In this document: piece by piece, positions 1 through 64,000 of the stretch
How the letters are laid out: the number at the start of each line of letters is the position of its first letter
Numbering within the stretch: position 1 is the stretch's first letter
Assembly (NCBI GenBank): GCA_027592325.1
Contig: JAQCKO010000003.1
Coordinates: 941 to 64,940 of the forward strand
Reading direction: 5' to 3'
Origin: a bacterium
GTDB lineage: Bacteria > Patescibacteriota > Patescibacteriia > UBA9934
DNA length: 64,000 bases
Made by a program: the position numbers and the translations under genes
The notes under the pieces: model-generated
Database searches by the model: none
Told to the model about the DNA's origin: nothing
Seen by the model: only the letters and a program-made list of their open reading frames with translations

Positions 1-9
1 AAGTTCTAT

Positions 10-1917
10 CTACTGACAGACAACGCATTCCTCGGTATCAAAGTCTCGTTTCACGCTATCTGCCTCAATACCACGCGCTTGAATTGGGGCAGACGACCGC
101 AGGTAGTAAAGGCTCTTCAATCCCGCTTTCCACGCAAGGAAGTGGGCATCGTGTAGATACTTACCGCTAATTGGGGTTTCGTAGAACAAGTTAAGCGACT
201 GTGCCTGATCAATCCACGGTTGACGTTCACCTGCCTGTTCTACAACCTCACGCATATTAATTTCATATCCAGTACGGAAGACCGCTTTTTCTTCTTCAGA
301 CAGAATATCGAGGTGCTGAACCGATCCTTTCGCCGCAATAATGGACTTCCACACGTCATCGGTATCATGCCCTTTTTCTTCAAGGAGCTTTTTCAGGAAT
401 TTATTTTTCACAAGAAAACTACCTGAAAGTGTTTTCTGCAAATAGGCATTTCCAGAAATTGGCTCGGTACAAGGCGTTGCTTCTCCGCAAATGAAACTAG
501 TTGAAGCTGTTGGTTGAATAGAGCTGGTGTAGCTATTGCGGCGCGTTCCACCATCGAGTGGCAGTCCGCGTTCACGCCCTAGTCGTTCAGAAGCGGCATG
601 TGTTGCTTCACCAATCGCTTTGTAAATCTCTTTATTGATCGCCCGCGCGAGGATGCTTTCAAATGGCACATTACTCTTCATCAGATATCCATGATATCCC
701 ATGGTTCCAAGTCCAATCGAACGCTCACTTTTTACCGAGTGAATGGCTTTTTTATACTCCTCTGCAGGGGCAAGCTCGCAGAATGTATCAAGGTTATTAT
801 CAAGTGCTTTCACGCAGAGATAGGTGATTTCTTCAACCTGATCTTTCCAATCATCCCATGTTTCAAGGTTCAAGTTCCCAAGGCAGCAAACGGCAGTACG
901 GTCATTTGTTGTTGGAAGCATGATTTCGGTACAAAGATTGCTTTGGCGAATTTCAAGGCCAAGATCTTTGTGATGCTGAGGACGCGCTTTGTTAGCGGTA
1001 TCGATGAAAACAAGATATGGCTCGCCGGTTTCTGCACGCATGGTAAGCAGTTTTCGCCACATTTCAAGGGCAGAAAGCTTCTTTGTAACCGTTTTATAGT
1101 GAGGGTCAATGAGCTCGTATTCTTCGTCATTCTCAACCGCCTGCATGAATTTGTCGGTAATGACGACGCCATGATGAATATTGAGCGTTTTACGGTCGAT
1201 ATCTCCTCCAGTCGGCTTACGAATTTCAAGAAAATCTTCAATGTCTGGATGATCAATACGAAGATAAGCAGCAGCAGCACCGCGACGTGTTGAATTGCGC
1301 GAAATTGCGAGTGTTTCTGAGTCCATGATTTTGAGGAAAGGAATCACCCCGCTTGATTTGAGTCCACTCGACTTTAGTGGGGCATTTTGTCCTCGAAGCT
1401 GTGACCAATCTGTTCCAATTCCTCCGCCGTATTTTGAAAGGAAGGCATTTTCGCGGTAGACATCGAAAATTCCGCCAAGGTCGTCTGGAACGGTATTAAG
1501 GAAACAAGAAATAGGAAGACCTTTGTTTGTCCCAATATTCATGAGTACAGGGGTTGCTGGGGTGAACCAAAGCAAACTCATACTGTCGTACAGCTTTTGT
1601 GCGAAAGCAGCATCGCCACGCGACATACCTGTTGCGACACGCGCAAAGAATGTTTGCGGACGCTCACAGATTTGGTCCTTCTCGTCACGAAGGAAATAGC
1701 GTTCTTTTAAGTTTTCAAGTCCAAAATAGGTAAGCAATTTGTCACGTTCGGGCCGAAGCTGAATGCCTGATTGAATGGCACGGTCGGTAATGTAGTGAGG
1801 ATGATCCCAGCTGTGCTTTCCTTCGGTTTCCTCATGAATTTCCTGAAGAAGGTGATCGCGAGCAGCTACGAGATTATGCGTTGAAATGGCTTCAATGATG
1901 GCGGTTCGGTGAGACAT
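10..1917 (-). CDS. ribonucleoside-diphosphate reductase alpha (large) subunit, class I
   Basis: 635-aa ORF with the class I catalytic-site motif SNLCTEI and a C-terminal redox Cys pair (EECVVCQ). TAG stop at 10-12. Immediately downstream of the R2 gene on the same strand. Confidence 0.9.
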   Translation of the reverse strand: MSHRTAIIEAISTHNLVAARDHLLQEIHEETEGKHSWDHPHYITDRAIQSGIQLRPERDKLLTYFGLENLKERYFLRDEKDQICERPQTFFARVATGMSRGDAAFAQKLYDSMSLLWFTPATPVLMNIGTNKGLPISCFLNTVPDDLGGIFDVYRENAFLSKYGGGIGTDWSQLRGQNAPLKSSGLKSSGVIPFLKIMDSETLAISRNSTRRGAAAAYLRIDHPDIEDFLEIRKPTGGDIDRKTLNIHHGVVITDKFMQAVENDEEYELIDPHYKTVTKKLSALEMWRKLLTMRAETGEPYLVFIDTANKARPQHHKDLGLEIRQSNLCTEIMLPTTNDRTAVCCLGNLNLETWDDWKDQVEEITYLCVKALDNNLDTFCELAPAEEYKKAIHSVKSERSIGLGTMGYHGYLMKSNVPFESILARAINKEIYKAIGEATHAASERLGRERGLPLDGGTRRNSYTSSIQPTASTSFICGEATPCTEPISGNAYLQKTLSGSFLVKNKFLKKLLEEKGHDTDDVWKSIIAAKGSVQHLDILSEEEKAVFRTGYEINMREVVEQAGERQPWIDQAQSLNLFYETPISGKYLHDAHFLAWKAGLKSLYYLRSSAPIQARGIEADSVKRDFDTEECVVCQ

Positions 1918-1962
1918 AGTGGGGGGATGTCGTTAGGGTTAAGTATGGTTGAAGAGTGAAGG

Positions 1963-2955
1963 TTACCAGTCAGAGACAACAGCGCCTTTTGCGTATTCTG
2001 TAGCTCGATTCTCAAAGAAGTTTGTATGTTCTTTTGCATTCACCATCACATCAAGCCAGCTAAGGGGGTTTGACGCTCCGTAAACTTTATCGAGGCCAAG
2101 GTCATTAAACTTCTTGTCTGCAGTGTAGCGAATATATGTTTTTACATCTTCAGGCTTAAGACCCGGAACGGCTCCCATGTCAAAGCATGTATCGACAAAT
2201 TTATCTTCAAGAGCGACAATTTCTTTCCCTGCGGCATACAGTTTCTGCTGCAGTTCCGATGTCCAAAGGCTTCGATTTTCCCTTATCAAATCTGCAAATA
2301 AATTGCATACACCTTCCGAATGTAACGTTTCGTCACGAATGCTCCAAGTCACAATTTGCCCGACGCCACGTAATTTTCCAAGCCGTGGAAAATTCATCAA
2401 AATCGCGAACGAGGCAAATAGGCTCACGCCCTCCATGAACGCTCCAAAGACCGCCATGTTCAGGATTAAATCTTCAACACTATTTACGTCAAAAGAATTG
2501 ATAAACTCAGATTTATTCCGCATTGAGTCATATTCAAGAAAGGCAGAGTATTCGCTTTCAGGAAGGCCAAGTGAATCGTTGAGATAGGAATATGCCCATA
2601 CATGAATACTTTCCATAGCCGCAAAAGCAGAGAGCATCATTTTAATTTCTGGCTTCGGAAAAGCAGGAATGAGCTTTGTATTGTAATTATTGTTTACTTC
2701 AACGTCACCTTGTGTAAAAAAGCGTAAAATCTGCATGACAAGATTTTTCTCTTCTTCAGAGAGATTGAATCGATAGTCTGTAATGTCATTTTCCATTGGA
2801 ACCTCAGTCGGTAGCCAATGTGCTTGATTTTGTTGTCGAAAATACTCAAAATACTGCGGATACTCGAATGGCCGGAAAACAGCACGTGGAGTAAGGATGG
2901 GGCTTGTTCCGTGAATATGTGTCATAAATGGGTTCCTCCGCCCTAAATTGGGCAA
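1963..2955 (-). CDS. ribonucleoside-diphosphate reductase beta (small) subunit, ferritin-like di-iron protein
   Basis: 330 aa with ferritin-like ExxH pairs (MESIHVW, DETLHSEGV) and FMEGVSLFASF. Length and layout are typical of R2. Gene order on the minus strand is beta then alpha. Confidence 0.85.
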   Translation of the reverse strand: MPNLGRRNPFMTHIHGTSPILTPRAVFRPFEYPQYFEYFRQQNQAHWLPTEVPMENDITDYRFNLSEEEKNLVMQILRFFTQGDVEVNNNYNTKLIPAFPKPEIKMMLSAFAAMESIHVWAYSYLNDSLGLPESEYSAFLEYDSMRNKSEFINSFDVNSVEDLILNMAVFGAFMEGVSLFASFAILMNFPRLGKLRGVGQIVTWSIRDETLHSEGVCNLFADLIRENRSLWTSELQQKLYAAGKEIVALEDKFVDTCFDMGAVPGLKPEDVKTYIRYTADKKFNDLGLDKVYGASNPLSWLDVMVNAKEHTNFFENRATEYAKGAVVSDW

Positions 2956-3189
2956 AATGAAAAGACCTATCGAAGGGGATGGTCTTTCCGCTTCCGGGTG
3001 GGATCAAGTAAAGTTCGCTTGTATTCCCGCGCCGAAGCGGTACGCGTATATTAGCACAATGCTCCTTTTGGTAACGAATAAAGGGTGTGCATAAATCCCA
3101 TATATTGTGTGGCTATTGAATGATTGGCACTATATGTAGTGGTACCGTTCATTTTTCCTTAATATACGCGCTCACTCATAAAAACTGTT

Positions 3190-4152
3190 CTATTGCCATT
3201 TAAATGCAGCACCTCGCATAATATGATTTGCAAAACGCTGAATGAGGCGAGTAACACCTGGACGCATTTCGTTGTGCAAAGAATGATCACCTCCATTAAC
3301 GACATGTGTAAATGCATTTATGCCTGATGCTCGCAGGACAGCCGCAAAATCTTCCTGTCTTTGTTCGTCATTTTTTGGGTCTTCACTGCCAACAATCAGG
3401 AGAGCAGGTGGGTCGTTAGGGTCAACGTAATTTATTGCCCCGTCCCTTGCAATCATGCCAGAGCGGTTAATTTTCACGTCGTCGTATAAGTTTTCTTGCG
3501 TAGCAAGGTAGTCAAGCGGTGCGATAATCTCGCTTCCAAACGGAGAAATAGTGACATCCACACCTTCTGGAATGAGATTTCCAAAGTGGGTGCTCTCCCC
3601 GTAATACCCAGCAATCGTGTAAGGTTCTTGAGAGCTACAGTTGTTCAACCAGTCAACGGTATCTTCATAAATCATGCGTGAAGTAATAACCCCTCCAAGC
3701 GAATAGCCATGGACCAAAAATTGTGAATTATCGCCGCCATAAACAGGTGCAATGCTCACCAGATGCGAAAGTGCACATGCGATATCGTATTCAAAACCTT
3801 CCTCTGAGTAGCGAAAATTTGTATTTGCAACAATGAAGCCAATATCGGTGTAGGTTGAGATACGATTCACGACTTTTTGCTTATCACCTTCGTCTTCACT
3901 GCCTCCGTGAACAAGTAAAACGACAGGAGCATTGGTATTGGTTTCACGATAATGCAAATCAAATGTTTGTAGATTATCGCTTCCGTAGGAGATATCACGC
4001 GCAATGGTAACAGGCGCATTTATTTGTGTTTGAATGTCTTCGTCTAGCTTCGTTGGATCTGTAAATATGCTCTGAAAGATAATGAACAGCGTAATCGCAG
4101 CGATTATGCCGATTCCACCTATGATGTATAAAGGGATAGTTGATGTGCGCAT
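3190..4152 (-). CDS. alpha/beta-fold hydrolase (esterase/lipase-like) with N-terminal membrane anchor
   Basis: GYSLGG nucleophile elbow (GxSxG), HGGSED oxyanion-region motif and an N-terminal hydrophobic helix. Confidence 0.7.
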   Translation of the reverse strand: MRTSTIPLYIIGGIGIIAAITLFIIFQSIFTDPTKLDEDIQTQINAPVTIARDISYGSDNLQTFDLHYRETNTNAPVVLLVHGGSEDEGDKQKVVNRISTYTDIGFIVANTNFRYSEEGFEYDIACALSHLVSIAPVYGGDNSQFLVHGYSLGGVITSRMIYEDTVDWLNNCSSQEPYTIAGYYGESTHFGNLIPEGVDVTISPFGSEIIAPLDYLATQENLYDDVKINRSGMIARDGAINYVDPNDPPALLIVGSEDPKNDEQRQEDFAAVLRASGINAFTHVVNGGDHSLHNEMRPGVTRLIQRFANHIMRGAAFKWQ

Positions 4153-4208
4153 AAAAGCAGAGTAAATGTTAATATGAATATATTACCATTTTTAATTGTT
4201 TTTGTTAC

Positions 4209-4457
4209 ATGAAAAACATCACCATTTACACACAAAGTTATTGCATGTACTGTCAGCGGGCGAAATATACGCTAAGGCAAGAGGGGTTTGATTTTGAAGA
4301 AATCGACATTACCGAAAATCCGCAGTTACGAACTGAAATACAAGTAAAAACGGGAATGTATACGATGCCACAGATTTTTGTCGGCGAGGAATTCATCGGT
4401 GGCAGTGATGACCTTGATCGGCACATAGAAGAGGTGCGTGCGATGATGAGGTGGTAA
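4209..4457 (+). CDS. glutaredoxin-family thiol-disulfide oxidoreductase
   Basis: 82 aa with a CMYC (CxxC) active site near the N-terminus and the QIFVGEEFIGG motif typical of glutaredoxins. Lies next to the RNR genes. Confidence 0.8.
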   Translation: MKNITIYTQSYCMYCQRAKYTLRQEGFDFEEIDITENPQLRTEIQVKTGMYTMPQIFVGEEFIGGSDDLDRHIEEVRAMMRW

Positions 4458-4517
4458 GTGGCCATGCTTGCTGAAGTTTGGTTGTAGGTTGTATGAGGTA
4501 GGTGGTACGATCGGAAT

Positions 4518-5285
4518 ATGTCAAAATTACTTCTCTCATGGAATGTGAATGGTGTGCGTGCAGCAGTCCAAAAAGGTTTTTTAGAATTTTTGCGTGATGT
4601 AGAGCCAGATGTTCTTGGTATTCAAGAAACAAAAGCCCATACCGAGCAGCTTGGGGACGATGTATTACATCCGGAAGGATATACCGGTATTTGGAATCAG
4701 GCGAAGAAAAAGGGATATAGCGGTGTTGCAACGTTTGTTAAAGACAAACCAGCATTTAGTACGTCGCAATTTGGGGAAGATTTGCTTGATGAAGAGGGGC
4801 GTATTGTTCTTACCGAGCATGACGGATTTTATTTGTTTAACGTCTATTTTCCAAATGGTGGGCGAGGGGAGGAGAGGCTGAAATACAAACTTGATTTTTA
4901 CAAAAGGTTTTTGGAGCTTGCAAATGCCTACAGGAAAAAACATCCGGTGATTATTTGCGGGGACATCAATACGGCACATCGTGAAATTGATCTTGCACGT
5001 CCAAAGCAAAACGAGAAAACGAGCGGATTCATGCCTGTTGAACGTGCATGGCTAGACGAACTTGAAGCGAATGGATACGTCGACAGTTTCCGCGCGTTTC
5101 ATCCAGGCGAGGCAGAATGGTATACCTGGTGGGATATGAAATCACGTTCTCGTGACCGGAATGTTGGCTGGCGGATTGATTATTTTTGGGTCGATAAAGC
5201 CCTCATGCCACGTGTAACGGACGCGTTTATTTTACGAGATATTCATGGAAGTGATCATTGTCCGGTAGGCATTCGTATTGATTAG
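4518..5285 (+). CDS. xth: exodeoxyribonuclease III / AP endonuclease
   Basis: N-terminal LLSWNVNGVRA, then GDINTAHREIDL and a C-terminal SDHCPV. 255 aa, classic ExoIII/EEP-fold signature. Confidence 0.85.
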   Translation: MSKLLLSWNVNGVRAAVQKGFLEFLRDVEPDVLGIQETKAHTEQLGDDVLHPEGYTGIWNQAKKKGYSGVATFVKDKPAFSTSQFGEDLLDEEGRIVLTEHDGFYLFNVYFPNGGRGEERLKYKLDFYKRFLELANAYRKKHPVIICGDINTAHREIDLARPKQNEKTSGFMPVERAWLDELEANGYVDSFRAFHPGEAEWYTWWDMKSRSRDRNVGWRIDYFWVDKALMPRVTDAFILRDIHGSDHCPVGIRID

Positions 5286-6466
5286 CTTGGCATTTCCTCA
5301 AGCGTGAGTGTGGTTGTGAGTTCATCTTCGCCCCGAAGTATACGAAGCGTTACCTTGTCGCCAACATTGTAGCGACGAATAAGAATCGCAAGACTTTGTT
5401 CTTGCGTGATATTGTCCTCATTTACGGAGAGGATAATGTCGCCCTCCTGCAGGCCGGCTTTTGCAGCCGGCGAATCGTTGAGGATGGCATTTTCGCCGGT
5501 TACATACGCTCCATTTTGGACAGGAAGTTCAATGTCTGCAAAAGGGACAGGGATGTACTGAACACCAATATATGGACGAATGACCCGTCCATTTTCGATA
5601 ATCGATTCTATGGTCATTTGTACGGTATTTGACGGGAGAGCAAACCCGATATTCTCTGAACCAGATGCAACGGCAACATTTACACCTATAACCTCACCAC
5701 GAAGATTAAGGAGCGGTCCGCCAGAATTTCCGGGATTAATCGCTGCATCAGTTTGAATGACATTATCAAGAAGTTCAGAATTGCCGCGATTATCTCCTGC
5801 AATAATTGATCGCGACAGACCAGAAACAACGCCGGTCGAAACGGAATTGCTGTATTCGGCGAGAGCATTCCCAATGGCAATTACCGACTGACCAAGCCGA
5901 AGCTGTTCAGAATCACCGAATGTGAGATAGGGAAGCTGTTGTCCGTCAATTTTCAATAAGGCAATATCGAGCATGGTATCGCGATCAATCACATCGGCGA
6001 TAAAGTCTCGTCCATCTGGAAGGTGCACCGTATAGGTAGCGTCAATGCTTGAGACTACATGGGCATTGGTGACCAAATAGCCGTCTTCAGAAACGATAAA
6101 ACCAGATCCTCCACCGACTTCACGCTCAATAGTTCCATCTTGTTCTAAGAGTGGGACCTGAATGTCAAGGCCGAAGAAATCCTCGAATGGATTATCGAAA
6201 ACACGATTGAAACTTGGGACTTCTTCGGTAATGCTAATCGCCACAACGGCAGGGTTTACGACATCAACAATATCGGCGACACCGAGGACGGTTCCATTGA
6301 GACTGCTCGTAAGCATTGCTGCCTTACGCGTAAGATCGGTTTCAACGGGTTGCATAAGAAGATAGAGCCCCACGAATGAAAGCGTAAAAATCGCTCCTAT
6401 AATACCGCCGGTAATAGTATTCGAGAGTGATGATTGTTTTATTGATGACATATCTCTATTGTTCAC
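5282..6466 (-). CDS. htrA: HtrA/DegP-family trypsin-like serine protease with PDZ domain
   Basis: GNSGGPL serine motif with upstream His/Asp. C-terminal PDZ-like region and N-terminal TM helix. Confidence 0.85.
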   Translation of the reverse strand: MNNRDMSSIKQSSLSNTITGGIIGAIFTLSFVGLYLLMQPVETDLTRKAAMLTSSLNGTVLGVADIVDVVNPAVVAISITEEVPSFNRVFDNPFEDFFGLDIQVPLLEQDGTIEREVGGGSGFIVSEDGYLVTNAHVVSSIDATYTVHLPDGRDFIADVIDRDTMLDIALLKIDGQQLPYLTFGDSEQLRLGQSVIAIGNALAEYSNSVSTGVVSGLSRSIIAGDNRGNSELLDNVIQTDAAINPGNSGGPLLNLRGEVIGVNVAVASGSENIGFALPSNTVQMTIESIIENGRVIRPYIGVQYIPVPFADIELPVQNGAYVTGENAILNDSPAAKAGLQEGDIILSVNEDNITQEQSLAILIRRYNVGDKVTLRILRGEDELTTTLTLEEMPS

Positions 6467-7061
6467 GATTCATGTGAGTATGTTACACCTCGATTGACGA
6501 GCTGTGTAGTTCGCGAGACGTTTTAGAGGAGGGGGTTAGATGAAACTTCAAAACGCCTCGTATTGCATGAAGACACGAACGGCTACCTATTAGGTGACGA
6601 GCCACGGCACATCTGCACAGACGAATCACGGTACACTAGTCGTGACGTTAGCGTTTAGCGCAGTGATGTCAGATATCATGTGTGCATTGGCAATCGCACA
6701 CGATGTAGTGCAAGAGGGGGAGGTTAATCTGGAGAGCGACAGATCCGGATGATCAAGTGAGACATGTTGTTTTGCGTGGGAGCAAGTGGGATTGTTGATG
6801 CGTCAGCTTGAGACGAGTGCCCAAAAGGAGGAATTTTGGCGAATTGTTTCAGATGCGCATCATCGCATTGTCTCGGAAGTCTTTGCTCAAGAGCTTATGC
6901 GCCGCCATTTGGTAGTAGCTCTTCCCCATGTGTGACCACCTTCTTTGTGGGGGTGGTCTTGAATATTTCTCAACGATCTGTTATCATTCTGTCACAATTT
7001 TCTGTTCAAAAGACTCGTTGTACAAATAGTCCGCACAGGAAATAAAATGAAAGAACAACCT

Positions 7062-7136
7062 TCCGGGGTAGCTCAGTGGCAGAGCAGTTGGCTGTTAACC
7101 AATTGGTCGTGGGTTCGAATCCCACCCCCGGAGCCA
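7062..7136 (+). tRNA. tRNA-Asn (anticodon GTT)
   Basis: Hand-folded cloverleaf. Acceptor stem TCCGGGG/CCCCGGA, D arm GCTC-AGTGGCA-GAGC and anticodon loop CTGTTAA. T arm GTGGG-TTCGAAT-CCCAC, discriminator G and encoded CCA. Confidence 0.9.
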
Positions 7137-7145
7137 TCAAAGAAT

Positions 7146-7170
7146 CTCAGTTTTACTGAGGTTTTTTGTT
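7146..7170 (+). terminator. intrinsic terminator after tRNA-Asn
   Basis: Hairpin CTCAG-TTTTA-CTGAG followed by TTTTTTGTTT. Confidence 0.7.
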
Positions 7171-7215
7171 TGACCCAAGTGGGATTTCAGAACCCTAGTG
7201 TGATAACATGGCTCC
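7169..7215 (+). promoter_or_regulatory. conserved junction block P1 (TTTGACCCAAGTGGGAYKTCRGAACC...TGATAA), candidate promoter/leader
   Basis: Near-identical 40-45 nt blocks at 7169-7215, 13069-13110, 14152-14193, 21636-21677 and 22420-22447. Each lies between a junction terminator and the next cassette gene and contains the -35-like TTGACC. Confidence 0.4.
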
Positions 7216-7217
7216 AT

Positions 7218-7928
7218 ATGTTTTTAGAAGAAATGAAAACAACAGATTTTGAGGAAGGCAAAAAGTACATTTTTGTCATTCCAACGGGATCTACGGAACA
7301 ACATGGACCGTTCCTACCGCTTGGCACGGATTCTTACATTCAGGATGCAATTATCAATGGGGCCGAGAAACAGCTGACTGAGTTTATCTTTCTTCCAACG
7401 ATGCGGATTACTTGCTCAGAGGAACATGAAGGTTTTGCGGGGTCTGTTTGGATTTCACTCGATACTATGGAGCGTGTAATGAACGATATCTGTAAGTCGC
7501 TAGAGCCTTACGCTAAGAAGTTCATTTTCACTACGGCTCACGGTGGAAATATTGAGGTATTAAAGCGATTTGTTGAAAAGCATAAAAATGATTTTCCTAA
7601 TATCGAACTTCATTACGTAGACCCTGATAACGAAGAGATCGAGGAGAAGACGGTTGAATTGATTGGCGGACCAGTGGAAGATCATGCTGGTAACACGGAA
7701 ATCTCTATTATGCTTGGAATTCGTAACGACCTAACAATGATCCCAACTAAAGATTACCCGAAAAAGATTCTTGATAATGCTTTCAAAACAAATCGCTTGA
7801 AAGATTTCTCAGAAGACGGGATTGCCGATAACCATCCAGATTGGGTAATAGATGAAAGCCACGGAGAAAAGATACTGGACTGGATTGTTGAAGATTTTGT
7901 CGACTCATTGAAGAAGATTGTAAGCTAG
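7218..7928 (+). CDS. creatininase-family amidohydrolase
   Basis: IPTGSTEQHGPFLPLGTD motif. Start trimmed to the first ATG (7218) downstream of the tRNA, because the raw ORF 7047-7928 overlaps the tRNA. Confidence 0.7.
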   Translation: MFLEEMKTTDFEEGKKYIFVIPTGSTEQHGPFLPLGTDSYIQDAIINGAEKQLTEFIFLPTMRITCSEEHEGFAGSVWISLDTMERVMNDICKSLEPYAKKFIFTTAHGGNIEVLKRFVEKHKNDFPNIELHYVDPDNEEIEEKTVELIGGPVEDHAGNTEISIMLGIRNDLTMIPTKDYPKKILDNAFKTNRLKDFSEDGIADNHPDWVIDESHGEKILDWIVEDFVDSLKKIVS

Positions 7929-8668
7929 ATAAATTGATCCATCGCCATCAGGGACTCCAAGTTTGCCGTTCTGAATCCGTCCAGTATTCGGAGCCAATAA
8001 AAATTCACCGTCTTGTGCGGTGGATTTTTATTGGCTCTGGAGGGGGTAGGACAGTCCTGAGGACTGTCCGTGGGATGAGAACGGCCGGAGGCATATGTCG
8101 TCAGCAGACGACATGCCGAGGCCTGGTCCTGAGTGCGGTTTTCTGCAGAAAACCGACACGACGGCGAATCCCACCCCCGGAGCCAGGCTAGACGATCAGC
8201 ATCAAAGCTGATCGTTTTGCTTTTCTGAGGTATGTAATCAGATAGATTTAGTACCAAATTAAAAGGACTTCTTAATTCTAACAGTAATTTGCGATCCTTT
8301 AATTCTGGGTTCTGAACGAGGAAATTAATGAATTGGCGTTTTTCGTGTAATTCAGCACCTTCGAATATTTCTCGAGAACGACGAGCCACGGAAAGTACCG
8401 TGGCTACTGTCGTTTTGTAGTCATGATCTGCTTGAGTATGTTCTCCAAGCTCTATATTTAGACGCTGAAGACGATCTGTAAGCTCTTGCAGTTTTGTGTC
8501 GTAATCCTCCTTAGTAATCCGCACATTGAACTGGACACAACTTCGAAGGATTGGGATGGGTGTGTAGAAACGATTCTCAAACTGCTCGACGATGAGAGAA
8601 ACTGAACCATCAACAGCTTCAGCTCTGGCTACTTCACTGTTCTGAATGCGTCCAGTATCGGGAACCAA
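7925..8668 (-). CDS. hypothetical protein, probably a truncated or decaying gene
   Basis: Only ORF between R0 and R2. The N-terminal 150 codons (8230-8668) look protein-like. The C-terminal 95 codons read through the terminator, R0, the structured segment and R1 and are Pro/Ser/Arg-rich (likely non-coding read-through). A 25-codon homologous remnant (HEESQFINALVQTP) sits at 14954-15039. Confidence 0.3.
   Translation of the reverse strand: MVPDTGRIQNSEVARAEAVDGSVSLIVEQFENRFYTPIPILRSCVQFNVRITKEDYDTKLQELTDRLQRLNIELGEHTQADHDYKTTVATVLSVARRSREIFEGAELHEKRQFINFLVQNPELKDRKLLLELRSPFNLVLNLSDYIPQKSKTISFDADRLAWLRGWDSPSCRFSAENRTQDQASACRLLTTYASGRSHPTDSPQDCPTPSRANKNPPHKTVNFYWLRILDGFRTANLESLMAMDQFI
7968..7996 (+). 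repeat. junction repeat R1 (GTTCTGAATCCGTCCAGTATTCGGAGCCA), tRNA 3'-end-like
   Basis: 29-nt core ending in CGGAGCCA. Its last 6 nt begin a 47-nt near-perfect inverted repeat (7991-8037). Confidence 0.75.
7991..8037 (+). repeat. long hairpin GAGCCAATAAAAATTCACCG-TCTTGTG-CGGTGGATTTTTATTGGCTC (class B junction hairpin)
   Basis: 20-nt arms with one mismatch. The same hairpin core recurs at 9849-9885 after R3. Confidence 0.7.
8038..8164 (+). other. GC-rich highly structured segment with three perfect hairpins (candidate ncRNA or recombination-site arm)
   Basis: Hairpins GGACAGTCC-TGA-GGACTGTCC, ATGTCGTC-AGCA-GACGACAT with extended flanking pairing, and CGGTTTTCTG/CAGAAAACCG. GC content is well above the flanks, with an exact tRNA 3'-end copy at its 3' edge. 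Confidence 0.4.
8165..8185 (+). repeat. R0: exact 21-nt direct repeat of tRNA-Asn 3' end (CGAATCCCACCCCCGGAGCCA = 7116-7136)
   Basis: Perfect identity to the tRNA 3' end. Candidate att core delimiting a 1.07-kb unit. Confidence 0.85.
8192..8226 (+). terminator. intrinsic terminator (ACGATCAGC-ATCAAA-GCTGATCGT plus T-run)
   Basis: 9-bp perfect stem followed by TTTGCTTTTCT. A similar GACGATCAG hairpin follows R7 at 14846-14880. Confidence 0.65.
8639..8667 (+). repeat. junction repeat R2 (degenerate, ends GGGAACCA)
   Basis: GTTCTGAATGCGTCCAGTATCGGGAACCA followed by a degenerate class B hairpin (GCGGCGGATTTTT). Confidence 0.55.
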
Positions 8669-8724
8669 TAATCCTTCGCTAATTTCAGCGGCGGATTTTT
8701 GATACCCAAATAAAATTCAGAACC

Positions 8725-9819
8725 GTGGTAAAATCTTCGGGTGTGAAATTTGAACATAGAAGAACAGTCGAATATGTAGAATCGGCTAAAGTCAGTTTAG
8801 AAGATTTTGATGTTGGAGATACTCTAGAGGCATTGGCGGGTATTGCGTTAAAAGACGAAACTCAAAAGCGCGTATTGGAACTTCAAGAAAAAAAAAGGGG
8901 GGTAATGGAGTGGTTGAAAAATCAACGTACCAAAATTAACAATGGTGAAAAGATAGAATTGCATGAACAGCATTCGAAAATTTTCCATGTTGTTTATCAA
9001 GATGGCGCTTTCATCGGGAGTGACGGTGAACAAAGCTTTGATTTAACATTAGGCGAGTTGTTAACAGATGCATCTTGGGGCATTGATTATGATCTTGACA
9101 TGGATTCGGTGCCTTCAGATATAGCAAAGCAATATATTTTATCTAGAGCTAAAAGGATGCTGCGTGAATTGCTAAACAGGCAACTGGTTTTAATCGAATT
9201 GGATGTAAATAACGACGATCAGCAGAAGAAGTCCTTTTCAGCTGTTGGTGAAAGACAGAAGCAAGGAAGAGAGCTGATAGCTCAAGATCAGGGTTTTATT
9301 GCTGAAGAGATGATATTAAATTTAATAAAAAAACTAGTCATAGATCACGATTTGCCAGTTGAAATAGAGGAAGTAGATGTTTATGACGATGTGGTTAATA
9401 AAGTTGATTATGTTATCAGGAGAACTGATCGTAAAAGAGGGGTTGAAATTGATGTGATTGATGAAGAAAGTCCTGAACGGATAGGTGTTCAGTTCACACT
9501 CATGTTTCGAAAGGCCTCTATGGTTGGTAAGCGTAAAACAGTCTTACAGGCATTGAGAAGAGGTATGGTAGGTGAACTGCAAGATTTACAGGATATTGCT
9601 GTAGTAAATGTTCACCCAGCATATATAAAGCGATCAGTTAACACATGGAAAAAAACTAGAAAACCTGGCGGGCCGGACAATTGTTTAGAGGTAGCTGCTA
9701 AGGTAGATTTAGTTCAAAAAATGCTAAAAGATTTATTTTCAGAAAATGAAATAGATGAAATTGTAAGTGAAGTTTACGGCGTTGATAGAAATAAAACTAA
9801 AATTCGCAGAACCTATTAA
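8725..9819 (+). CDS. hypothetical protein
   Basis: 364-aa ORF filling cassette R2-R3, with no recognisable motifs. Confidence 0.5.
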   Translation: MVKSSGVKFEHRRTVEYVESAKVSLEDFDVGDTLEALAGIALKDETQKRVLELQEKKRGVMEWLKNQRTKINNGEKIELHEQHSKIFHVVYQDGAFIGSDGEQSFDLTLGELLTDASWGIDYDLDMDSVPSDIAKQYILSRAKRMLRELLNRQLVLIELDVNNDDQQKKSFSAVGERQKQGRELIAQDQGFIAEEMILNLIKKLVIDHDLPVEIEEVDVYDDVVNKVDYVIRRTDRKRGVEIDVIDEESPERIGVQFTLMFRKASMVGKRKTVLQALRRGMVGELQDLQDIAVVNVHPAYIKRSVNTWKKTRKPGGPDNCLEVAAKVDLVQKMLKDLFSENEIDEIVSEVYGVDRNKTKIRRTY

Positions 9820-9848
9820 GTTCTAACATCCTCCACGATGCGGAGCCA
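9820..9848 (+). repeat. junction repeat R3 (GTTCTAACATCCTCCACGATGCGGAGCCA)
   Basis: Followed by the class B hairpin AAAAATTCACCG-TCTTGTG-CGGTGGATTTTT (9849-9885). Confidence 0.75.
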
Positions 9849-9936
9849 ATAAAAATTCACCGTCTTGTGCGGTGGATTTTTGTATTTCCAATCACCCTCC
9901 CAGATTTCTTGCCGAAATGATACACTTGGTCACAAT

Positions 9937-10761
9937 ATGAACGTGAAAGAATTTTATAAACATTCATCAAAGGAAATCGTCGATCTATTTCGTGATTTTA
10001 TTGAAAAAGATTGTTTCAGCCAATATCCTGAATTAAAGGATAAGTTGAGCTTCGTGCTCACGGGATCCGTACCCTCGAATCACTATGATCAATATAGTGA
10101 TATTGATTGTAATTTGTTATTCGAGAACGAATCTGATCTGGCCATGATTAAGGAAGCTGTAAAAAAGTATAAGATGAGCTTACGGGAACAAAAACTTCCG
10201 ATTCAGCTTCACTCCCCAATGACGTTTAGCGAATTGGAAAACTCCTTGACCAATTGGAATCATGATTCGGCTTTACGTGAACACGCGGCAGCACTCGTCA
10301 TTTTTGACCCACACGATCGCTATAAAACAATTCAATCGCGGATCAAATGGTATCCAAAAGAAGTATTACAAGAAAAGATTCAATGGCTTTTTGCCGAATC
10401 TATTTTTGCGTTTGAAGATCGTCTTGTTGTGGCCGTGGAACGTGAAAATGATCTCTATGTACGCTCGTTGAGTTTACAGATAGTGAAACTGCTAGCCAAC
10501 GCACTCATCATGATAAATGACCGCTATCCTGTATTTGAAAAGCATATATATTTTAATCTCCGTGATCTCGGTGAAAATGAGTTTTGTGCTCAAATCGACT
10601 TGCTCCTGAGCATGACCGAGACAGATGAAATCCAAAGGTCTATTACTGATATCATCGATACCGTGGAACAACGCCTTATTAAAGCTGGTTTTATGGAAAA
10701 ACAGCCCAAAGAGCATTGGATACAGCTTCGTCCTAAGTTTCAGATTGAAGGATGCGCCTAG
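9937..10761 (+). CDS. polymerase-beta-superfamily nucleotidyltransferase domain protein
   Basis: LTGS-x10-DID matches the hG[GS]-x9-13-DhD minimal nucleotidyltransferase signature. Helical C-terminal domain. Start trimmed to ATG 9937. Confidence 0.6.
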   Translation: MNVKEFYKHSSKEIVDLFRDFIEKDCFSQYPELKDKLSFVLTGSVPSNHYDQYSDIDCNLLFENESDLAMIKEAVKKYKMSLREQKLPIQLHSPMTFSELENSLTNWNHDSALREHAAALVIFDPHDRYKTIQSRIKWYPKEVLQEKIQWLFAESIFAFEDRLVVAVERENDLYVRSLSLQIVKLLANALIMINDRYPVFEKHIYFNLRDLGENEFCAQIDLLLSMTETDEIQRSITDIIDTVEQRLIKAGFMEKQPKEHWIQLRPKFQIEGCA

Positions 10762-10841
10762 AAGGATTCAATGAATTTTGCAAATGTTCCATGCTGACTT
10801 AGACCTGGTATACTCATTCAAACCTCACAAAGAGTTTTTTT

Positions 10842-11861
10842 ATGGCAGAAAGACCAACGTTTAATCCTGAAATCAGAGAACTGCATGAAGGTGTAAAGAA
10901 GTTTGAAATCGTCGATGTAGAAGGTAATCGGTTAGGAGTTTGTGAATCTGTATTTGAAAAACACCCAACCAATGAACAGTACAAAGTTTTGCAGAGATGT
11001 GAACTTACTGCTGCAAACGGTGAAAAAATTGACTTGCTTCAGATGCCTGATGGTGAAAGAAGCAATGTCGAGGTTTTATTTGTCGACAATCCACGGATTG
11101 AAGAACAATATCTGATGCGTGTTGGTACCGTAGTTTTAGTTAATCGAGACATGACCTCCATTGATGACATTGCCGTATTATTGCATGAGATGGGACATGA
11201 CGAGCAGGCTCGCTCTTCTGATGGTTTCTCAGAAGTTTACAATGCGATGCACATTAACAACGACCTGCCATATGATGATTTTTCACGAGCGTTTCGTGAT
11301 TTAAGCGACAGTTTTCGAGTTCTTTATGCTTATATTGAAATGGTAGATCGTGATGTACCAATGCACGTTAAGCTTGATCAGGATTTAGAAGAAGAAATTA
11401 GAAATGCCGTAGCGGAATTTAAGCGTTTACATTTAGACGATGCAAAAGAATCTGATCGCATTAAAAAAGAAGTTGGTAGGGGTTATCTAGAGTGGTCCGA
11501 GGATGAGGAGCGTTATAACAAAGATCACCTAGCTGGGATTCGGGCCTTATCGTCCTCTACAGAGAGTGTTCTAAAAAAACATCCAAAGCTTCGTGGCATT
11601 TACACCGATATGGTTTTATGGCAGGAACGGGATGCTTCTGACCGAGCACGCGCTCGACTGAACGTTTTTGTCGAACAGGGAATGAATCTTGTTGACGCAA
11701 AGTTTCCTCTCACCGATCGAGAAATAGCTATGGCTGAAAATAACTTAACGCACAAATCGAGAAGGATGCAGGAGGCAACGAGGGCCTATCTTGAAGATCG
11801 AGACAAGACGATCGATGAGCGGCTTAAATTCTCGTATCAAACGTATGAATGTACGCATTGA
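10842..11861 (+). CDS. hypothetical protein with HExxH (zincin-like) motif, possible metallopeptidase
   Basis: LLHEMGHDEQ motif. Shares a cassette with the nucleotidyltransferase, with no junction repeat between them. Confidence 0.45.
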   Translation: MAERPTFNPEIRELHEGVKKFEIVDVEGNRLGVCESVFEKHPTNEQYKVLQRCELTAANGEKIDLLQMPDGERSNVEVLFVDNPRIEEQYLMRVGTVVLVNRDMTSIDDIAVLLHEMGHDEQARSSDGFSEVYNAMHINNDLPYDDFSRAFRDLSDSFRVLYAYIEMVDRDVPMHVKLDQDLEEEIRNAVAEFKRLHLDDAKESDRIKKEVGRGYLEWSEDEERYNKDHLAGIRALSSSTESVLKKHPKLRGIYTDMVLWQERDASDRARARLNVFVEQGMNLVDAKFPLTDREIAMAENNLTHKSRRMQEATRAYLEDRDKTIDERLKFSYQTYECTH

Positions 11862-11884
11862 TTGGTGAATTCTGTTCAACGGCA

Positions 11885-11913
11885 GTTCTAACATCCTCCA
11901 CGATGCGGAGCCA
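11885..11913 (+). repeat. junction repeat R4 (identical core to R3/R5)
   Basis: GTTCTAACATCCTCCACGATGCGGAGCCA followed by a class A terminator (ACCGG-TTTCA-CTGGT plus T-run). Confidence 0.75.
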
Positions 11914-12014
11914 ACAAAAACATACCGGTTTCACTGGTGTTTTTTTGTTTGTTTCAAAGCTATCTAGAGTGGGAATTGAACTTTCTTGATATAATGAATC
12001 TAGAAGATTGAATT

Positions 12015-13001
12015 ATGCGCAAATCATTCGATATTCCTCAACGCAGGTCAGATGTTGAGAAGCCCCCTGCACCAGAACTTAGGTTCTTCTTCTCTGCTCA
12101 CGGACAAATTCAAGACTATGAAGGTATCCAAGAAGCTTTACAGGATGCTGATGTTTTTGTTGTAGAAGCACACGGATGGAACGAAGATGATCTAAGGTAT
12201 CTTCAAGAAATTTCAGATGGAACCAAGGTTCCGAGGCACATAGAGGAAAAACGTGAACCACAAGATGTTATTGAATATGAGGAAGACTTGCTTTATAAAA
12301 CTGGTAAACGGATTGAAATCGTTGACGTACCCGAAGGCCACGAATTAGACAAAGAAGACGATGGAACAGCTGGGATATCTGAGGCTGCGCGCACTTTTAT
12401 TGCTCGTGGAGATCTAGAATCTGCACTTGCAGCGCTAGATACGGCAGTAAAGATGAATGCGGAGTACATTAGAAAAAAAGATGAGTATATTGAAGGTCAA
12501 TTGGATGCTCTTTTGAAGAAGCTTTCAATTGAGGATCCAAATGCGAAAGTGTTGGTTCAGATAGGATCGACACATACAGGCATTTCGCACGACTTAAGAA
12601 GAGAAGGAATAGCAAGTCGAGTACGTAATAGTGTAAAATTCGATTTTAAAGATGAGCTTGTTCGTTCTTATCGATTCAAAAAATCTCCTGAGAGGGATCT
12701 ATTAATAAAAGTCTTGATTGAAGAGGTGTTAAGAACAAGTTTTCAAGATCAACTCAGAAAGGTGCCATATATTCAGCGAGTCGATTTTTTCAGAAAGCAT
12801 TTAGCAAATATAACTGAGGAACAGATTCAAAATTTGGGCTATAAGACAGAGTCTAAGTTCTTTGATCGAGTGATTATGCGCTATGAGAATTACACACCAG
12901 AGCTTAAGAGACAGATTTTGACTGAATCATGGCAAGTTGTCTTCGGGGCGGCTATCGATGAAAGTATTGCAAAGTTAGTAAATCAGCAGCATGATCGATG
13001 A
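12015..13001 (+). CDS. hypothetical protein
   Basis: 328-aa ORF in cassette R4-R5, with no recognisable motifs. Confidence 0.5.
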   Translation: MRKSFDIPQRRSDVEKPPAPELRFFFSAHGQIQDYEGIQEALQDADVFVVEAHGWNEDDLRYLQEISDGTKVPRHIEEKREPQDVIEYEEDLLYKTGKRIEIVDVPEGHELDKEDDGTAGISEAARTFIARGDLESALAALDTAVKMNAEYIRKKDEYIEGQLDALLKKLSIEDPNAKVLVQIGSTHTGISHDLRREGIASRVRNSVKFDFKDELVRSYRFKKSPERDLLIKVLIEEVLRTSFQDQLRKVPYIQRVDFFRKHLANITEEQIQNLGYKTESKFFDRVIMRYENYTPELKRQILTESWQVVFGAAIDESIAKLVNQQHDR

Positions 13002-13006
13002 TCTTG

Positions 13007-13035
13007 GTTCTAACATCCTCCACGATGCGGAGCCA
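13007..13035 (+). repeat. junction repeat R5
   Basis: Identical 29-mer to R3/R4. Followed by a class A terminator (CATCGG-GTTTA-CTGGTG plus T8) and conserved block P2 (13069-13110). Confidence 0.8.
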
Positions 13036-13118
13036 GCAAAAGACATCGGGTTTACTGGTGTTTTTTTTGTTTGACCCAAATGGGACTTCGGAACAAGAAT
13101 TTGATAAACTGGTTTTAT

Positions 13119-14009
13119 ATGAAAAATGCATTCAACCTGCAAATCCCTGAGATGAAAGACATTCTGGCAGATCCTGAGATAGAGAAGTCCGTATCGGACA
13201 TGTTGGGAACCGTTTTGAGTTACCTCGGAATTCCAGACGACGCAACTGGGCGTGTAGTTGAGGAAACGTTCGACAAAACGAAAAAGGCGGTGTCAATCAC
13301 CGAATACGAGAAGAATGTACACGCTCTGCTTGATCGCGAGGGCGTAGTAGCCGCATTTCCACATAAGCTACTTGAGCGTACAAAGATCATGGTAGAAGAG
13401 CTTAGACCGTATCTTCTTGAGGGTAGCGTGCTAGATTTGGGATGTGGTGACGGCAAGACAGGGGAACTGCTAGCCGATACGCATGAAGTACAACTAGCGG
13501 ACGTGTTTGAACATCTGCACATCAAGGAAACGGGCTTGGACTTTACGTTTTTCAAGCAGGGCGAGCTTGTACCTATTGAAGATAACTCGTTCGACAATAC
13601 GTTAAGTATCTACGTATATCATCACAGCGACGATCCAATACAATCAATGCTCGAGGCGAAGCGGGTCACTCGGTCTGGTGGGAGAATCATTGTAATGGAA
13701 TCGGTTTATGGAGTGGACGAGTTGCTTCTCAGCGATGAACAGAAAGAGAAAGCTAAACCATTCTTACGCTTATCTGCGGAACAGCAGCGTTTATGTAACA
13801 TTTTTTTTGACCATTTCTGGAATCGGGTATTGATGTATAGCGATGACCCAAGCATGAAGATCAACGTTCCATTCAATTTTAATACTCCCGATGGTTGGAA
13901 GAAGATCTTTGAGGCTAATGGTCTTACACAGGAGAAAATGATTCACATGGGTATGGATCAACCAACCGTTCCTGAGTACCACACGATGCATATTTTGCGA
14001 GTAAACTAA
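13119..14009 (+). CDS. class I SAM-dependent methyltransferase
   Basis: VLDLGCGDGKTG motif I. Start trimmed to ATG 13119, after the conserved block. Confidence 0.7.
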   Translation: MKNAFNLQIPEMKDILADPEIEKSVSDMLGTVLSYLGIPDDATGRVVEETFDKTKKAVSITEYEKNVHALLDREGVVAAFPHKLLERTKIMVEELRPYLLEGSVLDLGCGDGKTGELLADTHEVQLADVFEHLHIKETGLDFTFFKQGELVPIEDNSFDNTLSIYVYHHSDDPIQSMLEAKRVTRSGGRIIVMESVYGVDELLLSDEQKEKAKPFLRLSAEQQRLCNIFFDHFWNRVLMYSDDPSMKINVPFNFNTPDGWKKIFEANGLTQEKMIHMGMDQPTVPEYHTMHILRVN

Positions 14010-14092
14010 TTTTTGAATGTGTTTACAAAAAGTTGAATGTATTCATGATAGAAACTGATCTATTGTAGGCCTTTAATGATGCCCAATGCACG

Positions 14093-14121
14093 GTTCTGAA
14101 CCCGTTCAGTATTCGGAGCCA
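14093..14121 (+). repeat. junction repeat R6 (GTTCTGAACCCGTTCAGTATTCGGAGCCA)
   Basis: Followed by the terminator TCAAAAAATCTCAGTTTTACTGAGGTTTTTTG, which is near-identical to the one after the tRNA, then block P3 (14152-14193). Confidence 0.8.
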
Positions 14122-14203
14122 TCAAAAAATCTCAGTTTTACTGAGGTTTTTTGTTTGATCCAAATGGGACTTCAGTACAAGAATTTGATAAACTAATATT
14201 TGT

Positions 14204-14776
14204 ATGAACGTTGCTGAACAAATTCAAAAGATGGTTACCGATGGGGTTTTGATCATTGCCATAGATGGTCATGGTGGTTCTGGCAAATCTTCCCTCGGAA
14301 GGATGTTGGGAGAAAAACTTCATGCCACAGTTTTCCATACCGATGATTTTGCTTCATGGGATAACCCAACCGAGTGGTACGAGGATATGATCGAGCAAGT
14401 CTTTATACCTATTGAAAATGGCGTAAAGACATTGAGTTATGAATTGTCAGTATGGGAAAAAGGTAAATCTCGTGGAAAAATTGAGAACCAGCCAGTAACG
14501 AACATTATCATCGTGGAAGGTGTCGGTGCGAGCAGAGCGGAGTTTCGCAAGTATCTCGACTTTTCCATCCTTGTCGATGTTCCTGAAAGCATTTGTATTG
14601 AAAGAGGGGTAAGTAGAGATCTTGCAGACATGCCCCACAAATCGAAAACGGAAATACGGAAACTTTGGCTTGATTGGATGGAAGAGGAGCGAAAGTATTT
14701 TTCAAAGCATCAACCCAAGGAAAATGCTGACGTTATTCTTGATGGAACAAAGTCGTTTGCTGAACAGATCGACTGA
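14204..14776 (+). CDS. P-loop nucleoside/nucleotide kinase-like protein (uridine-kinase/CPT-like fold)
   Basis: Walker A AIDGHGGSGKSS and Walker B-like IIIVEGVGA. 190 aa. Confidence 0.55.
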   Translation: MNVAEQIQKMVTDGVLIIAIDGHGGSGKSSLGRMLGEKLHATVFHTDDFASWDNPTEWYEDMIEQVFIPIENGVKTLSYELSVWEKGKSRGKIENQPVTNIIIVEGVGASRAEFRKYLDFSILVDVPESICIERGVSRDLADMPHKSKTEIRKLWLDWMEEERKYFSKHQPKENADVILDGTKSFAEQID

Positions 14777-14816
14777 CAAACTGAGCCATCATAGGCTTAA
14801 CTCCTGCCACTTGACC

Positions 14817-14845
14817 GTTCTGAACCCGTCCACGATGCGGAGCCA
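14817..14845 (+). repeat. junction repeat R7 (GTTCTGAACCCGTCCACGATGCGGAGCCA)
   Basis: Preceded by a 40-nt extension (14777-14816) that is 100% identical to 20425-20464. Followed by the terminator ACGATCAGTA-GAAA-TACTGGTCGT plus T-run. Confidence 0.8.
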
Positions 14846-15359
14846 AGAAGGACGATCAGTAGAAATACTGGTCGTTTTTCTTTGTGCTACTGAATAGTGT
14901 GCGAATTCTAGTACTGTATTCATTGGTTCTTTAGCTCAATAATGAATTCCCGTTCTTTCAATTAGGGAGTCTGAACAAGGGCATTGATGAACTGGCTTTC
15001 TTCATGCAAATCTATTGGCGAGCAGAAGGTAATATTGAGTCATGACATACTGAATACAAATGGATTGAGTTTGGCGATATAAAAAAATATCTTGGCACAA
15101 TCAAAACAATGAGATCGTGGCGATAAAATCAAAAATTCAAGACCTGACCCCTTTACGGTAGCATTGGCGAGTTGCTGCAACTCGGAGCACCTTCCACGGG
15201 TGGTCCTTACGTTTTAAAGGCGGAAATCGTGACAAAGTGAATGCACTTTTTTCTGGCAGGTCTTCTATGGTGGCTGTTTATGGGGGAGGTGCGTTTTGCA
15301 AGAGCTTGCCGCGTAAGGAGAAGAAGTGATGAGAGTTATTATTTGCTATACTTCTTCAT

Positions 15360-18293
15360 ATGGTCAGAAGATCAGAATATTATCGTATCAGTGAATTTGA
15401 GAGAGGTAGTGGTCATGAGCGTCCTCGTACTTCTATGGAGGGGGTTGAGGATTATGAGGCGCGAGAGCAGTCTTTTTTGTACGCTGCTCAAGATGAGAAG
15501 CGTGATTTGAAGGATTTGCTGAATGAGGTGCGTCCGTCGACGAGGTATTGGAGTGGCATGAAATCTCGAGTGCTAGAAAGTTTGCGGCGTATTGTTGGCG
15601 TTAAGGACTATGCGTCGATTTCTGATTCGCTTTCTAGTGAGGCTGCGCTAGACGCTTCTGGCGTTGAAGCGGAGGTTGCAGCCATGCGCGAAGATTTGGA
15701 AGTCCGAGAGCTTGAAGCTATTCTTGCGGAGTCACGTGGATCATCGCTTTTGGCGCGTCTCCGAGAGTTTTCATTTTCCTTTTTAGCAAAGCGTCAGCGA
15801 ATTTCGTTCGATGATAAGGGCGGCGAAGTGTCTAGCAAGCCAACCGCAGCGATCGAGAAGATTCAAAAAGTAGAGGAAAAGCGAGAAGAAATTTCCCTTA
15901 CCGATTGGCTTGAGGCGAAGATTCGTCGCGCTCGAGCGGAACGTATGTCCGATGGAGCTTCGGATGATGAGGTGCGGTTGGTTGATGATGAAATTTCGGA
16001 ATGGTTTCGAGCGAAGTTGGATCATTTTTTTGTGAGTGGTGGTGATCCTACGGATGAACAGGTATTGATTGATTGGCTTGAATCTGACGGTGAAGAAGTT
16101 GTTCCATCGGTTGAGACTACGGTTGTTCCGCGAGATAGCGATATATCTTCATCTGAAAAGCCGGGTGATGATGAAGAAGCGATTGAGAAAATGCTTGCGG
16201 AGATTCGCGGGCGTGAGGGGTTTTTGAATTCACTTTCTAACCATCGACGATATGTTCATGCTTTTCAATTAGCTTCGTTTTTAATGGCATCTGACGGAGG
16301 GAGTGCAGAAGCGTACAGGGATCTGGGGTCGGATATTGAAAAAGAAATGCAAGCAGGATTGGGAGAGAAGGTTGATTTAGAGGGGGTGCTTGAGGAGGAT
16401 CTTGATCATTTGGTGATGTACCGCTCGAATGAGCTTTTGAAAGCGTTTATTGAGGCGCCTGATCATCCTTTGGCTGCGAAGGGATTGCAAATGATGGCGG
16501 CGGAAAATCCATGCTATTTTGCGGGCGGATTATCTGCATTTTTTGAGCAGAGTTATTATAAAGATTTGCTTGAAGAAGTGATTTTTGCTGATCCTCGGTA
16601 TACGCTTGGCGTATTAGCTGAAGCAAAAGGGGATCAGAAGAACAGTGCTCTTGCCGATGAGGTTACCACTTTACTAAAGGATTCAACTCAGCTATCGGCG
16701 GAAACAATGCTAGTGCTGTCTTCTGAGGATATGCCAGCTTTTGAACGTGATAGGCTAGCTGATATTTTCCCTTTTTTGGTACGTGACAATGTGGGCGGTG
16801 AATTGTTTGACCAGATTCTGGGGGATGATCATGCGTATGTGGATGGACTCGTGTATGTGGCTTCGAATGATTTTGGGATTATGTCTGAGCGGGCCGACGA
16901 TACATTGAATGTAATTATGGACGAGCGCGTGGCTAGAATGAATAACTTGCAGGAGTCAGGGGACCCATATGCATCGATTAGGGGGGCGAGTGTTGATGAG
17001 CTGTATGCAACCATGGCCTATGGTAACTATGCAGCTCCGTGGATGGTCGATACGATGTTTAAAGAGCTTTCAGCGAAGATGAGGGAGGATGGCCTGGGGT
17101 CGAAGCAATTGGTTGATCGGCTGGGCGGACTTCAATTTCAGCAGTTTGCGGAAAATCTTTCAGAGGTAGGGCTATTTGATGAATTTTTGGTATTGGCCGT
17201 CGCTGAGCATCGCGGGAAGGCGCTCATTGATCGTTTTATTTCTGGGATTACTTCTGATAATGCTCGTGAATCGCTCGGACATATTACTCAGATGATTCAA
17301 CTCACCTCGCATACGGGTGTTCAATCGTATTTGAAGGAAGCTATCGAGCGCGAGTACGTGACAGCTCGTGATTCTGGCGACAAAGATCAACAGCGTGCTT
17401 ATGGAGTGCTTTCTTCTTTATTTGGCGAAGAAGCGACATGGCTTGATTCTAATGAATATATGGTTTCACCGCAGGAGAAGCTGGCCATTTCAGAGCTCTT
17501 CGATGAGAGTGGTCGCAGTGTTTCAGAGAATCGTTTTTATCAAGATATAGATAGTGATGGGCATTGGTCGTTTCTTAGCTGGGTGCAGCAACAGAAGCAG
17601 CTTGGGTTTGATGTGGAAGATCATGGAACCTTCATTCGTATGGTTAGGAAGCAAGAGAATCGTGTGGTGATTTTGTACGGAAATAAGCCTCAAGCTTCTC
17701 CACACGGTGCTACGAAACTCAAGGCCATGGATTATGCTCAATTTCAGCAGTTTAAGAAGAGTGCTGGACTAGGTGATGGGATCGCGGACGTACCGAGAGA
17801 TCGGTGGGATGACGGTATGAATGGAGTTGCTGATATGCGTGAACATATGCAAGCGAATGGCTTAGATGGGCAGATTTTGGTGCATCGTGGTCATTCGTAT
17901 TGGAATCAGTATACACTTGAAGATGTTTATGATTCGACCAGGCTTGTTATTGATGGGTCCTGCGGGGGAGCGGGGACTGTTCAGAATGCAATTCGTGCGA
18001 ATCCTGATGTGCAGATGCTTTATACTCGAGGGATTGGTTCAACGGGTATTAATGATACATTGGTTCGAAATATTAATGCGTTATTGATTGCAGGTAAAGA
18101 TATCGTTTGGAGTGATTTGCGAAGTGAAACTGGCGGAGAGTTCGGCGCCCTCTATAGCGATGCAGAGACTAGAGAAAAGGCTGAGGGATATTATGATAAG
18201 TATGTTTTTCCAGATCAGAAACAAGGTCTTTCTACGCGTGTTGTGCAACGATTTTTAGCCGGCGATACAGATCCCATTATAACAGCAGGTTAA
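15360..18293 (+). CDS. large acidic hypothetical protein (977 aa) with C-terminal His...Cys pattern whose order matches clan-CD (caspase-like) peptidases
   Basis: Long Asp/Glu-rich helical N-terminal region. C-terminal QILVHRGHSYW then RLVIDGSCGGAG, each after a hydrophobic strand, with His before Cys. Start uncertain (15360 or a downstream Met). Confidence 0.5.
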   Translation: MVRRSEYYRISEFERGSGHERPRTSMEGVEDYEAREQSFLYAAQDEKRDLKDLLNEVRPSTRYWSGMKSRVLESLRRIVGVKDYASISDSLSSEAALDASGVEAEVAAMREDLEVRELEAILAESRGSSLLARLREFSFSFLAKRQRISFDDKGGEVSSKPTAAIEKIQKVEEKREEISLTDWLEAKIRRARAERMSDGASDDEVRLVDDEISEWFRAKLDHFFVSGGDPTDEQVLIDWLESDGEEVVPSVETTVVPRDSDISSSEKPGDDEEAIEKMLAEIRGREGFLNSLSNHRRYVHAFQLASFLMASDGGSAEAYRDLGSDIEKEMQAGLGEKVDLEGVLEEDLDHLVMYRSNELLKAFIEAPDHPLAAKGLQMMAAENPCYFAGGLSAFFEQSYYKDLLEEVIFADPRYTLGVLAEAKGDQKNSALADEVTTLLKDSTQLSAETMLVLSSEDMPAFERDRLADIFPFLVRDNVGGELFDQILGDDHAYVDGLVYVASNDFGIMSERADDTLNVIMDERVARMNNLQESGDPYASIRGASVDELYATMAYGNYAAPWMVDTMFKELSAKMREDGLGSKQLVDRLGGLQFQQFAENLSEVGLFDEFLVLAVAEHRGKALIDRFISGITSDNARESLGHITQMIQLTSHTGVQSYLKEAIEREYVTARDSGDKDQQRAYGVLSSLFGEEATWLDSNEYMVSPQEKLAISELFDESGRSVSENRFYQDIDSDGHWSFLSWVQQQKQLGFDVEDHGTFIRMVRKQENRVVILYGNKPQASPHGATKLKAMDYAQFQQFKKSAGLGDGIADVPRDRWDDGMNGVADMREHMQANGLDGQILVHRGHSYWNQYTLEDVYDSTRLVIDGSCGGAGTVQNAIRANPDVQMLYTRGIGSTGINDTLVRNINALLIAGKDIVWSDLRSETGGEFGALYSDAETREKAEGYYDKYVFPDQKQGLSTRVVQRFLAGDTDPIITAG

Positions 18294-18294
18294 T

Positions 18295-18549
18295 ATGAAT
18301 AAACGATTATTTGCACTTATTCATTCATCTGATTTAGCGAAGGATGAACAGTATCGATTTCTTGGTATGCTTCGAGCTTCTTCTGAGTTAGATCAGAAAA
18401 AACTGGCGGTACTATTTTTGGAAGACCCTGCTTCTTTGCGAGCTGTTTTCGAAAATTTTGACGCGAAGCGTTCGGCGAAGGAGGACGGGAGTGTGGAGCT
18501 TTTTGAGCAGGCTATTGATAAAGAAAAGGAGTTTTTGCAAAATCTCTAA
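18295..18549 (+). CDS. small hypothetical protein (84 aa), translationally coupled to the upstream large protein
   Basis: Starts 1 nt after the stop of the 977-aa ORF. Confidence 0.45.
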   Translation: MNKRLFALIHSSDLAKDEQYRFLGMLRASSELDQKKLAVLFLEDPASLRAVFENFDAKRSAKEDGSVELFEQAIDKEKEFLQNL

Positions 18550-18618
18550 AAACGGCTCCATTAACAAGACCCCATTCGCCGTTGCGTTTGGGGTCTTTCG
18601 CCGTGAACTGAGCGTGTC

Positions 18619-19368
18619 TCAATTCGTTTGGCAGTCGTAGGCGCCGTCAGCGTTGACAGTGCAGTTCATTGGGATGATGAGGACCTCGTCGCCGACCTCT
18701 GCGACGTCGAAGAGGTAGTTCATCCAGGCACCATCCACGCCGACGCAGCCTTGGGTGTATTGCCCGGGCGTCCAGGAGTGGATGAGGATGTCTCCCCCCA
18801 TCGCGGTTTGTTGCGACGGTACCCTGCCGCTCTCGATGTGTTTCAGCATGCGTTTCATGGTGGGCTCGTCGATGACACCCTGCGTAAATGCACGCTTGAT
18901 GTCGCGACGGCGGGGGTAGTCGATGCGGAGGCCCTGCTCGAAACTCGTCTTGTACGGGTAGGCGCGATCGGAGTCGCGCGTCGCCTTCACGTGGACGACG
19001 TACTTGCCCTCGGGCGTTGACGACCAGTCGCGGCGGGTCTTTGGCCCTTCAGGCGTCTTCCCCATGTTCACGGGGATGCAGACAGTTTCGCCGCTCTGTA
19101 CCACCAGATAGCCTTCGTAATAAAGGGCGATGTGGTGGGTGTCCTTGAAGACCACCAGGGTGCGCTTCCCGGTTGTTCGACCGTCTGGTCGGTACTCGAT
19201 GGGAAGCTTGCCAAGGTCGGCGGGGCAGGGCGACTCCTTCTCGTAGGAGTAAGGGTTGTCGCTCCACGGGTGGGGAGCGGTCGCGGATGTGGTTATGATG
19301 TCGGCTGGTTTCTGAGGAGCGCAAAATGTCAGGTTTGAGGTCAGGGCGAGAATGAATGCTCGGAGCAT
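18619..19368 (-). CDS. secreted L,D-transpeptidase (YkuD-like) domain protein, compositionally foreign
   Basis: Signal peptide, then IHSWTPGQYTQGCVGV matching the LD-transpeptidase His/Cys catalytic motif. Markedly higher GC than all neighbours, and a high-GC gene typically carries long shadow ORFs on other frames (18628-19020, 19049-19324, 19132-19338). Confidence 0.6.
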   Translation of the reverse strand: MLRAFILALTSNLTFCAPQKPADIITTSATAPHPWSDNPYSYEKESPCPADLGKLPIEYRPDGRTTGKRTLVVFKDTHHIALYYEGYLVVQSGETVCIPVNMGKTPEGPKTRRDWSSTPEGKYVVHVKATRDSDRAYPYKTSFEQGLRIDYPRRRDIKRAFTQGVIDEPTMKRMLKHIESGRVPSQQTAMGGDILIHSWTPGQYTQGCVGVDGAWMNYLFDVAEVGDEVLIIPMNCTVNADGAYDCQTN

Positions 19369-19930
19369 GGCATCTCCAGCATGAAGTTAAAGAATTGACT
19401 GACCACTAACCTTAGCTTAAATGTGTTCATTTTGTCAAGGGGGTAATTGTTTTTACTCCTATCAAGCTTGTCAACAAGATTTTCCTGTTTCTCGCTTATT
19501 TTGATATAATGTGCAGCCGATCTCGCTCAGACGCTTTGCGCTCCTGATACGGAATCTGCCTATTGTGCAACTACGGATACGGCGGTCTATTATGTGACGC
19601 CAGATTGCCAGCGGTATTTTTTGAACGAGGATATTTTCATTAGTTATTATTCTTCTTGGGATGAAGTGAAGGAGAATGAGGAACTTTCCTTTATGCCTTC
19701 GGGGCCAAATTATCCCCTTTAATTTGGAACGCCTGTAAAGACGGTGAACGATCCCAAGGTCTGCATATTACTCCTTCCACTTTTGCCACTACCAGTATTT
19801 TTTTGTATTTGTTTCTTGCTTTGAAGAAAAATTACAAAATCAACTGGGTATTACTGTGGCTATTGTAGATATGGATGAGTATTGGCTAGACCGAGAATCC
19901 GATGCCTTCAAAGATGGCCGCGATCAGGAA

Positions 19931-19958
19931 CAGCTCGAATCCATGTGATGCGGAGCCA
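19931..19958 (+). repeat. junction repeat R8 (short variant ...GCTCGAATCCATGTGATGCGGAGCCA)
   Basis: Ends CGGAGCCA. Followed by the class C hairpin GGGACTCGAAC-TATCCAAT-GTTCGAG plus T-run (19961-19998). Confidence 0.65.
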
Positions 19959-20024
19959 ATGGGACTCGAACTATCCAATGTTCGAGTTTTGTTTTATGCT
20001 AGAGAAAAATTCGGTTCTAATTAT

Positions 20025-20432
20025 ATGAATCATATAGCAACAGGGATATTGATAGACAAGGATGGAAAACTCTTGGCCTATCTACGAGATGACAAACCGA
20101 GCATTCCGTTTCCTAATCATTGGGATCTTTTTGGTGGATACGTAGAAGATGGGGAAACGAATGAAGAAGCTCTTGTGCGTGAAGTGCAGGAAGAATTGGG
20201 ATGTAACCTCAAAGATTACAGCTTCTACAAAGATTATGAGTGTTTGAAGGGCGATGACCATGTAAATGTGAAGCATGTTTTTGTTGCGCACATTGATGCA
20301 AAAGCGGATGACCTGACTTTATATGAGGGTCAAGAGCTGCGTGGTATTCCACTTGAAGAAATACATGAGTACAAATGGGCAAACATTTTGGGAGTGATTT
20401 TGGATGACTTCGTAAAAGATCAAGCAAACTGA
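20025..20432 (+). CDS. NUDIX hydrolase
   Basis: Nudix box GGYVEDGETNEEALVREVQEELG. Start trimmed to ATG 20025, downstream of the junction hairpin. Confidence 0.75.
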   Translation: MNHIATGILIDKDGKLLAYLRDDKPSIPFPNHWDLFGGYVEDGETNEEALVREVQEELGCNLKDYSFYKDYECLKGDDHVNVKHVFVAHIDAKADDLTLYEGQELRGIPLEEIHEYKWANILGVILDDFVKDQAN

Positions 20433-20464
20433 GCCATCATAGGCTTAACTCCTGCCACTTGACC

Positions 20465-20493
20465 GTTCTGAACCCGTTCAGTATTCGAAGACA
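20465..20493 (+). repeat. junction repeat R9 (degenerate end CGAAGACA)
   Basis: GTTCTGAACCCGTTCAGTATTCGAAGACA, preceded by a 40-nt extension identical to 14777-14816. Followed by the hairpin CCTCAGCA-GAAA-TGCTGGGG plus T-run and a GGGGTTCGAACTG motif. Confidence 0.7.
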
Positions 20494-20598
20494 ACATCGC
20501 CTCAGCAGAAATGCTGGGGGTTTGTTATTGTTTTTGGACTTCCCGAAATGGGGTTCGAACTGATATAGTCCGAGAAGTAATTTTTTAACTCTCTAGTT

Positions 20599-20784
20599 AT
20601 GAAGACAATGAAATGTGATATGTGTGAAGCGACCGCAGAAGGCGAAACATTTGAGGCGTGGATGCAGGCTCTCATGCCTCATTACATGCAAGTTCATGCA
20701 GACGTAATGAATGATCCTAAGAATGGGAAAGAGGAGCAGATGAAATGGATGGTTGAAAATAAGGCAAGGTTTGAGGCTGCCTAA
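20599..20784 (+). CDS. small hypothetical protein (61 aa, CxxC near N-terminus)
   Basis: MKCDMCEATAEG. Sole ORF in cassette R9-R10. Confidence 0.4.
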   Translation: MKTMKCDMCEATAEGETFEAWMQALMPHYMQVHADVMNDPKNGKEEQMKWMVENKARFEAA

Positions 20785-20890
20785 AATCACGCGGCAACTA
20801 TCGATTGTTATGCCGAAAAATAATCGCTAAACCAAATCTGACACTGTGAAGGTCGGGGTGCTAGCATGCCCTTTGTACTTCTGAATAGCA

Positions 20891-20918
20891 GTTTTACATC
20901 CTCTACGACGCGGAGCCA
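20891..20918 (+). repeat. junction repeat R10 (GTTTTACATCCTCTACGACGCGGAGCCA)
   Basis: Ends CGGAGCCA. Followed by the same CTCAGCAGAAATGCTGGG hairpin and CCCGAAATGGGGTTCGAACTG motif as R9. Confidence 0.7.
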
Positions 20919-21104
20919 ACAAAATCTCAGCAGAAATGCTGGGATTTTGTTATTGTTTTTGGATTACCCGAAATGGGGTTCGAACTGGTAAAGTATATCT
21001 GTATGGATTCGATCAAATTTCACCCGAACGATGGCATGCATGTCTTGAAGACGATTGGCTAACCATACATGAAACAGAAATTAAATGATCACCGAAGAAA
21101 TACC

Positions 21105-21491
21105 ATGAAACTCAAAATCCAAACAGCTAATGCCCCCTTGCCAAAAAGTAGCCCTCACTCCCAGGCCATCGTCGCGAATGGTTTTGTTTTCACTCAAGGT
21201 TCCATTTGCTTAACAACTGAAGGTAAACTTCTTGAGGGAACCATCGAAGAACAGATTCATCAAATCATGAAAAATCTGAAAGCTATTTTGGATGAAGCGC
21301 ATGTGTCATTTGAAGATGTAGTGAAGTCCACCATTTATCTTACAGACATGTCGTTATACGGAAAGGTAAATGAGATTTATGGGAGCTACTTCTCAGATCC
21401 ATACCCAGCACGGGAGACCGTATGCGTTTCCGAGCTTCCTCTTGGCGCGAAGGTTGAAATCAGCATGATCGCCGCCTTAACTATCCAATAA
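21105..21491 (+). CDS. ridA: RidA/YjgF-family reactive-intermediate deaminase
   Basis: PARETVCVSELPLGAKVEI C-terminal motif, about 128 aa. Start trimmed to MKLKIQT. Confidence 0.75.
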   Translation: MKLKIQTANAPLPKSSPHSQAIVANGFVFTQGSICLTTEGKLLEGTIEEQIHQIMKNLKAILDEAHVSFEDVVKSTIYLTDMSLYGKVNEIYGSYFSDPYPARETVCVSELPLGAKVEISMIAALTIQ

Positions 21492-21575
21492 CCTAATGAT
21501 GCATTTGCGTGATGAAGTGACAGCTGGTGTGCATTTTCTCCATACTCACCTTCACCTCAGCATAAACACTCCCCA

Positions 21576-21604
21576 GTTCGGTAAAAAGGTAATCTAGGGA
21601 GCCA
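21576..21604 (+). repeat. junction repeat R11 (degenerate: GTTCGGTAAAAAGGTAATCTAGGGAGCCA)
   Basis: 29 nt retaining GTTCGG...GGAGCCA. Followed by a class A terminator (CATATG-TTTTA-CAGGTG plus T7) and block P4 (21636-21677). Confidence 0.55.
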
Positions 21605-21684
21605 GCAAAAGACATATGTTTTACAGGTGTTTTTTTGTTTGACCCAAGTGGGACGTCAGAACCAGAATCTGATAAACTGTCATT

Positions 21685-22335
21685 ATGAAACGGCTAAAAG
21701 ACACATTTCTTGAGACAATACAGTCACAGATCAACTTTACTGAAAAAACGTTATTTGAAGTTGGATGTGGAGATGGTTCTCGTACGGTGCAAATGGCAAA
21801 ATACTGCAAGCAAATTTTTGCCATAGAACCTGACGCTGAAAAGGTGCAGTTAGCTATAAAGTCGAATGCACAAAAAAACATTACCTACTCCGTTGGATAT
21901 GCCGAGCAGCTACCAGCGGGAGATCATACATTTGATATCGTGATCTTCACACTCTCTCTGCATCACGTAGCAATCAAGAAAATGAATGTAGCTTTAGACG
22001 AAGCGATTCGTGTAGTAAAAAAGAATGGATACATAATTGTTTTCGAACCAGCCTTCAATGGATCATTTTTTGAAGCCGAGATCGCTTTTGATGCATGTGA
22101 TGGTGATGAGCGGATGCAAAAGGCATCCGCTTACGCACACATACTCTCACATCCGAATCTTAAAGAGGTGGCGGAACTGAATGACGAAACAGTTTTTCAG
22201 TTTGATTCGTACGAAGATTTCGTTTCGTCCATGAATCCATCAATTCGAACAGCTGATGAAATCAATACCTTTCTCGAAAAGCATAATTACGTCTTAAAGG
22301 CAGATCGTCGCATCAATATTTTTCAACCTTATTAG
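21685..22335 (+). CDS. class I SAM-dependent methyltransferase
   Basis: FEVGCGDGSRT motif I. 216 aa. Confidence 0.7.
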   Translation: MKRLKDTFLETIQSQINFTEKTLFEVGCGDGSRTVQMAKYCKQIFAIEPDAEKVQLAIKSNAQKNITYSVGYAEQLPAGDHTFDIVIFTLSLHHVAIKKMNVALDEAIRVVKKNGYIIVFEPAFNGSFFEAEIAFDACDGDERMQKASAYAHILSHPNLKEVAELNDETVFQFDSYEDFVSSMNPSIRTADEINTFLEKHNYVLKADRRINIFQPY

Positions 22336-22360
22336 ATTTTCTAAAACCGCCAAATTCATC

Positions 22361-22389
22361 GTTCTGAATCCGTCCAGTATGCGGAGCCA
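22361..22389 (+). repeat. junction repeat R12 (GTTCTGAATCCGTCCAGTATGCGGAGCCA)
   Basis: Followed by a class A terminator (CATCTG-TTTTA-CAGGTG plus T-run) and block P5 (22420-22447). Confidence 0.8.
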
Positions 22390-22485
22390 GCAAAAGACAT
22401 CTGTTTTACAGGTGATTTTTGTTTGACCCAAGTGGGACGTCAGAACCATTGACCTTTATTTTTTAATCCTAGATACTTTAACAGT

Positions 22486-22983
22486 ATGGATGACGTATAC
22501 ATTGGTAAAGGAAAGCTTGCAGGAAAGGGTGTGTATGCAGCTCGTGATTTCGCAGTCGGCGAAGTCGTGAAATATTACAATCTCAAATCTTTTTCACAAT
22601 TAGATTTTGATAACCTCCCCGATGAAGAGAAGATGTTTGTACATTCCTTTTGGGGCGAGATGTTTTTATTTCCAGAACCATCTCGATATACAAATCACTC
22701 AGCAAATCCAAATACCCGATCGGATCTTAAGAAAATGTGTGATATTGCCATAAGACCCATCAAAAAAGGAGAAATGATAACTACTAATGCGACTACCGAG
22801 GTGCGCAAAGAACTACAAACATTTTTGGAGGCTCACGAGGGTATTGAGATTAAAGATTTCAAATGGCTCAAGGGTGGTTACCGAAATGCTACTGTTTCCT
22901 ACTTGGTATCAAACGGGTCTAAGAAAGTGCTCAATCTAAAGCGAATCGATGGAAATTGGCGTATTTTGAAAGAGAGTGTTTAA
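22486..22983 (+). CDS. SET-domain protein (putative protein-lysine methyltransferase)
   Basis: N-terminal GKGVYAARDFAVGEVV, then RYTNHSANPN (compare SET NHSCxPN) and GEMITTNAT (compare GEELTxxY). 165 aa. Confidence 0.5.
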   Translation: MDDVYIGKGKLAGKGVYAARDFAVGEVVKYYNLKSFSQLDFDNLPDEEKMFVHSFWGEMFLFPEPSRYTNHSANPNTRSDLKKMCDIAIRPIKKGEMITTNATTEVRKELQTFLEAHEGIEIKDFKWLKGGYRNATVSYLVSNGSKKVLNLKRIDGNWRILKESV

Positions 22984-23011
22984 GTTTATATGTACTTCGC
23001 TCCATTTCACC

Positions 23012-23040
23012 GTTCGGAACCCGTCCACCAATCGGAGCCA
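23012..23040 (+). repeat. junction repeat R13 (GTTCGGAACCCGTCCACCAATCGGAGCCA), last copy
   Basis: Followed by the class C hairpin GGGACTCGAAC-TGTTAAAG-GTTCGAG plus T-run (23041-23078). No further copies downstream. Confidence 0.75.
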
Positions 23041-23145
23041 ATGGGACTCGAACTGTTAAAGGTTCGAGTCTTGTTTATGCCAAAGAAGATAGTAGTTCAG
23101 AGAGTAGCAATGTTCAATCATACGAAATACTGATAACATACCTTT

Positions 23146-23523
23146 ATGCAAAGAGATGTATTTCTGACATTTTCCAGATGGGTAGCAGTTATGTTGTTGA
23201 CTGCTTCTTTTGTGATCCCCTCTGTGCATAGTGTACATGCAGCTGAAATGGAAATGGATCATGAGAGAATGCACACGGAATGTAAGGATACTGGCTGTGA
23301 AGATTCAGAAGCTAAGCAAGATTGCTTGGAGCATTGCTTGCAAACCAATGCATCGGATGGGGTACTGTTTGTTATTGCTCCACACCAGAATGATACGCGA
23401 TCAGATACCATTCATCAGGAAATATTTGAAAGGCCTGCTCGAAAAGCAGCAAAATTATTTACGCAAAAAACTGGCCCTCCGCACAACAGGGAACGCCACC
23501 TCACAACTCAAAAACGAGAATAA
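23146..23523 (+). CDS. small secreted Cys/His/Met-rich hypothetical protein (possible periplasmic metal-binding protein)
   Basis: Signal-peptide-like MLLTASFVIPSVHSVHA and a Cys/His/Met-rich segment. Immediately upstream of the copper module. Confidence 0.35.
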   Translation: MQRDVFLTFSRWVAVMLLTASFVIPSVHSVHAAEMEMDHERMHTECKDTGCEDSEAKQDCLEHCLQTNASDGVLFVIAPHQNDTRSDTIHQEIFERPARKAAKLFTQKTGPPHNRERHLTTQKRE

Positions 23524-23569
23524 CACATTGGGGCATCTTCATTCAGAAATCCTAATATTTTTATTTTCT

Positions 23570-24916
23570 ATGGCAAAGCAGCAATTCTTCGTTCAGGGGA
23601 CTTCATGTAAAAGTTGTGAGGTCATTATTGAACGAGAGCTAAAAAAACAATCTGACATCGTATCTGTTGATGTTTCCCATGTTAAACGTCAAATCACGAT
23701 CAAAACGTTGGGTGACCGAAGGTATTCTCACGAAGAAATACAAACAATTCTAGAAAAATTTAACTATACAGTTGGTACAAAAGATCAATCACGGCATCAA
23801 ATAAAGCCGGCAATAAACTGGCAGGGGGTCGGTGCCGCGGCGATCTTTGTGTTATCGCTCTATATCATTTTGGACAGACTTGGCTTACTGCGGCTTAGCC
23901 CTTCCTCTGCTGAACCGGCGAGTTTGATAGGAATCCTAGTCATTGGCTTCATTGCCTCTCTGTCATCTTGTACAGCAGTTGTAGGAGGCCTTGTTGCGAC
24001 CGTGAGCAGTGCTGTCGCTAAAGATCAGGTGAGGATGTCGTCGAAAGAACGCTTCATGCCGCATATTCTTTTTAATGGAGGTCGTATTCTGGGGTTCTTT
24101 ATCTTCGGTGCCCTTATTGGCTACGCTGGATCAGCACTACAACTTAGCCCAGCACTAAACGGTATTTTCGTTGTCGTTATTGCAATTCTCATGATCATTA
24201 TAGGCATAAACCTTATGGGAGTATTCCCGGCTCCTCTGATCGGTGTACCGAAATGGTTAGCGCATAGAGTACATGCTATCGCTGAGTCAAAAGATCCAAA
24301 AGCGCCAATGGTGTTAGGTGCCATGACGTTCTTTCTTCCCTGTGGATTCACCCAGTCAATGCAATTGTTCGCCCTGACCCTTCAAGATCCAATTCAATCC
24401 GGCCTCGTGTTGGCTGTTTTTGCCTTTGGAACGTCTCCGGTTCTTCTTGGTATTGGTGGAGCTATATCTTATGCTTCTGGAAATACCTTAAAGAACATAA
24501 CGCAATTCGCAGGAGTGATCGTCCTCATTCTTGGAATTAGCAATGTTGGGAATGGCTTTGCGCTACTCGGAGTAACGGCTGATCGCATATTTGCGAAATC
24601 AACACAGACAGGTGCTTCAGGAGGGGTGTTGATCGTAAACGGTCGTCAACAAATTGAAATGGATATGACGAGTCGCGGTCTTTATGACCCAGATGTTTTG
24701 TCGGTTCAAGAGGGAATTCCTGTCGATTGGATCATTAACGGAGATGACTTTATGGGCTGCGGAGACACCTTAATAATGCCTGCTTTCGGAATAAACACGA
24801 CATTAAAGACTGGTCCAAATCTTGTGCAGTTTACTCCTACGAAAACAGGCCGATATCCATTCAGTTGTTCAATGGGAATGATCCGTGGAACAATGGTCGT
24901 CACACCAGCAAGCTAA
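23570..24916 (+). CDS. HMA-domain / polytopic membrane (DsbD_2/TauE-like, two intramembrane Cys) / C-terminal cupredoxin-like fusion protein
   Basis: N-terminal ferredoxin-like HMA with TSCKSCE. About 6 TM helices with Cys in [11 protein letters not shown] and FFLPCGFT. C-terminal [18 protein letters not shown] beta-rich domain. Start trimmed from 23231 to the in-frame ATG 23570. Confidence 0.6.
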
Positions 24917-24917
24917 T

Positions 24918-27035
24918 ATGAAAAAACATACATTCAAAATCTCAGGCATGCATTGTGCGTCCTGTGCTGTCAAAATCGAAGGAGCTCTGCAGAACCTTCC
25001 GGAAGTAAAAAATGCTTCTGTTAATTATGCAACAGCAGAAGCTCATGTTGAATCAGAATCAGAGGATGTAAAACACCTTCATGACGTCGTTATTGACGAG
25101 GGATACAAGGTTATTAGCGGTGACGCAAAGCATGAACACTATAGCGATGCAAGGCAAGGCAAGAAAAAGGCAATCATTGCAAGCGTGTTGGCATTGCCAG
25201 TCTTCATACTTGCAATGTTTATGCTTGATGTTCCGTACAGGCCTTACATTGAAGCAATTCTCACGTACATCATTGTTTTTGGCCCCGGAATGGAGTTTCA
25301 CAAAATGGCTTGGAAGCAACTGAAGAGGAGGAGGGCGAACATGGACAGTTTGATTTCCATGGGAACGCTTGCAGCAACCGCGTTCAGTAGTTGGTCGTTA
25401 ACTCAAAACGGGGCAGTCTATTTTGAAACAGCTGCCGTTATCACTGCACTTATTCTCGTAGGTCGATATCTCGAGGCGTATAGCAAAGGTCGTGCCGGTG
25501 AAGCAATCCAAAAACTGTTAGAGTTGGGGGCAAAAACGGCGCATCTCGTACAAAAAGATGGATCAATCAAAGAAGTAGATGTCACCTCCTTACAAGTAGA
25601 TGATGTTGTACTCGTAAAGCCAGGAGAAAAAGTACCGCTAGATGGAATGGTTGTAGATGGTTCAACACGTATTGATGAGTCTATGCTGACGGGCGAGAGT
25701 CTTCCTGTAAAAAAGACTCTGAAGCAAGCGGTGTATGGAGCAACGGTAAACCAGACGGGCGTGATAAAGGTTCGCATAACGGCCGCATCAACAGAATCAG
25801 TATTGGCTAGCATTATTGAATTGGTAAAAAACGCGCAGGCAGAGAAAGCTCCAATGCAAAAGCTTGCTGACCGAATTTCAGGAGTTTTTGTTCCGGTTGT
25901 TATAGGTATCGCTCTTTTGACATTTGTTATTTGGCTAGTAGTGACAGGGAGCATTGAGGAGTCACTCATACCCGCAGTTGCGGTATTGGTGATCGCCTGT
26001 CCATGTGCACTTGGACTTGCTACACCTACGGCCATACTTGTTGGAACCGGTCGAGCGGCAAAAAGCGGTATCTTCATTAAGTCCGGAGAGGCGCTTGAGC
26101 GCGGTAAAAATCTTGATATTGTAATGCTCGACAAAACGGGAACAATTACCAAAGGAAAGCCTGCAGTTACAGATATTATTCCTAATGGAGTTCCTGACAA
26201 TGAGCTTCTCTCCATCGCTGCATCGGTTGAGGTACATTCAGAACATCCGCTTGCAGCTGCGATCGTTCGGTCAGCAGAAGAGAAGAAGCTAAAATTACCG
26301 AAGGCATTGAATACTCAGTCAGAAACCGGAAAAGGAATGTTTGGCATTGTGAACGGAGAAGAAGTTCGAGTCGGACGAAAAGGGTTTATTTTAGGATCGG
26401 AAGCTATTCCCAAAGCGGACGTTGAACGACTGGAAAATGAAGCAAAAACGGTTATATTTGTATCACGTGGTCATGAATACGTTGGCGCAATTGCCGTTAG
26501 CGATCCAATAAAAGATGGAGCGATTGAGGCTATTCAACAACTGCGTGCGTTACATATACATCCAGTCATGCTGACGGGGGACAATAAAAGAACAGCGGAA
26601 GCGATTGCGAAACAAGTCGGCATCAAAGATGTTCATGCTGAAATCTTTCCAGAGGATAAATTACATCTTGTGAAGCAGGAGCAAAAGAATGGGAAGAAAG
26701 TGGTATTTGTTGGTGACGGTATTAACGACGCTCCAGCACTAACGCAGGCGGATTTAGGGATAGCTATGGGAACGGGGACCGATATAGCAATCGAATCGGG
26801 ACAGATTGTCATAGTTGGCGGTGAAGCCACCAAAATTCCTGAAGCAATCCGTATTTCTCGAAAAACGGTTAGTACGATTAAACAGAATCTGTTCTGGGCG
26901 TTTCTCTATAACACGCTCGGCATACCGCTGGCTGCATTTGGATTACTTAATCCTATGATCGCTGCAGGAGCAATGGCTTTCTCGTCGATATCAGTATTGT
27001 TGAACTCCCTTCGTCTTCGTAAAATCAACAAATAG
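24918..27035 (+). CDS. copA: copper-translocating P1B-type ATPase
   Basis: N-terminal [21 protein letters not shown] motif [16 protein letters not shown] phosphorylation site and GDGINDAP hinge. Start overlaps the stop of the upstream fusion gene. Confidence 0.9.
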
Positions 27036-27138
27036 CCTCACTTTATGATTTCTAGTTGCACGAATTGAATCCGATCGAACGTAGCGTTGACGATTTCGCT
27101 GTTCAAAATTCATAAGTTGTCTATACTGCCTTAAAATA

Positions 27139-28394
27139 TTGTTATTATTGAATACTATGCGAGTAGCGATTATTGGCGGGGGAGCGGCCGGAATGATGTG
27201 CGCGGCGACGTTGCAGGAAATGAATTCTGCTACCGATATTTTTCTTATTGAACGAAATCATAGTCTTGGGAAGAAGGTCATTATTTCTGGCGGAGGCCGT
27301 TGCAATGTAACTACCGGAATTCACGATGTAACAACTGTACTCACCAACTACCCGCGCGGGAATAAATTTTTAACCTCGGCGATGTATGGATTCCCTCCAG
27401 AGGCTGTGTATGCGTGGTTTGAAATGCATGGAGTGCCCCTGAAAACGCAGCCAGATGAACGTGTCTTTCCGGTTTCTGACAACGGGGAAGATGTCGTTGG
27501 TGTATTTGAGAGGCTTTTTGAGAAATCTCGTGTACATGTCTTAGTGAATCATTCAGCTATATCGGTAAAAAAGAACGGGAAGCAGTTTGCCATCGTATGT
27601 AAAAGCAAGCAGGAGGTTCTGCTTGTCGACAGTGTTGTTATCGCTACGGGTGGACAAGCCTATCGACAGACCGGTTCAACAGGAGATGGGTATGCATTCG
27701 CCTCGGAACTTGGTCACACAATTACCCCGCTTGCACCAAGTTTAAATGCATTTTTTACAAAAGAACAGTGGCCTGCAGACATTTCAGGTCTTTCGTTCCA
27801 AGACGCACTCATTACGGCTTTTGGGAACAGGCACATTTTCGAGGACCGTTTCTCTTCACACATAAGGGGATTAGTGGACCTGCTGTTTTTGCACTTTCAG
27901 CGCTGACGGCATTTGAGTTTTATGACAGAGAACATCCGCTGAGAATTGTGATTAATCTCTTTCCGCAAGATAGTATGGAGGAATTATTTCGTCGTTTAAA
28001 GGAAATTATTAACCATGCTGGAAAAAAACAGTTTTCGACCGTCTTAGGAAAGATTATCCCAAAGTCGCTTGTAATGATCGCCTTGCCGTTCTTAAAGATT
28101 TCGCTTTCTCGCCGAGCAAATGGTGTGTCAAATGTTGAGTTGCGCTGTCTTGTAGACTGGCTTATGGCAATCCCTCTGCATGTGATACAAAGGGGGGCTG
28201 GTGATGAATTTGTCACTGCGGGTGGGGTAGATCTTTCAGAAATCGACCCTTCCACCATGCAGTCAAAGGTTTGCAGAAACCTTTACTTTGCGGGAGAAAT
28301 TTTGAATGTGGATGGGTTTACGGGCGGCTTCAATTTGCAAGCATCTTGGGCGGCAGGCAGAGCAGCGGGAACTGCGATTGGGAAGTATGAGTAA
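27139..28394 (+). pseudogene. HI0933/BaiN-family NAD(P)/FAD flavoprotein, split by a frameshift
   Basis: N-terminal half 27139-27906 carries VAIIGGGAAGMMCAA and GGGRCNVT. C-terminal half 27768-28394 in another frame carries the conserved FLFTHKGISGPAV. The frames overlap 27768-27906, consistent with a single-nt indel near 27825-27860. Confidence 0.6.
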
Positions 28395-28604
28395 ATAGGA
28401 ATTTGCTATGAAGACCAATCACGATGAATTACTCGTTCTTGGGATTGCACTTCTCAATGAAAGTCGAGATCAAATATAAATGACAGCGCGTCAACTCATC
28501 ATTACTTGAAGAGTTGTAGCGTGGTTTTGGGTAGGCATTGGTGTTCAATGGATATTATTGAGGTAGCGTAAGCATAATTTGAATTAGGTGATATTTATAT
28601 CAAC

Positions 28605-29153
28605 TCACCCACCATGCATTCGCTTTCGCCATGCATAGGTCACGTTACCGATGATGAATCCAGCGAGTATGGTTCCCAAATAGATGAGTATCGCACTTTC
28701 TATACTAATTGGAATGCGTGGCAAGGCGCCAAGAATAAGCGCGCTGGTCCATGAGGTAACTGAAATGCTTGCAAGGAGGATGATGTACGGGATATCTTTT
28801 TGAAAGGTCTTTTCTTTGAGGAGATGTTTATTCAGGTGACGCTTCAAAAGGGGAAGCGAGTAGAGGTGCAGCAAACATCCATTCACGGTCACAATCCCGA
28901 CGATAATCATTTTTGTGAGAAATTTCGTCGAAGCTAGATAGCCTTGCGGGTCAGAAAGAAATAGACCAACTCCTGATGCAATCAGGAGAAAAAGACCAAA
29001 AATCACCACATAGCCAGCGCGATGTAAAATCACATATTCGTTTTTGCTCAGACGATGATCTCTCAGCGCAGTCAAAATAATGACATCGGAGGTATAGGCC
29101 CCGCCAACACCAAGTGCGACGCCGAGTAGGTGAAATATGAGAAACATATGCAT
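28605..29153 (-). CDS. polytopic membrane protein, hypothetical
   Basis: 182 aa with about 5 hydrophobic helices. Confidence 0.5.
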   Translation of the reverse strand: MHMFLIFHLLGVALGVGGAYTSDVIILTALRDHRLSKNEYVILHRAGYVVIFGLFLLIASGVGLFLSDPQGYLASTKFLTKMIIVGIVTVNGCLLHLYSLPLLKRHLNKHLLKEKTFQKDIPYIILLASISVTSWTSALILGALPRIPISIESAILIYLGTILAGFIIGNVTYAWRKRMHGG

Positions 29154-29609
29154 GTATGATACATGAGCTGTGAGGTGCTTCTAGCAATCCTCCTCAAATT
29201 GCTACAAAAGAGCTGAGATATTGAATATCCAGCTGACACGGAAGAATATGCATATCCCCGAGAATAATGTGAAGAATCCGCTCTTGGGGATTTCCGGGAG
29301 CGATATCTGATCGCTACATCAAAAGCTCATTCGTGAAGAGAAGTACACTATCGCGATCATTCAACAGCGGGGTACACCGCCGAATATCACGCGGTATTTA
29401 GAAACGATTTTGTCACCTAGGGTCAATTTTGAGGATAGCCTTAGCAATGATAATAATTTCACTACATCACTTATTGTCTAAAAGCATAACAAGAAGTACT
29501 CAGTTGGCTATGCGTCGATTGCTCGTCGTCATATGTCAAACGCAATGGAAAATGCTGATATTAGCGTTCTGTTGATGTACTAAGTTCAGCCTATGCTAAA
29601 CTCGAGGAT

Positions 29610-30500
29610 ATGAATCAGGAACAATTAGATCGAATAAAGAACGGTGACGGCTTTCTTGCCGCGCTTGACCAAAGTGGGGGATCAACACCTAAGGCACTTG
29701 AGGTATATGGGATTTATCAGGACGACTATGCATCAGATGACGAAATGTTCCATTTGGTGCATGAAATGCGTACGCGGATGATGACATCACCGGCTTTCAC
29801 GGGAGAGAGAATACTCGGTGCCATTTTATTTAAGGAAACCATGGAGCGTCAGGTTGAAGGGAAAGATACAGCCGATTATCTTTGGGAAGAAAAACACATT
29901 GTCCCGTTTTTGAAAGTTGACAGTGGACTTGCAGAAGAATCCGGTGGTGTGCAATTGATGAAGCCAATGCCAGATATTGATGTTCTGCTCGAACGCGCCA
30001 CGCAAAAGCATATCTTTGGGACAAAAATGCGCTCAGTGATACATCGGCTTGAACCTGACGGGATTAAGGCAGTCGTCAATCAGCAATTTGAAATCGCGCG
30101 CCTAATCATGAAGCACGGGCTAGTACCGATTATCGAGCCAGAGGTGAGCATTGCGGCGACTGGTAAGGGAAAGATCGAAACCATGCTTCAGCAAGAAATT
30201 GCGGCAAAGCTGAATACGCTCGAAGATGACAAGCTTGTTATGCTCAAGCTAACACTACCAGAGCAAGATAACCTATACTCAAGCCTTGCTGCGCATCCTA
30301 ATGTCATTCGCATTGTGGCGCTTTCGGGTGGGTATAGTCAGGAAGAGGCGGTGAGAAGACTCTCTCGAAACACAACTATGATTGCTAGTTTTTCCCGCGC
30401 GCTTTCAGAGGGCCTTTCGGTTCATCAAACTGACGGGGAGTTTTCAAAAGTGCTCAATAATTCGGTACAAACCATTTACGAAGCATCAAGAACGGAGTAG
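29610..30500 (+). CDS. fba: fructose-bisphosphate aldolase, class I
   Basis: N-terminus [21 protein letters not shown]...FLKVDSGL closely matches Gram-positive class I FBA (Fda type). 296 aa. Confidence 0.85.
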
Positions 30501-30514
30501 ATTTTGCTAGAAAT

Positions 30515-32320
30515 TTGCGGTATAACGCGCATATGCTAAAACCGCTCCTCAGTATAAAAAACGTCTCAAAATCATTTGGTCTGCAGCAAGTGCTTGATCA
30601 AGTGTCGTTTCAGGTTTCTGAGGGGCAAAAAATCGCGCTTATTGGGCGGAATGGGGCAGGGAAGTCGACGCTATTCCACATACTCACTGGTGACCTTGAG
30701 GCCGACGACGGACTGGTGCAATTTTTCGATCGCGCGCATATTGGCGTTATTCGTCAGAATGAAGTATTGCCAGGCGGCGTATCGGTGAAGCAATTCTTGG
30801 AATCAACGAGCGGAAAACCGGAGTGGGAGGTGAAAAAACTGGCGTCTCGCTTCGGATTGCATGGAGATGACCTCATGAAAGCCCCCACGGAACTTTCGGG
30901 TGGGTATCAAATGCGCGTGAAATTAACCGCGATGTTTTTAGGTGATCCAAATCTACTTCTACTCGATGAACCAGTGAATTATCTCGATCTACAAACTCTG
31001 CTCATGCTCGAAGACGTTCTTTCGGAATACCGTGGTGCTTTTATTCTAATCGCGCATGATCGAACATTTTTACAGCATACCTGTGACATGACCTTTGAAA
31101 TCGAACGGGGAATACTCACAGAATTTGACGGCGATATTGAAACGTATTTGGAGTGGAAGAAAGAACAGCGTGAATTTACGCTGAAGACAAACAAAAAACT
31201 TGCTAAAGAGATTCGTCATAATCAAAAATTTGTTGATCGATTTCGGTATAAAGCGAGTCAGGCTTCACGCGCACAGAATAAGCTGAAACATATCAATCGT
31301 TTAAAAAAGCAGGTGTATGCGATCGATGACGCTCTAAAAACAACACGCATTCAAATTTCTTGTGAGAGATGGCATACCGGACCTGCGCTCCGTATTAATG
31401 ATCTTGCGATTGGATACGCGAGCCATGTCCTTGCAGACCACATTGATCTTGAAATTCAGCGCGGGGAAAAGGTTGTCATTGCCGGCGAGAATGGAAGGGG
31501 AAAGTCGACGTTTCTGAAGACGATTACGGGGAAGATTGAACCACTCGCAGGTTCGGTGAAGTGGTGGAAGCATGCAAGTATTGGCTACTATGATCAAATG
31601 ACGAATAAGTCACTCAACGCGAGTGATACCGTGTTGAAGCATCTACAGGCTTCCGCGCCGCATGACGTCGCAGCAGAGCACATTTTAATGATGGCAGGGA
31701 ATTTTCTCTTTCGCGGGAATGATTTAGATAAAACGGTTTCGGTGCTTTCGGGCGGGGAGAGGGCCCGCCTTGCGCTCGCGGGGCTATTACTCAAACGTCA
31801 CACGATTTTGGTGCTTGATGAACCAACGAATCACTTGGACGTTGAAACGGCGGAAGCCCTTGCACTCGGGCTTAAAGCATATGAGGGAACAGTGATCGTC
31901 GTTTCACATGCGCGAACATTTGTATCTTCGCTCGTTGATCGGGTTTTTTGTATTGATCATGATGGCCTACGCGAATTTATGGGGGATTATGGCGCATACG
32001 TGGATTACTTGACTGATCTTGCGAAAGCAGAAATAGCAGACTCACTTCCTGAAAAAACAACCGATGTACGAAAAGAGGAGCGCAAATCCGCGTATGCGCG
32101 CGTACAAGGGCTGAAGCGTACGCTTGTTCAATTAGAAAGAGAGTTGGAAAAGCTTGAATCAGAGAAAAGCACGATTATGCAATTTTTCTTCGATAATCCT
32201 TCTGATTATGCTCCATCAAAAGCAGAACGGCTGACGGAGCTGAATGAGTATATTCAATCAGCGGAAACAAAATGGCTTGAGATGCAGGAGGAGATGATAC
32301 GATTGAGAACTGCTGAATAA
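30515..32320 (+). CDS. ABC-F family ATPase (two ABC cassettes, no TMD)
   Basis: Walker A GRNGAGKST and GENGRGKST. Signatures LSGGYQMRVKL and LSGGERARLALA. Inter-domain linker and C-terminal coiled-coil. Start may be at 30533. Confidence 0.85.
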   Translation: MRYNAHMLKPLLSIKNVSKSFGLQQVLDQVSFQVSEGQKIALIGRNGAGKSTLFHILTGDLEADDGLVQFFDRAHIGVIRQNEVLPGGVSVKQFLESTSGKPEWEVKKLASRFGLHGDDLMKAPTELSGGYQMRVKLTAMFLGDPNLLLLDEPVNYLDLQTLLMLEDVLSEYRGAFILIAHDRTFLQHTCDMTFEIERGILTEFDGDIETYLEWKKEQREFTLKTNKKLAKEIRHNQKFVDRFRYKASQASRAQNKLKHINRLKKQVYAIDDALKTTRIQISCERWHTGPALRINDLAIGYASHVLADHIDLEIQRGEKVVIAGENGRGKSTFLKTITGKIEPLAGSVKWWKHASIGYYDQMTNKSLNASDTVLKHLQASAPHDVAAEHILMMAGNFLFRGNDLDKTVSVLSGGERARLALAGLLLKRHTILVLDEPTNHLDVETAEALALGLKAYEGTVIVVSHARTFVSSLVDRVFCIDHDGLREFMGDYGAYVDYLTDLAKAEIADSLPEKTTDVRKEERKSAYARVQGLKRTLVQLERELEKLESEKSTIMQFFFDNPSDYAPSKAERLTELNEYIQSAETKWLEMQEEMIRLRTAE

Positions 32321-32434
32321 ATACAAAAAACAAGTCGCTATTTTTGGCGCAACTGAGAAAAACATTTTATCTATTGACAGCAAGCTATTATTGGTGTAGT
32401 ATCGTCTATTCGCACAAAAAAGCGACAAAGAATT

Positions 32435-32872
32435 ATGTATAACAATAAAAAGCGTTCGAATGGATTCGGACAAAAGAGAAATGCATACGGAGGTGGCGGT
32501 AGAAGTCATAGTGGAGGAAATGACCGTTTTTCTCAACGAAGCGAGAGTTTTAAGGCAAATTGTGCACAATGTCATAATGACTGCCATGTGCCGTTTAAGC
32601 CGAATGGACGCAAGCCCGTGCTTTGTTCTGACTGTTTTGGTAGGCAACAAGGTGGGGGGAATGATCGTTCAGATCGTTCAGATCGTTTCAATCGTTCGGA
32701 TCGATTTGATCGATCGGAACGAGCACCTTCGCGGCGTTCATTCGATGGACCTCGTGTAAAGCGACAATCAGATGACACAGGGCTACAAGATGAACTAAAG
32801 CAAATTCGGAAAAAGCTTGAACAGATCCTCGAACTCATGCGAGAAACAAGTGTTGACGAACAAAACGACTAG
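32435..32872 (+). CDS. Arg/Gly-rich zinc-ribbon protein with tandem RSDRF repeats
   Basis: CAQCHNDC-x17-CSDC four-Cys ribbon. N-terminal GGGGRSHSGG and repeat RSDRSDRFNRSDRFDRSER encoded by tandem 9-12-nt DNA repeats. C-terminal helix. Confidence 0.55.
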   Translation: MYNNKKRSNGFGQKRNAYGGGGRSHSGGNDRFSQRSESFKANCAQCHNDCHVPFKPNGRKPVLCSDCFGRQQGGGNDRSDRSDRFNRSDRFDRSERAPSRRSFDGPRVKRQSDDTGLQDELKQIRKKLEQILELMRETSVDEQND

Positions 32873-32982
32873 TCAGCAATAATGAAAACAGGCCCAATGG
32901 GTCTGTTTTGTCTCCTACCCTGCAATGCATTGCTTTTTTACGAAAAACAAGGTTGAATGTAGCTATTTTTACTGCCCAACAT

Positions 32983-34449
32983 ATGTCGCAAACAAATAGC
33001 GTTGTCAGATTCGATACCGTCACATTTGCCTACGATGACGGCAAAAACACCCTCAATGAGGCGAGTTTTTCGGCACGAGAAAATACCAAATATGCTCTGA
33101 TGGGTCAGAATGGAGCAGGGAAGAGTACATTATTTAAACTCATCGCGGGCGAACTCGCACCAACGTCTGGGAAGATTCACCTCGCGCATGGTGCAACAAT
33201 TGCCATTGCAAAGCAGGTCATGGACCGTGAACATCATGAAAAAACAGTGCGTGCATATCTTTCTAGTGCACTCACAGAAGTACCGCGAAATATTGATAAA
33301 CGTATTACAGAAACGCTCGAGGTAGTGAATTTTGCGGTACCGCTTGAAAAGACAGTTGGCGAGCTTTCCGGTGGTCAACAAGCACGACTTCTACTCGCGC
33401 ATGCCCTTATTCAAGAGCCCGATATTCTCCTTCTTGATGAGCCGACAAATAATCTTGATGCCGAGGGCATTGGCTATTTAACGGCGTTTATTTTGATGTA
33501 TCCAAAAACGGTTCTTGTCATTTCGCATGACGCAGACTTTCTCAATAGCTTTACGGAAGGTGTTTTCCATCTTGATGTGTATACGGGGAAGGTCGATAAA
33601 TACGATGGAAACTATACTGATGTTGTTGAGGAGATTTCTGCACGCGTTGAGCGCGAACGAGCAAAAAATGCACAGCTTTTAAAGACCATCCAGGACCGTA
33701 AAGATAAAGTGAACTTCTTTTCGCATAAAGGAGGGAAGATGCGTAAACTCGCAAGCAAGCTTCGTGACGAGATCAAGGAGGCTGAAGAGAATATGGTCGG
33801 GGTGAGACGTGATGACAAAACGATTCGTGACTTTATTATTCCTGCTGAGGAGTGGAAAGAAGAAGTCGTGACGATTGATGCGGTGAAGGTAATGCTCGAT
33901 CACGAACCCCACCAAGTGAATGTTGAAGTGCGTTTGCGAAGAAAAAATCACTTGCTAGTGAAGGGCCCAAATGGAATCGGAAAATCGACTCTACTTCGAT
34001 CCCTTGCCGATGGTACAAATTCGGATGCAAAAATCGCTGAAGGGGTAAAAGTAGGGTATTACCGACAGGATTTTTCAGGGATTGATTTTTCGCAAACTGC
34101 GTATGACTCGCTGGCATCAATCATGGACGTTCCTGATGAAGAGCATATTCGTCATATTGCATCGGTATTCTTGCTAAGTCGTCCCGAACTTGCAACTACG
34201 GTGGGATCGCTTTCTGAAGGCCAAAAAGGATTGCTATGCTTTGCACGATTTGTTCTACAGGAACCTGGCCTCATTATTCTTGATGAGCCTACGAATCACA
34301 TCAACTTCAGACATATTCCTATTATTGCAAAGGCTATTAATGCTTACGAAGGTAGCTTGATTGTTGTGAGCCATGCGGAAGAATTTGTCTCCCAGCTAGT
34401 ATTTGATCAAGAGCTTGATTTGTCACATTTGATGAAAAAAATTGCGTAG
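32983..34449 (+). CDS. ABC-F family ATPase, second paralogue
   Basis: Walker A GQNGAGKST and GPNGIGKST. Signatures LSGGQQARLLLA and LSEGQKGLLCFA. Start trimmed to ATG 32983. Confidence 0.85.
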   Translation: MSQTNSVVRFDTVTFAYDDGKNTLNEASFSARENTKYALMGQNGAGKSTLFKLIAGELAPTSGKIHLAHGATIAIAKQVMDREHHEKTVRAYLSSALTEVPRNIDKRITETLEVVNFAVPLEKTVGELSGGQQARLLLAHALIQEPDILLLDEPTNNLDAEGIGYLTAFILMYPKTVLVISHDADFLNSFTEGVFHLDVYTGKVDKYDGNYTDVVEEISARVERERAKNAQLLKTIQDRKDKVNFFSHKGGKMRKLASKLRDEIKEAEENMVGVRRDDKTIRDFIIPAEEWKEEVVTIDAVKVMLDHEPHQVNVEVRLRRKNHLLVKGPNGIGKSTLLRSLADGTNSDAKIAEGVKVGYYRQDFSGIDFSQTAYDSLASIMDVPDEEHIRHIASVFLLSRPELATTVGSLSEGQKGLLCFARFVLQEPGLIILDEPTNHINFRHIPIIAKAINAYEGSLIVVSHAEEFVSQLVFDQELDLSHLMKKIA

Positions 34450-34635
34450 ACAGATAATTTTTCTTTGGTGTGTTGATGCGGATTTGTAAGCAACCTCGGG
34501 ACGAAATTCACCCCTTGAAGTAAGTACAGTGGTAATTTTACTGAACCCGCCTTACTGAAATTTGGTTCTCGTTCCTGCGGTGATCGTAGTCATGATCGAT
34601 AGATCATTCACGTTATAAATATGTGATAACCGCCG

Positions 34636-35334
34636 CTAATTGTTGACCACAGACTTAGCGTCATTATGAACATACCATTTTGATCGATTAAGCTCGGTCA
34701 AACCATCATTTAACCAGTCGTGGCAGGCATGTTTGGGGCAGCAAGGTTTGTAAAGGTCGGGGCTACGGCCAGATAATAATTCTGTGCGTGAATCGTGGCC
34801 AATACGCTTTGTAAGAAACGCTGCCTGATGGCAATCAGATCCATCGTTTCCCTCACATTGCGCGGCGACATGTTCCCGTATTTCAGATACCATGACAGCT
34901 TCCGCAACGTTCATGAATGCTTTCCCACTCGCAGATCGATCAAGCCCTGCCATCACTACAAAGTTACCCGACAAACGTAGTGTCGCAAGAGTGATAGCGA
35001 GTGTCGATAATTGTGTAGGCTGCGATTCGCCGGTAAAGAAATGTGCTTCATCGATAATGATTCCTTTCCGTTGACCAGGGGAGGTATGGTTGAAAATATC
35101 AGAAACACATTTTAGACTTGTAGCTTCAATCTGTTCGGTTTTAAATCGGCTGACGATATTTGTCGTCGACGAATCACGTTCCGGTTTGAATGCTTGCACC
35201 ATGAGTCCAGCTCGTTTCATGCGATCGGCATATTCATATAGACGCAATGATTTCGAGGCGAACATCGGCCCAACAATGGTGATGAACTTAGAATCACCGT
35301 GCCGAAAATCAATATGTTGAAATGCTTGGCTCAT
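34636..35334 (-). CDS. tdk: thymidine kinase
   Basis: P-loop IVGPMFASKS, IIDEAHFF and a C-terminal Cys-rich zinc lasso region. Confidence 0.8.
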   Translation of the reverse strand: MSQAFQHIDFRHGDSKFITIVGPMFASKSLRLYEYADRMKRAGLMVQAFKPERDSSTTNIVSRFKTEQIEATSLKCVSDIFNHTSPGQRKGIIIDEAHFFTGESQPTQLSTLAITLATLRLSGNFVVMAGLDRSASGKAFMNVAEAVMVSEIREHVAAQCEGNDGSDCHQAAFLTKRIGHDSRTELLSGRSPDLYKPCCPKHACHDWLNDGLTELNRSKWYVHNDAKSVVNN

Positions 35335-35458
35335 GAACGAGATATTTTAGACAAACTATACACCATTCTAAGCATGGGGAACATTGCAGTTTTTGAGTAA
35401 TCAAAATCGCTCACCCATGCCTATGGGTGAGCTGATGCGGTTTCAAGCCCGGAAAAGC

Positions 35459-35713
35459 CTATTCACAGGATTCCCAGCGAGAATTATCCGACGTTCTCCG
35501 GAACTTGCGCACAGAATAGCATCCACTACATCTGAGCTTGAACACACCATCGTCGAACGCCACCAGCTTCATCACCGGTCCGTAGTATTTGGGGACCGGA
35601 TCGGCGACGGCCGGTTCCTCGCTTGGTTCATGAACGGTCTTTCTACGTTCCACGTACCGAAGGACCATTACGGGCAAGAGACGGACATCGCTATGCCTAA
35701 ATGGTAGAATCAA
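35459..35713 (-). CDS. hypothetical small protein (CSGC motif). Strand choice uncertain.
   Basis: Overlaps an equally long plus-strand ORF (35384-35707). Locally GC-rich, and neither product is recognisable. Confidence 0.25.
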   Translation of the reverse strand: MILPFRHSDVRLLPVMVLRYVERRKTVHEPSEEPAVADPVPKYYGPVMKLVAFDDGVFKLRCSGCYSVRKFRRTSDNSRWESCE

Positions 35714-36018
35714 AAGATACTTTCTCAGAAAGTCGGTTTACCGCCCTTAGTGAACATTATGTAAGTGCAGGAGTGCCGACAGATTTTTCTTACAAAGTTG
35801 GAGAAATAGTATCAACAACAGTAGGGAATAATGGAGACCTCGATATTAACACCACGGTACTTGATGCTACCAATACGCTCAAACTCAATTTGCTCGATGG
35901 CACCGAATGCAATTTGATGGTCCTTGTTGGAAGCGACGCCGGTGATCTAAACTGTATGAGTGCAGCAGGCGATGATCTTTGCACGGTCAACTACACCGCA
36001 TTTGCGATTCCTCGATAA
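35701..36018 (+). CDS. hypothetical protein (105 aa)
   Basis: ORF only, Thr/Asn/Asp-rich. Confidence 0.3.
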   Translation: MVESKDTFSESRFTALSEHYVSAGVPTDFSYKVGEIVSTTVGNNGDLDINTTVLDATNTLKLNLLDGTECNLMVLVGSDAGDLNCMSAAGDDLCTVNYTAFAIPR

Positions 36019-36159
36019 GCCTACTTCTTCATTGGATCAAGGCACAAAAACAAGAAATCCTGAATGGGTTTTTTTGTTTTTTACACAGACCTGACGAAAC
36101 AATCATTCAAAATCCCAACTGACAACTTCATCGAAATAGCTTATAGTATAGGTACGTGT

Positions 36160-36468
36160 ATGGACATATCAATTCCAGACTATAAAGACCTCCGTGAATC
36201 AGGTTCGCCTCATGAACTCATTGACGTGCGAGAGGCTTTCGAATGGAATGAAGGACATCTTGACGGGGCAAGACTCATTCCATTAAGCGAATTGGAGCTT
36301 CAGATCAAAAAACAACTTCCAGATCAATCAATGCCAATTATTCTCTATTGTAGAAGTGGAGCCCGATCTTCACGCGCAGTAGAGCTCCTCGGAACAATGG
36401 GGTATATCAACGTCTATAATTTGATAGGTGGATATTCAATGTGGAGCATCGATCCGGACAATCGCTAA
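36160..36468 (+). CDS. single-domain rhodanese (sulfurtransferase)
   Basis: Active-site loop YCRSGARS and DVREAFEW...GHL. Start trimmed to ATG 36160. Confidence 0.75.
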   Translation: MDISIPDYKDLRESGSPHELIDVREAFEWNEGHLDGARLIPLSELELQIKKQLPDQSMPIILYCRSGARSSRAVELLGTMGYINVYNLIGGYSMWSIDPDNR

Positions 36469-36481
36469 CGTGATATAAGGA

Positions 36482-37090
36482 ATGTATATGATGACAATTG
36501 AAACGATTTTTCTTCTCAGTCTCATTTTGATGGGACTATCAACGCTCTTCTTTTTTGTCCTGCGCAATGCTACAACGCATTATCGTTCAGCGCTTGCCGT
36601 CACATCGGCAACCACCGTGGCATCTCTTGTCTTGTTTTCAGGCGCTGTTTGGATAGGGGACTTGTCGCCATTCCGATGGCTATTTTATATTGTCAGCTGC
36701 TCGGTTCTGATGATGACCATCATGAAGGTTCTTTCCGTGAAGAAAGAGAATAAAACCCCGATTTTAATTTTGAACGGCCTCGTCATGCTCACCGGGGCAA
36801 TTGCTTCATTCTTCCGGCAAAATGAAGATATGATGCTCGCATTCTTTGTTTTGGGAGGTGTATTCTTTCTCATGCAGCTAATGCTTCTTGCTGAAAATAA
36901 CGCAAAGAAGTCGACGTCTAAAATGGTCTGGACGTATATTCTTGCCGGTTGGTGTGCATTCCCACTTGTCTTCGTATTAAGTCCAGAAGCCTTTTCGATT
37001 ATCGATGCAGCAATTGCGGCAATCCTCTATCTTGCTCTCGATATCTTTACCAAGGTTGGATTCTATATTCACCTGTCAAAACTCAAATAA
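36482..37090 (+). CDS. polytopic membrane protein, hypothetical
   Basis: 202 aa with 6-7 hydrophobic helices. Confidence 0.5.
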   Translation: MYMMTIETIFLLSLILMGLSTLFFFVLRNATTHYRSALAVTSATTVASLVLFSGAVWIGDLSPFRWLFYIVSCSVLMMTIMKVLSVKKENKTPILILNGLVMLTGAIASFFRQNEDMMLAFFVLGGVFFLMQLMLLAENNAKKSTSKMVWTYILAGWCAFPLVFVLSPEAFSIIDAAIAAILYLALDIFTKVGFYIHLSKLK

Positions 37091-37091
37091 T

Positions 37092-37496
37092 ATGCCATCA
37101 AATACAAAATACGTTACCTCACCAATCGTCGTTGTTCTCACTATTGTTGCTGTCTGTCTTTCAGCGCTCGCAGTGATTATCAGCATCACGGGTCTTTTCT
37201 TCAATACTACTGTCGATGTTCGCGTTGGCGACTCGGCTATAAATGAAGCGGTGAAATATGCCGAGATCTATGAAGAAGGAATTACTGAGTACGAGGATGA
37301 TTCGATTAGCTTTAACGTGCCGCAAGACGTCATCGTAAATTGTGAGCTTGGTGTTTGTACGTTATTCCCAGAAGTCGGAGCTGATCCTGATATGTTAATT
37401 CAATTCGCTGACGGAGAGATTCGCTATTCGATTGAATCGCAAACGCCTCCAGTTTATTTTGATCTTGTGGTTGAGTCCGTTCAATTAGCTCAGTAA
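37092..37496 (+). CDS. small N-terminally membrane-anchored protein
   Basis: ATG 37092 directly follows the stop of the upstream gene. One TM helix, then an acidic ectodomain. Confidence 0.45.
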   Translation: MPSNTKYVTSPIVVVLTIVAVCLSALAVIISITGLFFNTTVDVRVGDSAINEAVKYAEIYEEGITEYEDDSISFNVPQDVIVNCELGVCTLFPEVGADPDMLIQFADGEIRYSIESQTPPVYFDLVVESVQLAQ

Positions 37497-37513
37497 CCTA
37501 ATCGCCGTTTAGT

Positions 37514-39856
37514 ATGCCCGAACAAAGATTATTCATACCAGACGCTCGCGATAGTATTAGGTCGTTTGACAAGAATGATCTTACATTAGGTTTGAACGTA
37601 ATACGCAGAATGGTTGAACAGCCAGCAATTGAAGAGTTCACCGATGTATACGGTGAAAAAATTATACTCCAAGATCAAAAAAGAGTTTACGAAAAAAAAG
37701 AAGGCTTTTCATCTTCATTGTCTTGTATCGCCGAAGCTGCGGAATTTATTGTTCCATATGCTAGCAGAGATGCATCTCCATTTGGTGAGCTTGGGGTTGT
37801 AAGTAAAGCATCTGAATTTGATGATTTGTTCCGTGGAACTGATGTAGTAGCTGAAATTCGAAATCCACTAAGAAACAAGGAAACACTTGTCGCATCAATT
37901 GACATCACTACAGGCGTATCAGCATTAGCGGATAAGCTGCAACGACTGTTAGATAATGTTCATAGATCTAGAAAGAAACTTAAATATTATCGATCTCCAT
38001 TTTCTGATAGAACAGGACTACAGGTTAATGTAGAAGCTATTACATACATTTCGAATGAACGTGTCACTGAGGCCTTACGATTAGTAGCCGAAAATGAACC
38101 GTTTGATAATAAAGGATTCCGATCCTTGCTGGCCGAACAGCTACTTGTCCTTACAGCAGCCATGTCGCAATTTGCTCGATCTGTCGGCAATCCCAAAGCT
38201 GCCAATATTTACAATCAAATGCACAGATTTGCTTCATCAGGCGTCTATAATGCAGGTGCTACTGTTTTCTCAAAACAAGCGTTGCTTAGTGAAGATATGC
38301 GTATCTTCCGTGAACAATTAGCGGACGTAACGGGCATAGAGGAGATCCTAGACTATTGTTTTGTATTAGATATTCATGATATTACTGACGAAGTCACATC
38401 AGAGGTTGAGACGCCAGTCGATCATGAGTTTATACCAGACTCGATGGTTGCATTAGTCGATTTAGCAGACGAAGTTACATGCTCATTATCATCATTAATA
38501 CGCCTAGTAGAAGAAGCTCAAGAAGTAGGACATGACGGATCGGTACTGCGCAAAAGTGCAAAACATCGAAACCAACTAACTCGTTTTATCGACAAAGATA
38601 CACTGGAATTTGTTTATTCGAAGCTATCTGAACGCCCGTGGAATTTGCCTAATCCACCAGAAGGCTGGTTAACACATGATGAATACATGACTGAAGCTTA
38701 TGGAGATAAGGCTAGTCGTAGAGGACGCAGTGCGTTTATGCGTGTTGCTGATTTGAATAATCCCGACGAAGTATTACTGGCACGTGGAAAAAATGGCCGC
38801 CCATGCCGGGTATTTTCTCCAAAAGGAGTTGCACATGCCTTGCATAAATACAGTCTTGGACCGAAAGAACCACAACGTGAGGTTGATTCAAATAAGCTGA
38901 CCGTATCAGATATTGCACAAGAACTAGGTTGTTCTTGGAGCATGGCACATGATGTCATTACATCTCTCATAGAATTAGATTCTTCTCAGTCGACTCCACA
39001 TTCTATTGATCGATTAACTGTAGAACCGTTGCTAGCAGATGTTCGAGAACAGATTGAGACTATCACGGAGCTCTATGAGAAAGGTTGTGTGACAAGACAT
39101 AGGGCATATGAATTGCTAGGTGTTACCTCACTTTCAGAATTAGAGGCAGATTACGTGTTTGAAAATGATGGCTCATCACCATCTGTCATTATTGATTTTT
39201 CGCACACAAAAAAACCGCTCTACTTCTATTCAGAGGAATTTGTTGAGTGGTGCATGGAAAAAATTACGAAAACAATACCGGACGGATTTGAACTATTTTC
39301 CTCTACTGGTCACAAATTAGTACAAACACGCTATGATCGTGTGATGCAACAGATGCTTGATGAAGGATATGATGAATCTGATTTATATGTCGTGAGATAC
39401 GCGAGAAATAAAATGGGTACTAAAACAATTAGAAAAACAAGATACTATTCCGATGCCTTCAGAAAACGCTATAAAAATGATGCAGAAGAAGCCTTCCCCT
39501 CAGATACTTTCACTGTTTCGGATATTGCTGAGATCTTTCCTTTAGGACGAAAAGTGATCATGAAATATATGAAACGTATAGCTGGGGATCGCATACGAAT
39601 AATTCTTAAGGGGAAAAAAACACTTGTTAGTTTCAGAAAAGAAGATGTTGATATTGCTAAGGAAACCCTTCCGCTCCGTGGGTGGCAACCAGCGAATATT
39701 GTTCGTGACGAATTAGGATTAACTGATCGTGAAATTAAGGCTGCTATCACTGAATTTTCTCATGACAATGGATCAGTGCGATCGATAGGAAGACACAATA
39801 TAAACAGTACTTATTTGAGTCCTGAATTAATTAAACATCTACGAGAACAAAAATGA
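37514..39856 (+). CDS. large hypothetical protein (780 aa) with two C-terminal excisionase/MerR-type HTH (HTH_17-like) modules
   Basis: LTVSDIAQELGCSWSMAHDVITSL, and FTVSDIAEIFPLGRKVIMKYMKRIAGDRIRIILKGKKTLVSFRKEDV (pattern hTV.EhA..hG...Y.hh..G.h..hK.G). The remainder is unrecognised. Confidence 0.5.
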   Translation: MPEQRLFIPDARDSIRSFDKNDLTLGLNVIRRMVEQPAIEEFTDVYGEKIILQDQKRVYEKKEGFSSSLSCIAEAAEFIVPYASRDASPFGELGVVSKASEFDDLFRGTDVVAEIRNPLRNKETLVASIDITTGVSALADKLQRLLDNVHRSRKKLKYYRSPFSDRTGLQVNVEAITYISNERVTEALRLVAENEPFDNKGFRSLLAEQLLVLTAAMSQFARSVGNPKAANIYNQMHRFASSGVYNAGATVFSKQALLSEDMRIFREQLADVTGIEEILDYCFVLDIHDITDEVTSEVETPVDHEFIPDSMVALVDLADEVTCSLSSLIRLVEEAQEVGHDGSVLRKSAKHRNQLTRFIDKDTLEFVYSKLSERPWNLPNPPEGWLTHDEYMTEAYGDKASRRGRSAFMRVADLNNPDEVLLARGKNGRPCRVFSPKGVAHALHKYSLGPKEPQREVDSNKLTVSDIAQELGCSWSMAHDVITSLIELDSSQSTPHSIDRLTVEPLLADVREQIETITELYEKGCVTRHRAYELLGVTSLSELEADYVFENDGSSPSVIIDFSHTKKPLYFYSEEFVEWCMEKITKTIPDGFELFSSTGHKLVQTRYDRVMQQMLDEGYDESDLYVVRYARNKMGTKTIRKTRYYSDAFRKRYKNDAEEAFPSDTFTVSDIAEIFPLGRKVIMKYMKRIAGDRIRIILKGKKTLVSFRKEDVDIAKETLPLRGWQPANIVRDELGLTDREIKAAITEFSHDNGSVRSIGRHNINSTYLSPELIKHLREQK

Positions 39857-39860
39857 TTGT

Positions 39861-40163
39861 ATGAAAGGATTCATTGATTTTATCCGCGAGCAGGGCGTTG
39901 TTGGCCTTGCCATTGGTTTCATTTTGGGAGCGGCAAGTAAAGATCTGGTTTCGAGTTTCGTAGATGGGATTATCCAGCCGCTTATTGGTCTCATCTTTGG
40001 TGGAAAAGCGAGTCTTGCCGAGGCGTCTATTCTCGTCAATGAAGTCTCGATTGAATATGGCGCCTTCATTTCTGCTGTGTTCGATTTTATGATTCTTGTA
40101 GCCATTGTGTATTTCGGCATTAAAGGATTCGGTCTAGATAAGCTTGATATAAAGAAGTCGTAG
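39861..40163 (+). CDS. mscL: large-conductance mechanosensitive channel
   Basis: MKGFIDFIREQGVVGLAIGFILGAA...PLIGLIFGG is the canonical MscL TM1 signature. 100 aa. Confidence 0.85.
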   Translation: MKGFIDFIREQGVVGLAIGFILGAASKDLVSSFVDGIIQPLIGLIFGGKASLAEASILVNEVSIEYGAFISAVFDFMILVAIVYFGIKGFGLDKLDIKKS

Positions 40164-40222
40164 CAAGGTCACATTCGACGAATGTGCGTGGTAAAGTGTA
40201 AGTCTAATTCGTAATAGCAGGT

Positions 40223-40489
40223 ATGAATGGGTATATCACGAATAGAGAAAAAGCTACGCTTGAAAATACAGATTATCGGCGTGTACTTTACACAACGCAT
40301 CGATCACAACTAGTCCTGATGTCGATTGAATCAGGAGATGAGATCAGGCAAGAACGTCATGGTCTTGATCAATTTATTCGTATAGAACAGGATCTGGCTA
40401 GGTTGTGCTCGATGGGTGAAAAACGAGGTACAATCCATAAAACAAAACACGATGAAACCGAAAAACACTTTGACGGCATGATATCGTAA
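40223..40489 (+). CDS. cupin-domain small protein
   Basis: 88 aa with a cupin-like His/Glu pattern (HRSQLVLMSIESGDEIRQERH). Confidence 0.4.
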   Translation: MNGYITNREKATLENTDYRRVLYTTHRSQLVLMSIESGDEIRQERHGLDQFIRIEQDLARLCSMGEKRGTIHKTKHDETEKHFDGMIS

Positions 40490-40490
40490 G

Positions 40491-40524
40491 AAAAAAAGTA
40501 ACCCCTTCCGGGTTACTTTCTCTT
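40491..40524. terminator. bidirectional intrinsic terminator between cupin gene and DEAD-box helicase gene
   Basis: A7-GTAACCC-CTTCC-GGGTTAC-TTTCTCTT. Confidence 0.6.
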
Positions 40525-41745
40525 GTAGCGAGGATGACCGTTTCTTCGGCGTCCTGCGATTCCTCCTCGTCCCTGGGTTGAACGTGGTGTACGCTCGGTA
40601 AGGGGTAATGAGGGAAGGCTTGAGCCGTCCTCATGGAAAAGCGGAATTTGCTTTCCAATCAGTCTTTGAATGGCGGCAATGTCACCGCGTTGGCGAGGAG
40701 ATGCGAATGAAATTGCTTTCCCTTCGCGCCCGGCGCGTCCTGTTCGTCCAATACGATGAACATAATCGTCTGCCTGATCAGGAAGATCGAAATTGATCAC
40801 GAGTTTTATGGAACTTACATCAATTCCTCGCGCGGCAATATCGGTTGCAACAAGCACACGATATTTCCCCGCATCAAACCCATTCAATGCTCTTTGGCGC
40901 TGAGCTTGTGTGCGGTTTGAATGAATTTCATCTGCTTTATATCCCTCCTGAGAGAGAGTTTTCGCAACCTTTTTTGCTCCGTGTTTTGTACGGCTAAATA
41001 CAAGCGTTTGACCTTCATGCTCATCAAGAATATCCATGAGCAAATCAACCTTGACGTCATTCCGTACAATGAAGATTTCTTGTTCAATTTGATCGGCAGT
41101 TGTCCCCGGTTTCGCAACTTCAATACGCTTTGGATCGCGCATATACGCATTCGCTACTGCTTCAACTCCCTTTGCCATCGTCGCAGAGAAAAGGAGGGTT
41201 TGGCGTGATTCTGGGACCATCTCGCGAATCCTATCGAGTTGTGGTTTGAATCCCATATCAAGCATGCGATCCGCTTCGTCAAGCACGAGCACAGAAATCG
41301 CATCGATTTTCGCATACCCTTGCTCAACCATATCAATCAGTCGGCCAGGTGTAGCAATGATTACGTGTGGTCGCTTTTTCAGCTCTTTCATTTGACCATG
41401 TGCGCTCACGCCTCCAATCAGAAGGGCCGTACGGAAGTTCGATCCATTAAGCAATTTTCTCATTGTTTCTTGAACCTGCACAGCAAGCTCGCGTGTAGGA
41501 AGTAAAATAAGCCCGGGTTTTCCGGTTTCCATTACCTTTTGTATGAGTGGAAGGCAAAATGCAAGCGTTTTCCCCGATCCTGTTTGTGCAATTCCCATTA
41601 CATCGCTGCCGCTTAAAACGGTAGGAATTGCATCAAATTGAATTGGGGTTGGGTGCTTAAACCCTTGTTTGTCGAGTCTTGCAAGAAGTCCTTCCGAAAT
41701 CCCTAATCCTTCAAAACTCGTATCTTGTAATTCGTTTCTAGACAT
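40513..41745 (-). CDS. DEAD-box ATP-dependent RNA helicase with Arg/Gly-rich C-terminal tail
   Basis: Q-motif region, AQTGSGKT, DEAD, SAT, HRIGRTGRAG and a C-terminal RGGIAGRRR tail. Confidence 0.9.
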   Translation of the reverse strand: MSRNELQDTSFEGLGISEGLLARLDKQGFKHPTPIQFDAIPTVLSGSDVMGIAQTGSGKTLAFCLPLIQKVMETGKPGLILLPTRELAVQVQETMRKLLNGSNFRTALLIGGVSAHGQMKELKKRPHVIIATPGRLIDMVEQGYAKIDAISVLVLDEADRMLDMGFKPQLDRIREMVPESRQTLLFSATMAKGVEAVANAYMRDPKRIEVAKPGTTADQIEQEIFIVRNDVKVDLLMDILDEHEGQTLVFSRTKHGAKKVAKTLSQEGYKADEIHSNRTQAQRQRALNGFDAGKYRVLVATDIAARGIDVSSIKLVINFDLPDQADDYVHRIGRTGRAGREGKAISFASPRQRGDIAAIQRLIGKQIPLFHEDGSSLPSLPLTERTPRSTQGRGGIAGRRRNGHPRYKRK

Positions 41746-41786
41746 GAAGGCGCAATGATAGCATACTGAGGGTATATTGTCAATGT

Positions 41787-42215
41787 ATGCGCGACGAACT
41801 CAAGACGAAACAGAATAAACAGAGTGTAACAACCTTTTTAAATCGTATTTCTGATAAAAAGCGTAAAAAGGACGCAAAACGGGCGCTCAACCTACTGAAA
41901 GAGGTGACAGGGGAGAAACCGACAATGTGGGGATCTTCTATCATTGGCTTTGGAAGCTACACCTATACAAATTCGAGAGGGAAATCGTTTACTTATTTGG
42001 CAACCGGATTTTCTCCACGTAAACAGGCACTGACTTTCTACATTATGCCTGGGTACGACGATTTTTCTGATTTATTAGAAAAGCTTGGCCCTTATACACA
42101 TGGAAAATGTTGTTTGTATATTCGCGATTTAGATGCAATCGATGAGAACGTTTTGCGGAACATCATCAAAAGGGGCTTCGACATCGTCCAGACACGTTAT
42201 AAAACAGAAGCGTGA
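41787..42215 (+). CDS. DUF1801 (YdhG-like) domain protein
   Basis: GFGSYTY...GFSPRKQALTFYI pattern. Confidence 0.45.
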   Translation: MRDELKTKQNKQSVTTFLNRISDKKRKKDAKRALNLLKEVTGEKPTMWGSSIIGFGSYTYTNSRGKSFTYLATGFSPRKQALTFYIMPGYDDFSDLLEKLGPYTHGKCCLYIRDLDAIDENVLRNIIKRGFDIVQTRYKTEA

Positions 42216-42219
42216 GAAT

Positions 42220-42972
42220 ATGAAGATCGTACTTGTCCATTTTCGGCCTGATCGAAATGTCCTTCAACAGGAACGACAGGGATTTTTACGAAATACCGGG
42301 CTTGCTGATTCACAAGTTGAGAGTTTGAATGTATTTGAGCAACTCCCACGGTTTGATGATCTGAAAACGGCAAGTGCCGCCGTCATTGGTGGAAGCGGGG
42401 ATTTTTTTATTTCTCGCGGGGATATTCCGAAGGAACGTGCAGCCGTAGGGAACATTATCAAAGAAGCGAAGGACAAGAATTATCCAATGGCTGGAATTTG
42501 TTATGGGGCACAATTAATAGCTGATGTGCTTGGAGGTACGCTCGAATACGATGCATCGAGGGCTGAGATTGGAACATTCGCGATTGAAAAAACGGATGCG
42601 GCAAAACATTGCGCGATCTTTTCTGACATGCCGGAGCGATTTGATGTACAGTTAGGGCATAAAGATCACATTACAAAACTTCCGCCGGAGGCAGTCAATC
42701 TAGCACGTAGTGAGCGCAGTGAAGTGCAAGCGTTCACATTTCCTCAGTCCAAGCTATACGGATTTACGTTTCATCCAGAACTCGATAAAAAGGGAATGAT
42801 TGAGCGGCTTGATTATTACAATGGCGTGCCAGAACTCAAAGCACAATACGGCCTTACAGACGAGGCAATCTCGCATCTCCTTGAGAAAATGTGGGATAGT
42901 GAGCATGCGAAACAACCACTTGAGCGATTTTTAAAAGAAGTTGTCAATAACGGGCAAGCCTATGCAGCATAA
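42220..42972 (+). CDS. class I glutamine amidotransferase-like protein
   Basis: Nucleophile elbow GICYGAQL and a C-terminal His (FHPE). Start trimmed to ATG 42220. Confidence 0.65.
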   Translation: MKIVLVHFRPDRNVLQQERQGFLRNTGLADSQVESLNVFEQLPRFDDLKTASAAVIGGSGDFFISRGDIPKERAAVGNIIKEAKDKNYPMAGICYGAQLIADVLGGTLEYDASRAEIGTFAIEKTDAAKHCAIFSDMPERFDVQLGHKDHITKLPPEAVNLARSERSEVQAFTFPQSKLYGFTFHPELDKKGMIERLDYYNGVPELKAQYGLTDEAISHLLEKMWDSEHAKQPLERFLKEVVNNGQAYAA

Positions 42973-43927
42973 AATACCAGTAACAATTTTGAGCGGTTTT
43001 CTCGGATCAGGGAAAACAACACTCCTGAATCGCTTATTGACCGAATATCAAGACGAGCAACTTGCTCTTATTGTAAACGAATTCGGTGAGATTGGTATTG
43101 ATGACAAACTCCTTCTTCGCACCGATGAAGAAATCATTGAAATGAATAATGGGGCCATTTGCTGCGTTCTGCGTGATGATACAACGAAGACGCTTCTAAA
43201 ACTGGTAGAAAATAAAGATCGTCAATTTGATCGCGTTCTTATTGAAACAACGGGACTCGCGAATCCGATTCCGATTGCGCGTGCAATTTTAGAAAAGCCT
43301 GCACTGAAGGACAAGTTCAAGCTCGAGTCTGTCGTGATAATGGTTGATGCATCGAATGTCCTCGATCAACTACATACAACACAGGAAGCGAAGGAACAAA
43401 TTGCTGCAGCAGATGTGATCGTCCTCAATAAAATCGATCTTGCAGACGAACGCACAATTGCTGCGACAAAGATGAAACTCCGGTCCATCAATCCAATTGC
43501 GAGAATCGTTGAAACACAGAATGCAGAAGTCACACTCGATGACTTACGTAGTGAAGAGAAAGACCGTAGCTTCGTTACTGACCTTGCCCCAGCGCATCAT
43601 GACCACGATGATGAAGTGACCTCCTTTGTCCTTGAGGCTGATGCAGCGCTTGATTTCAACAAAGTGACACAATGGATTGGAGAAACCATTATGCTGAATA
43701 GCGACAAACTTATGCGCTACAAAGGCATACTTGCTATTGCCGGCAAAAACGAGCGTTTTGTGTTTCAAGGTGTGCATCAACATTTTGAGCATCGAAAAGA
43801 TCGAGTATGGAAGGAAGGAGAAGATCGGAAAAGCCAGGTTGTAATGATTGGAAAAGATCTTGACGAAGCGAAGATGCGCGAGGCATTTGCAAAGCTTGTG
43901 ATTGATGAGGATAAATCTGCCTCATAG
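42941..43927 (+). CDS. COG0523 (CobW/YciC/ZigA-type) metallochaperone GTPase
   Basis: P-loop GFLGSGKTT, the CxCC-type NGAICCVLRDD motif and a His-rich linker HHDHDDE before the C-terminal domain. Confidence 0.8.
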   Translation: MSITGKPMQHKIPVTILSGFLGSGKTTLLNRLLTEYQDEQLALIVNEFGEIGIDDKLLLRTDEEIIEMNNGAICCVLRDDTTKTLLKLVENKDRQFDRVLIETTGLANPIPIARAILEKPALKDKFKLESVVIMVDASNVLDQLHTTQEAKEQIAAADVIVLNKIDLADERTIAATKMKLRSINPIARIVETQNAEVTLDDLRSEEKDRSFVTDLAPAHHDHDDEVTSFVLEADAALDFNKVTQWIGETIMLNSDKLMRYKGILAIAGKNERFVFQGVHQHFEHRKDRVWKEGEDRKSQVVMIGKDLDEAKMREAFAKLVIDEDKSAS

Positions 43928-43974
43928 AGAAGATTTTTTGCTATCATTCGTGTAATAAATCACCACCGAATTTT

Positions 43975-44352
43975 ATGACACAATATATTCTTGAGCTTAC
44001 TGGGCTTATCTTCTTCCTCTTCGGGCTTTCAATGCTCGTGAATAGGGATTTCTATGTCGGCTATGCAAAAGACATGCAAAAAGACCGAGGTCATATCTTG
44101 CTCGCGGCGCTCATTAACTTAGTGATCGGTCTTTCGATCGTTCTCAGTCATGTGGGCTGGAATTCAACTGAGGAGGTCGTCGTTTGCCTGATTGGATGGG
44201 CAGCAACAATTAAAGGAGTCACTCTCGTCCTTGCGCCTTCCGTAATGAAGCATATGGCTAAAAAACTTGCCTCTGGATCAGTCGTTACAGTTGCAGGATT
44301 CATCACGCTCGTCCTCGGCGCGCTTATCTCATATCTCGCATTCTTTGCCTAA
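43975..44352 (+). CDS. small membrane protein, hypothetical
   Basis: 125 aa with 4 hydrophobic helices. Confidence 0.45.
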   Translation: MTQYILELTGLIFFLFGLSMLVNRDFYVGYAKDMQKDRGHILLAALINLVIGLSIVLSHVGWNSTEEVVVCLIGWAATIKGVTLVLAPSVMKHMAKKLASGSVVTVAGFITLVLGALISYLAFFA

Positions 44353-44567
44353 CCAAAAATTATGGAGTGGAATATTCACACAATCATCTTCGTTATTCTT
44401 TTTGTTGATAGCCTTGCCGCAAATATGCTCGTGCATGCGGAAAGTAAGAAGCTCAGCAAATTGTGGCGAACCAATTTTCGCACTCTTTCGCGTGCATTCC
44501 CGCTGTCTCGCGGCTGGTCAGCGCTTTATCTTGTGCTGACACTGTACATTGGATACCTTGTTCTTGC

Positions 44568-45281
44568 ATGAGAACAATTCATACAGTTTACAAACGTATA
44601 GGAGAAACGCCGCTTCAGGCGCTAGAGCGGTATCGTGACGAGGCTGGAATTTCTGACGATGTCCCTATGACCTATGCAGGGAGGCTCGATCCGATGGCGG
44701 AAGGGCTTCTTCTTGTCTTGTCGCATGGACAGTGTAAAGCAAAAGAGCAATTTTTATCGCTCGATAAAACCTATCAAGCCTCCGTATTACTCGGCTTTCA
44801 AACCGATAGTTTCGATATTCTCGGAAACGTTGTATCGATACCGCTTTGTGATGTGGATCGGAGTACATCGATTCTCTTTTCACTTAATGGCTCACCATCA
44901 CTGCAAATACCTCCATACGCTTCAGTTCCTGTGGACGGAAAACCGCTTCAAGCATGGGCGAGGGAAGGGGTAATGAAATATGCCGAGCGTACCATGCGTA
45001 TTCTTGCGATAAGTGATGTGATAGTTGAACCAATGCAGGGATGGGCGGTTTTCGATCACATTTCAAAACGCATTCAGGCGGTAGACGGCGATTTTCGTCA
45101 ATACGAAATTCTTGCAAGATGGCGAGCAGTCGTGAACAAAAAATTGAGCTATCAGATTATACATTTCACCATTGATGTTGCATCAGGGACGTATATTCGT
45201 TCCATTGCAAATGCAATGGGCGGTACATTGTTTACCTTGAGAAGGACACGCATTGGCTCTTGGAAAGAAGAGCAGCCCTAG
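44568..45281 (+). CDS. truB: tRNA pseudouridine synthase, TruB family
   Basis: AGRLDPMAEGLL (catalytic Asp motif), LDKTYQA and GTYIRSIANAMG. Start trimmed to ATG 44568. Confidence 0.7.
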   Translation: MRTIHTVYKRIGETPLQALERYRDEAGISDDVPMTYAGRLDPMAEGLLLVLSHGQCKAKEQFLSLDKTYQASVLLGFQTDSFDILGNVVSIPLCDVDRSTSILFSLNGSPSLQIPPYASVPVDGKPLQAWAREGVMKYAERTMRILAISDVIVEPMQGWAVFDHISKRIQAVDGDFRQYEILARWRAVVNKKLSYQIIHFTIDVASGTYIRSIANAMGGTLFTLRRTRIGSWKEEQP

Positions 45282-45316
45282 ACGCGTTGTCGTCTATGGG
45301 CTGCAGTCGGCGATCA

Positions 45317-45580
45317 TTACTTGTCTTCATCTCCGCCGAACACCCTATGGGCGAGTGATTCCACTGCTCTCACCGCGCGTTTGCGCAACCCGGGTGGCAG
45401 CATTGCTCGATCCATGACGAGCTCTGGTACGTCTGCGGTCATGACCCACTTCCCACACTCCCGACAACGCATTAGATGGCCGTGAAGATCATCCGGAATT
45501 TCTTTTCCGGTTGAATCACGGACCACGTACTTCGGATATTCTTCACGAAAAGAATTGCAATTCATGCTTCCCTCCAGCAT
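45317..45580 (-). CDS. small zinc-finger protein (anti-sigma zf-HC2-like H-x3-C-x2-C)
   Basis: HGHLMRCRECGKW. No sigma factor gene adjacent. Confidence 0.35.
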   Translation of the reverse strand: MLEGSMNCNSFREEYPKYVVRDSTGKEIPDDLHGHLMRCRECGKWVMTADVPELVMDRAMLPPGLRKRAVRAVESLAHRVFGGDEDK

Positions 45581-45677
45581 GCTACGGTAGCAAAATCTTC
45601 TCGTATTGTCAACTCAACACCCGCTTATCCACGAAGATTCGCTATCGCATAACTGTCACCTGCTATACTAACCGTAT

Positions 45678-46313
45678 ATGCCAAAGTACTCAGCAAAACC
45701 GCATTCGTCGCTAACTGTGATGATGACGCTCATCGTGTTTATATTGTCGGTCACATTTTTTCTCCTCACCATCACGGCTGTTATTGACGATGTCACGCCA
45801 ATCTCGATGACTCAAACCGCTCAGGAACAGGGTGCATATGCAGGGCCGGTTGTTGAATTGCGGTTTTCCTCTGATGAACCTGATTCGCTCTTAACGAAGG
45901 TACAATCTCTCACTGCGGGTGACGTATTTACTGCAGATGGTTTATACGCGCAGAGTGAAGAGTGCGGGACCAATAGGCGAAAGGCATATTATGAAGATCT
46001 AATGCAGGAATTGCGTGATGTTCCAATGAATCGTTACAATTTCATGTACACAGGTGCGAGTCAATTACCGTCTGATTATATTGTTTCCGTAATGCCCAAT
46101 GAAGCTGGCTATGAATCACTTGAAGAATTCAAGCTCGATTTTAATCTCTGCTTTGCAGGAGGAGATTACTATCCAACGGCACTAGATGTAGATTATTTGT
46201 ACTTTGCAAGCAGTTGTGGAACTGGTTTTGGTGATGGAAGTACCCTTCCGGTGGGATGCGCCGAAGCGAAACGCATTGTTGAAACGGAAACCGATATCAT
46301 TGTCAAAAAATAA
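45678..46313 (+). CDS. membrane-anchored hypothetical protein
   Basis: N-terminal TM. Stop immediately precedes the start of the giant surface protein. Confidence 0.5.
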   Translation: MPKYSAKPHSSLTVMMTLIVFILSVTFFLLTITAVIDDVTPISMTQTAQEQGAYAGPVVELRFSSDEPDSLLTKVQSLTAGDVFTADGLYAQSEECGTNRRKAYYEDLMQELRDVPMNRYNFMYTGASQLPSDYIVSVMPNEAGYESLEEFKLDFNLCFAGGDYYPTALDVDYLYFASSCGTGFGDGSTLPVGCAEAKRIVETETDIIVKK

Positions 46314-46314
46314 T

Positions 46315-49300
46315 ATGAGAACAGCACAGGGAGGCAATTTTGCGCATAAGCAGCTACGCTTTGCATTAATTTTTGCAACATTCATCATTTCATTTGTCGT
46401 CATCGCGCTTGCAACGACACTCAATCCTCAGGCGGCAAATATTTCATGGACAGGAAATGGAGATGGAACGACTTGGACTAGTGGAGCAAATTGGCAAGGA
46501 GGGACATCCCCAGGAGCAAATGACACGGCATTCATCAATAGTGGAAGTAACAACATCGTCATTGATCAGCATATTAACGTCGGAAGAATAGTCGTGTCGT
46601 CAAGCTTCTCTGGAACTATTACACAGCAAGGGAATAAAACGATGACTGTAGGGTCAAGCGGTATTACTATGAATGGAGGATCGTTTACCGGAGGGGACGG
46701 CGCCATTACCGTTAACGGTCCGTTCACACTTGGCTCTGCAGGTACAGCAATTTGGACAACCACAAGCGGAACAACGGACTTCGGAGGCAATATCATCATC
46801 GGAGCAACAGGAACGTTCAACCACAATAGTGGTTCGGTTGTCATTAGTGAATCTTCAAGCATTTCTATTCAAAATGCATCAGTAAACGATTTTAATGTCC
46901 TTTCACTTGCTGCAAGCGGAAAGACCACCACACTTGCAACCGATGTATATGCGGCGGCTCTTACACTTTCTGGTGGAACATATGCAAATAGTACCTATAA
47001 TACCCATGTAACTGGAAACGGAACAATTTTCACCAATGCAAGCGCGGCGACCGTAAGCGGTGCAGGAGACTTCTACTTTGTTGCAGATGGGGGAGATGCA
47101 ACTATTGGCGCACTTAGCTCTACAGCGGACGTAGATGTGTTCTTTCGCGCGACTGGCGATCATTCGCTTACACTTGCTGGTGTAATGAACCTCTCTTCAA
47201 CATCAGGTATTGCTGTAAATACATCGGGATATACCGGTAATACAGCAACATTTGCTTCTGGAAACTACGCGATAACTGCTGGCGAATTCTATATTGGTCA
47301 ATCGGGCAGTTCTGAAAATCATGGAGTTGCCAACTTTGGTTCCTCCATTGTTTCGCTCGATACACTGAGAAGTTATAGCTCCGGTTCTGAATTTAATTTT
47401 GGAAGTGCGTCTGTGACAACATCTGGCGACCTAAATCTTTCTGTCGGTACACTGACTGCCGGTACTTCTACGATCACATTTACAGACCCTAATTCTGCGA
47501 CACTCACTGCGAATCAAGGCCTCAATAATTTGACTTTTTCAGGTGGTGGTACATATACACTTAGTCAGAACACTGATATCAATGGCACACTCACGATTTC
47601 AGATGGAATACTGAATCTCAGTTCTGGGAATCGCACAATGAATTTTGCCGGTGACGTCACGATTGGGGCAAGTGGCTCCATTACATTCGGATCAGGTTCT
47701 ATCATTTTCGACGGTACGACAACCCTGACTGACAGTGCAGCTCTCACCTGGCAAAATGTTCAAACAAGCGGTACGGCTGCCGTAACGCAAGCATCGTCGC
47801 TTACTTTAGACGAACTGTCACTAGCGGCAAATACCTCCTGGGCAACAGCCGGGAACACGTTCGAAATTGTTTCATCGCTCTCAAACGAGGGAACTGTTAC
47901 TGTCCAAGGAAATGAGACCATTACACTCACACCAGGTAATGACACTGATAGCGGAACATTCAGCTACACCGGGCGTAATGCCTCTGAAACCCTAACTATC
48001 GCAGACTTCGGTGCGACGGATTATTACATTCTCATGATTAATGATGCGAATACGAATAAGGCGACATTCAACCTTGCTGATACTGCTGTACTTGCAGATG
48101 ATCTTATCGTAACTTCTGGAACGCTTGCGGGAAATGGCAACACAATGACGGTAGGAGGAGATGTACATCTAAACGGCGGAACAGTTAATTCACCAACGAC
48201 ACTTACCGTCGGAGGAAATTGGACCTTTGATTCTGGAACATTTACTGCTGCTGACGACACAACGGTACGGTTCACCGGATCACCAACGATTACTGGAGCA
48301 AATAGTTTTCATCACCTTTCCAAAACATCTGGTTCCGGAACGATCACGTTGCCGGCTAGCACAACGCAAACTATTGCAGGCAATTTAACGCTTCAAGGAA
48401 ACTCGTCGAACCAAATTACATTGAATTCCGCTTCAGACGGCTTAGCAGCTACTTTGGATGTTTCTGGAACCACTACCTTACAAGGACTGGCTGTAAAAGA
48501 CATTACTTTCACAAATGGGACAAATTGTTTCACAGCATGTACTGATAACGGAAACAATACAAATATCTCTTTTTCGGCAGCGACAACGCCAACCTCGCCA
48601 TTCGCCATCTCTTGTCCAGCACTGCCAAACCCTCGGTTACTTCTCACGTCGGTCGATAAAAGCGATCATCAGCTTGTTGCACGGTTTTCTGCTGATCATG
48701 GACGTGCAGGAACCGGAATTATCGTGAGTACGGATCCGTTTTTCAGAGGTGCAAGCTGGCTGCGACTCACAGACAATGCATCAATCGAGGTGAAGTTGCC
48801 ACAATTTAATAAAACAGGAAAGATCTACTTTATTGTACGTAATCTCTGTTATTCAAGCGGTGTTCGTAGCCTGACACTTTCAGAAGTCGATGGTGCAATC
48901 GTCAGTGATCTTGGAGAATCAGTAGCTATCGATCAACCATCTACTACAAACGAAACCACGACAGAGGCTATAAACGACGGCAGCACGGACACTGTTGACA
49001 CTATCACCGATGAACCAACAGACGATAGTGAAGAGATTTTGTTCATAGATGAAGATACATCTGTTATCGATGAACCAGAGACGAATGCGCCTGTTGTCGA
49101 CGCGGAGGATGATAGTGATATTCTAGAACCTGCTGAACTGATTGCCGGCATGTTGCTTCAGGCACCACAATCTCCGAATATTTACTACTACAGTGCGCAA
49201 GGTTTGCGGCATGAGTTCCGTTCAGAAGACCTGTTCTTTACTTGGTACGAAGATTTCAGTGGCATTACCCGCGTTCCGAATGACCAAATGAATGCGATCG

Positions 49301-49590
49301 CATTTGGTCGCCCTGTTACTGCGAGCCCAGGTGAAACGCTGGTAAAATTTGCAGGAAGCGACCGTGTATATGCCGTAGGATTCGGCGGTGTTCTTCGGTG
49401 GATATTTTCACCAGGTATGGCAGCATCGCTTTTCGGAACCAAATGGCCTGAACTCATCCAAATCACGAATAGCATCTTTTTCGGAGATTATTTGATGGGC
49501 GATCCGATCCTTAATTCTAACGATTACAACCCTGCACGCGAACAGGCTCCGAATCTTGATGCCGATTTAGAGCGTGTAAAGACGGAATAA
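46315..49590 (+). CDS. giant Thr/Ser/Gly/Asn-rich surface protein with probable parallel beta-helix repeats and acidic C-terminal region
   Basis: N-terminal signal/anchor and 700+ residues of low-complexity G/T/S/N repeats (GGTxT, SGxxTxxG). The Asp/Glu-rich stretch ETNAPVVDAEDDSD is about 210 residues before the C-terminus. Start trimmed to ATG 46315. Confidence 0.65.
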   Translation: MRTAQGGNFAHKQLRFALIFATFIISFVVIALATTLNPQAANISWTGNGDGTTWTSGANWQGGTSPGANDTAFINSGSNNIVIDQHINVGRIVVSSSFSGTITQQGNKTMTVGSSGITMNGGSFTGGDGAITVNGPFTLGSAGTAIWTTTSGTTDFGGNIIIGATGTFNHNSGSVVISESSSISIQNASVNDFNVLSLAASGKTTTLATDVYAAALTLSGGTYANSTYNTHVTGNGTIFTNASAATVSGAGDFYFVADGGDATIGALSSTADVDVFFRATGDHSLTLAGVMNLSSTSGIAVNTSGYTGNTATFASGNYAITAGEFYIGQSGSSENHGVANFGSSIVSLDTLRSYSSGSEFNFGSASVTTSGDLNLSVGTLTAGTSTITFTDPNSATLTANQGLNNLTFSGGGTYTLSQNTDINGTLTISDGILNLSSGNRTMNFAGDVTIGASGSITFGSGSIIFDGTTTLTDSAALTWQNVQTSGTAAVTQASSLTLDELSLAANTSWATAGNTFEIVSSLSNEGTVTVQGNETITLTPGNDTDSGTFSYTGRNASETLTIADFGATDYYILMINDANTNKATFNLADTAVLADDLIVTSGTLAGNGNTMTVGGDVHLNGGTVNSPTTLTVGGNWTFDSGTFTAADDTTVRFTGSPTITGANSFHHLSKTSGSGTITLPASTTQTIAGNLTLQGNSSNQITLNSASDGLAATLDVSGTTTLQGLAVKDITFTNGTNCFTACTDNGNNTNISFSAATTPTSPFAISCPALPNPRLLLTSVDKSDHQLVARFSADHGRAGTGIIVSTDPFFRGASWLRLTDNASIEVKLPQFNKTGKIYFIVRNLCYSSGVRSLTLSEVDGAIVSDLGESVAIDQPSTTNETTTEAINDGSTDTVDTITDEPTDDSEEILFIDEDTSVIDEPETNAPVVDAEDDSDILEPAELIAGMLLQAPQSPNIYYYSAQGLRHEFRSEDLFFTWYEDFSGITRVPNDQMNAIAFGRPVTASPGETLVKFAGSDRVYAVGFGGVLRWIFSPGMAASLFGTKWPELIQITNSIFFGDYLMGDPILNSNDYNPAREQAPNLDADLERVKTE

Positions 49591-49619
49591 AAAAACATCC
49601 CCCGGAAGGGGGATGTTTT
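49591..49619. terminator. bidirectional intrinsic terminator
   Basis: AAAAA-CATCCCCC-GGAA-GGGGGATG-TTTT between convergent genes. Confidence 0.7.
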
Positions 49620-50232
49620 ATCGAATGATATATTGTTTCGTATGTTCATCTTGCTCAATGTCTTTTGCGTGGATCATTTCCCCGATCGCTCTCGTGACAG
49701 TAACGCGATTTAACCCTGTTAACTTAGCAAGACGCGCATGTGTTAATCGACGTGATGACGTATCGTTTCGTATCGCATGAAGAATCTTCTCCTTCGCAGA
49801 TCCGTTACAAATCTTCAATCGTTCCTGATACTGTTCAATTCTATCTGCCACCAACCGTAGAGTACGAAGGAGAATCTCAGGACGCTTTGCAAAAAGATTC
49901 AGAAGATCTTGTACGGCAAAAGTATAAATGATGGAAGCGGCCTTCGCCTCAGCAAAGTGATTTGAGACTGCTGGTTTTGTAGTGATATTCCCGAATACAT
50001 CTCCTGATTTTAGCTCCTCAAGGAGAATCCGTCCGGTTTCAGATTCGGAGTAGAGAAGCACAGCACCATCATCAATCACATACAGGCGGTCTAAAAACGC
50101 ACCCGGCTTATATAAATGCTCGTCAGCGGTAATTTTACGTCTCGTGCCCCCTTCGCAGATTTGAAGTAGGTCTTCTTGGCTTATACCGGAGAAGAGATCA
50201 ATATCTTGTAAATACCAACAGGCTTTTGTCAT
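49618..50232 (-). CDS. Crp/Fnr-family transcriptional regulator
   Basis: cNMP-binding-like N-terminal domain and C-terminal HTH RLTHARLAKLTGLNRVTVTRAIGEM. Confidence 0.75.
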   Translation of the reverse strand: MTKACWYLQDIDLFSGISQEDLLQICEGGTRRKITADEHLYKPGAFLDRLYVIDDGAVLLYSESETGRILLEELKSGDVFGNITTKPAVSNHFAEAKAASIIYTFAVQDLLNLFAKRPEILLRTLRLVADRIEQYQERLKICNGSAKEKILHAIRNDTSSRRLTHARLAKLTGLNRVTVTRAIGEMIHAKDIEQDEHTKQYIIR

Positions 50233-50237
50233 AGTGG

Positions 50238-51143
50238 TTGATAGGTTACCATACGATTATGTTGAGTCTACTTCTTGCTTGGTACACCGATGAAGGTCGA
50301 GATTTACCTTGGCGCAAGACGAACAATCCGTATCACATTTTGGTTTCCGAAATGATGCTCCAGCAAACACAGGTTCTGCGTGTTTTAGCATATTATCCAC
50401 GCTTTCTCGATATGTTTCCAAATTGGGAAATACTTGCGAATGCCACAAATAGTCAAATGATCGAAGCCTGGGCAGGCCTGGGATACAATCGTAGAGCACT
50501 CATGCTAAGGGATATCGCTCGGCACGTTGTACAATATGGTGAACCGACGAAGAGGGAAGGGTGGCTGGTATTACGTGGAATTGGTCCGTATACATCGGCG
50601 GCTATCGCCATATTTGCTGATCAAGAAATTGTCATGCCCATCGACACAAATACGCGGAGAGTGCTCGCGCGTCTCTATCTTTCAAAACCATACCCAGGCA
50701 TGAAAGATGATGCACTGCTCGAGACAATTGGTACCAATGAGCTCGCGAATATCGAGCATGCACGAGAAATCCCCCAAGCACTGTTTGATTTAGGATCAAG
50801 CTATTGCGGAAAAATTCCTGATTGCGCCAATTGCCCAATGCGAAGTGTATGTGCGTCAGCAGAGCTTTTCCTTAGTGGTGACGTTAAGGTTCCAAAAAGA
50901 ATGGTAAAAAAAGCAAATGAACGCATACAGGACGGAAAGAACTCTCCCGATCGCATTTATCGTGGAAGAATCTTGAAACTCATTCGTGAAAATGCTGGGC
51001 TAACGCGTAATACTATCGGTCCACGTATCGACAATACCTATGCGGCAAAAGATCAAGAATGGATAGATGCGATGATCGATCGACTCATCAAGGATGGAAT
51101 GCTCGAAGAGCGGAAAAAGGGGCTTTATTTGTCGAGTGCATAG
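50238..51143 (+). CDS. mutY: A/G-specific adenine DNA glycosylase (MutY family, HhH-GPD with 4Fe-4S loop)
   Basis: WYTDEGRDLPWR, LQQTQV, HhH LRGIGPYTSAAI and a Cys cluster CANCPMRSVC. 301 aa, with no obvious NUDIX-like C-terminal domain. Confidence 0.7.
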   Translation: MIGYHTIMLSLLLAWYTDEGRDLPWRKTNNPYHILVSEMMLQQTQVLRVLAYYPRFLDMFPNWEILANATNSQMIEAWAGLGYNRRALMLRDIARHVVQYGEPTKREGWLVLRGIGPYTSAAIAIFADQEIVMPIDTNTRRVLARLYLSKPYPGMKDDALLETIGTNELANIEHAREIPQALFDLGSSYCGKIPDCANCPMRSVCASAELFLSGDVKVPKRMVKKANERIQDGKNSPDRIYRGRILKLIRENAGLTRNTIGPRIDNTYAAKDQEWIDAMIDRLIKDGMLEERKKGLYLSSA

Positions 51144-51892
51144 CAATACATATCATGTAGAAGAATCGCTGCTGCGCTTCCGACATTCAGCGATTCTACG
51201 TCGCTTGAGTGGTCAATATACAGGCTAGGCGCGCGAAAATCTGTTTGAATCCCTTGTCCTTCTGAACCAAAGATAAACATATGCGAGTCATCTTGCAGCA
51301 CCTTTCGATGCTTCATTGCGTGTTCGGTTTTTTCTATGCGGTAAATTGATCTCTCAAGCGAGGCAAGAAATCCACCAAACTCTCTGCGTGGTTTTTCTAT
51401 CCATGGCGTGTGAAACATATTCCCGGCAGATGAGCGAATAACTTTCCCGCTCGTTGGGTCCGCCGATTCCACGAAGATAAGTGATGCCTTAAATGCGCGT
51501 GCCAGACGTATAATCGTTCCGACATTTCCCGGATCCTGTACGCCATCAAGCACGACCACCGTCGCATGTGCAAGGATCTCTTCTTCCGTCCATTTTGGAA
51601 CACGCACTACCGCAGCAATGTCTTGCGGCGTTTGACTATCCATGAATTCATCAAATCGAGGAGTATCTTCACGTGTGAATGTATATTCCACGTGTTCGGC
51701 AGCTGATGCAATATGTTTTGCACCCTCTACGATGCAAAGACCCAGCTCACGCCGGTATTTTTTCTGTGATAGCGACTTAATTTGCTTTTCCTGCGACGTT
51801 GTGAGCATAGTATTGTTATACTCTAACAGAATACTATGATTTTTACGACAACCGACATTAAGAGAGAATATACGATTCTCGGCGTAGTTCAA
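51125..51892 (-). CDS. SpoU/TrmH-family RNA 2'-O-methyltransferase
   Basis: VVLDGVQDPGNVGTIIRLARAF and a C-terminal SLNVGSAAAILL SPOUT knot motif. Confidence 0.8.
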   Translation of the reverse strand: MNYAENRIFSLNVGCRKNHSILLEYNNTMLTTSQEKQIKSLSQKKYRRELGLCIVEGAKHIASAAEHVEYTFTREDTPRFDEFMDSQTPQDIAAVVRVPKWTEEEILAHATVVVLDGVQDPGNVGTIIRLARAFKASLIFVESADPTSGKVIRSSAGNMFHTPWIEKPRREFGGFLASLERSIYRIEKTEHAMKHRKVLQDDSHMFIFGSEGQGIQTDFRAPSLYIDHSSDVESLNVGSAAAILLHDMYCYALDK

Positions 51893-52141
51893 GGCAGTAC
51901 AATACGCGCACGTGGAATTGGATTCGATATTACGGCTGGCCTGCGGTCTATTTTTGGCGGGGAAGTGCCGGAGTACTCAAAGCTTCTCAAAGATTCGCGC
52001 GCCGAAGCTATGGAGCGACTAGAACAAGAGGCAAGAAGATTAGGTGCTGATGCGGTTGTAGGAGTACGGTTTACTTCATCGGCTGTATTGCAAGGTGCCT
52101 CAGAAATTCTTGCATTTGGAACTGCCGTGAAATTCAAATAA
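51836..52141 (+). CDS. YbjQ/UPF0145 family protein
   Basis: IFTTTDIKREYTILGVVQGSTIRARGIGFD...VVGVRF pattern. 101 aa. Confidence 0.65.
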   Translation: MIFTTTDIKREYTILGVVQGSTIRARGIGFDITAGLRSIFGGEVPEYSKLLKDSRAEAMERLEQEARRLGADAVVGVRFTSSAVLQGASEILAFGTAVKFK

Positions 52142-52143
52142 CT

Positions 52144-52866
52144 ATGGCAGAAGGAGGATTATTTGAAATAACTCAAGAGGTGAGCGTGTTACTACCTACG
52201 CTTCCCGTTGAAGACCTTAGTCGATATATTCATCGATCGTTCATTTTTCACTCACCATTCGTACAGCTCGCCATTTCGTTCTTCGTGCTCACGATCGTTT
52301 TTTTTATCTTTCAATTCCGCATCACTGAAAACGCACAGAATGGCCGTACGTCTTCACCATCTTTATTTTCGGGGATTCGATTGCTAGGCGGTTTAAAAGC
52401 ACTCTTTCTCGCCATGACCGTATTTTTGTGTATTCAGCTCCTTGCGCCACCGTTTTTACCGTCCTCATTACCATACACACATCTTCCGTTAGAAGGAGTA
52501 TCTGCTGTGTCAAAAGGTAGCCGTCTTCATTTTATGTATACAGTGAAGAATACTTCAACCGAAGTATTACGTGAGGTGTATTTCACGAGTGACCTGTATC
52601 CGAATATTTCGATCATCCCAGACACACTGATTGTCTACACATATGGTGGTCTTGGTAGGGTGCACATCCCGTTTGTTACCGAGCGCGACTTGCTAGTCCT
52701 AGCTGGCGAACTGCAACCAGGCGATAGTTTCATTGTGCAATTCGAGGCATACATTCATGAACAAGCAAGCCGACAATTTGATCAAGAGTTGCTCATCACA
52801 TCGAGTGGTGGCAATGAACGCATCTCAAAAACAATTTATCTAAACGACGATTCATATGAGTATTGA
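52144..52866 (+). CDS. membrane protein, hypothetical
   Basis: 240 aa with 2-3 N-terminal TM helices. Confidence 0.45.
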   Translation: MAEGGLFEITQEVSVLLPTLPVEDLSRYIHRSFIFHSPFVQLAISFFVLTIVFFIFQFRITENAQNGRTSSPSLFSGIRLLGGLKALFLAMTVFLCIQLLAPPFLPSSLPYTHLPLEGVSAVSKGSRLHFMYTVKNTSTEVLREVYFTSDLYPNISIIPDTLIVYTYGGLGRVHIPFVTERDLLVLAGELQPGDSFIVQFEAYIHEQASRQFDQELLITSSGGNERISKTIYLNDDSYEY

Positions 52867-53329
52867 ACCAGGGAATACAGCACCTCAATTCTGTCTACCA
52901 AATCAACAAAACGCGCCCATTTGTTTAAATCATTATTTAGGGAAGTGGATTATTCTCTATTTCTATCCGAAAGATTATACGCCGGGCTGTACAATGGAGG
53001 CTTGTGCATTCCGTGACACGCATGAACAGCTACAGGCAAATGATGCCGTCATTCTTGGTGTGAGTTCTGATTCAGCTGTGAGGCATGCAAGCTTTTCAGA
53101 GAAATTCAATTTGCCATTCGAGCTACTTGCCGATACTGAAAAGATGGTCATGACGCAGTACGGAGCATGGGGCGAGAAGAAAAATTTTGGCCGAATATAT
53201 CAAGGGGTAAAGCGCATGACCTACATTATTGATCCAGAAGGGAACGTGGCAAAGGTCTTTAAAACGGTAAAGCCTGCCACGCATGCCAAGCAAGTTCTTG
53301 AAGCTCTTGAAACATTACAAACAAAATAA
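52856..53329 (+). CDS. bcp: peroxiredoxin Q / bacterioferritin comigratory protein
   Basis: FYPKDYTPGCTMEAC active site. 157 aa. Confidence 0.85.
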   Translation: MSIEPGNTAPQFCLPNQQNAPICLNHYLGKWIILYFYPKDYTPGCTMEACAFRDTHEQLQANDAVILGVSSDSAVRHASFSEKFNLPFELLADTEKMVMTQYGAWGEKKNFGRIYQGVKRMTYIIDPEGNVAKVFKTVKPATHAKQVLEALETLQTK

Positions 53330-53597
53330 GCGGTTACCCGCCTATTTTGTTTCTGCGTCCTGTTTTGCAAGGCGCTTTGCTTTCTTTTTACGTCGAATGC
53401 GCGCAGCAACCACTTCATTGGCTGCTTCAATCGCTCTGCGGCGCTTACGACCTAGTTGATGTCGTGTTGGCATAGAGAATAGTTAGACAAAGATTACCTG
53501 AGGAACCGGTTTTTGTCAAATAGACAGCAGTTACTCCTTCGTACTGAAACACTGGACAGATCCTGTACACAAGGTAAAGTAAAGAAAATCATGCATT

Positions 53598-55103
53598 ATG
53601 AAGATATTGACTGCTCAAGGTGACGTATTAGAACAGGGAGGAGGCCTCATGCTTATCGGGATGTTTCAACACGAAAATTTCCGTGAAGCGTTCATCGGAC
53701 GAGTAAATGATCGTACGAAAGATCGTGTAGAAAAAACGGCAAAGCATATTGCCTTTGAAGGAAAGGTCGGTCAGACCTTGCTTATTCCTGGTGGAGATGC
53801 CCTTGATGTCGATTTTGTCCTTGTTGTCGGACTCGGGAAACAGGCTGACTTGCATCTCGATACCATACGAAATGCAACAGGAGCCGCTATTCAAATTGCG
53901 CGTCAATACGGTCTTGGAAGCGTTGTTGCCGAGCTTCTCGGTGAAGATATAGAGACGTACGATCCACTTTTGCATGCAAAAGCAATGACAGAAGCAGCGC
54001 TTCTCGCGAGCTATGCATTCACAAATTACAAGGATGAAAAACCTCATCAAAAACTCGTTTCACTCACGCTTGTGATTGAAGATGCAAATGATGTTCAAGC
54101 AGCGAAAAAAGGGATCGAACTTGCTGAAACAATTATCGATGGCGTTACGGTCGCGCGTGACCTTGTAAACACACCTGGTCAGGACATGACACCAAAACGC
54201 CTTGCGGCTGCAGCGACAGAAATCGCAAAGCTTTCTGCAGGGGCCGTAACGGTGAAGATCCTTGGAAGAAAAGAATGCGAAAAACGCAAAATGGGAGCGT
54301 ATCTTGCGGTTGCGCAAGGGTCACATGAAGAGCCTCAGTTTATTCACCTCAGTTATAAACCTGAAAAGCGTGCGAAAAAGCGCATTGCTCTCATTGGAAA
54401 AGGTGTCACCTTTGACTCAGGTGGTCTTTCTATTAAGCCATCAAGCGGAATGGAGACAATGAAATGCGACATGGCAGGTGGGGCAGCCGTCCTTGGAACA
54501 TTTGCGACGCTTGCTCGATTACGTCCTGAAGTCGAAATTCATGGCATCATTGCTGCAACCGAGAATATGCCGTCTGATACAGCCATTCGTCCAGGAGACA
54601 TTGTCCGAGCTTCGAACGGAATGTCGATTGAAATTCTCAACACTGACGCAGAAGGAAGGCTCACGCTTGCCGATGCACTTCATTATGCCGCACAGCAAAA
54701 ACCTGAAGTGATGATTGATCTTGCAACACTTACAGGCGCTTGCGTTGTCGCGCTTGGAGAAGAAATTTCTGCAGCGATGTCGACAAATGATGAACTTCGC
54801 GCTCAGATTCTTTCTGCAGCAAATCGTTCAGGGGAAAATATGTGGCCCATGCCACTTGAGAAAAACTATGCAATGTTAATGGAATCTGACATTGCAGATT
54901 TACGCAATATTTCAACCTCGCGCTATGGTGGATCACTCACAGCGGGTCTGTTCCTGAAAAATTTCGTCCCAGAGGAAATTCCTTGGGTGCACCTTGATAT
55001 TGCAGGTCCAGCATTCGCTGAGCGGCCAATCGGAAAATATCTAGGAAAAGGAGCAACGGGGTATGGAGTACGCACACTCGTCGAATATATTCGAGGAATT
55101 TAG
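53598..55103 (+). CDS. pepA: leucyl aminopeptidase (M17)
   Basis: NTDAEGRLTLAD signature and GKGVTFDSGG. 501 aa. Confidence 0.85.
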   Translation: MKILTAQGDVLEQGGGLMLIGMFQHENFREAFIGRVNDRTKDRVEKTAKHIAFEGKVGQTLLIPGGDALDVDFVLVVGLGKQADLHLDTIRNATGAAIQIARQYGLGSVVAELLGEDIETYDPLLHAKAMTEAALLASYAFTNYKDEKPHQKLVSLTLVIEDANDVQAAKKGIELAETIIDGVTVARDLVNTPGQDMTPKRLAAAATEIAKLSAGAVTVKILGRKECEKRKMGAYLAVAQGSHEEPQFIHLSYKPEKRAKKRIALIGKGVTFDSGGLSIKPSSGMETMKCDMAGGAAVLGTFATLARLRPEVEIHGIIAATENMPSDTAIRPGDIVRASNGMSIEILNTDAEGRLTLADALHYAAQQKPEVMIDLATLTGACVVALGEEISAAMSTNDELRAQILSAANRSGENMWPMPLEKNYAMLMESDIADLRNISTSRYGGSLTAGLFLKNFVPEEIPWVHLDIAGPAFAERPIGKYLGKGATGYGVRTLVEYIRGI

Positions 55104-55482
55104 CTATTAGCCAATAGCGAGTAGCCGATGTCATTCGAACAAAAATGCTTGGTTTCGTCATTCCGCAAAGCAGAAACTACTGAATCATGAAGACAAAACG
55201 GGCCGCTAGGTCCGTTTTGTCTTACTCCTGACCCAGCTGCGTTGGGTGCGTGCTGGCATTGAGCACGCCTTAGCGGTACATCGACATGCTTGGAGATTTC
55301 TACTCGTCAGGGAGGGCGATAAAACGGTAATCGTGCAAGTCTGGCCGGTATCAAATAAGCGGGCCGAACCTCAAGAACAGCCCATGATCGTACACCCAGT
55401 CAACTGCTGGGTGCTTTTTTATGGACAATACGCAAAAACGGGCCCGAAGACCCGATTCGCACAGACGCTGAATAAAAGATGT

Positions 55483-56007
55483 TTAGGCTTTTCCAAGTGT
55501 ATCTTCGCCTTCATTCCACTCGACAGGACAGAGATCTCCGCTTTGCAGAGCCTTTAAAACGCGAAGTGTTTCATGAACAGAGCGCCCAACCGAGCCACTT
55601 GAAACGAGGGCATATTTCACTATCCCTTCAGGATCGATAATAAACAATCCTCGCTCTGCAGATCCATCCTGATCATTCAGCACCTGATACGCTCGTGATA
55701 CTTCCTGTGTTGTATCAGCAAGAACAGGGTATTCTACCTCTGGGAGATCTTTCTCGAACCAATTTTTATGTGACCATTCAGAATCTGTTGACGCTGCGAG
55801 AATCTTACAATCATTCTCGGCAAATTCTTTTTCGAGTTTTGCAAATCCACGAATTTCTGTTGGACAAATGAAGGTGAAATCACGTGGATAAAAGAAAAGG
55901 AGCAACCATGATCCGGAATAGTCTGATAAGCTCTTTTTTACAAATTCTCCTTTGTGGTAAGTTGTTACCCCTTCAAAGCTTGGGGCTTTTTTTCCAATTT
56001 GAATCAT
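55483..56007 (-). CDS. peroxiredoxin (AhpC/Tsa family)
   Basis: FYPRDFTFICPTE peroxidatic Cys motif and a C-terminal DLCPVEW resolving-Cys region. Confidence 0.8.
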   Translation of the reverse strand: MIQIGKKAPSFEGVTTYHKGEFVKKSLSDYSGSWLLLFFYPRDFTFICPTEIRGFAKLEKEFAENDCKILAASTDSEWSHKNWFEKDLPEVEYPVLADTTQEVSRAYQVLNDQDGSAERGLFIIDPEGIVKYALVSSGSVGRSVHETLRVLKALQSGDLCPVEWNEGEDTLGKA

Positions 56008-56125
56008 AACAGGGTTATTTGGTTTACTGACACCAGATTACATGTTCCATTTTACGCCGTGTAGCAATGATAACAAATGATTGCCTAATTATCTCTATTT
56101 TGTTAGATTTAAACAAACTATTTGT

Positions 56126-57253
56126 ATGACTTCATACCAGAAACGTTCGGTCACCATCGCTCTGATTACGTTTGTTTCCATCATTGCGTTGATTTACCTG
56201 CTATCAACTCTTTCAAAACCGCAATTAGACGATACACGCGTCAATGGCCTTCTTCCAGAAGTGACGTTTGTAGGTACCACCGGATATCGTATTCCACCGC
56301 AGCTCATGTATGCTAACGGACTTGAACCGGAAGACGATCCGACGCTTATACATCCAGCGATGCTTACGACATATGCAGCTGATAGCTATCTTGATGATAC
56401 CGTTCAGGGGATAGTCGTTGAATATGCATCCGGAGCACGATTCTACCCGTACCAAATCATGAACTACCACAGTGTGATTATGGATGAGGTGGACGGTGGA
56501 CGCTATGCGATTACGCACAGTAATTTGTGCCTATCTGACAATGTCTTTGATGTCAGTAATGAAGATGACGGTTACACGCTTGAGTCCTCTGGCATGGTGT
56601 ATGAGAATAACATCCTTTTGCGCGATAATATTTCAAATGCGCTCTGGAGTCAGTTACGCGGTGAGGTACTTGTTGGTGACGAAGCAGATTTTGATCGTCA
56701 ATTGATCGACTATCCGTCGCTTACTATGACTTGGGAGAATTTTAAGGCAACATACCCATCTGGTCTTGCCGTTTCGAATGAAACAGAATTTGTGCGTGAT
56801 TATAGCCGCCATCCATTGGGAGCTTACGATACGAACGAATTTATCTACTTCCCGGTAACGGATATCGATACCCGTGTTCCATACAAATGGCCGCTTGAAG
56901 GAATATCTGTTAATGATGTCCAAACCGCCTTTCCGTATCGCATAATGATCGGTATTGGTGCCGCGAATGAAGATATAAATGGACTACCTATCGCAGCATT
57001 CTACGACCCTGAACTTGACCTCGTCCGAATTTTTGACCGTGCACTCGAAGATGGCACCGTTCTCACCTTCTCATACGATTTCGTCACGAAGGAATTCCGT
57101 GACAATGACACCAATTCACTTTGGTCACCGGAAGGACTCGGGCTTAGTGGGGAATACGAAGGGGTACAGTTAACACGTCTCGAATCAGCACAGTCATTTT
57201 GGCTCTGTTGGTCAAATCATTACCCTGAAACAGGAGTTTCAAAATTAGATTAA
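56126..57253 (+). CDS. membrane-anchored hypothetical protein
   Basis: Start trimmed to MTSYQKR, followed by a TM helix. 375 aa with no recognised motif. Confidence 0.5.
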   Translation: MTSYQKRSVTIALITFVSIIALIYLLSTLSKPQLDDTRVNGLLPEVTFVGTTGYRIPPQLMYANGLEPEDDPTLIHPAMLTTYAADSYLDDTVQGIVVEYASGARFYPYQIMNYHSVIMDEVDGGRYAITHSNLCLSDNVFDVSNEDDGYTLESSGMVYENNILLRDNISNALWSQLRGEVLVGDEADFDRQLIDYPSLTMTWENFKATYPSGLAVSNETEFVRDYSRHPLGAYDTNEFIYFPVTDIDTRVPYKWPLEGISVNDVQTAFPYRIMIGIGAANEDINGLPIAAFYDPELDLVRIFDRALEDGTVLTFSYDFVTKEFRDNDTNSLWSPEGLGLSGEYEGVQLTRLESAQSFWLCWSNHYPETGVSKLD

Positions 57254-57393
57254 TCCAGCTACCTTCTCCGTAATTCTGAGCGAGCTTAGCAAGTCGAAGT
57301 AACCATCAATCCAAAGAGTTTCTTCAGCTCTGGCCATTGACTTTTGTTCCCGGCGGATCCGGGCACGAAGGCCGAAAATTGTAACACAATAAC

Positions 57394-58053
57394 ATGTCTG
57401 AGCTCTTCATCATCGCAACGCCCATAGGCAATATTGCCGACCTTTCTCATCGAGCAATCGAAACCATGAAACGGGTTGACATTCTCCTTTGCGAAGATAA
57501 TCGTATAACAGGTAGCCTTCTTCATAAGCTCGGTATTAAGGTAGAAACGACATCGATTCATCAGCATAGCGATGACGCGCAGATCCGCGAACTTCTCAGC
57601 TTGTATAAGACTATTGGCTATGTGAGCGATGCTGGAACGCCTGGCGTAGCAGATCCTGGTGGAAAAGTGGTACAGATAGCGCGCGAACAAAACTTCAAGA
57701 TTAGTCCCATTCCTGGTCCGTCGGCACTAACGGCAGCCCTGAGCATTGCGGGTTTTCCTACGGACCGATTTCTCTTTATGGGGTTTCCTCCTCAAAAAAA
57801 GGGTCGCACAGCCTACTTTCAAGATATTGCTGCATCCGATCGGGCCGTCGGACTCTACGAATCAAAGCATCGCATAGAAAAAACATTGTCAGAACTTCCG
57901 CAAAATCGCTATATGCTTGCAGGACGCGAGTTAACCAAGCTTCACGAATCAATTTACACCGGCACCGCTCCTGAAATCATTCAACAACTGAACGCATCGA
58001 GCTCGAAAGGCGAATTCGTGCTTATTCTTGCGCCAAAACATTGGACTATATGA
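57394..58053 (+). CDS. rsmI: 16S rRNA (cytidine1402-2'-O)-methyltransferase
   Basis: LFIIATPIGNIADLSHRAIETMKRVDILLCED tetrapyrrole-methylase-fold N-terminus typical of RsmI. Confidence 0.75.
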   Translation: MSELFIIATPIGNIADLSHRAIETMKRVDILLCEDNRITGSLLHKLGIKVETTSIHQHSDDAQIRELLSLYKTIGYVSDAGTPGVADPGGKVVQIAREQNFKISPIPGPSALTAALSIAGFPTDRFLFMGFPPQKKGRTAYFQDIAASDRAVGLYESKHRIEKTLSELPQNRYMLAGRELTKLHESIYTGTAPEIIQQLNASSSKGEFVLILAPKHWTI

Positions 58054-59483
58054 AGCATTACATTACAACAACGCTCCCTTACGTTAATGCAAAGCCGCAT
58101 ATTGGATTTGCGCTTGAAATTGTGCAGGCTGATGCTATTGCGAGATTTTGGCGCATGAGCGCACATGAGATCATATTCAACACAGGAACAGACGAGCATG
58201 GGCAAAAAATATACGAGATGGCTCTTGCCGCAGGTAAAGATCCAAAAGAGTATGTTGATGTGTTCGCGGCAAAATTTGATGAACTAAAAGGGGCGTTGAA
58301 TCTGAGTTATACGCACTTCATACAAACAAGTAGTGAAAAACACCGTACGGCCGCGCAAGCCTTTTGGAGGGCCTGCAAGGAAAATGGTGATATTTATAAA
58401 GACCGATATCAGACAAAATATTGTGTTGGCTGTGAGCTTGAAAAAACGGATTCAGAGCTGAATGCCGACGCGCGATGTCCATTGCATCCGAATCGCGATC
58501 TTGAGCTACGTGATGAAGAAAATTACTTTTTCCGATTCTCAAAGTATCAGCAGCCTCTCATAGAGTTTTACAACGCAAATCCTCATTTTGTTCAGCCACC
58601 ACATAGGCAAAAAGAAATTCACACCTTTGTTGAGGCAGGGCTAAAGGATTTCAGTATCTCTCGAGTAAAAGCGAAAATGCCTTGGGGGGTTCCCGTGCCT
58701 GGCGATGAAGAACATGTAATGTACGTGTGGTTTGATGCCCTCGTGAATTATATTTCAACGCTTGGATGGGGAAGTGATGATGCATCTGAATTTGATGCAT
58801 ATTGGCCAGGTGTGCAGGTTGCAGGAAAAGATAATCTCCGTCAGCAATCGGCGATGTGGCAGGCAATGCTCATGTCAGCGAACGTCGCAAACTCGAAGCA
58901 AGTGTTCATTCATGGATTCATTACAGCAAATGGACAAAAAATGAGTAAATCGCTAGGGAATGTTGTCGATCCATTCGAACTTGTAAACGAATACGGAACT
59001 GATGCCGTGCGTTATTATCTGCTACGTGAACTACCTTCCGCAGAAGACGGGGACTATTCGACCGATCGTATGAACCTTCGTTACGCTGAGCTCGCCAATC
59101 AATTAGGGAATTTGGTGAGCCGCGTTGCAGCGATGAGCAATACCTATTTCGATGGCATCCTCGACAAGCCGAAGGTCAGCTGGCTGAAACAAAATGCCGA
59201 GCTTGAAGATATGATCGTGCGTTATCAATTCAAGGCATATGCTGATTATGTCTTCGCTGCGGTAGCTAAAGCGAATGAGATTATCGATAAAGAAGAACCG
59301 TTTAAAACGGTGAAAACTGATCCTCATGCAGCAAAGAAAACCCTCAGCGATGTCGCTGAAATCATTCGCTGGGTAGGAAAGGCACTTCAGCCGATTATTC
59401 CAGAGGCCGGAGAAGAAATCATGCGGCGATACGGCGGAGAAAAGATTCTGATTGGAGAGGCATTATTCCCGAGAAGGGATTAA
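58041..59483 (+). CDS. metG: methionine--tRNA ligase
   Basis: Class I motifs HIGFALEIV (HIGH) and KMSKSLGNVV. 480 aa minimal form. Confidence 0.85.
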   Translation: MDYMKHYITTTLPYVNAKPHIGFALEIVQADAIARFWRMSAHEIIFNTGTDEHGQKIYEMALAAGKDPKEYVDVFAAKFDELKGALNLSYTHFIQTSSEKHRTAAQAFWRACKENGDIYKDRYQTKYCVGCELEKTDSELNADARCPLHPNRDLELRDEENYFFRFSKYQQPLIEFYNANPHFVQPPHRQKEIHTFVEAGLKDFSISRVKAKMPWGVPVPGDEEHVMYVWFDALVNYISTLGWGSDDASEFDAYWPGVQVAGKDNLRQQSAMWQAMLMSANVANSKQVFIHGFITANGQKMSKSLGNVVDPFELVNEYGTDAVRYYLLRELPSAEDGDYSTDRMNLRYAELANQLGNLVSRVAAMSNTYFDGILDKPKVSWLKQNAELEDMIVRYQFKAYADYVFAAVAKANEIIDKEEPFKTVKTDPHAAKKTLSDVAEIIRWVGKALQPIIPEAGEEIMRRYGGEKILIGEALFPRRD

Positions 59484-59535
59484 CCTAAACCTACTTCGGC
59501 TGTAGTGCTTGAACCAATCCTGATACAATACCCCT

Positions 59536-60018
59536 ATGTCCACATTCGATCTCATCCTCATTGGCGTCCTCATTGCCTTCACCGCGTATGGCTTTGTTCA
59601 AGGGTTCATTAAGACCCTTGGGGGTATTGTTGGGCTGATTGTCGGATTTGTTGTTGCTGGGATTCTCCTTGGCTTCTTGCAAGTTCAATATGACATACTC
59701 GCGCAACCAGTTGTATCAACGATTGCCTTTTTGATCATCAGCTTAGTCCTCAGTAAAATCATTAGTTGGCTCTTTGGCATCCTTGAGGGTCTCAAGAATA
59801 TGGCGAAAATCATCCCTTTTGTTGGGCTGACAAATCAGATACTTGGAGGCATTCTCGGTCTGCTCGAAGCAGCATTACTGATCATGGGTGCGGGATTCGT
59901 CATGACGCGCGTGCTTCCCGATGGGCCGATAAAAGATTTTGCCTTCGAATCTGAAGTTCTGGATTTCTTTGAATTCGGTTACGGCATGATTGGCGCAATT
60001 ATTCCAAAACTTTTCTGA
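59536..60018 (+). CDS. cvpA: CvpA-family membrane protein
   Basis: N-terminus DLILIGVLIAFTAYGFVQGF and 4 TM helices. Confidence 0.65.
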   Translation: MSTFDLILIGVLIAFTAYGFVQGFIKTLGGIVGLIVGFVVAGILLGFLQVQYDILAQPVVSTIAFLIISLVLSKIISWLFGILEGLKNMAKIIPFVGLTNQILGGILGLLEAALLIMGAGFVMTRVLPDGPIKDFAFESEVLDFFEFGYGMIGAIIPKLF

Positions 60019-60019
60019 T

Positions 60020-60871
60020 ATGCAATTTATCGATACCCATTGTCACGTTCATTTTGAGGCGTATAAGACGGATATGGACGACGTTGTGCAGCGCGCGCTT
60101 GATGGTGGTGTTCAGATGATTACGGTTGGAACGCAAACAACAACGAGTAAAAACGGGATTCTCCTTGCAGAACGATACGAAGGAGTTTGGGCGACTATTG
60201 GACTTCATCCGAATCATGTTCACAAACAAGCCTTTTTTGACGAAAACGAATTACCCGCTGAAAAACAACCGACAGACGAAATTAAAACGCGATCAGAAAC
60301 CTTCGATGAATCTTACTATCGCGAGCTGGTTGCACATCCAAAAGTCGTGGCCATAGGTGAATTTGGCCTCGATTACTATCGACTTCCTGAAGGGCAAGGC
60401 CCTGAACAGCTTATCGACGATCAAAAACGTGAAGCAAAAAAGCAAATTGAGTTTGCTAGCCAATTCAATAAACCAGTCGTAATACATTGCCGCGATGCTC
60501 ACGCAGATCAATTCGCGCTCTTAAAAGCCGAAATCGATCAAGGTGGACTCACGCGCCGAGGCGTTGTCCATTGTTTTACGGGGACCGCAGAAGATGCAGA
60601 ACGGTATGCATCAATTGGATTTAAAACATCGATTACCGGTATTGTGACGTTCTCAAAAGAACTGCAAGCCGTCGTGAAGGACATCCCGCTTGAACAGATA
60701 ATGATTGAAACGGACAGTCCATACCTCACACCAGCACCGAATAGAGGCAAACGGAATGAACCACTTTATGTGAAGGATGTTGCAAAAGTCATCGCTGACT
60801 TAAAGGGCGTGAGCCTTGAAGAAGTTGCAGAGCGCACAACTGAGACAGCAAAAGGGTTGTTTCTCATCTAA
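60020..60871 (+). CDS. tatD: TatD-family metal-dependent hydrolase
   Basis: FIDTHCHVHF N-terminus, then GLHPNHV and EIGLDYY. Start trimmed to ATG 60020. Confidence 0.8.
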   Translation: MQFIDTHCHVHFEAYKTDMDDVVQRALDGGVQMITVGTQTTTSKNGILLAERYEGVWATIGLHPNHVHKQAFFDENELPAEKQPTDEIKTRSETFDESYYRELVAHPKVVAIGEFGLDYYRLPEGQGPEQLIDDQKREAKKQIEFASQFNKPVVIHCRDAHADQFALLKAEIDQGGLTRRGVVHCFTGTAEDAERYASIGFKTSITGIVTFSKELQAVVKDIPLEQIMIETDSPYLTPAPNRGKRNEPLYVKDVAKVIADLKGVSLEEVAERTTETAKGLFLI

Positions 60872-63690
60872 TGTCACATCTCCTCGAAAACCTGAACGAA
60901 GAGCAAAAAAGCGCCGTTATACATCGTAGCGGGCCTTTAATGATTGTGGCCGGTGCTGGAACGGGGAAGACGACCGTCATAACACGACGCATCGCGTGGC
61001 TAATTGAAGAAGGCCTTGCAAAGCCGCATGAAATTCTGGCACTTACCTTTACCGAAAAAGCGGCAAGTGAGATGGAAGAGCGTGTCGATAAACTGCTCCC
61101 AATTGGAATGATAGATGTTTTCATTGCGACATTTCATGGATTTTGTGATCGCCTGCTTCGCGAGTATGCGCTCGATATTGGACTTTCTCCGAATTACCGA
61201 CTACTCACAGAAATGGATAGCTTACACCTTCTTCGTAAATACGAAGAGAGGTTTGCGTTCAATCTCTATAAACCCCGCAGCCGGCCATCGTCCTTTTACA
61301 AATCATTCTTGAATTATATTTCGAAAATCAAGGACTTTGCACAAAAGCCACAGGAGCTTCTTGAAGCCTTGCGTGCAGAAACACTATTTCCTGATGAAGC
61401 AGAACGCGAATTGCACGAGAAAGAACGAGAACTGCTAGAAGCCTTCCAAACCTTCGAGAATATTCTTCTTGAAGAGGCGGCGATGGACTTTGGAAATTTA
61501 ATCTCCACAATGATTGAGCTTCTTAAAACACGCCCGAGCGTGAGGAAAGAGCTTCAGAATCGGTTCAAATATATTCTTGTTGATGAATTTCAAGACACAA
61601 ACCCCGCACAGTACGAACTTGTCAAACTATTGGTAGACGAGGAACAAAATATCACAGTGGTAGGAGATGACGATCAGTCGATTTACGCTTTTCGGGGAGC
61701 CTCACTTCAAAATATCCTCACATTTCGTGCCGATTTTCCGTCCTCGAGGCAGATTGTTCTCACAATGAATTATCGCAGCAAACAAGAAGTCCTTGATCAT
61801 TCATATACACTGATTTCACAAAATAACCCGCATAGACTCGAGGCACGCGAACATCTTTCAAAGGAATTATTCGCACACAATAAAACGGGTGGGCATGTAT
61901 TGCATCATCATTTTGCCACCGAAGAAGATGAAGTTGAGTTCACGCTGCGCACAATTTTAGAGAAAAAACATGACGGAGGACAGTGGGGCGATATGGCCAT
62001 TTTAGTGCGTGCAAATGCCCATGCAAAAGCGTTCGTTGACGGTTGTGAACGTACTGGGATTCCATACAAGTTCCATGCACTCGAGGGACTATATACCGAG
62101 CCAACCGTGCTTGACACGCTAGCTTGGCTTCATGTCATTCACCAGCCGCATGAAAGTACATACTTGTACCGGGTTCTTCGCATGCACACAGAAATCGACC
62201 CTGATGTAATTGCACGGCTGAGTTTAGAAGCACAAAAATCGGCACGCTCACTTTATGATGTTCTTATTGAGACCACTTCAGAAGCGATACAAGACCTGAC
62301 ATCCACCATTCAAGAACTTCAGATGTTTGCAAGCCAGCGTGCAACCAGTGAAGTCTTTGTCGAAACAGTAAAACGCACCGGCGTACTTGGCCGCATTCGG
62401 CTACTACCAGAAATCGAACAACAACGCGAATTTGATTTACTGAATCAGCTGTATAAACGCATGACGCGTTTTGAACAAATAACTGATGACAAGTCGTTGC
62501 GATGTTTTCTTGACGAGCTTCGTTACGAGCGCGATAGCGGGGAAGAAGGACCACTCCAAGGTGATGTTGAATTAGGGCCAGATGCTGTGCAGATTATGAC
62601 TGTACATGGATCGAAAGGTCTTGAATTCGACATTATTTTCCTTCCAAGTTTGGTCGAACAGCGGTTTCCTGGAACAAAGCGTCGCGATCCACTCCCACTT
62701 CCGAAGGCGATTAACGATGCTATACAGTTACACGACGATCATCACATTCATGAAGAACGGAGACTCTTTTATGTTGCTCTAACACGCGCAAAGAAAGGTG
62801 CATATCTTCTCTCATCAGATACTTACGGTGGAAAACGAAAACGAAAGCCCTCACGATTTCTCGCTGAAATGGACACCACGCCAATCATCGAATCTAGAAC
62901 GCGTGATGGCATCAAGGAAGCCACTGCCATTGAGGCCCCTACATCAACCTTCTCTTCAGAACCACCAAAGACCTTTTCTTTTACACAGATTGCCGCCTAT
63001 GGTAGCTGCCCGCTCCAGTATAAATTTGCGCATTTGTTGCGTATTCCAGTCTTTGGCAGTCCGCACCTAAGTTTCGGAAAAAGCCTTCACAATACGCTAC
63101 ATCAATACCTAGAGCGCTACCGACAATCTGGCGAACTTGGGTCACGAGATGAACTTCATGCGATATTTGAAGAAGAATGGATGGATGAATGGTATGAACA
63201 TGCAACTGCGCGTCAGGAAGCCAAACAGAAGGGAATAGCGATTATCAATGAATATTATGCCATCATCAAAACGTCGCCTCCGAAAATTTTACATCTTGAG
63301 CTTGCATTTAAGCTTTCCATTGGCGGTATTCAAATGAAGGGACGGATCGATCGAATTGACCAAATCGAAGACGGTGTAGAAATTATCGATTATAAAACAG
63401 GCACCCCAAAAATGCGGCTTGATTGGGACGCAAAACGCCAACTGATTCTTTATAACATCGCTGCGGAAGAAGCGCTCAGACCTCCGCTTCCCGTGAAGAA
63501 ATTGACGTATCACTACCTCGATGATCACAGCACTGTCAGTATTGAGCCAAAAGCAGCTGATGTAAAAAGACTCAAACAAGAAATTATGGACACAGCGAAG
63601 GCAATTACAGGAGGAAATTTTGAACCTTCTCCTGGATTTCACTGCCAATTTTGTGATTTTCGTGATATTTGTGAATTTCGCCAAGTATGA
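60871..63690 (+). CDS. UvrD/PcrA-type SF1 helicase fused to C-terminal PD-(D/E)xK (RecB/Cas4-like) nuclease with Cys cluster
   Basis: Walker A AGAGTGKT, DEFQD and GDDDQSIYAFRGA helicase motifs. C-terminal IDRIDQIEDGVEIIDYKTG nuclease motif. Cys at CPLQ and CQFCDFRDIC. Confidence 0.85.
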   Translation: MSHLLENLNEEQKSAVIHRSGPLMIVAGAGTGKTTVITRRIAWLIEEGLAKPHEILALTFTEKAASEMEERVDKLLPIGMIDVFIATFHGFCDRLLREYALDIGLSPNYRLLTEMDSLHLLRKYEERFAFNLYKPRSRPSSFYKSFLNYISKIKDFAQKPQELLEALRAETLFPDEAERELHEKERELLEAFQTFENILLEEAAMDFGNLISTMIELLKTRPSVRKELQNRFKYILVDEFQDTNPAQYELVKLLVDEEQNITVVGDDDQSIYAFRGASLQNILTFRADFPSSRQIVLTMNYRSKQEVLDHSYTLISQNNPHRLEAREHLSKELFAHNKTGGHVLHHHFATEEDEVEFTLRTILEKKHDGGQWGDMAILVRANAHAKAFVDGCERTGIPYKFHALEGLYTEPTVLDTLAWLHVIHQPHESTYLYRVLRMHTEIDPDVIARLSLEAQKSARSLYDVLIETTSEAIQDLTSTIQELQMFASQRATSEVFVETVKRTGVLGRIRLLPEIEQQREFDLLNQLYKRMTRFEQITDDKSLRCFLDELRYERDSGEEGPLQGDVELGPDAVQIMTVHGSKGLEFDIIFLPSLVEQRFPGTKRRDPLPLPKAINDAIQLHDDHHIHEERRLFYVALTRAKKGAYLLSSDTYGGKRKRKPSRFLAEMDTTPIIESRTRDGIKEATAIEAPTSTFSSEPPKTFSFTQIAAYGSCPLQYKFAHLLRIPVFGSPHLSFGKSLHNTLHQYLERYRQSGELGSRDELHAIFEEEWMDEWYEHATARQEAKQKGIAIINEYYAIIKTSPPKILHLELAFKLSIGGIQMKGRIDRIDQIEDGVEIIDYKTGTPKMRLDWDAKRQLILYNIAAEEALRPPLPVKKLTYHYLDDHSTVSIEPKAADVKRLKQEIMDTAKAITGGNFEPSPGFHCQFCDFRDICEFRQV

Positions 63691-64000
63691 GACAAGAATT
63701 CATCGAAAAACCAAAGCGATTTCAGCGTCGGATGCAAAAACACGCAACGAATGCAAATGACCTTGCACATGCATTTTTAAAACGCCACGGCATTAAGGAA
63801 CAGGTTGAATCGTCACAATTGGTGAAACTCGCAAGTACATGGCTTTACGACCATGTGGACCAAGGATTACGCGCTGATATGCGGGTTATATCGTATCAAT
63901 CAGGAATTCTCACAGTTGCCGGTCGCCATGCCGGAGCGATGCATTATCTTGAATCAATTCGTGCATCACTCTACGACAATCTTGTACAGCAAGCCCCAGA
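63687..64000 (+). CDS. DUF721/DciA-like protein (3' end outside window)
   Basis: ATG overlaps the upstream stop (ATGA). Weak pattern match in its first ~100 residues. Partial. Confidence 0.35.
   Translation, partial: MRQEFIEKPKRFQRRMQKHATNANDLAHAFLKRHGIKEQVESSQLVKLASTWLYDHVDQGLRADMRVISYQSGILTVAGRHAGAMHYLESIRASLYDNLVQQAP

Follow-up and report, generated by a model that had tools for sequence, protein, structure and literature searches.

How a row of small, unrelated genes comes to be separated by the same short repeat, and why two of them should end in an identical sequence, are the questions raised by the window analysed here, a 64-kb stretch of DNA from a member of the Patescibacteria in which a preliminary description had seen integron-like cassettes ending in attC sites. 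The array is anchored at a tRNA-Asn(GTT) gene at 7062-7136 on the plus strand (ARAGORN; Rfam tRNA, 73.9 bits). From 7137 to about 23,100, co-oriented small genes follow one another with one repeat between each, namely a 29-nt core ending in CGGAGCCA. There are 14 direct junctions after the tRNA, up to 23040, or 15 (J0-J14) when the tRNA is counted, whose own 3′ end (...CCCCCGGAGCCA) contains the crossover core and constitutes J0. Junctions are located by the last base of their CCA, and R1-R13 of the preliminary description correspond to J1 and J3-J14, its R0 being J2. The cargo comprises a creatininase, a nucleotidyltransferase, two methyltransferases, a P-loop kinase, a Nudix hydrolase, RidA, a SET-domain protein and several unknowns. 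We consider it probable that the junctions are attachment sites of a family of large serine recombinases (LSRs) which targets the 3′ end of tRNA-Asn, and that the window holds an accretion array.

Table 1. Positions of arms, cores, recombinase remnants and hairpin families in the window.
Feature	Position	Strand	Remarks
Class A right arm after the tRNA	7137-7206	+	A-tract/stem/T-tract, terminator-like hairpin, dG -19.6
J1 P arm, creatininase cassette	7927-7996	+	minus strand gives the intact tail WLRILDGFRTANLESLMAMDQFI, then stop
J1 right arm, class B palindromic hairpin	7997-8040	+	dG -35.7; 81% identical to the arm at 9849
tRNA-Asn-derived structured element	8028-8185	+	fold -86.6 kcal/mol, z = -7.3
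LSR remnant 1, 5′-truncated	8165-8518	-	residues 410-524 of a 530-aa homolog; tblastn 69% identity, 1e-47
J3 degenerate P arm	8599-8667	+	tail W changed to stop: WFPILDAFRTVK, stop, PELKLLMVQF
J4, P core variant 2 (GTTCTAACATCCTCCACGATGCGGAGCCA)	9820-9848	+	minus strand encodes WLRIVEDVRT
J7 P arm	14053-14121	+	class A arm next, with 93% identity to the one downstream of the tRNA
53-mer copy 1	14777-14829	+	antisense of LSR tail (D)GFRTVKWQELSL, then stop; ends at natural tail end ...MMAQF
J8 29-nt core	14817-14845	+	mosaic: type a left part, type b right part
LSR remnant 2, decayed	14837-15012	-	in frame with J8 P arm; ORF 14789-14923: MNTVLEFAHYSVAQRKTTSISTDRPSWLRIVDGFRTVKWQELSL, then stop
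J9 core	19930-19958	+	degenerate, more tRNA-like left arm; class C1 hairpin GGGACTCGAAC..GTTCGAGT follows
53-mer copy 2	20425-20477	+	same 1-nt deletion; minus-strand tail stop overlaps final Nudix codons
J10 degenerate core (..TTCGAAGACA)	20465-20493	+	class C2 hairpin next
J11 core, variant-2-like	20890-20918	+	class C2 hairpin next
J12 degenerate core	21577-21604	+	GGAGCCA alone retained; class A hairpin and 5′ module
J13 core	22361-22389	+	right part a hybrid of types a and b; class A hairpin
J14, final core of array	23012-23040	+	class C1 hairpin; copper-resistance genes beyond
Hairpin family A	7136 (J0, the tRNA itself), 11913 (J5), 13035 (J6), 14121 (J7), 21604 (J12), 22389 (J13)		66-93% identity
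Hairpin family B	7996 (J1), 9848 (J4), degenerate 8667 (J3)		
Hairpin family C1	19958 (J9), 23040 (J14)		80% identity
Hairpin family C2	20493 (J10), 20918 (J11)		87% identity
Hairpin family D	8185 (J2), 14845 (J8)		66% identity

The repeat is far from a chance occurrence. Core matches number 6 + 3 in the window and 0 in shuffled sequences, CGGAGCCA occurs 12 times against 1.4 expected, and all core copies lie in one orientation and only downstream of tRNA-Asn. A true copy of the tRNA is found in only one repeat, 8165-8185, an exact 21-nt copy of its 3′ end (repeat D19, 100%) which closes the structured element listed in Table 1; the other repeats have just CGGAGCCA in common with the tRNA. Analogous elements occur in L005, L010, L012, L016 and L072 (related loci in other genomes are designated by L numbers). 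Searches against Rfam (whole window at the gathering threshold; 6900-23400 at E ≤ 5) returned tRNA-Asn only, with no family over the cores, the hairpins or the 8028-8185 element, and the same was the case in six related loci. The coding content of the repeat is more informative: the minus strand of nine cores encodes WL(R)I(L/V)(D/E)(G/D)(F/V)RT, a loose motif for which shuffles give 0-3 matches. In the alignment of the LSR family, WLRxxDxxRT is the conserved C-terminal tail, and the minus-strand reading of the 29-nt core, WLRILDGFRT, is, as judged from that alignment, this very tail.

The recombinases that carry this tail were followed in a scan for LSR loci, based on a narrower family alignment and one genome per species, which gave 78 loci, almost all of them in Patescibacteria. 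At approximately 45 loci, the 3′ end of a full-length LSR gene (~500-550 aa) overlaps the 3′ end of tRNA-Asn in antiparallel orientation, and a few loci use tRNA-Gln or tRNA-His instead. The distal end of the elements, which are 7-10 kb long, lies upstream of the LSR and bears a homologous P arm of 70-110 nt, with GTTCTGAACTTGTCCACTAGRGGGAGCCA as its core, and then a terminator. On the LSR-coding strand this distal arm reads WLPLVDKFRTANWTxIKSDLQFSGILGLFPxLSLQN followed by a stop, a sequence conserved in a dozen genomes. Stop codons lie just upstream of the W of the tail, and the tail at the distal end is therefore part of no gene. The entropy of this orphan tail by codon position is 0.70/0.55/1.08, the third position being the most variable. 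In the window's own subfamily, the tail has approximately 24 residues (WLRILNGFRTVRWSDIKPMMAQFTA in L094 and WLRILNGFRTVKWESLKPAMAQFV in L096, each followed by a stop) and the codon-position bias of its extension is weak (1.45/1.13/1.52). For an LSR of the L054 type, the pair of tails considered is ...WLRGWGSNPRPAD, encoded by the tRNA, and ...WLRILNGFRTVNWQELEPVFCRFV, encoded by the P arm. A complete Wolfebacteria genome (L013) holds a full element with a type III restriction-modification system beside an older truncated LSR, which now reads into the P arm of the newer element. A viral origin of the family was also considered, and an LSR profile scan of IMG/VR found no relative.

No intact LSR is present in the 64-kb window, which contains two remnants only (Table 1) and, among the ORFs scanned, no other recombinase. 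The first of these is represented by ORF 8230-8668 on the minus strand, which matches short "hypothetical" Patescibacteria proteins and is an LSR C-terminal remnant; longer relatives of these proteins carry Recombinase and zinc-ribbon domains, one of them also Resolvase, and the full-length homologs have PF00239/PF07508/PF13408. The second remnant is in frame with the P arm of J8, which makes J8 attP-like. ORF 5282-6466, beside the tRNA, was initially suspected to be an integrase and proved to be an HtrA protease.

The arms on the two sides of the core occur in different combinations. The cores themselves are mosaics of two left types (GTTCTGAAYCCGT, GTTCTAACATCCT) and two right types (YCAGTATTCGGAGCCA, CCACGATGCGGAGCCA), the J8 core being an a-b hybrid and the J13 core a hybrid within its right part. 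The window contains all four possible pairings of arms around CGGAGCCA: tRNA and class A arm at J0, tRNA-type and LSR arm at J2, P and class A arm at J7, and P and LSR arm at J8. J2, with its tRNA-type left arm and LSR right arm (class D), can accordingly be described as a putative attL-like site, and J7 is attR-like because its class A arm is 93% identical to the tRNA's own downstream arm. In other genomes, attL/attR pairs at 7 loci confine the exchange to GGAGC. A crossover in the middle of the 29-nt core, suggested by the right edge of the 53-nt identity and by the partial dyad TCYGAAT..ATTCGGA, was rejected, since J0 and J2 stay tRNA up to GGAGCCA and the attL/attR pairs give GGAGC. Several copies have decayed: J3 has a nonsense change, the tails of J7, J8 and J10 are frameshifted, and the cores of J9-J12 are degenerate. 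The J4 core is identical to those at 11885-11913 (J5) and 13007-13035 (J6), and this variant is arrayed six times in L076.

In the anatomy that we propose, each junction would consist of three parts, namely a P arm composed of the 29-nt core and an extension of 20-80 nt, antisense to the LSR tail (WLRxxDxxRT...); the crossover core GGAGC(CA), common to the tRNA; and the right arm of the next unit, with a terminator hairpin first and often a promoter-like module after it. For a complete element this right arm, here of class D, would coincide with the end of the LSR gene, so that attP would lie within the recombinase gene, and a location of attP inside the 3′ end of that gene is the simplest reading of the sequences. 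In LSR systems generally, attP x attB recombination proceeds by a 2-bp staggered cut at the central dinucleotide. Integration would cut off the last 24-36 codons of the LSR, which would be moved to the far end of the element, while at the tRNA the tail would be replaced by a few tRNA-encoded codons; excision would rejoin the tail, the arm completing the LSR gene in the excised circle.

The array at tRNA-Asn would then comprise two decayed LSR elements and at least 10 LSR-less single-gene cassettes, each presumably laid out as terminator, promoter, ORF and P arm and bounded exactly at the crossover core. Most likely, the window is an accretion array of such LSR-less cassettes, which were most likely inserted, or captured via alternative attR sites, by an LSR acting in cis or in trans. 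Such insertion or capture might have been done in trans, or an LSR element might have excised itself by using another P arm downstream. Site-specific insertion or capture is preferred because the LSR-less units start exactly at the core, where deletions would be unlikely to end each time. Single cassettes may still be mobile; neither circular cassettes nor empty sites were seen. An LSR normally needs both half-sites, and right arms as diverse as those of the LSR-less cassettes speak against single cassettes serving efficiently as attP. With four tails disrupted (J3, J7, J8 and J10), activity of the array may have ceased, and it may be a fossil now.

The sequence shared by two unrelated cassettes fits into this anatomy. 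As previously described, 14777-14829 and 20425-20477 are 100% identical over 53 nt, and the edges are sharp, with not one base of extension on either side. A local duplication that also includes upstream coding sequence, the objection named in the preliminary description, does not explain the identity: both the left flanks (kinase versus Nudix coding sequence) and the right flanks (class D versus class C hairpin) are unrelated. The further claim that the 53-mer supplies the stop codons of both genes is correct for the Nudix gene, whose TGA (20430-20432) represents bases 6-8 of copy 2, and incorrect for the kinase (ORF 14204-14776), whose own TGA at 14774-14776 precedes and abuts copy 1. Nor is the segment conserved for ending cargo ORFs; it is conserved as antisense 3′-terminal LSR coding sequence, and only one gene uses its stop. 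On the evidence of its reading frame, the 53-mer can be identified as the tail-coding segment of an LSR, from within the core to the natural tail end, now frameshifted: its reverse complement reads (D)GFRTVKWQELSL and a stop, and one extra A in the run GTTAAAGCC would give ...VKWQELKPMMAQF. The missing A is absent from both window copies (J8 and J10) and present in L094, L096, L086 and J3, and this common 1-nt deletion means that both 53-mers derive from one already broken arm.

The left edge of the 53-mer is where the homology of any two arms stops, the tail stop region being set against a cargo gene, and its right edge falls within the core. We infer that the identity reflects recent copying of one frameshifted tail arm onto a second cassette, and the route was presumably gene conversion or homologous exchange between repeated arms, with a tract ending inside the core. 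The sharp edges together with the visibly mosaic cores point to such an exchange and not to selection on the 53 nt. The Nudix stop is incidental, because TGA is the reverse complement of the conserved (A/V)-Q codons (xxT CAG) and any ORF entering the arm in that frame therefore hits a stop; it is a by-product of tail-to-tail packing.

A hairpin follows the core at all 15 junctions (tRNA included), starting 0-8 nt past the CCA with dG values of -13 to -36 kcal/mol, and all share one build, an A-run, a stem-loop and a T-run directly after ...GGAGCCA. A pattern scan gave 26 terminator-like sites against 12.9 ± 3.1 in shuffles, with matches at 11 junctions on one or both strands. The four hairpin classes distinguished earlier were accurately described, and their number has to be raised to five sequence families when the first 45 nt past the CCA are clustered by pairwise identity (random 45-mers, 47.7 ± 4.4%, maximum 61%). 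Class C is not a single class, as it splits into C1 and C2, whose mutual likeness is at the level of random sequence. Class A keeps its original members R4, R5, R11 and R12 and also takes in R6 (14121), which had been left unclassified, and the tRNA's own hairpin. From their sequences, the hairpins look like bidirectional intrinsic terminators of the next cassette or, for class D, of the recombinase gene, and their most likely role would be that of terminator and insulator for the tRNA and for every cargo gene.

Class D is distinct in that the hairpin is LSR coding sequence, lying inside the two remnants at 8190-8217 and 14852-14876; 14846-14923 on the minus strand reads MNTVLEFAHYSVAQRKTTSISTDRPS, in frame into the J8 core. 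It is also present in the intact 530-aa LSR of L054, directly past the tRNA CCA, and sits in a 14-residue insertion that many members of the LSR family lack, and a more distant copy in L094 has kept the stem despite changes on both sides. The class D hairpin may thus supply the tRNA with a terminator after integration removes the native one. Hairpins of the other four families, A, B, C1 and C2, each open the unit that comes next. In class A the sequence runs on as TTGACCCAAGTGGGAYTTCAGAACC..TGATAAACT, with the cargo start codon 6-10 nt beyond, and its modules contain a promoter-like TTGACC-N17/18-xAGAAT, promoter-like matches overall not being enriched (31 versus 30.3 expected). The arm directly after the tRNA continues as a 5′ module, TTGACCCAAGTGGGATTTCAGAACC..TGATAAC (promoter-like, T-arm-like; repeat family D3), and shows 93% identity with the arm at 14122 over 45 nt. 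Cassettes whose cargo genes are unrelated share 5′ modules at 66-93% identity. The C1 arm also follows the attR of an Uhrbacteria element in L054, and comparable right arms, with a terminator or with a -35 box a few bases past the core, exist in other genomes.

Arrays of P cores without an LSR between the cores were found at four further loci, L072, L076 (six cores), L077 and L095, where the cores are ~0.8-2.6 kb apart, mostly 1-2 kb, and the right arms begin with a promoter or terminator at the core. The array of L095 contains kinase-like, Nudix-like and methyltransferase-like genes. Four homologs of the window's kinase were examined: in L098 (54% identity) a P core lies 5 nt past the stop, L099 and L100 are in ordinary chromosomal context, and in L101 nothing follows the stop, a match to the tail motif being ~4 kb away. 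A homolog of the SET-domain protein (60% identity) stands beside a P core in L086. The presence of cargo homologs beside P cores elsewhere is consistent with a common cassette pool, without being proof of it. Exact-protein look-up of the kinase and the Nudix hydrolase returned the same locus in sister samples only, and sister contigs from two other samples have the same gene order as the window.

Three other explanations of the array have to be weighed against LSR-driven accretion. It is conceivable that every unit was once a full LSR element and shrank by random deletions, the LSR-less cassettes never having moved; this would agree with the window's two LSR remnants and its several decayed arms, with the tandem accretion in L013, where a full element lies beside an older truncated LSR, and with the lack of polymorphism between samples. 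However, 11 cassettes of the window as well as the units of L076 and L095 open with a terminator or a -35 box 0-8 nt from the core and contain no LSR trace, whereas random deletions should not always stop at the core, and cassettes with unrelated cargo should hardly have 5′ modules in common at 66-93% identity. We therefore regard passive shrinkage as unlikely. Spread of tRNA-derived, REP/MITE-like intergenic elements (a T-arm mimic and a terminator) without a site-specific recombinase is very improbable: the core does resemble the T-loop and acceptor end of a tRNA, and a terminator follows every copy, but the copies are confined to the region downstream of tRNA-Asn in a single orientation, the J8 repeat is in frame with an LSR remnant, the same sequence forms the far boundary of LSR elements in other genomes, and the tail frame is conserved as open up to a conserved stop.

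Least probable of all is an integron, whose tyrosine integrase would act on attC sites in folded single-stranded form, even though the cassettes are co-oriented and mostly single-gene, each has a site at its 3′ end, and every junction has a hairpin. No tyrosine recombinase or Phage_integrase domain was detected in any sizeable ORF scanned across the window, the gene adjoining the start of the array being that of the HtrA protease. The core (GTTCTGAA/GTTCTAAC) has GTTC, with C as the fourth base, and so misfits the R′ box GTTRRRY; the hairpins are perfect, A/T-flanked and located after the core, without the bulged geometry of attC; and the cassettes may have promoter-like modules of their own. 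In both DNA and translated sequence, the site shows homology with the attP arm of LSRs, that is, with LSR gene tails and the ends of LSR elements. What survives of the attC interpretation is that the repeats are recombination-site arms at cassette 3′ ends, that the cassette boundaries are exact and that the same arm is found on unrelated cargo; the integron frame itself does not.

Under LSR-driven accretion, the elements can be compared with several known systems. With LSR elements of the phiC31/Bxb1/A118 type, in which attP x attB gives attL + attR, they share the Resolvase, Recombinase and Zn-ribbon architecture, a short common core without long attP-attB homology, and distinct P, P′, B and B′ arms that can be read from attL/attR pairs. 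They differ in that attP probably lies within the recombinase gene, at its 3′ end, that integration would thereby detach a conserved 24-36-aa tail, which persists as an orphan coding segment at the opposite end, and that the target is a tRNA 3′ end mimicked by the P arm. No recombination directionality factor was identified for these LSR elements. To our knowledge, no LSR with attP in the 3′ end of its own gene has been described, and a literature search of incomplete coverage returned no description of attP inside a serine recombinase gene or of these Patescibacteria elements.

Accretion at tRNA genes is known from other elements. The window itself shows what marks a tRNA island formed by accretion: an intact tRNA followed by direct att repeats, between which lie recombinase remnants and cargo. 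Tycheposons are multi-kb elements with replication modules; 910 of 937 use tyrosine recombinases, and their repeats are genuine copies of part of the tRNA (Hackl et al., bioRxiv 10.1101/2020.12.28.424599). Like the array described here, they integrate repeatedly at one tRNA, pushing older elements inward, and build up arrays in which att repeats stand between the elements, integrases are fragmented and the cargo serves niche functions. In contrast, the window's recombinase is an LSR, its repeat is a tRNA-like recombinase-tail arm, its host belongs to the Patescibacteria, and most of its units are single genes of ~1 kb; no primase or helicase module is present in the window's array. Cis-mobilisable elements (CIMEs), known from accretion-mobilisation of ICESt1/ICESt3 in Streptococcus thermophilus, depend on tyrosine integrases and have units of several kb. 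They have in common with the cassettes here that att-flanked units without a recombinase are formed and moved by a neighbour's recombinase via alternative att sites, and we know of no arrays of more than 10 single-gene units and no recombinase-tail coding arm described for them.

Integron cassettes resemble those of the window in forming a co-oriented, compact, mostly single-gene array, in which the site abuts or overlaps the stop codon of the cargo and the cassette boundary falls within the site. Integrons proper have an IntI-type tyrosine recombinase, attI and Pc beside their first cassette, attC sites with imperfect inverted repeats (R″-L″/L′-R′), and cassettes that for the most part lack promoters and are read from the common Pc. 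The window's array differs by a serine recombinase in place of IntI, a tRNA 3′ end and not attI as anchor, double-strand-type att arms instead of folded attC, and cassettes with their own terminator and putative promoter-like module. The effect on the recombinase gene has parallels among tyrosine integrases, namely the integrase partition of SSV1-type archaeal viruses, where the split lies in the gene body, and the integration-dependent immunity of mycobacteriophage BPs, where attP is inside the repressor gene and the repressor is truncated. In both, as proposed here, integration at a tRNA gene alters the frame of an element gene in which attP lies, and the encoded protein differs between the integrated and excised states, whereas it is the extreme C-terminus of a serine recombinase that would be swapped in the elements described here.

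These parallels suggest a bolder reading, possible if on the doubtful side, of Patescibacteria as having an integron-like cassette system, with tRNA-Asn as its anchor and a serine recombinase as the driving enzyme, in which the 3′ site of a cassette doubles as an exchangeable last "exon" of the LSR. Excision via any P arm would rebuild a full-length LSR with the conserved 24-36-aa tail and integration would remove it, so that the recombinase's own reaction would toggle two protein forms, a directionality or activity switch without a separate factor, and alternative P arms would let an element capture or shed single-gene cassettes. The finding has a credible chance of carrying greater weight, should the tail swap prove to control the recombinase. 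An attP inside the recombinase gene would be a new coupling of recombinase form to integration state, for which the conserved orphan tail is the evidence. LSRs are used as genome-engineering tools, and since their directionality normally depends on a second protein, this layout would also be of practical interest.

Gene exchange in the ultra-small, host-dependent Patescibacteria is poorly understood. The present findings bear on this question, pointing to a widespread family of serine-recombinase elements and to tRNA-Asn as a fixed hot spot for compact, self-contained accessory cassettes, the cargo of which includes, here and in related loci, kinases, Nudix hydrolases, methyltransferases and restriction-modification systems. 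They also explain hundreds of short "hypothetical" proteins of 110-250 aa in CPR bins as truncated LSR C-termini fused to antisense tRNA, and many such database fragments end in ...WLGGWDSNPRP, which is antisense tRNA T-arm sequence.

A tRNA-Asn-like structured element forms the left arm of J2, an attL-like junction of the window. Its 5' start resembles that of tRNA-Asn (TCTGGAGGGGGTAGG), its 3' end is the exact 21-nt 3' end of this tRNA, and its interior is made up of three hairpins. The fold has a predicted energy of -86.6 kcal/mol (z = -7.3), and the element was called by neither ARAGORN nor Rfam. At least five other genomes (loci L005, L010, L012, L016 and L072) have an element of 150-190 nt at the same position, flanking the attR terminator on its right. 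These elements end in ...CCGGAGCCA-like sequence, and each is followed by sequence resembling a remnant of the large serine recombinase (LSR) that inserts at the tRNA-Asn 3' end. The 5' and 3' ends of these elements are joined by a closing helix, both sides of which change in step between genomes. The element of the window could be either an old attL with a decayed tRNA or a tRNA-like RNA that is so far undescribed.

Positions in the window (or related loci), strand and details of the features discussed
tRNA-Asn-like structured element	8028-8185		155 nt
T-arm-like motif sites	7170-7206, 13070-13110, 14155-14195, 21638-21680, 22422-22450, 20536-20560
T-arm-like motif, other loci	L043, L066
977-aa ORF	15360-18293	+
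DsbD-like/HMA/cupredoxin fusion protein and copper-type P-type ATPase	23231-27035	+
Two overlapping ORFs	27139-27906 and 27768-28394	+	HI0933-like flavoprotein domain matches in both
Bacteriorhodopsin-like protein	36482-37090	+	PF01036, E = 2.3e-16

A T-arm-like motif (GGGAYTTCAGAAC or GGGGTTCGAAC) comes 3' of the class A and C2 terminators and lies inside the hairpin at C1 junctions. It is the inverted image of the left part of the 29-nt junction core, GTTCTGAAYCC, and at J0, the tRNA-Asn itself, the motif region (GTGGGATTTCAGAACCC..GATAACA) aligns with the T-arm and acceptor of the tRNA (GTGGGTTCGAATCCC..GGAGCCA). The motif may represent an older att site that has decayed, the right half-site of the recombinase or a promoter spacer.

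Intact LSR copies seem to be greatly outnumbered by truncated ones. For a 232-aa query, the longest of the 120 best protein database matches had at most 405 aa. Very many 'hypothetical proteins' of 110-250 aa in CPR bins (P0005, P0007, P0012 and others) are 5'-truncated LSR C-termini, which run into antisense tRNA sequence (...WLGGWDSNPRP).

Defence genes may be the main freight of full LSR elements. In Candidatus Wolfebacteria (L013; CP011209, 754931-776052), the genes of the complete element at tRNA-Asn include a type III restriction-modification system with a Res helicase, an N6/N4 methylase and an HTH protein, and restriction-modification-like genes are apparently also present in the related loci L096 and L088. 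Between J8 and J9, the decayed LSR element has the 977-aa ORF as its chief cargo. This ORF has no Pfam match and is followed by an 84-aa ORF and, on the opposite strand, a YkuD L,D-transpeptidase gene.

The array stops at the last junction, directly 3' of which lies a metal-resistance pair, the DsbD-like/HMA/cupredoxin fusion protein and the copper-type P-type ATPase, which may belong either to the island or to the core genome. The two overlapping ORFs look like a single gene broken by a frameshift, that is, a pseudogene or an assembly error. The bacteriorhodopsin-like gene adjoins a rhodanese-domain gene, and the genome looks Patescibacteria-type.

Follow-up and report, generated by a model that had tools for sequence, protein, structure and literature searches.

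The enzyme gene at 18619-19368 on the minus strand, which encodes a YkuD-fold protein, is the strongest compositional outlier of the window (the whole 64-kb stretch of DNA analysed here), and it occupies a slot that is outlying in almost all genomes with the same three-gene module, vertical lineages included. Because the offset recurs across module loci, including a vertically inherited clade with saturated synonymous sites, and because our searches returned no donor, the GC excess, which lies mostly in C-ending codons, looks like a long-lived property of this slot. We consider it fairly likely that the excess is a long-standing trait of the enzyme slot in a co-inherited module and not the signature of a recent import.

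Features of the window (coordinates, strand, description):
7062-7136 (+), tRNA-Asn(GTT), anchor of the array (ARAGORN and Rfam, 73.9 bits)
14809-14845 (+), tRNA-3'-end-like repeat that bounds the cassette on the left (E = 1e-9, nhmmer with the repeat model)
15360-18293 (+), partner gene, 977 aa, no signal peptide (NCBI MDA0207967.1, "hypothetical protein O3B64_00970 [bacterium]")
18295-18549 (+), gene for a small helical protein of 84 aa, starting 1 nt past the partner stop codon
18566-18597 (no strand), hairpin between the two convergent transcription units (fold of 18550-18618: -26.2 kcal/mol, z = -3.05)
18568-19322 (no strand), GC-rich segment from a maximum-likelihood two-state segmentation within 17000-21000 (61.1% GC versus 43.3% outside)
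18619-19368 (-), YkuD-fold enzyme gene, 249 aa, ATG start; compositional outlier of the window
18745-18780 (-), catalytic motif H197 ... T205-Q-G207-C208, inside the YkuD match
19321-19368 (-), predicted signal peptide, codons 1-16, with a lipobox-like L-T-F-C16 (read from the sequence)
19446-19474 (-), promoter-like site of the enzyme gene, TTGACA-17-AACAAT, 10/12 (consensus scan; a pattern match only)
19501-19510 (+), TTGATATAAT, extended -10 (TGnTATAAT), read from the sequence; points rightwards, away from the enzyme gene
19930-19958 (+), degenerate tRNA-3'-end-like repeat that bounds the cassette on the right (nhmmer E = 0.0027; direct-repeat family D8)

Composition of the Enzyme Gene

The enzyme gene has a GC content of 60.3% (GC1 57.2, GC2 46.0, GC3 77.6) in a window of 44.2%. 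The richest of the non-overlapping 750-nt windows reaches 49.9% (z = +6.4 for the enzyme gene), and the 49 other ORFs lie at about 44% GC and about 41% GC3, against which the gene stands at z = +6.6 and z = +7.0, respectively. Its codon adaptation index (CAI), calculated against the window's own codon usage with this 64-kb window of the host genome as the only host baseline, is 0.585 compared to 0.726 +/- 0.024 for the other ORFs of the window (z = -5.8). The two checks suggested in the original prediction, windowed GC and CAI, both mark the gene as an outlier within the 64 kb. The GC-rich segment found by segmentation is essentially the enzyme ORF. The flanking DNA is much poorer in GC (977-aa gene 46.3%, 84-aa gene 40.0%, 561-nt spacer 41.2%, NUDIX gene 40.8%), and the measured difference is 14-20 points, where at least 15-20 had been judged by eye. 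Multi-frame shadow ORFs, also anticipated, are present (the gene is overlapped by seven, each 40 aa or longer), and the gene is indeed the only minus-strand cargo apart from a decayed ORF: no other minus-strand gene of the array is intact.

The excess resides mainly in C at third positions (+30 points), with G3 raised by only 5 points. Among two-fold NNY codons the C-ending fraction is 0.86, as opposed to 0.34-0.37 in the other genes (z = 6.5). Overall third-position usage (A.12, C.51, G.26, T.10) is similar to that of the L008 enzyme gene (.12,.44,.30 and.14 in the same order), which is native to a genome of 62% GC. GC1 is host-like, whereas homologues native to hosts of 69-71% GC have GC1 values of 66-71. 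Neither export nor strand accounts for the composition: the gene for the exported HtrA (5282-6466) has the usual GC3 (40.5%), and the 10 other minus-strand genes show normal third-position composition.

Relative to L001, a metagenome scaffold from a different sample, the enzyme gene carries nine SNPs, eight of which are GC<->AT exchanges. This amounts to a 4-8x excess of SNPs in the gene, of which the higher mutability of GC-rich DNA explains, by a rough estimate, a rate rise of only ~14%.

The Encoded Protein

The protein matches the Pfam family YkuD (PF03734) with E = 3.5e-10 and 41.1 bits, compared to a gathering score of 23.4, over residues 69-231 and profile positions 2-146 of 146. H197, T205, G207 and C208 are invariant in an alignment of 20 sequences of the subfamily, in which the canonical His of the S-H-G-C motif is replaced by Gln, Ala or Trp. 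This bears out the YkuD-type motif (H...S/T-x-G-C) of the original prediction. The predicted signal peptide stands as well: in the N-terminus MLRAFILALTSNLTF-C16, Cys16 aligns with the cysteines of ...GC, AC or TC lipoboxes in most of the 20 homologues, the Phe at lipobox position -1 being atypical. An AF2 model of the enzyme (pLDDT 85.3, pTM 0.78) was compared with the PDB by Foldseek, which assigned a probability of 1.0 to LdtMt3, LdtMt1, Ldtfm and Bd1075. Among 72 PDB matches at E <= 1e-3, all 50 of the matches listed belong to the YkuD family, with TM-scores of only 0.3-0.4. Judged from sequence and model, the ORF is a real gene for a predicted exported, YkuD-fold His/Cys peptidoglycan enzyme with a predicted lipoprotein-type signal.

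The ORF is probably a functional gene for a membrane-anchored, exported YkuD-fold cysteine enzyme. By analogy to other members of the family, Cys208 together with His197 would attack the bond between the L-centre and D-Ala in the tetrapeptide stems of peptidoglycan. Reaction of the resulting acyl-enzyme with water would trim the stems, as in the LD-carboxypeptidases Bd1075, Pgp2 and Csd6, and reaction with an amine would form a 3-3 cross-link.

A Conserved Three-Gene Module

The enzyme gene is convergent to the partner gene and the small gene that follows it. The partner consists of an alpha-solenoid and a C-terminal alpha/beta domain with an invariant H-x-G-H ... C motif. Its sequence has no match in Pfam, NCBIfam or the PDB sequences, and its AF2 model (pLDDT 85.4, pTM 0.83) matched no fold in the PDB by Foldseek, nor any among predicted structures of viruses. 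Homologues of the partner were obtained from the neighbours of enzyme genes in other loci and by exact look-up, as word-indexed searches gave the partner itself only. A profile of the small protein matches in all module loci with E values from 1e-9 to 1e-39.

The trio of enzyme, partner and small gene occurs in at least 13 other loci from uncultured bacteria; the module loci comprise the window, L007, L008, L009, L010, L011, L012, L013, L016/L028, L019/L020, L021/L022, L023, L024, L025 and L027. In L018 only the small gene is present before the contig ends, and the module is missing only in hosts of 62-71% GC (L005, L006, L017). Rather than independent cargo, the enzyme gene is one part of a conserved, co-inherited three-gene module. 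This module ties an enzyme of peptidoglycan stem peptides to two uncharacterised proteins and offers a way into a new system of uncultured bacteria that is associated with the cell wall. Its three genes probably arrived together, in a unit that was already heterogeneous in GC.

The Cassette and Its Flanking Signals

Downstream of the tRNA-Asn, the array (7062-23040) contains 12 repeats that resemble the 3' end of this tRNA, and an exact copy of the 3' end lies at 8166-8185. Between 14845 and 19930, nhmmer with the repeat model found no att-like repeat better than E = 4.8. The enzyme gene therefore does not form a separate cassette; one cassette (14846-19929) holds the enzyme, 977-aa and 84-aa genes. 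The original prediction spoke of cassette boundaries around the gene, but att-like repeats are placed only at 14809-14845 and 19930-19958. It also proposed to look for boundaries shared with a donor, and these boundaries are common to no relative.

The 561-nt spacer is AT-rich, as first described, but the near-consensus element in it, TTGATATAAT, does not hold up as a signal of the enzyme gene because it is on the plus strand and faces away. The same decamer is also found at 11986, ahead of a cassette gene at 12015. The hairpin at 18566-18597 is not a canonical intrinsic terminator, as no T-run follows it.

Integron gene cassettes were considered and rejected, since the repeats are tRNA-3'-end-like (GTTCTGAAyCC...CGGAGCCA) without a GTTRRRY core and the window contains no IntI. 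The array shares with the tycheposon islands of Prochlorococcus a full tRNA followed by many partial 3'-end copies with cargo between them. In tycheposons, partial tRNAs flank elements or their remnants, which stack through successive integrations (bioRxiv 10.1101/2020.12.28.424599). In contrast to these islands, the cassettes of the window are tiny (0.4-2 kb with one gene each, except for the 5.1-kb module cassette), every repeat includes both a hairpin and a TTGACCCAAGTGGGA..TCAGAAC box that is conserved, and no integrase or replication gene occurs among the ORFs scanned in the 64-kb window, outside of which such a gene could lie.

Origin of the GC Excess

The difference in GC between enzyme and partner genes was +13.9, +11.5, +12.2, +7.6, +11.4, +12.8, +8.7, +10.8, +3.1 and +7.3 points in ten loci (Wilcoxon p = 0.001) and +12.1 and +11.7 in two more module loci. 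The enzyme gene exceeds its partner in 12 of the 12 module loci compared (about +3 to +14 points), ranks first in GC3 among the ORFs of 11 out of 15 contigs, and is shifted towards NNC codons in each of the 10 module loci tested.

Enzyme and partner identities correlate (r = 0.91), and the trees of the two proteins, both built by neighbour joining (203 and 553 columns), agree on every well-supported clade. Enzyme/partner support is 75.5/92 for (window, L016), 96/100 for (L011, L012, L023) and 100/100 for (L008, L009, L013). The window enzyme is about equidistant (35-40%) from all module enzymes, and its identities to L016 (36%) and L019 (40%) fall short of the 46-47% predicted from partner identity; its grouping with L016 could therefore be caused by long-branch attraction. 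The L016 sister module comes from a host of 48% GC and has an enzyme gene of 60.2% GC, even though the protein is only 36% identical to that of the window. In the clade L023/L011/L012, both genes were co-inherited (dS 0.9-1.0 or saturated), and a GC3 offset of +28, +19 and +16 is seen despite saturation, although the offset at four-fold sites is small in L011 and L012 (+5 to +6).

Outliers in GC and codon usage are routinely taken as recent horizontal transfers. According to the amelioration model, which is attributed to Lawrence & Ochman 1997, GC3 reportedly decays fastest and the offset is gone after synonymous saturation. The window enzyme gene conforms to this model in that its GC and codon usage are atypical of the resident genome. 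It departs from the model in that the offset outlasts saturation in vertically co-inherited clades and in that its GC3 is far more "foreign" than its GC1.

A donor was sought by word-indexed searches, by running HMMER exhaustively against 1.84 billion representatives, and by a scan of GTDB genomes for the pattern DxxSTPEGWY, which does not include the window's own variant (..EGKY). No donor emerged from about 15 billion proteins. Across 5.8 billion clusters, the 1.84 billion representatives and the GTDB genomes, the best non-self homologue was 44-46% identical. The nearest by identity are L004 (45.5%, host of 69% GC), on a contig too short to reveal any partner downstream, and the non-module enzyme of L017 (44%, host of 62% GC).

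The original prediction held that the gene was recently acquired from a high-GC donor. In its most specific form, this reading states that an unsampled donor of roughly 60-65% GC supplied the gene, or a replacement for just this slot of a module already in place, in a recent event of illegitimate recombination, and that the gene has yet to ameliorate. We regard this as unlikely, although it would explain why GC3 (77.6%) and CAI (z = -5.8) are so extreme, why the edges of the GC block coincide with the ORF, and why the enzyme diverges from L016 and L019 beyond the prediction from partner identity. The nearest homologues by identity, L004 and the non-module L017, come from GC-rich hosts (69% and 62%), third-position make-up equals that of the enzyme gene native to the 62% GC host of L008, and the eight GC<->AT changes among nine SNPs relative to L001 are what a gene away from its compositional equilibrium should show. 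The GC-rich block of L019 is broader than the enzyme gene, spans an adjacent acyltransferase-like gene as well, and resembles imported DNA. The case against recent replacement is that no candidate donor exceeds 46% identity, that neither att repeats nor mobility genes of the enzyme gene's own were found, and that the offset appears in every module locus measured, including vertical clades past dS saturation. Moreover, the enzyme and partner trees are congruent, and independent events in at least 13 lineages, always beside the same partner, would be unparsimonious.

Translational selection on a very abundant lipoprotein, with codons optimised to NNC as in highly expressed genes, appears improbable to us as the source of the excess. 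The dominance of C3 over G3, the high C fraction in NNY two-fold codons and the NNC shift in all 10 loci tested are in its favour, as is the preference of ribosomal protein S16 in L019 for NNC (0.79, versus 0.50 in the partner). However, GC1 and GC2 of the enzyme gene are above the host too, G-ending NNR codons are also increased in most loci, a rise of 37 GC3 points is far above the usual expression-linked bias, and S20 in L021 shows no such shift. That the gene is an assembly chimera containing a mis-joined high-GC fragment, or a chance shadow-frame ORF, we find barely credible. The GC boundaries are sharp, and the independent scaffold L001 stops 10 nt upstream of the start codon. Yet this same scaffold repeats the junction between partner operon and enzyme gene with 99.5% identity, at least 13 unrelated assemblies have the genes in the same order, and the protein matches the whole Pfam profile and yields a YkuD-fold model of good confidence.

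If the GC excess is indeed a long-standing trait of the slot, the enzyme gene may be kept GC-rich by biased gene conversion in a recombination-prone gene, by selection for NNC codons or high expression, or by recurrent replacement. We put forward, as a tentative proposal, that the enzyme gene alone has been held ~10 GC points (up to +37 GC3) above hosts of 41-58% GC, beyond synonymous saturation, in an undescribed module. If true, this would require a gene-specific GC-driving force (hot-spot biased gene conversion, selection favouring codons that end in C, or an inflow of genes from high-GC partners that co-diversify), and a strongly "foreign" composition could be a stable trait and not the mark of recent transfer. 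If confirmed, the module would be a clean natural example in which to study how the GC of a single gene is maintained, and it would warn against detecting horizontal gene transfer from composition too readily.

Comparison with Characterised YkuD Enzymes

In a profile search against the PDB, the best matches of the enzyme were 7o21 (E = 2.4e-6, covering only residues 35-187 of 324), 6xj6 (E = 1.1e-4) and 4xzz (E = 4e-3). Four of the five PDB matches, or three of four distinct proteins, are Bd1075, Pgp2 and Csd6; the remaining one is the unnamed YkuD protein 8ikr. By sequence profile, the nearest characterised relatives are the LD-carboxypeptidases Bd1075 (Bdellovibrio), Pgp2 (Campylobacter) and Csd6 (Helicobacter). 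Because the closest relatives are LD-carboxypeptidases, the beta-lactam-insensitive cross-linking originally associated with the gene is unproven for this enzyme, and its annotation as a beta-lactam-bypass determinant is unwarranted without biochemistry. A search of the literature on L,D-transpeptidases (LDTs) in Patescibacteria gave nothing relevant.

None of Bd1075, Pgp2 and Csd6 is known to belong to a module with an alpha-solenoid/H-x-G-H...C protein. All three are exported, as the window enzyme is predicted to be, and have in common with it a K-x-x-R-D-x-x-(S/K)-T-P-E-G-x-Y motif and the G-C catalytic loop. Bd1075 is reported to trim peptidoglycan tetrapeptides (PMC8938487). Unlike these proteins, to which it is less than 20% identical, the window enzyme has a predicted lipoprotein-type signal, a two-helix insert (residues 154-179 of the model) and no C-terminal NTF2-like domain, ending 16 residues past the catalytic-domain match.

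The cross-linking L,D-transpeptidases (LdtMt1/2/3/5, Ldtfm and B. subtilis YkuD) have the same fold (Foldseek probability 1.0, E ~1e-6, although with TM-scores of only 0.3-0.4) and share with the window enzyme the Pfam family and the His/Cys catalytic pair. In contrast to them, the window enzyme has no PG-binding (LysM or Ig-like) domain, and its motif is T-Q-G-C-V-G instead of the canonical S-H-G-C-h-N/R. Its His-to-Cys spacing of 11 residues is also shorter than that of YkuD, LdtMt2 and Ldtfm, in which these residues are roughly 16-21 positions apart.

Identity and composition of the enzyme gene

The GC-rich gene singled out by the original prediction (here, the enzyme gene) forms a module with two convergent genes, the partner and the small gene, in an array of cargo genes linked to tRNA-Asn.

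Features of the window
7062-7136: tRNA-Asn gene
15360-18293: partner gene, 977 aa, convergent to the enzyme gene
18295-18549: small gene, 84 aa, translationally adjacent to the partner and convergent to the enzyme gene
18619-19368, minus strand: enzyme gene, intact ORF, 249 aa, ATG start
19474-19446, minus strand: candidate enzyme-gene promoter, TTGACA-17-AACAAT

The protein matches the complete Pfam YkuD profile (E = 3.5e-10; 41 bits, cut-off 23). In an alignment of the window protein with 19 subfamily members, H197, T205, G207 and C208 are invariant, as are C48, C97 and a K-x-x-x-D-x-x-S-T-P-x-G-x-Y motif. The N-terminus MLRAFILALTSNLTF-C16 lines up with the lipobox cysteines of homologues, which suggests export as a lipoprotein. 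These observations confirm the predicted identity of an exported YkuD-type enzyme. The AF2 model (pLDDT 85.3) retrieves L,D-transpeptidase structures with a Foldseek probability of 1.0 at TM-scores of only 0.3-0.4, and the solved proteins nearest by sequence profile are the LD-carboxypeptidases Bd1075, Pgp2 and Csd6. Carboxypeptidase activity of Bd1075 has been described (PMC8938487), and hydrolases such as DpaA also belong to the YkuD family (PMC10653827). Trimming and cross-linking are both candidate reactions, between which sequence alone cannot choose, and the suggested role in beta-lactam bypass is hypothetical. As a YkuD protein the enzyme is unremarkable; what is new is the genetic setting of its gene.

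At 60.3% GC (GC1 57.2, GC2 46.0, GC3 77.6) the enzyme gene stands far above the window (44.2%), in which all other 750-nt windows reach at most 49.9% (z = +6.4). Compared with the 49 other ORFs of the window, its z-scores are +6.6 for GC and +7.0 for GC3, and its codon-adaptation index (CAI), referenced to the codon usage of the window itself, is 0.585 against 0.726 +/- 0.024 (z = -5.8). Since all three measures are outlying, the gene is indeed the compositional outlier that had been described, within this 64-kb sample. Two-state likelihood segmentation delimits a GC-rich block at 18568-19322, essentially the enzyme ORF, and the shadow ORFs claimed in other frames do overlap the gene. Strand bias was excluded as the cause of this composition.

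The cassette array

Downstream of the tRNA-Asn gene, its 3' end recurs in twelve degenerate repeats as far as 23040; a hairpin and a conserved TTGACCCAAGTGGGA..TCAGAAC box follow each of them. The array (7062-23040) has 13 cassettes of 0.4-2 kb, most with just one gene, and a further cassette of 5.1 kb; cargo between the repeats comprises creatininase, nucleotidyltransferase, methyltransferases, kinase, NUDIX, RidA and SET genes. No integrase was found in the 64-kb window. The 5.1-kb cassette, the largest of the array, holds the enzyme gene. No att-like (tRNA-3'-end-like) repeat occurs between 14845 and 19930, and the enzyme gene therefore shares this cassette with the partner and small genes, from which a hairpin separates it.

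The TTGATATAAT originally pointed out lies on the plus strand and faces away from the enzyme gene, for which the minus-strand element at 19474-19446 is the better promoter candidate. This decamer is present twice, at 11986 and 19501. Because the first copy lies 29 nt upstream of a cassette gene starting at 12015, the second, followed downstream by only a 42-aa ORF (19594-19722), may be a cassette-leader promoter whose gene was lost or decayed. Elsewhere in the array, a GC-rich 158-nt element (8031-8188, plus strand) folds at -86.8 kcal/mol (z = -6.4) and matches no Rfam family. Positions 8166-8185 repeat the tRNA-Asn 3' end exactly and pair with the 5' end of the element, so that an acceptor-like stem closes off three hairpins.

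A conserved module with an uncharacterised partner

A single near-identical protein was found, on metagenome scaffold L001 (same organism, different sample; 99.5% identical to window 11016-19378). The next-best enzyme matches are only 34-46% identical, so that homology searching identified no donor lineage. In profile searches of genome and metagenome loci, the partner and small protein lie directly beside the enzyme gene at L007, L008, L009, L010, L011, L012, L013, L016/L028, L019/L020, L021/L022, L023, L024, L025 and L027; at L018 the small gene is seen before the contig ends. The module occurs in two layouts, convergent and co-directional, and the partner is missing only beside homologues in hosts of 62-71% GC (L005, L006, L017). 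In relatives' genomes the module is set among core genes (DnaE, ThrRS, RNase HII, S16, TrmD, PolA). Att-like repeats are absent from all relatives' module loci; the cassette boundaries of the window are therefore common to no relative.

The partner lacks a signal peptide, and its sequence matches no entry in Pfam, NCBIfam or PDB. A confident AF2 model of a 525-residue segment, built with nine homologues (pLDDT 85.4, pTM 0.83), predicts an alpha-solenoid and, C-terminal to it, an alpha/beta domain in which H390, G392, H393 and C416 are invariant (numbering of the segment); Foldseek with this model returned nothing significant in PDB or BFVD. Enzyme and partner pairwise identities correlate (r = 0.91), and every well-supported clade is common to both neighbour-joining trees, with the caveat that the window enzyme diverges from those of L016 and L019 more than partner identity predicts. 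Bootstraps (enzyme/partner) are 75.5/92 for (window, L016), 96/100 for (L011, L012, L023) and 100/100 for (L008, L009, L013). The window enzyme is about equidistant from all other module enzymes (35-40%). What the partner does, and how it may be tied functionally to the enzyme, we infer solely from its conserved synteny and parallel divergence with the enzyme gene.

Origin of the GC excess

Enzyme-gene GC exceeds partner GC in every module locus compared, and partner GC follows the host. Ten differences amount to +13.9, +11.5, +12.2, +7.6, +11.4, +12.8, +8.7, +10.8, +3.1 and +7.3 points (Wilcoxon p = 0.001), with +12.1 and +11.7 in two additional loci. Of 15 contigs, 11 have the enzyme gene as their top-GC3 ORF and two have it in second place; this anomaly is missing only in hosts of at least 61% GC. 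At L023, L011 and L012, both genes are co-descended (dS 0.9-1.0 or saturated) and the GC3 offsets are still +28, +19 and +16. The enzyme gene of the sister module L016 has 60.2% GC in a 48% GC host, and its protein is only 36% identical to the window's. Under the Lawrence-Ochman model, neutral amelioration should have wiped out any trace of import well before sequences diverged this far. As the offset outlasts this expectation, the GC excess is best read as a long-lived trait of the gene slot, which we consider reasonably probable and better supported than recent import. The window cassette would then most likely have taken in the module as one unit, already heterogeneous in composition. The recent acquisition from a high-GC donor originally proposed accounts for the outlying composition, but the same offset recurs in every module locus compared and is kept past dS saturation; recent acquisition survives at best as the less likely of two explanations in play.

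The excess consists chiefly of C-ending codons (C3 0.51 against 0.19-0.21; G3 0.26 against 0.19-0.22). The C fraction of NNY codons is 0.86 against about 0.35 (z = 6.5), and the NNC shift is seen in 10 of 10 modules examined. Translational selection toward NNC is a possible, putative driver of enzyme-gene GC: the S16 gene of L019 shows the same preference. Between the window (11016-19378) and L001, the module carries 18 of 20 real differences (partner 8, small gene 1, enzyme gene 9) and four other cassettes only two. The nine real SNPs of the enzyme gene fall in 9% of the aligned length (binomial p = 2.5e-5), a density of 12 per kb against 2.7 in the partner and 0-1.7 in other cassettes; six are non-synonymous and eight exchange GC and AT. 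This pattern agrees with a gene that evolves quickly or recombines and is not at mutational equilibrium; biased gene conversion could account for it, and so, equally well, could continuing decay of imported DNA. The persistent gene-specific excess, together with the uncharacterised partner, makes the module worth following up.

Additional observations

Partner SNPs against L001 are partly clustered (16017-16093). L001 ends at window position 19378, 10 nt upstream of the enzyme start codon and exactly at the compositional boundary; strain differences, or a break in the assembly past this point, may be the reason.

The module proteins of L011 and L012 are about 81-89% identical, yet L011 is labelled 'Candidatus Uhrbacteria' and L012 'uncultured Gammaproteobacteria'; of these two public taxonomic labels, one or both are unreliable. 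Their enzyme genes (52% GC) are spanned almost entirely by a same-strand open frame of 219-243 codons in an alternative frame (L011 9939-10670, L012 120-779), unusually long for a shadow ORF and absent from the window's gene. At L019 (host GC about 50%), the GC-rich block at 600-2550 reaches about 60-66% and takes in, besides the enzyme gene, an acyltransferase-like ORF upstream of it (PF01553, E = 1.6e-4, below cut-off). At L016, the module adjoins a 1922-aa Rhs/YD-repeat toxin (SpvB-TcdB-RHS-PT-TG-ribonuclease) and a Barstar-like gene, and beyond the partner is a further lipoprotein-like ORF of high GC (60.8%) (side features at 3458-9226 and 13922-14680).
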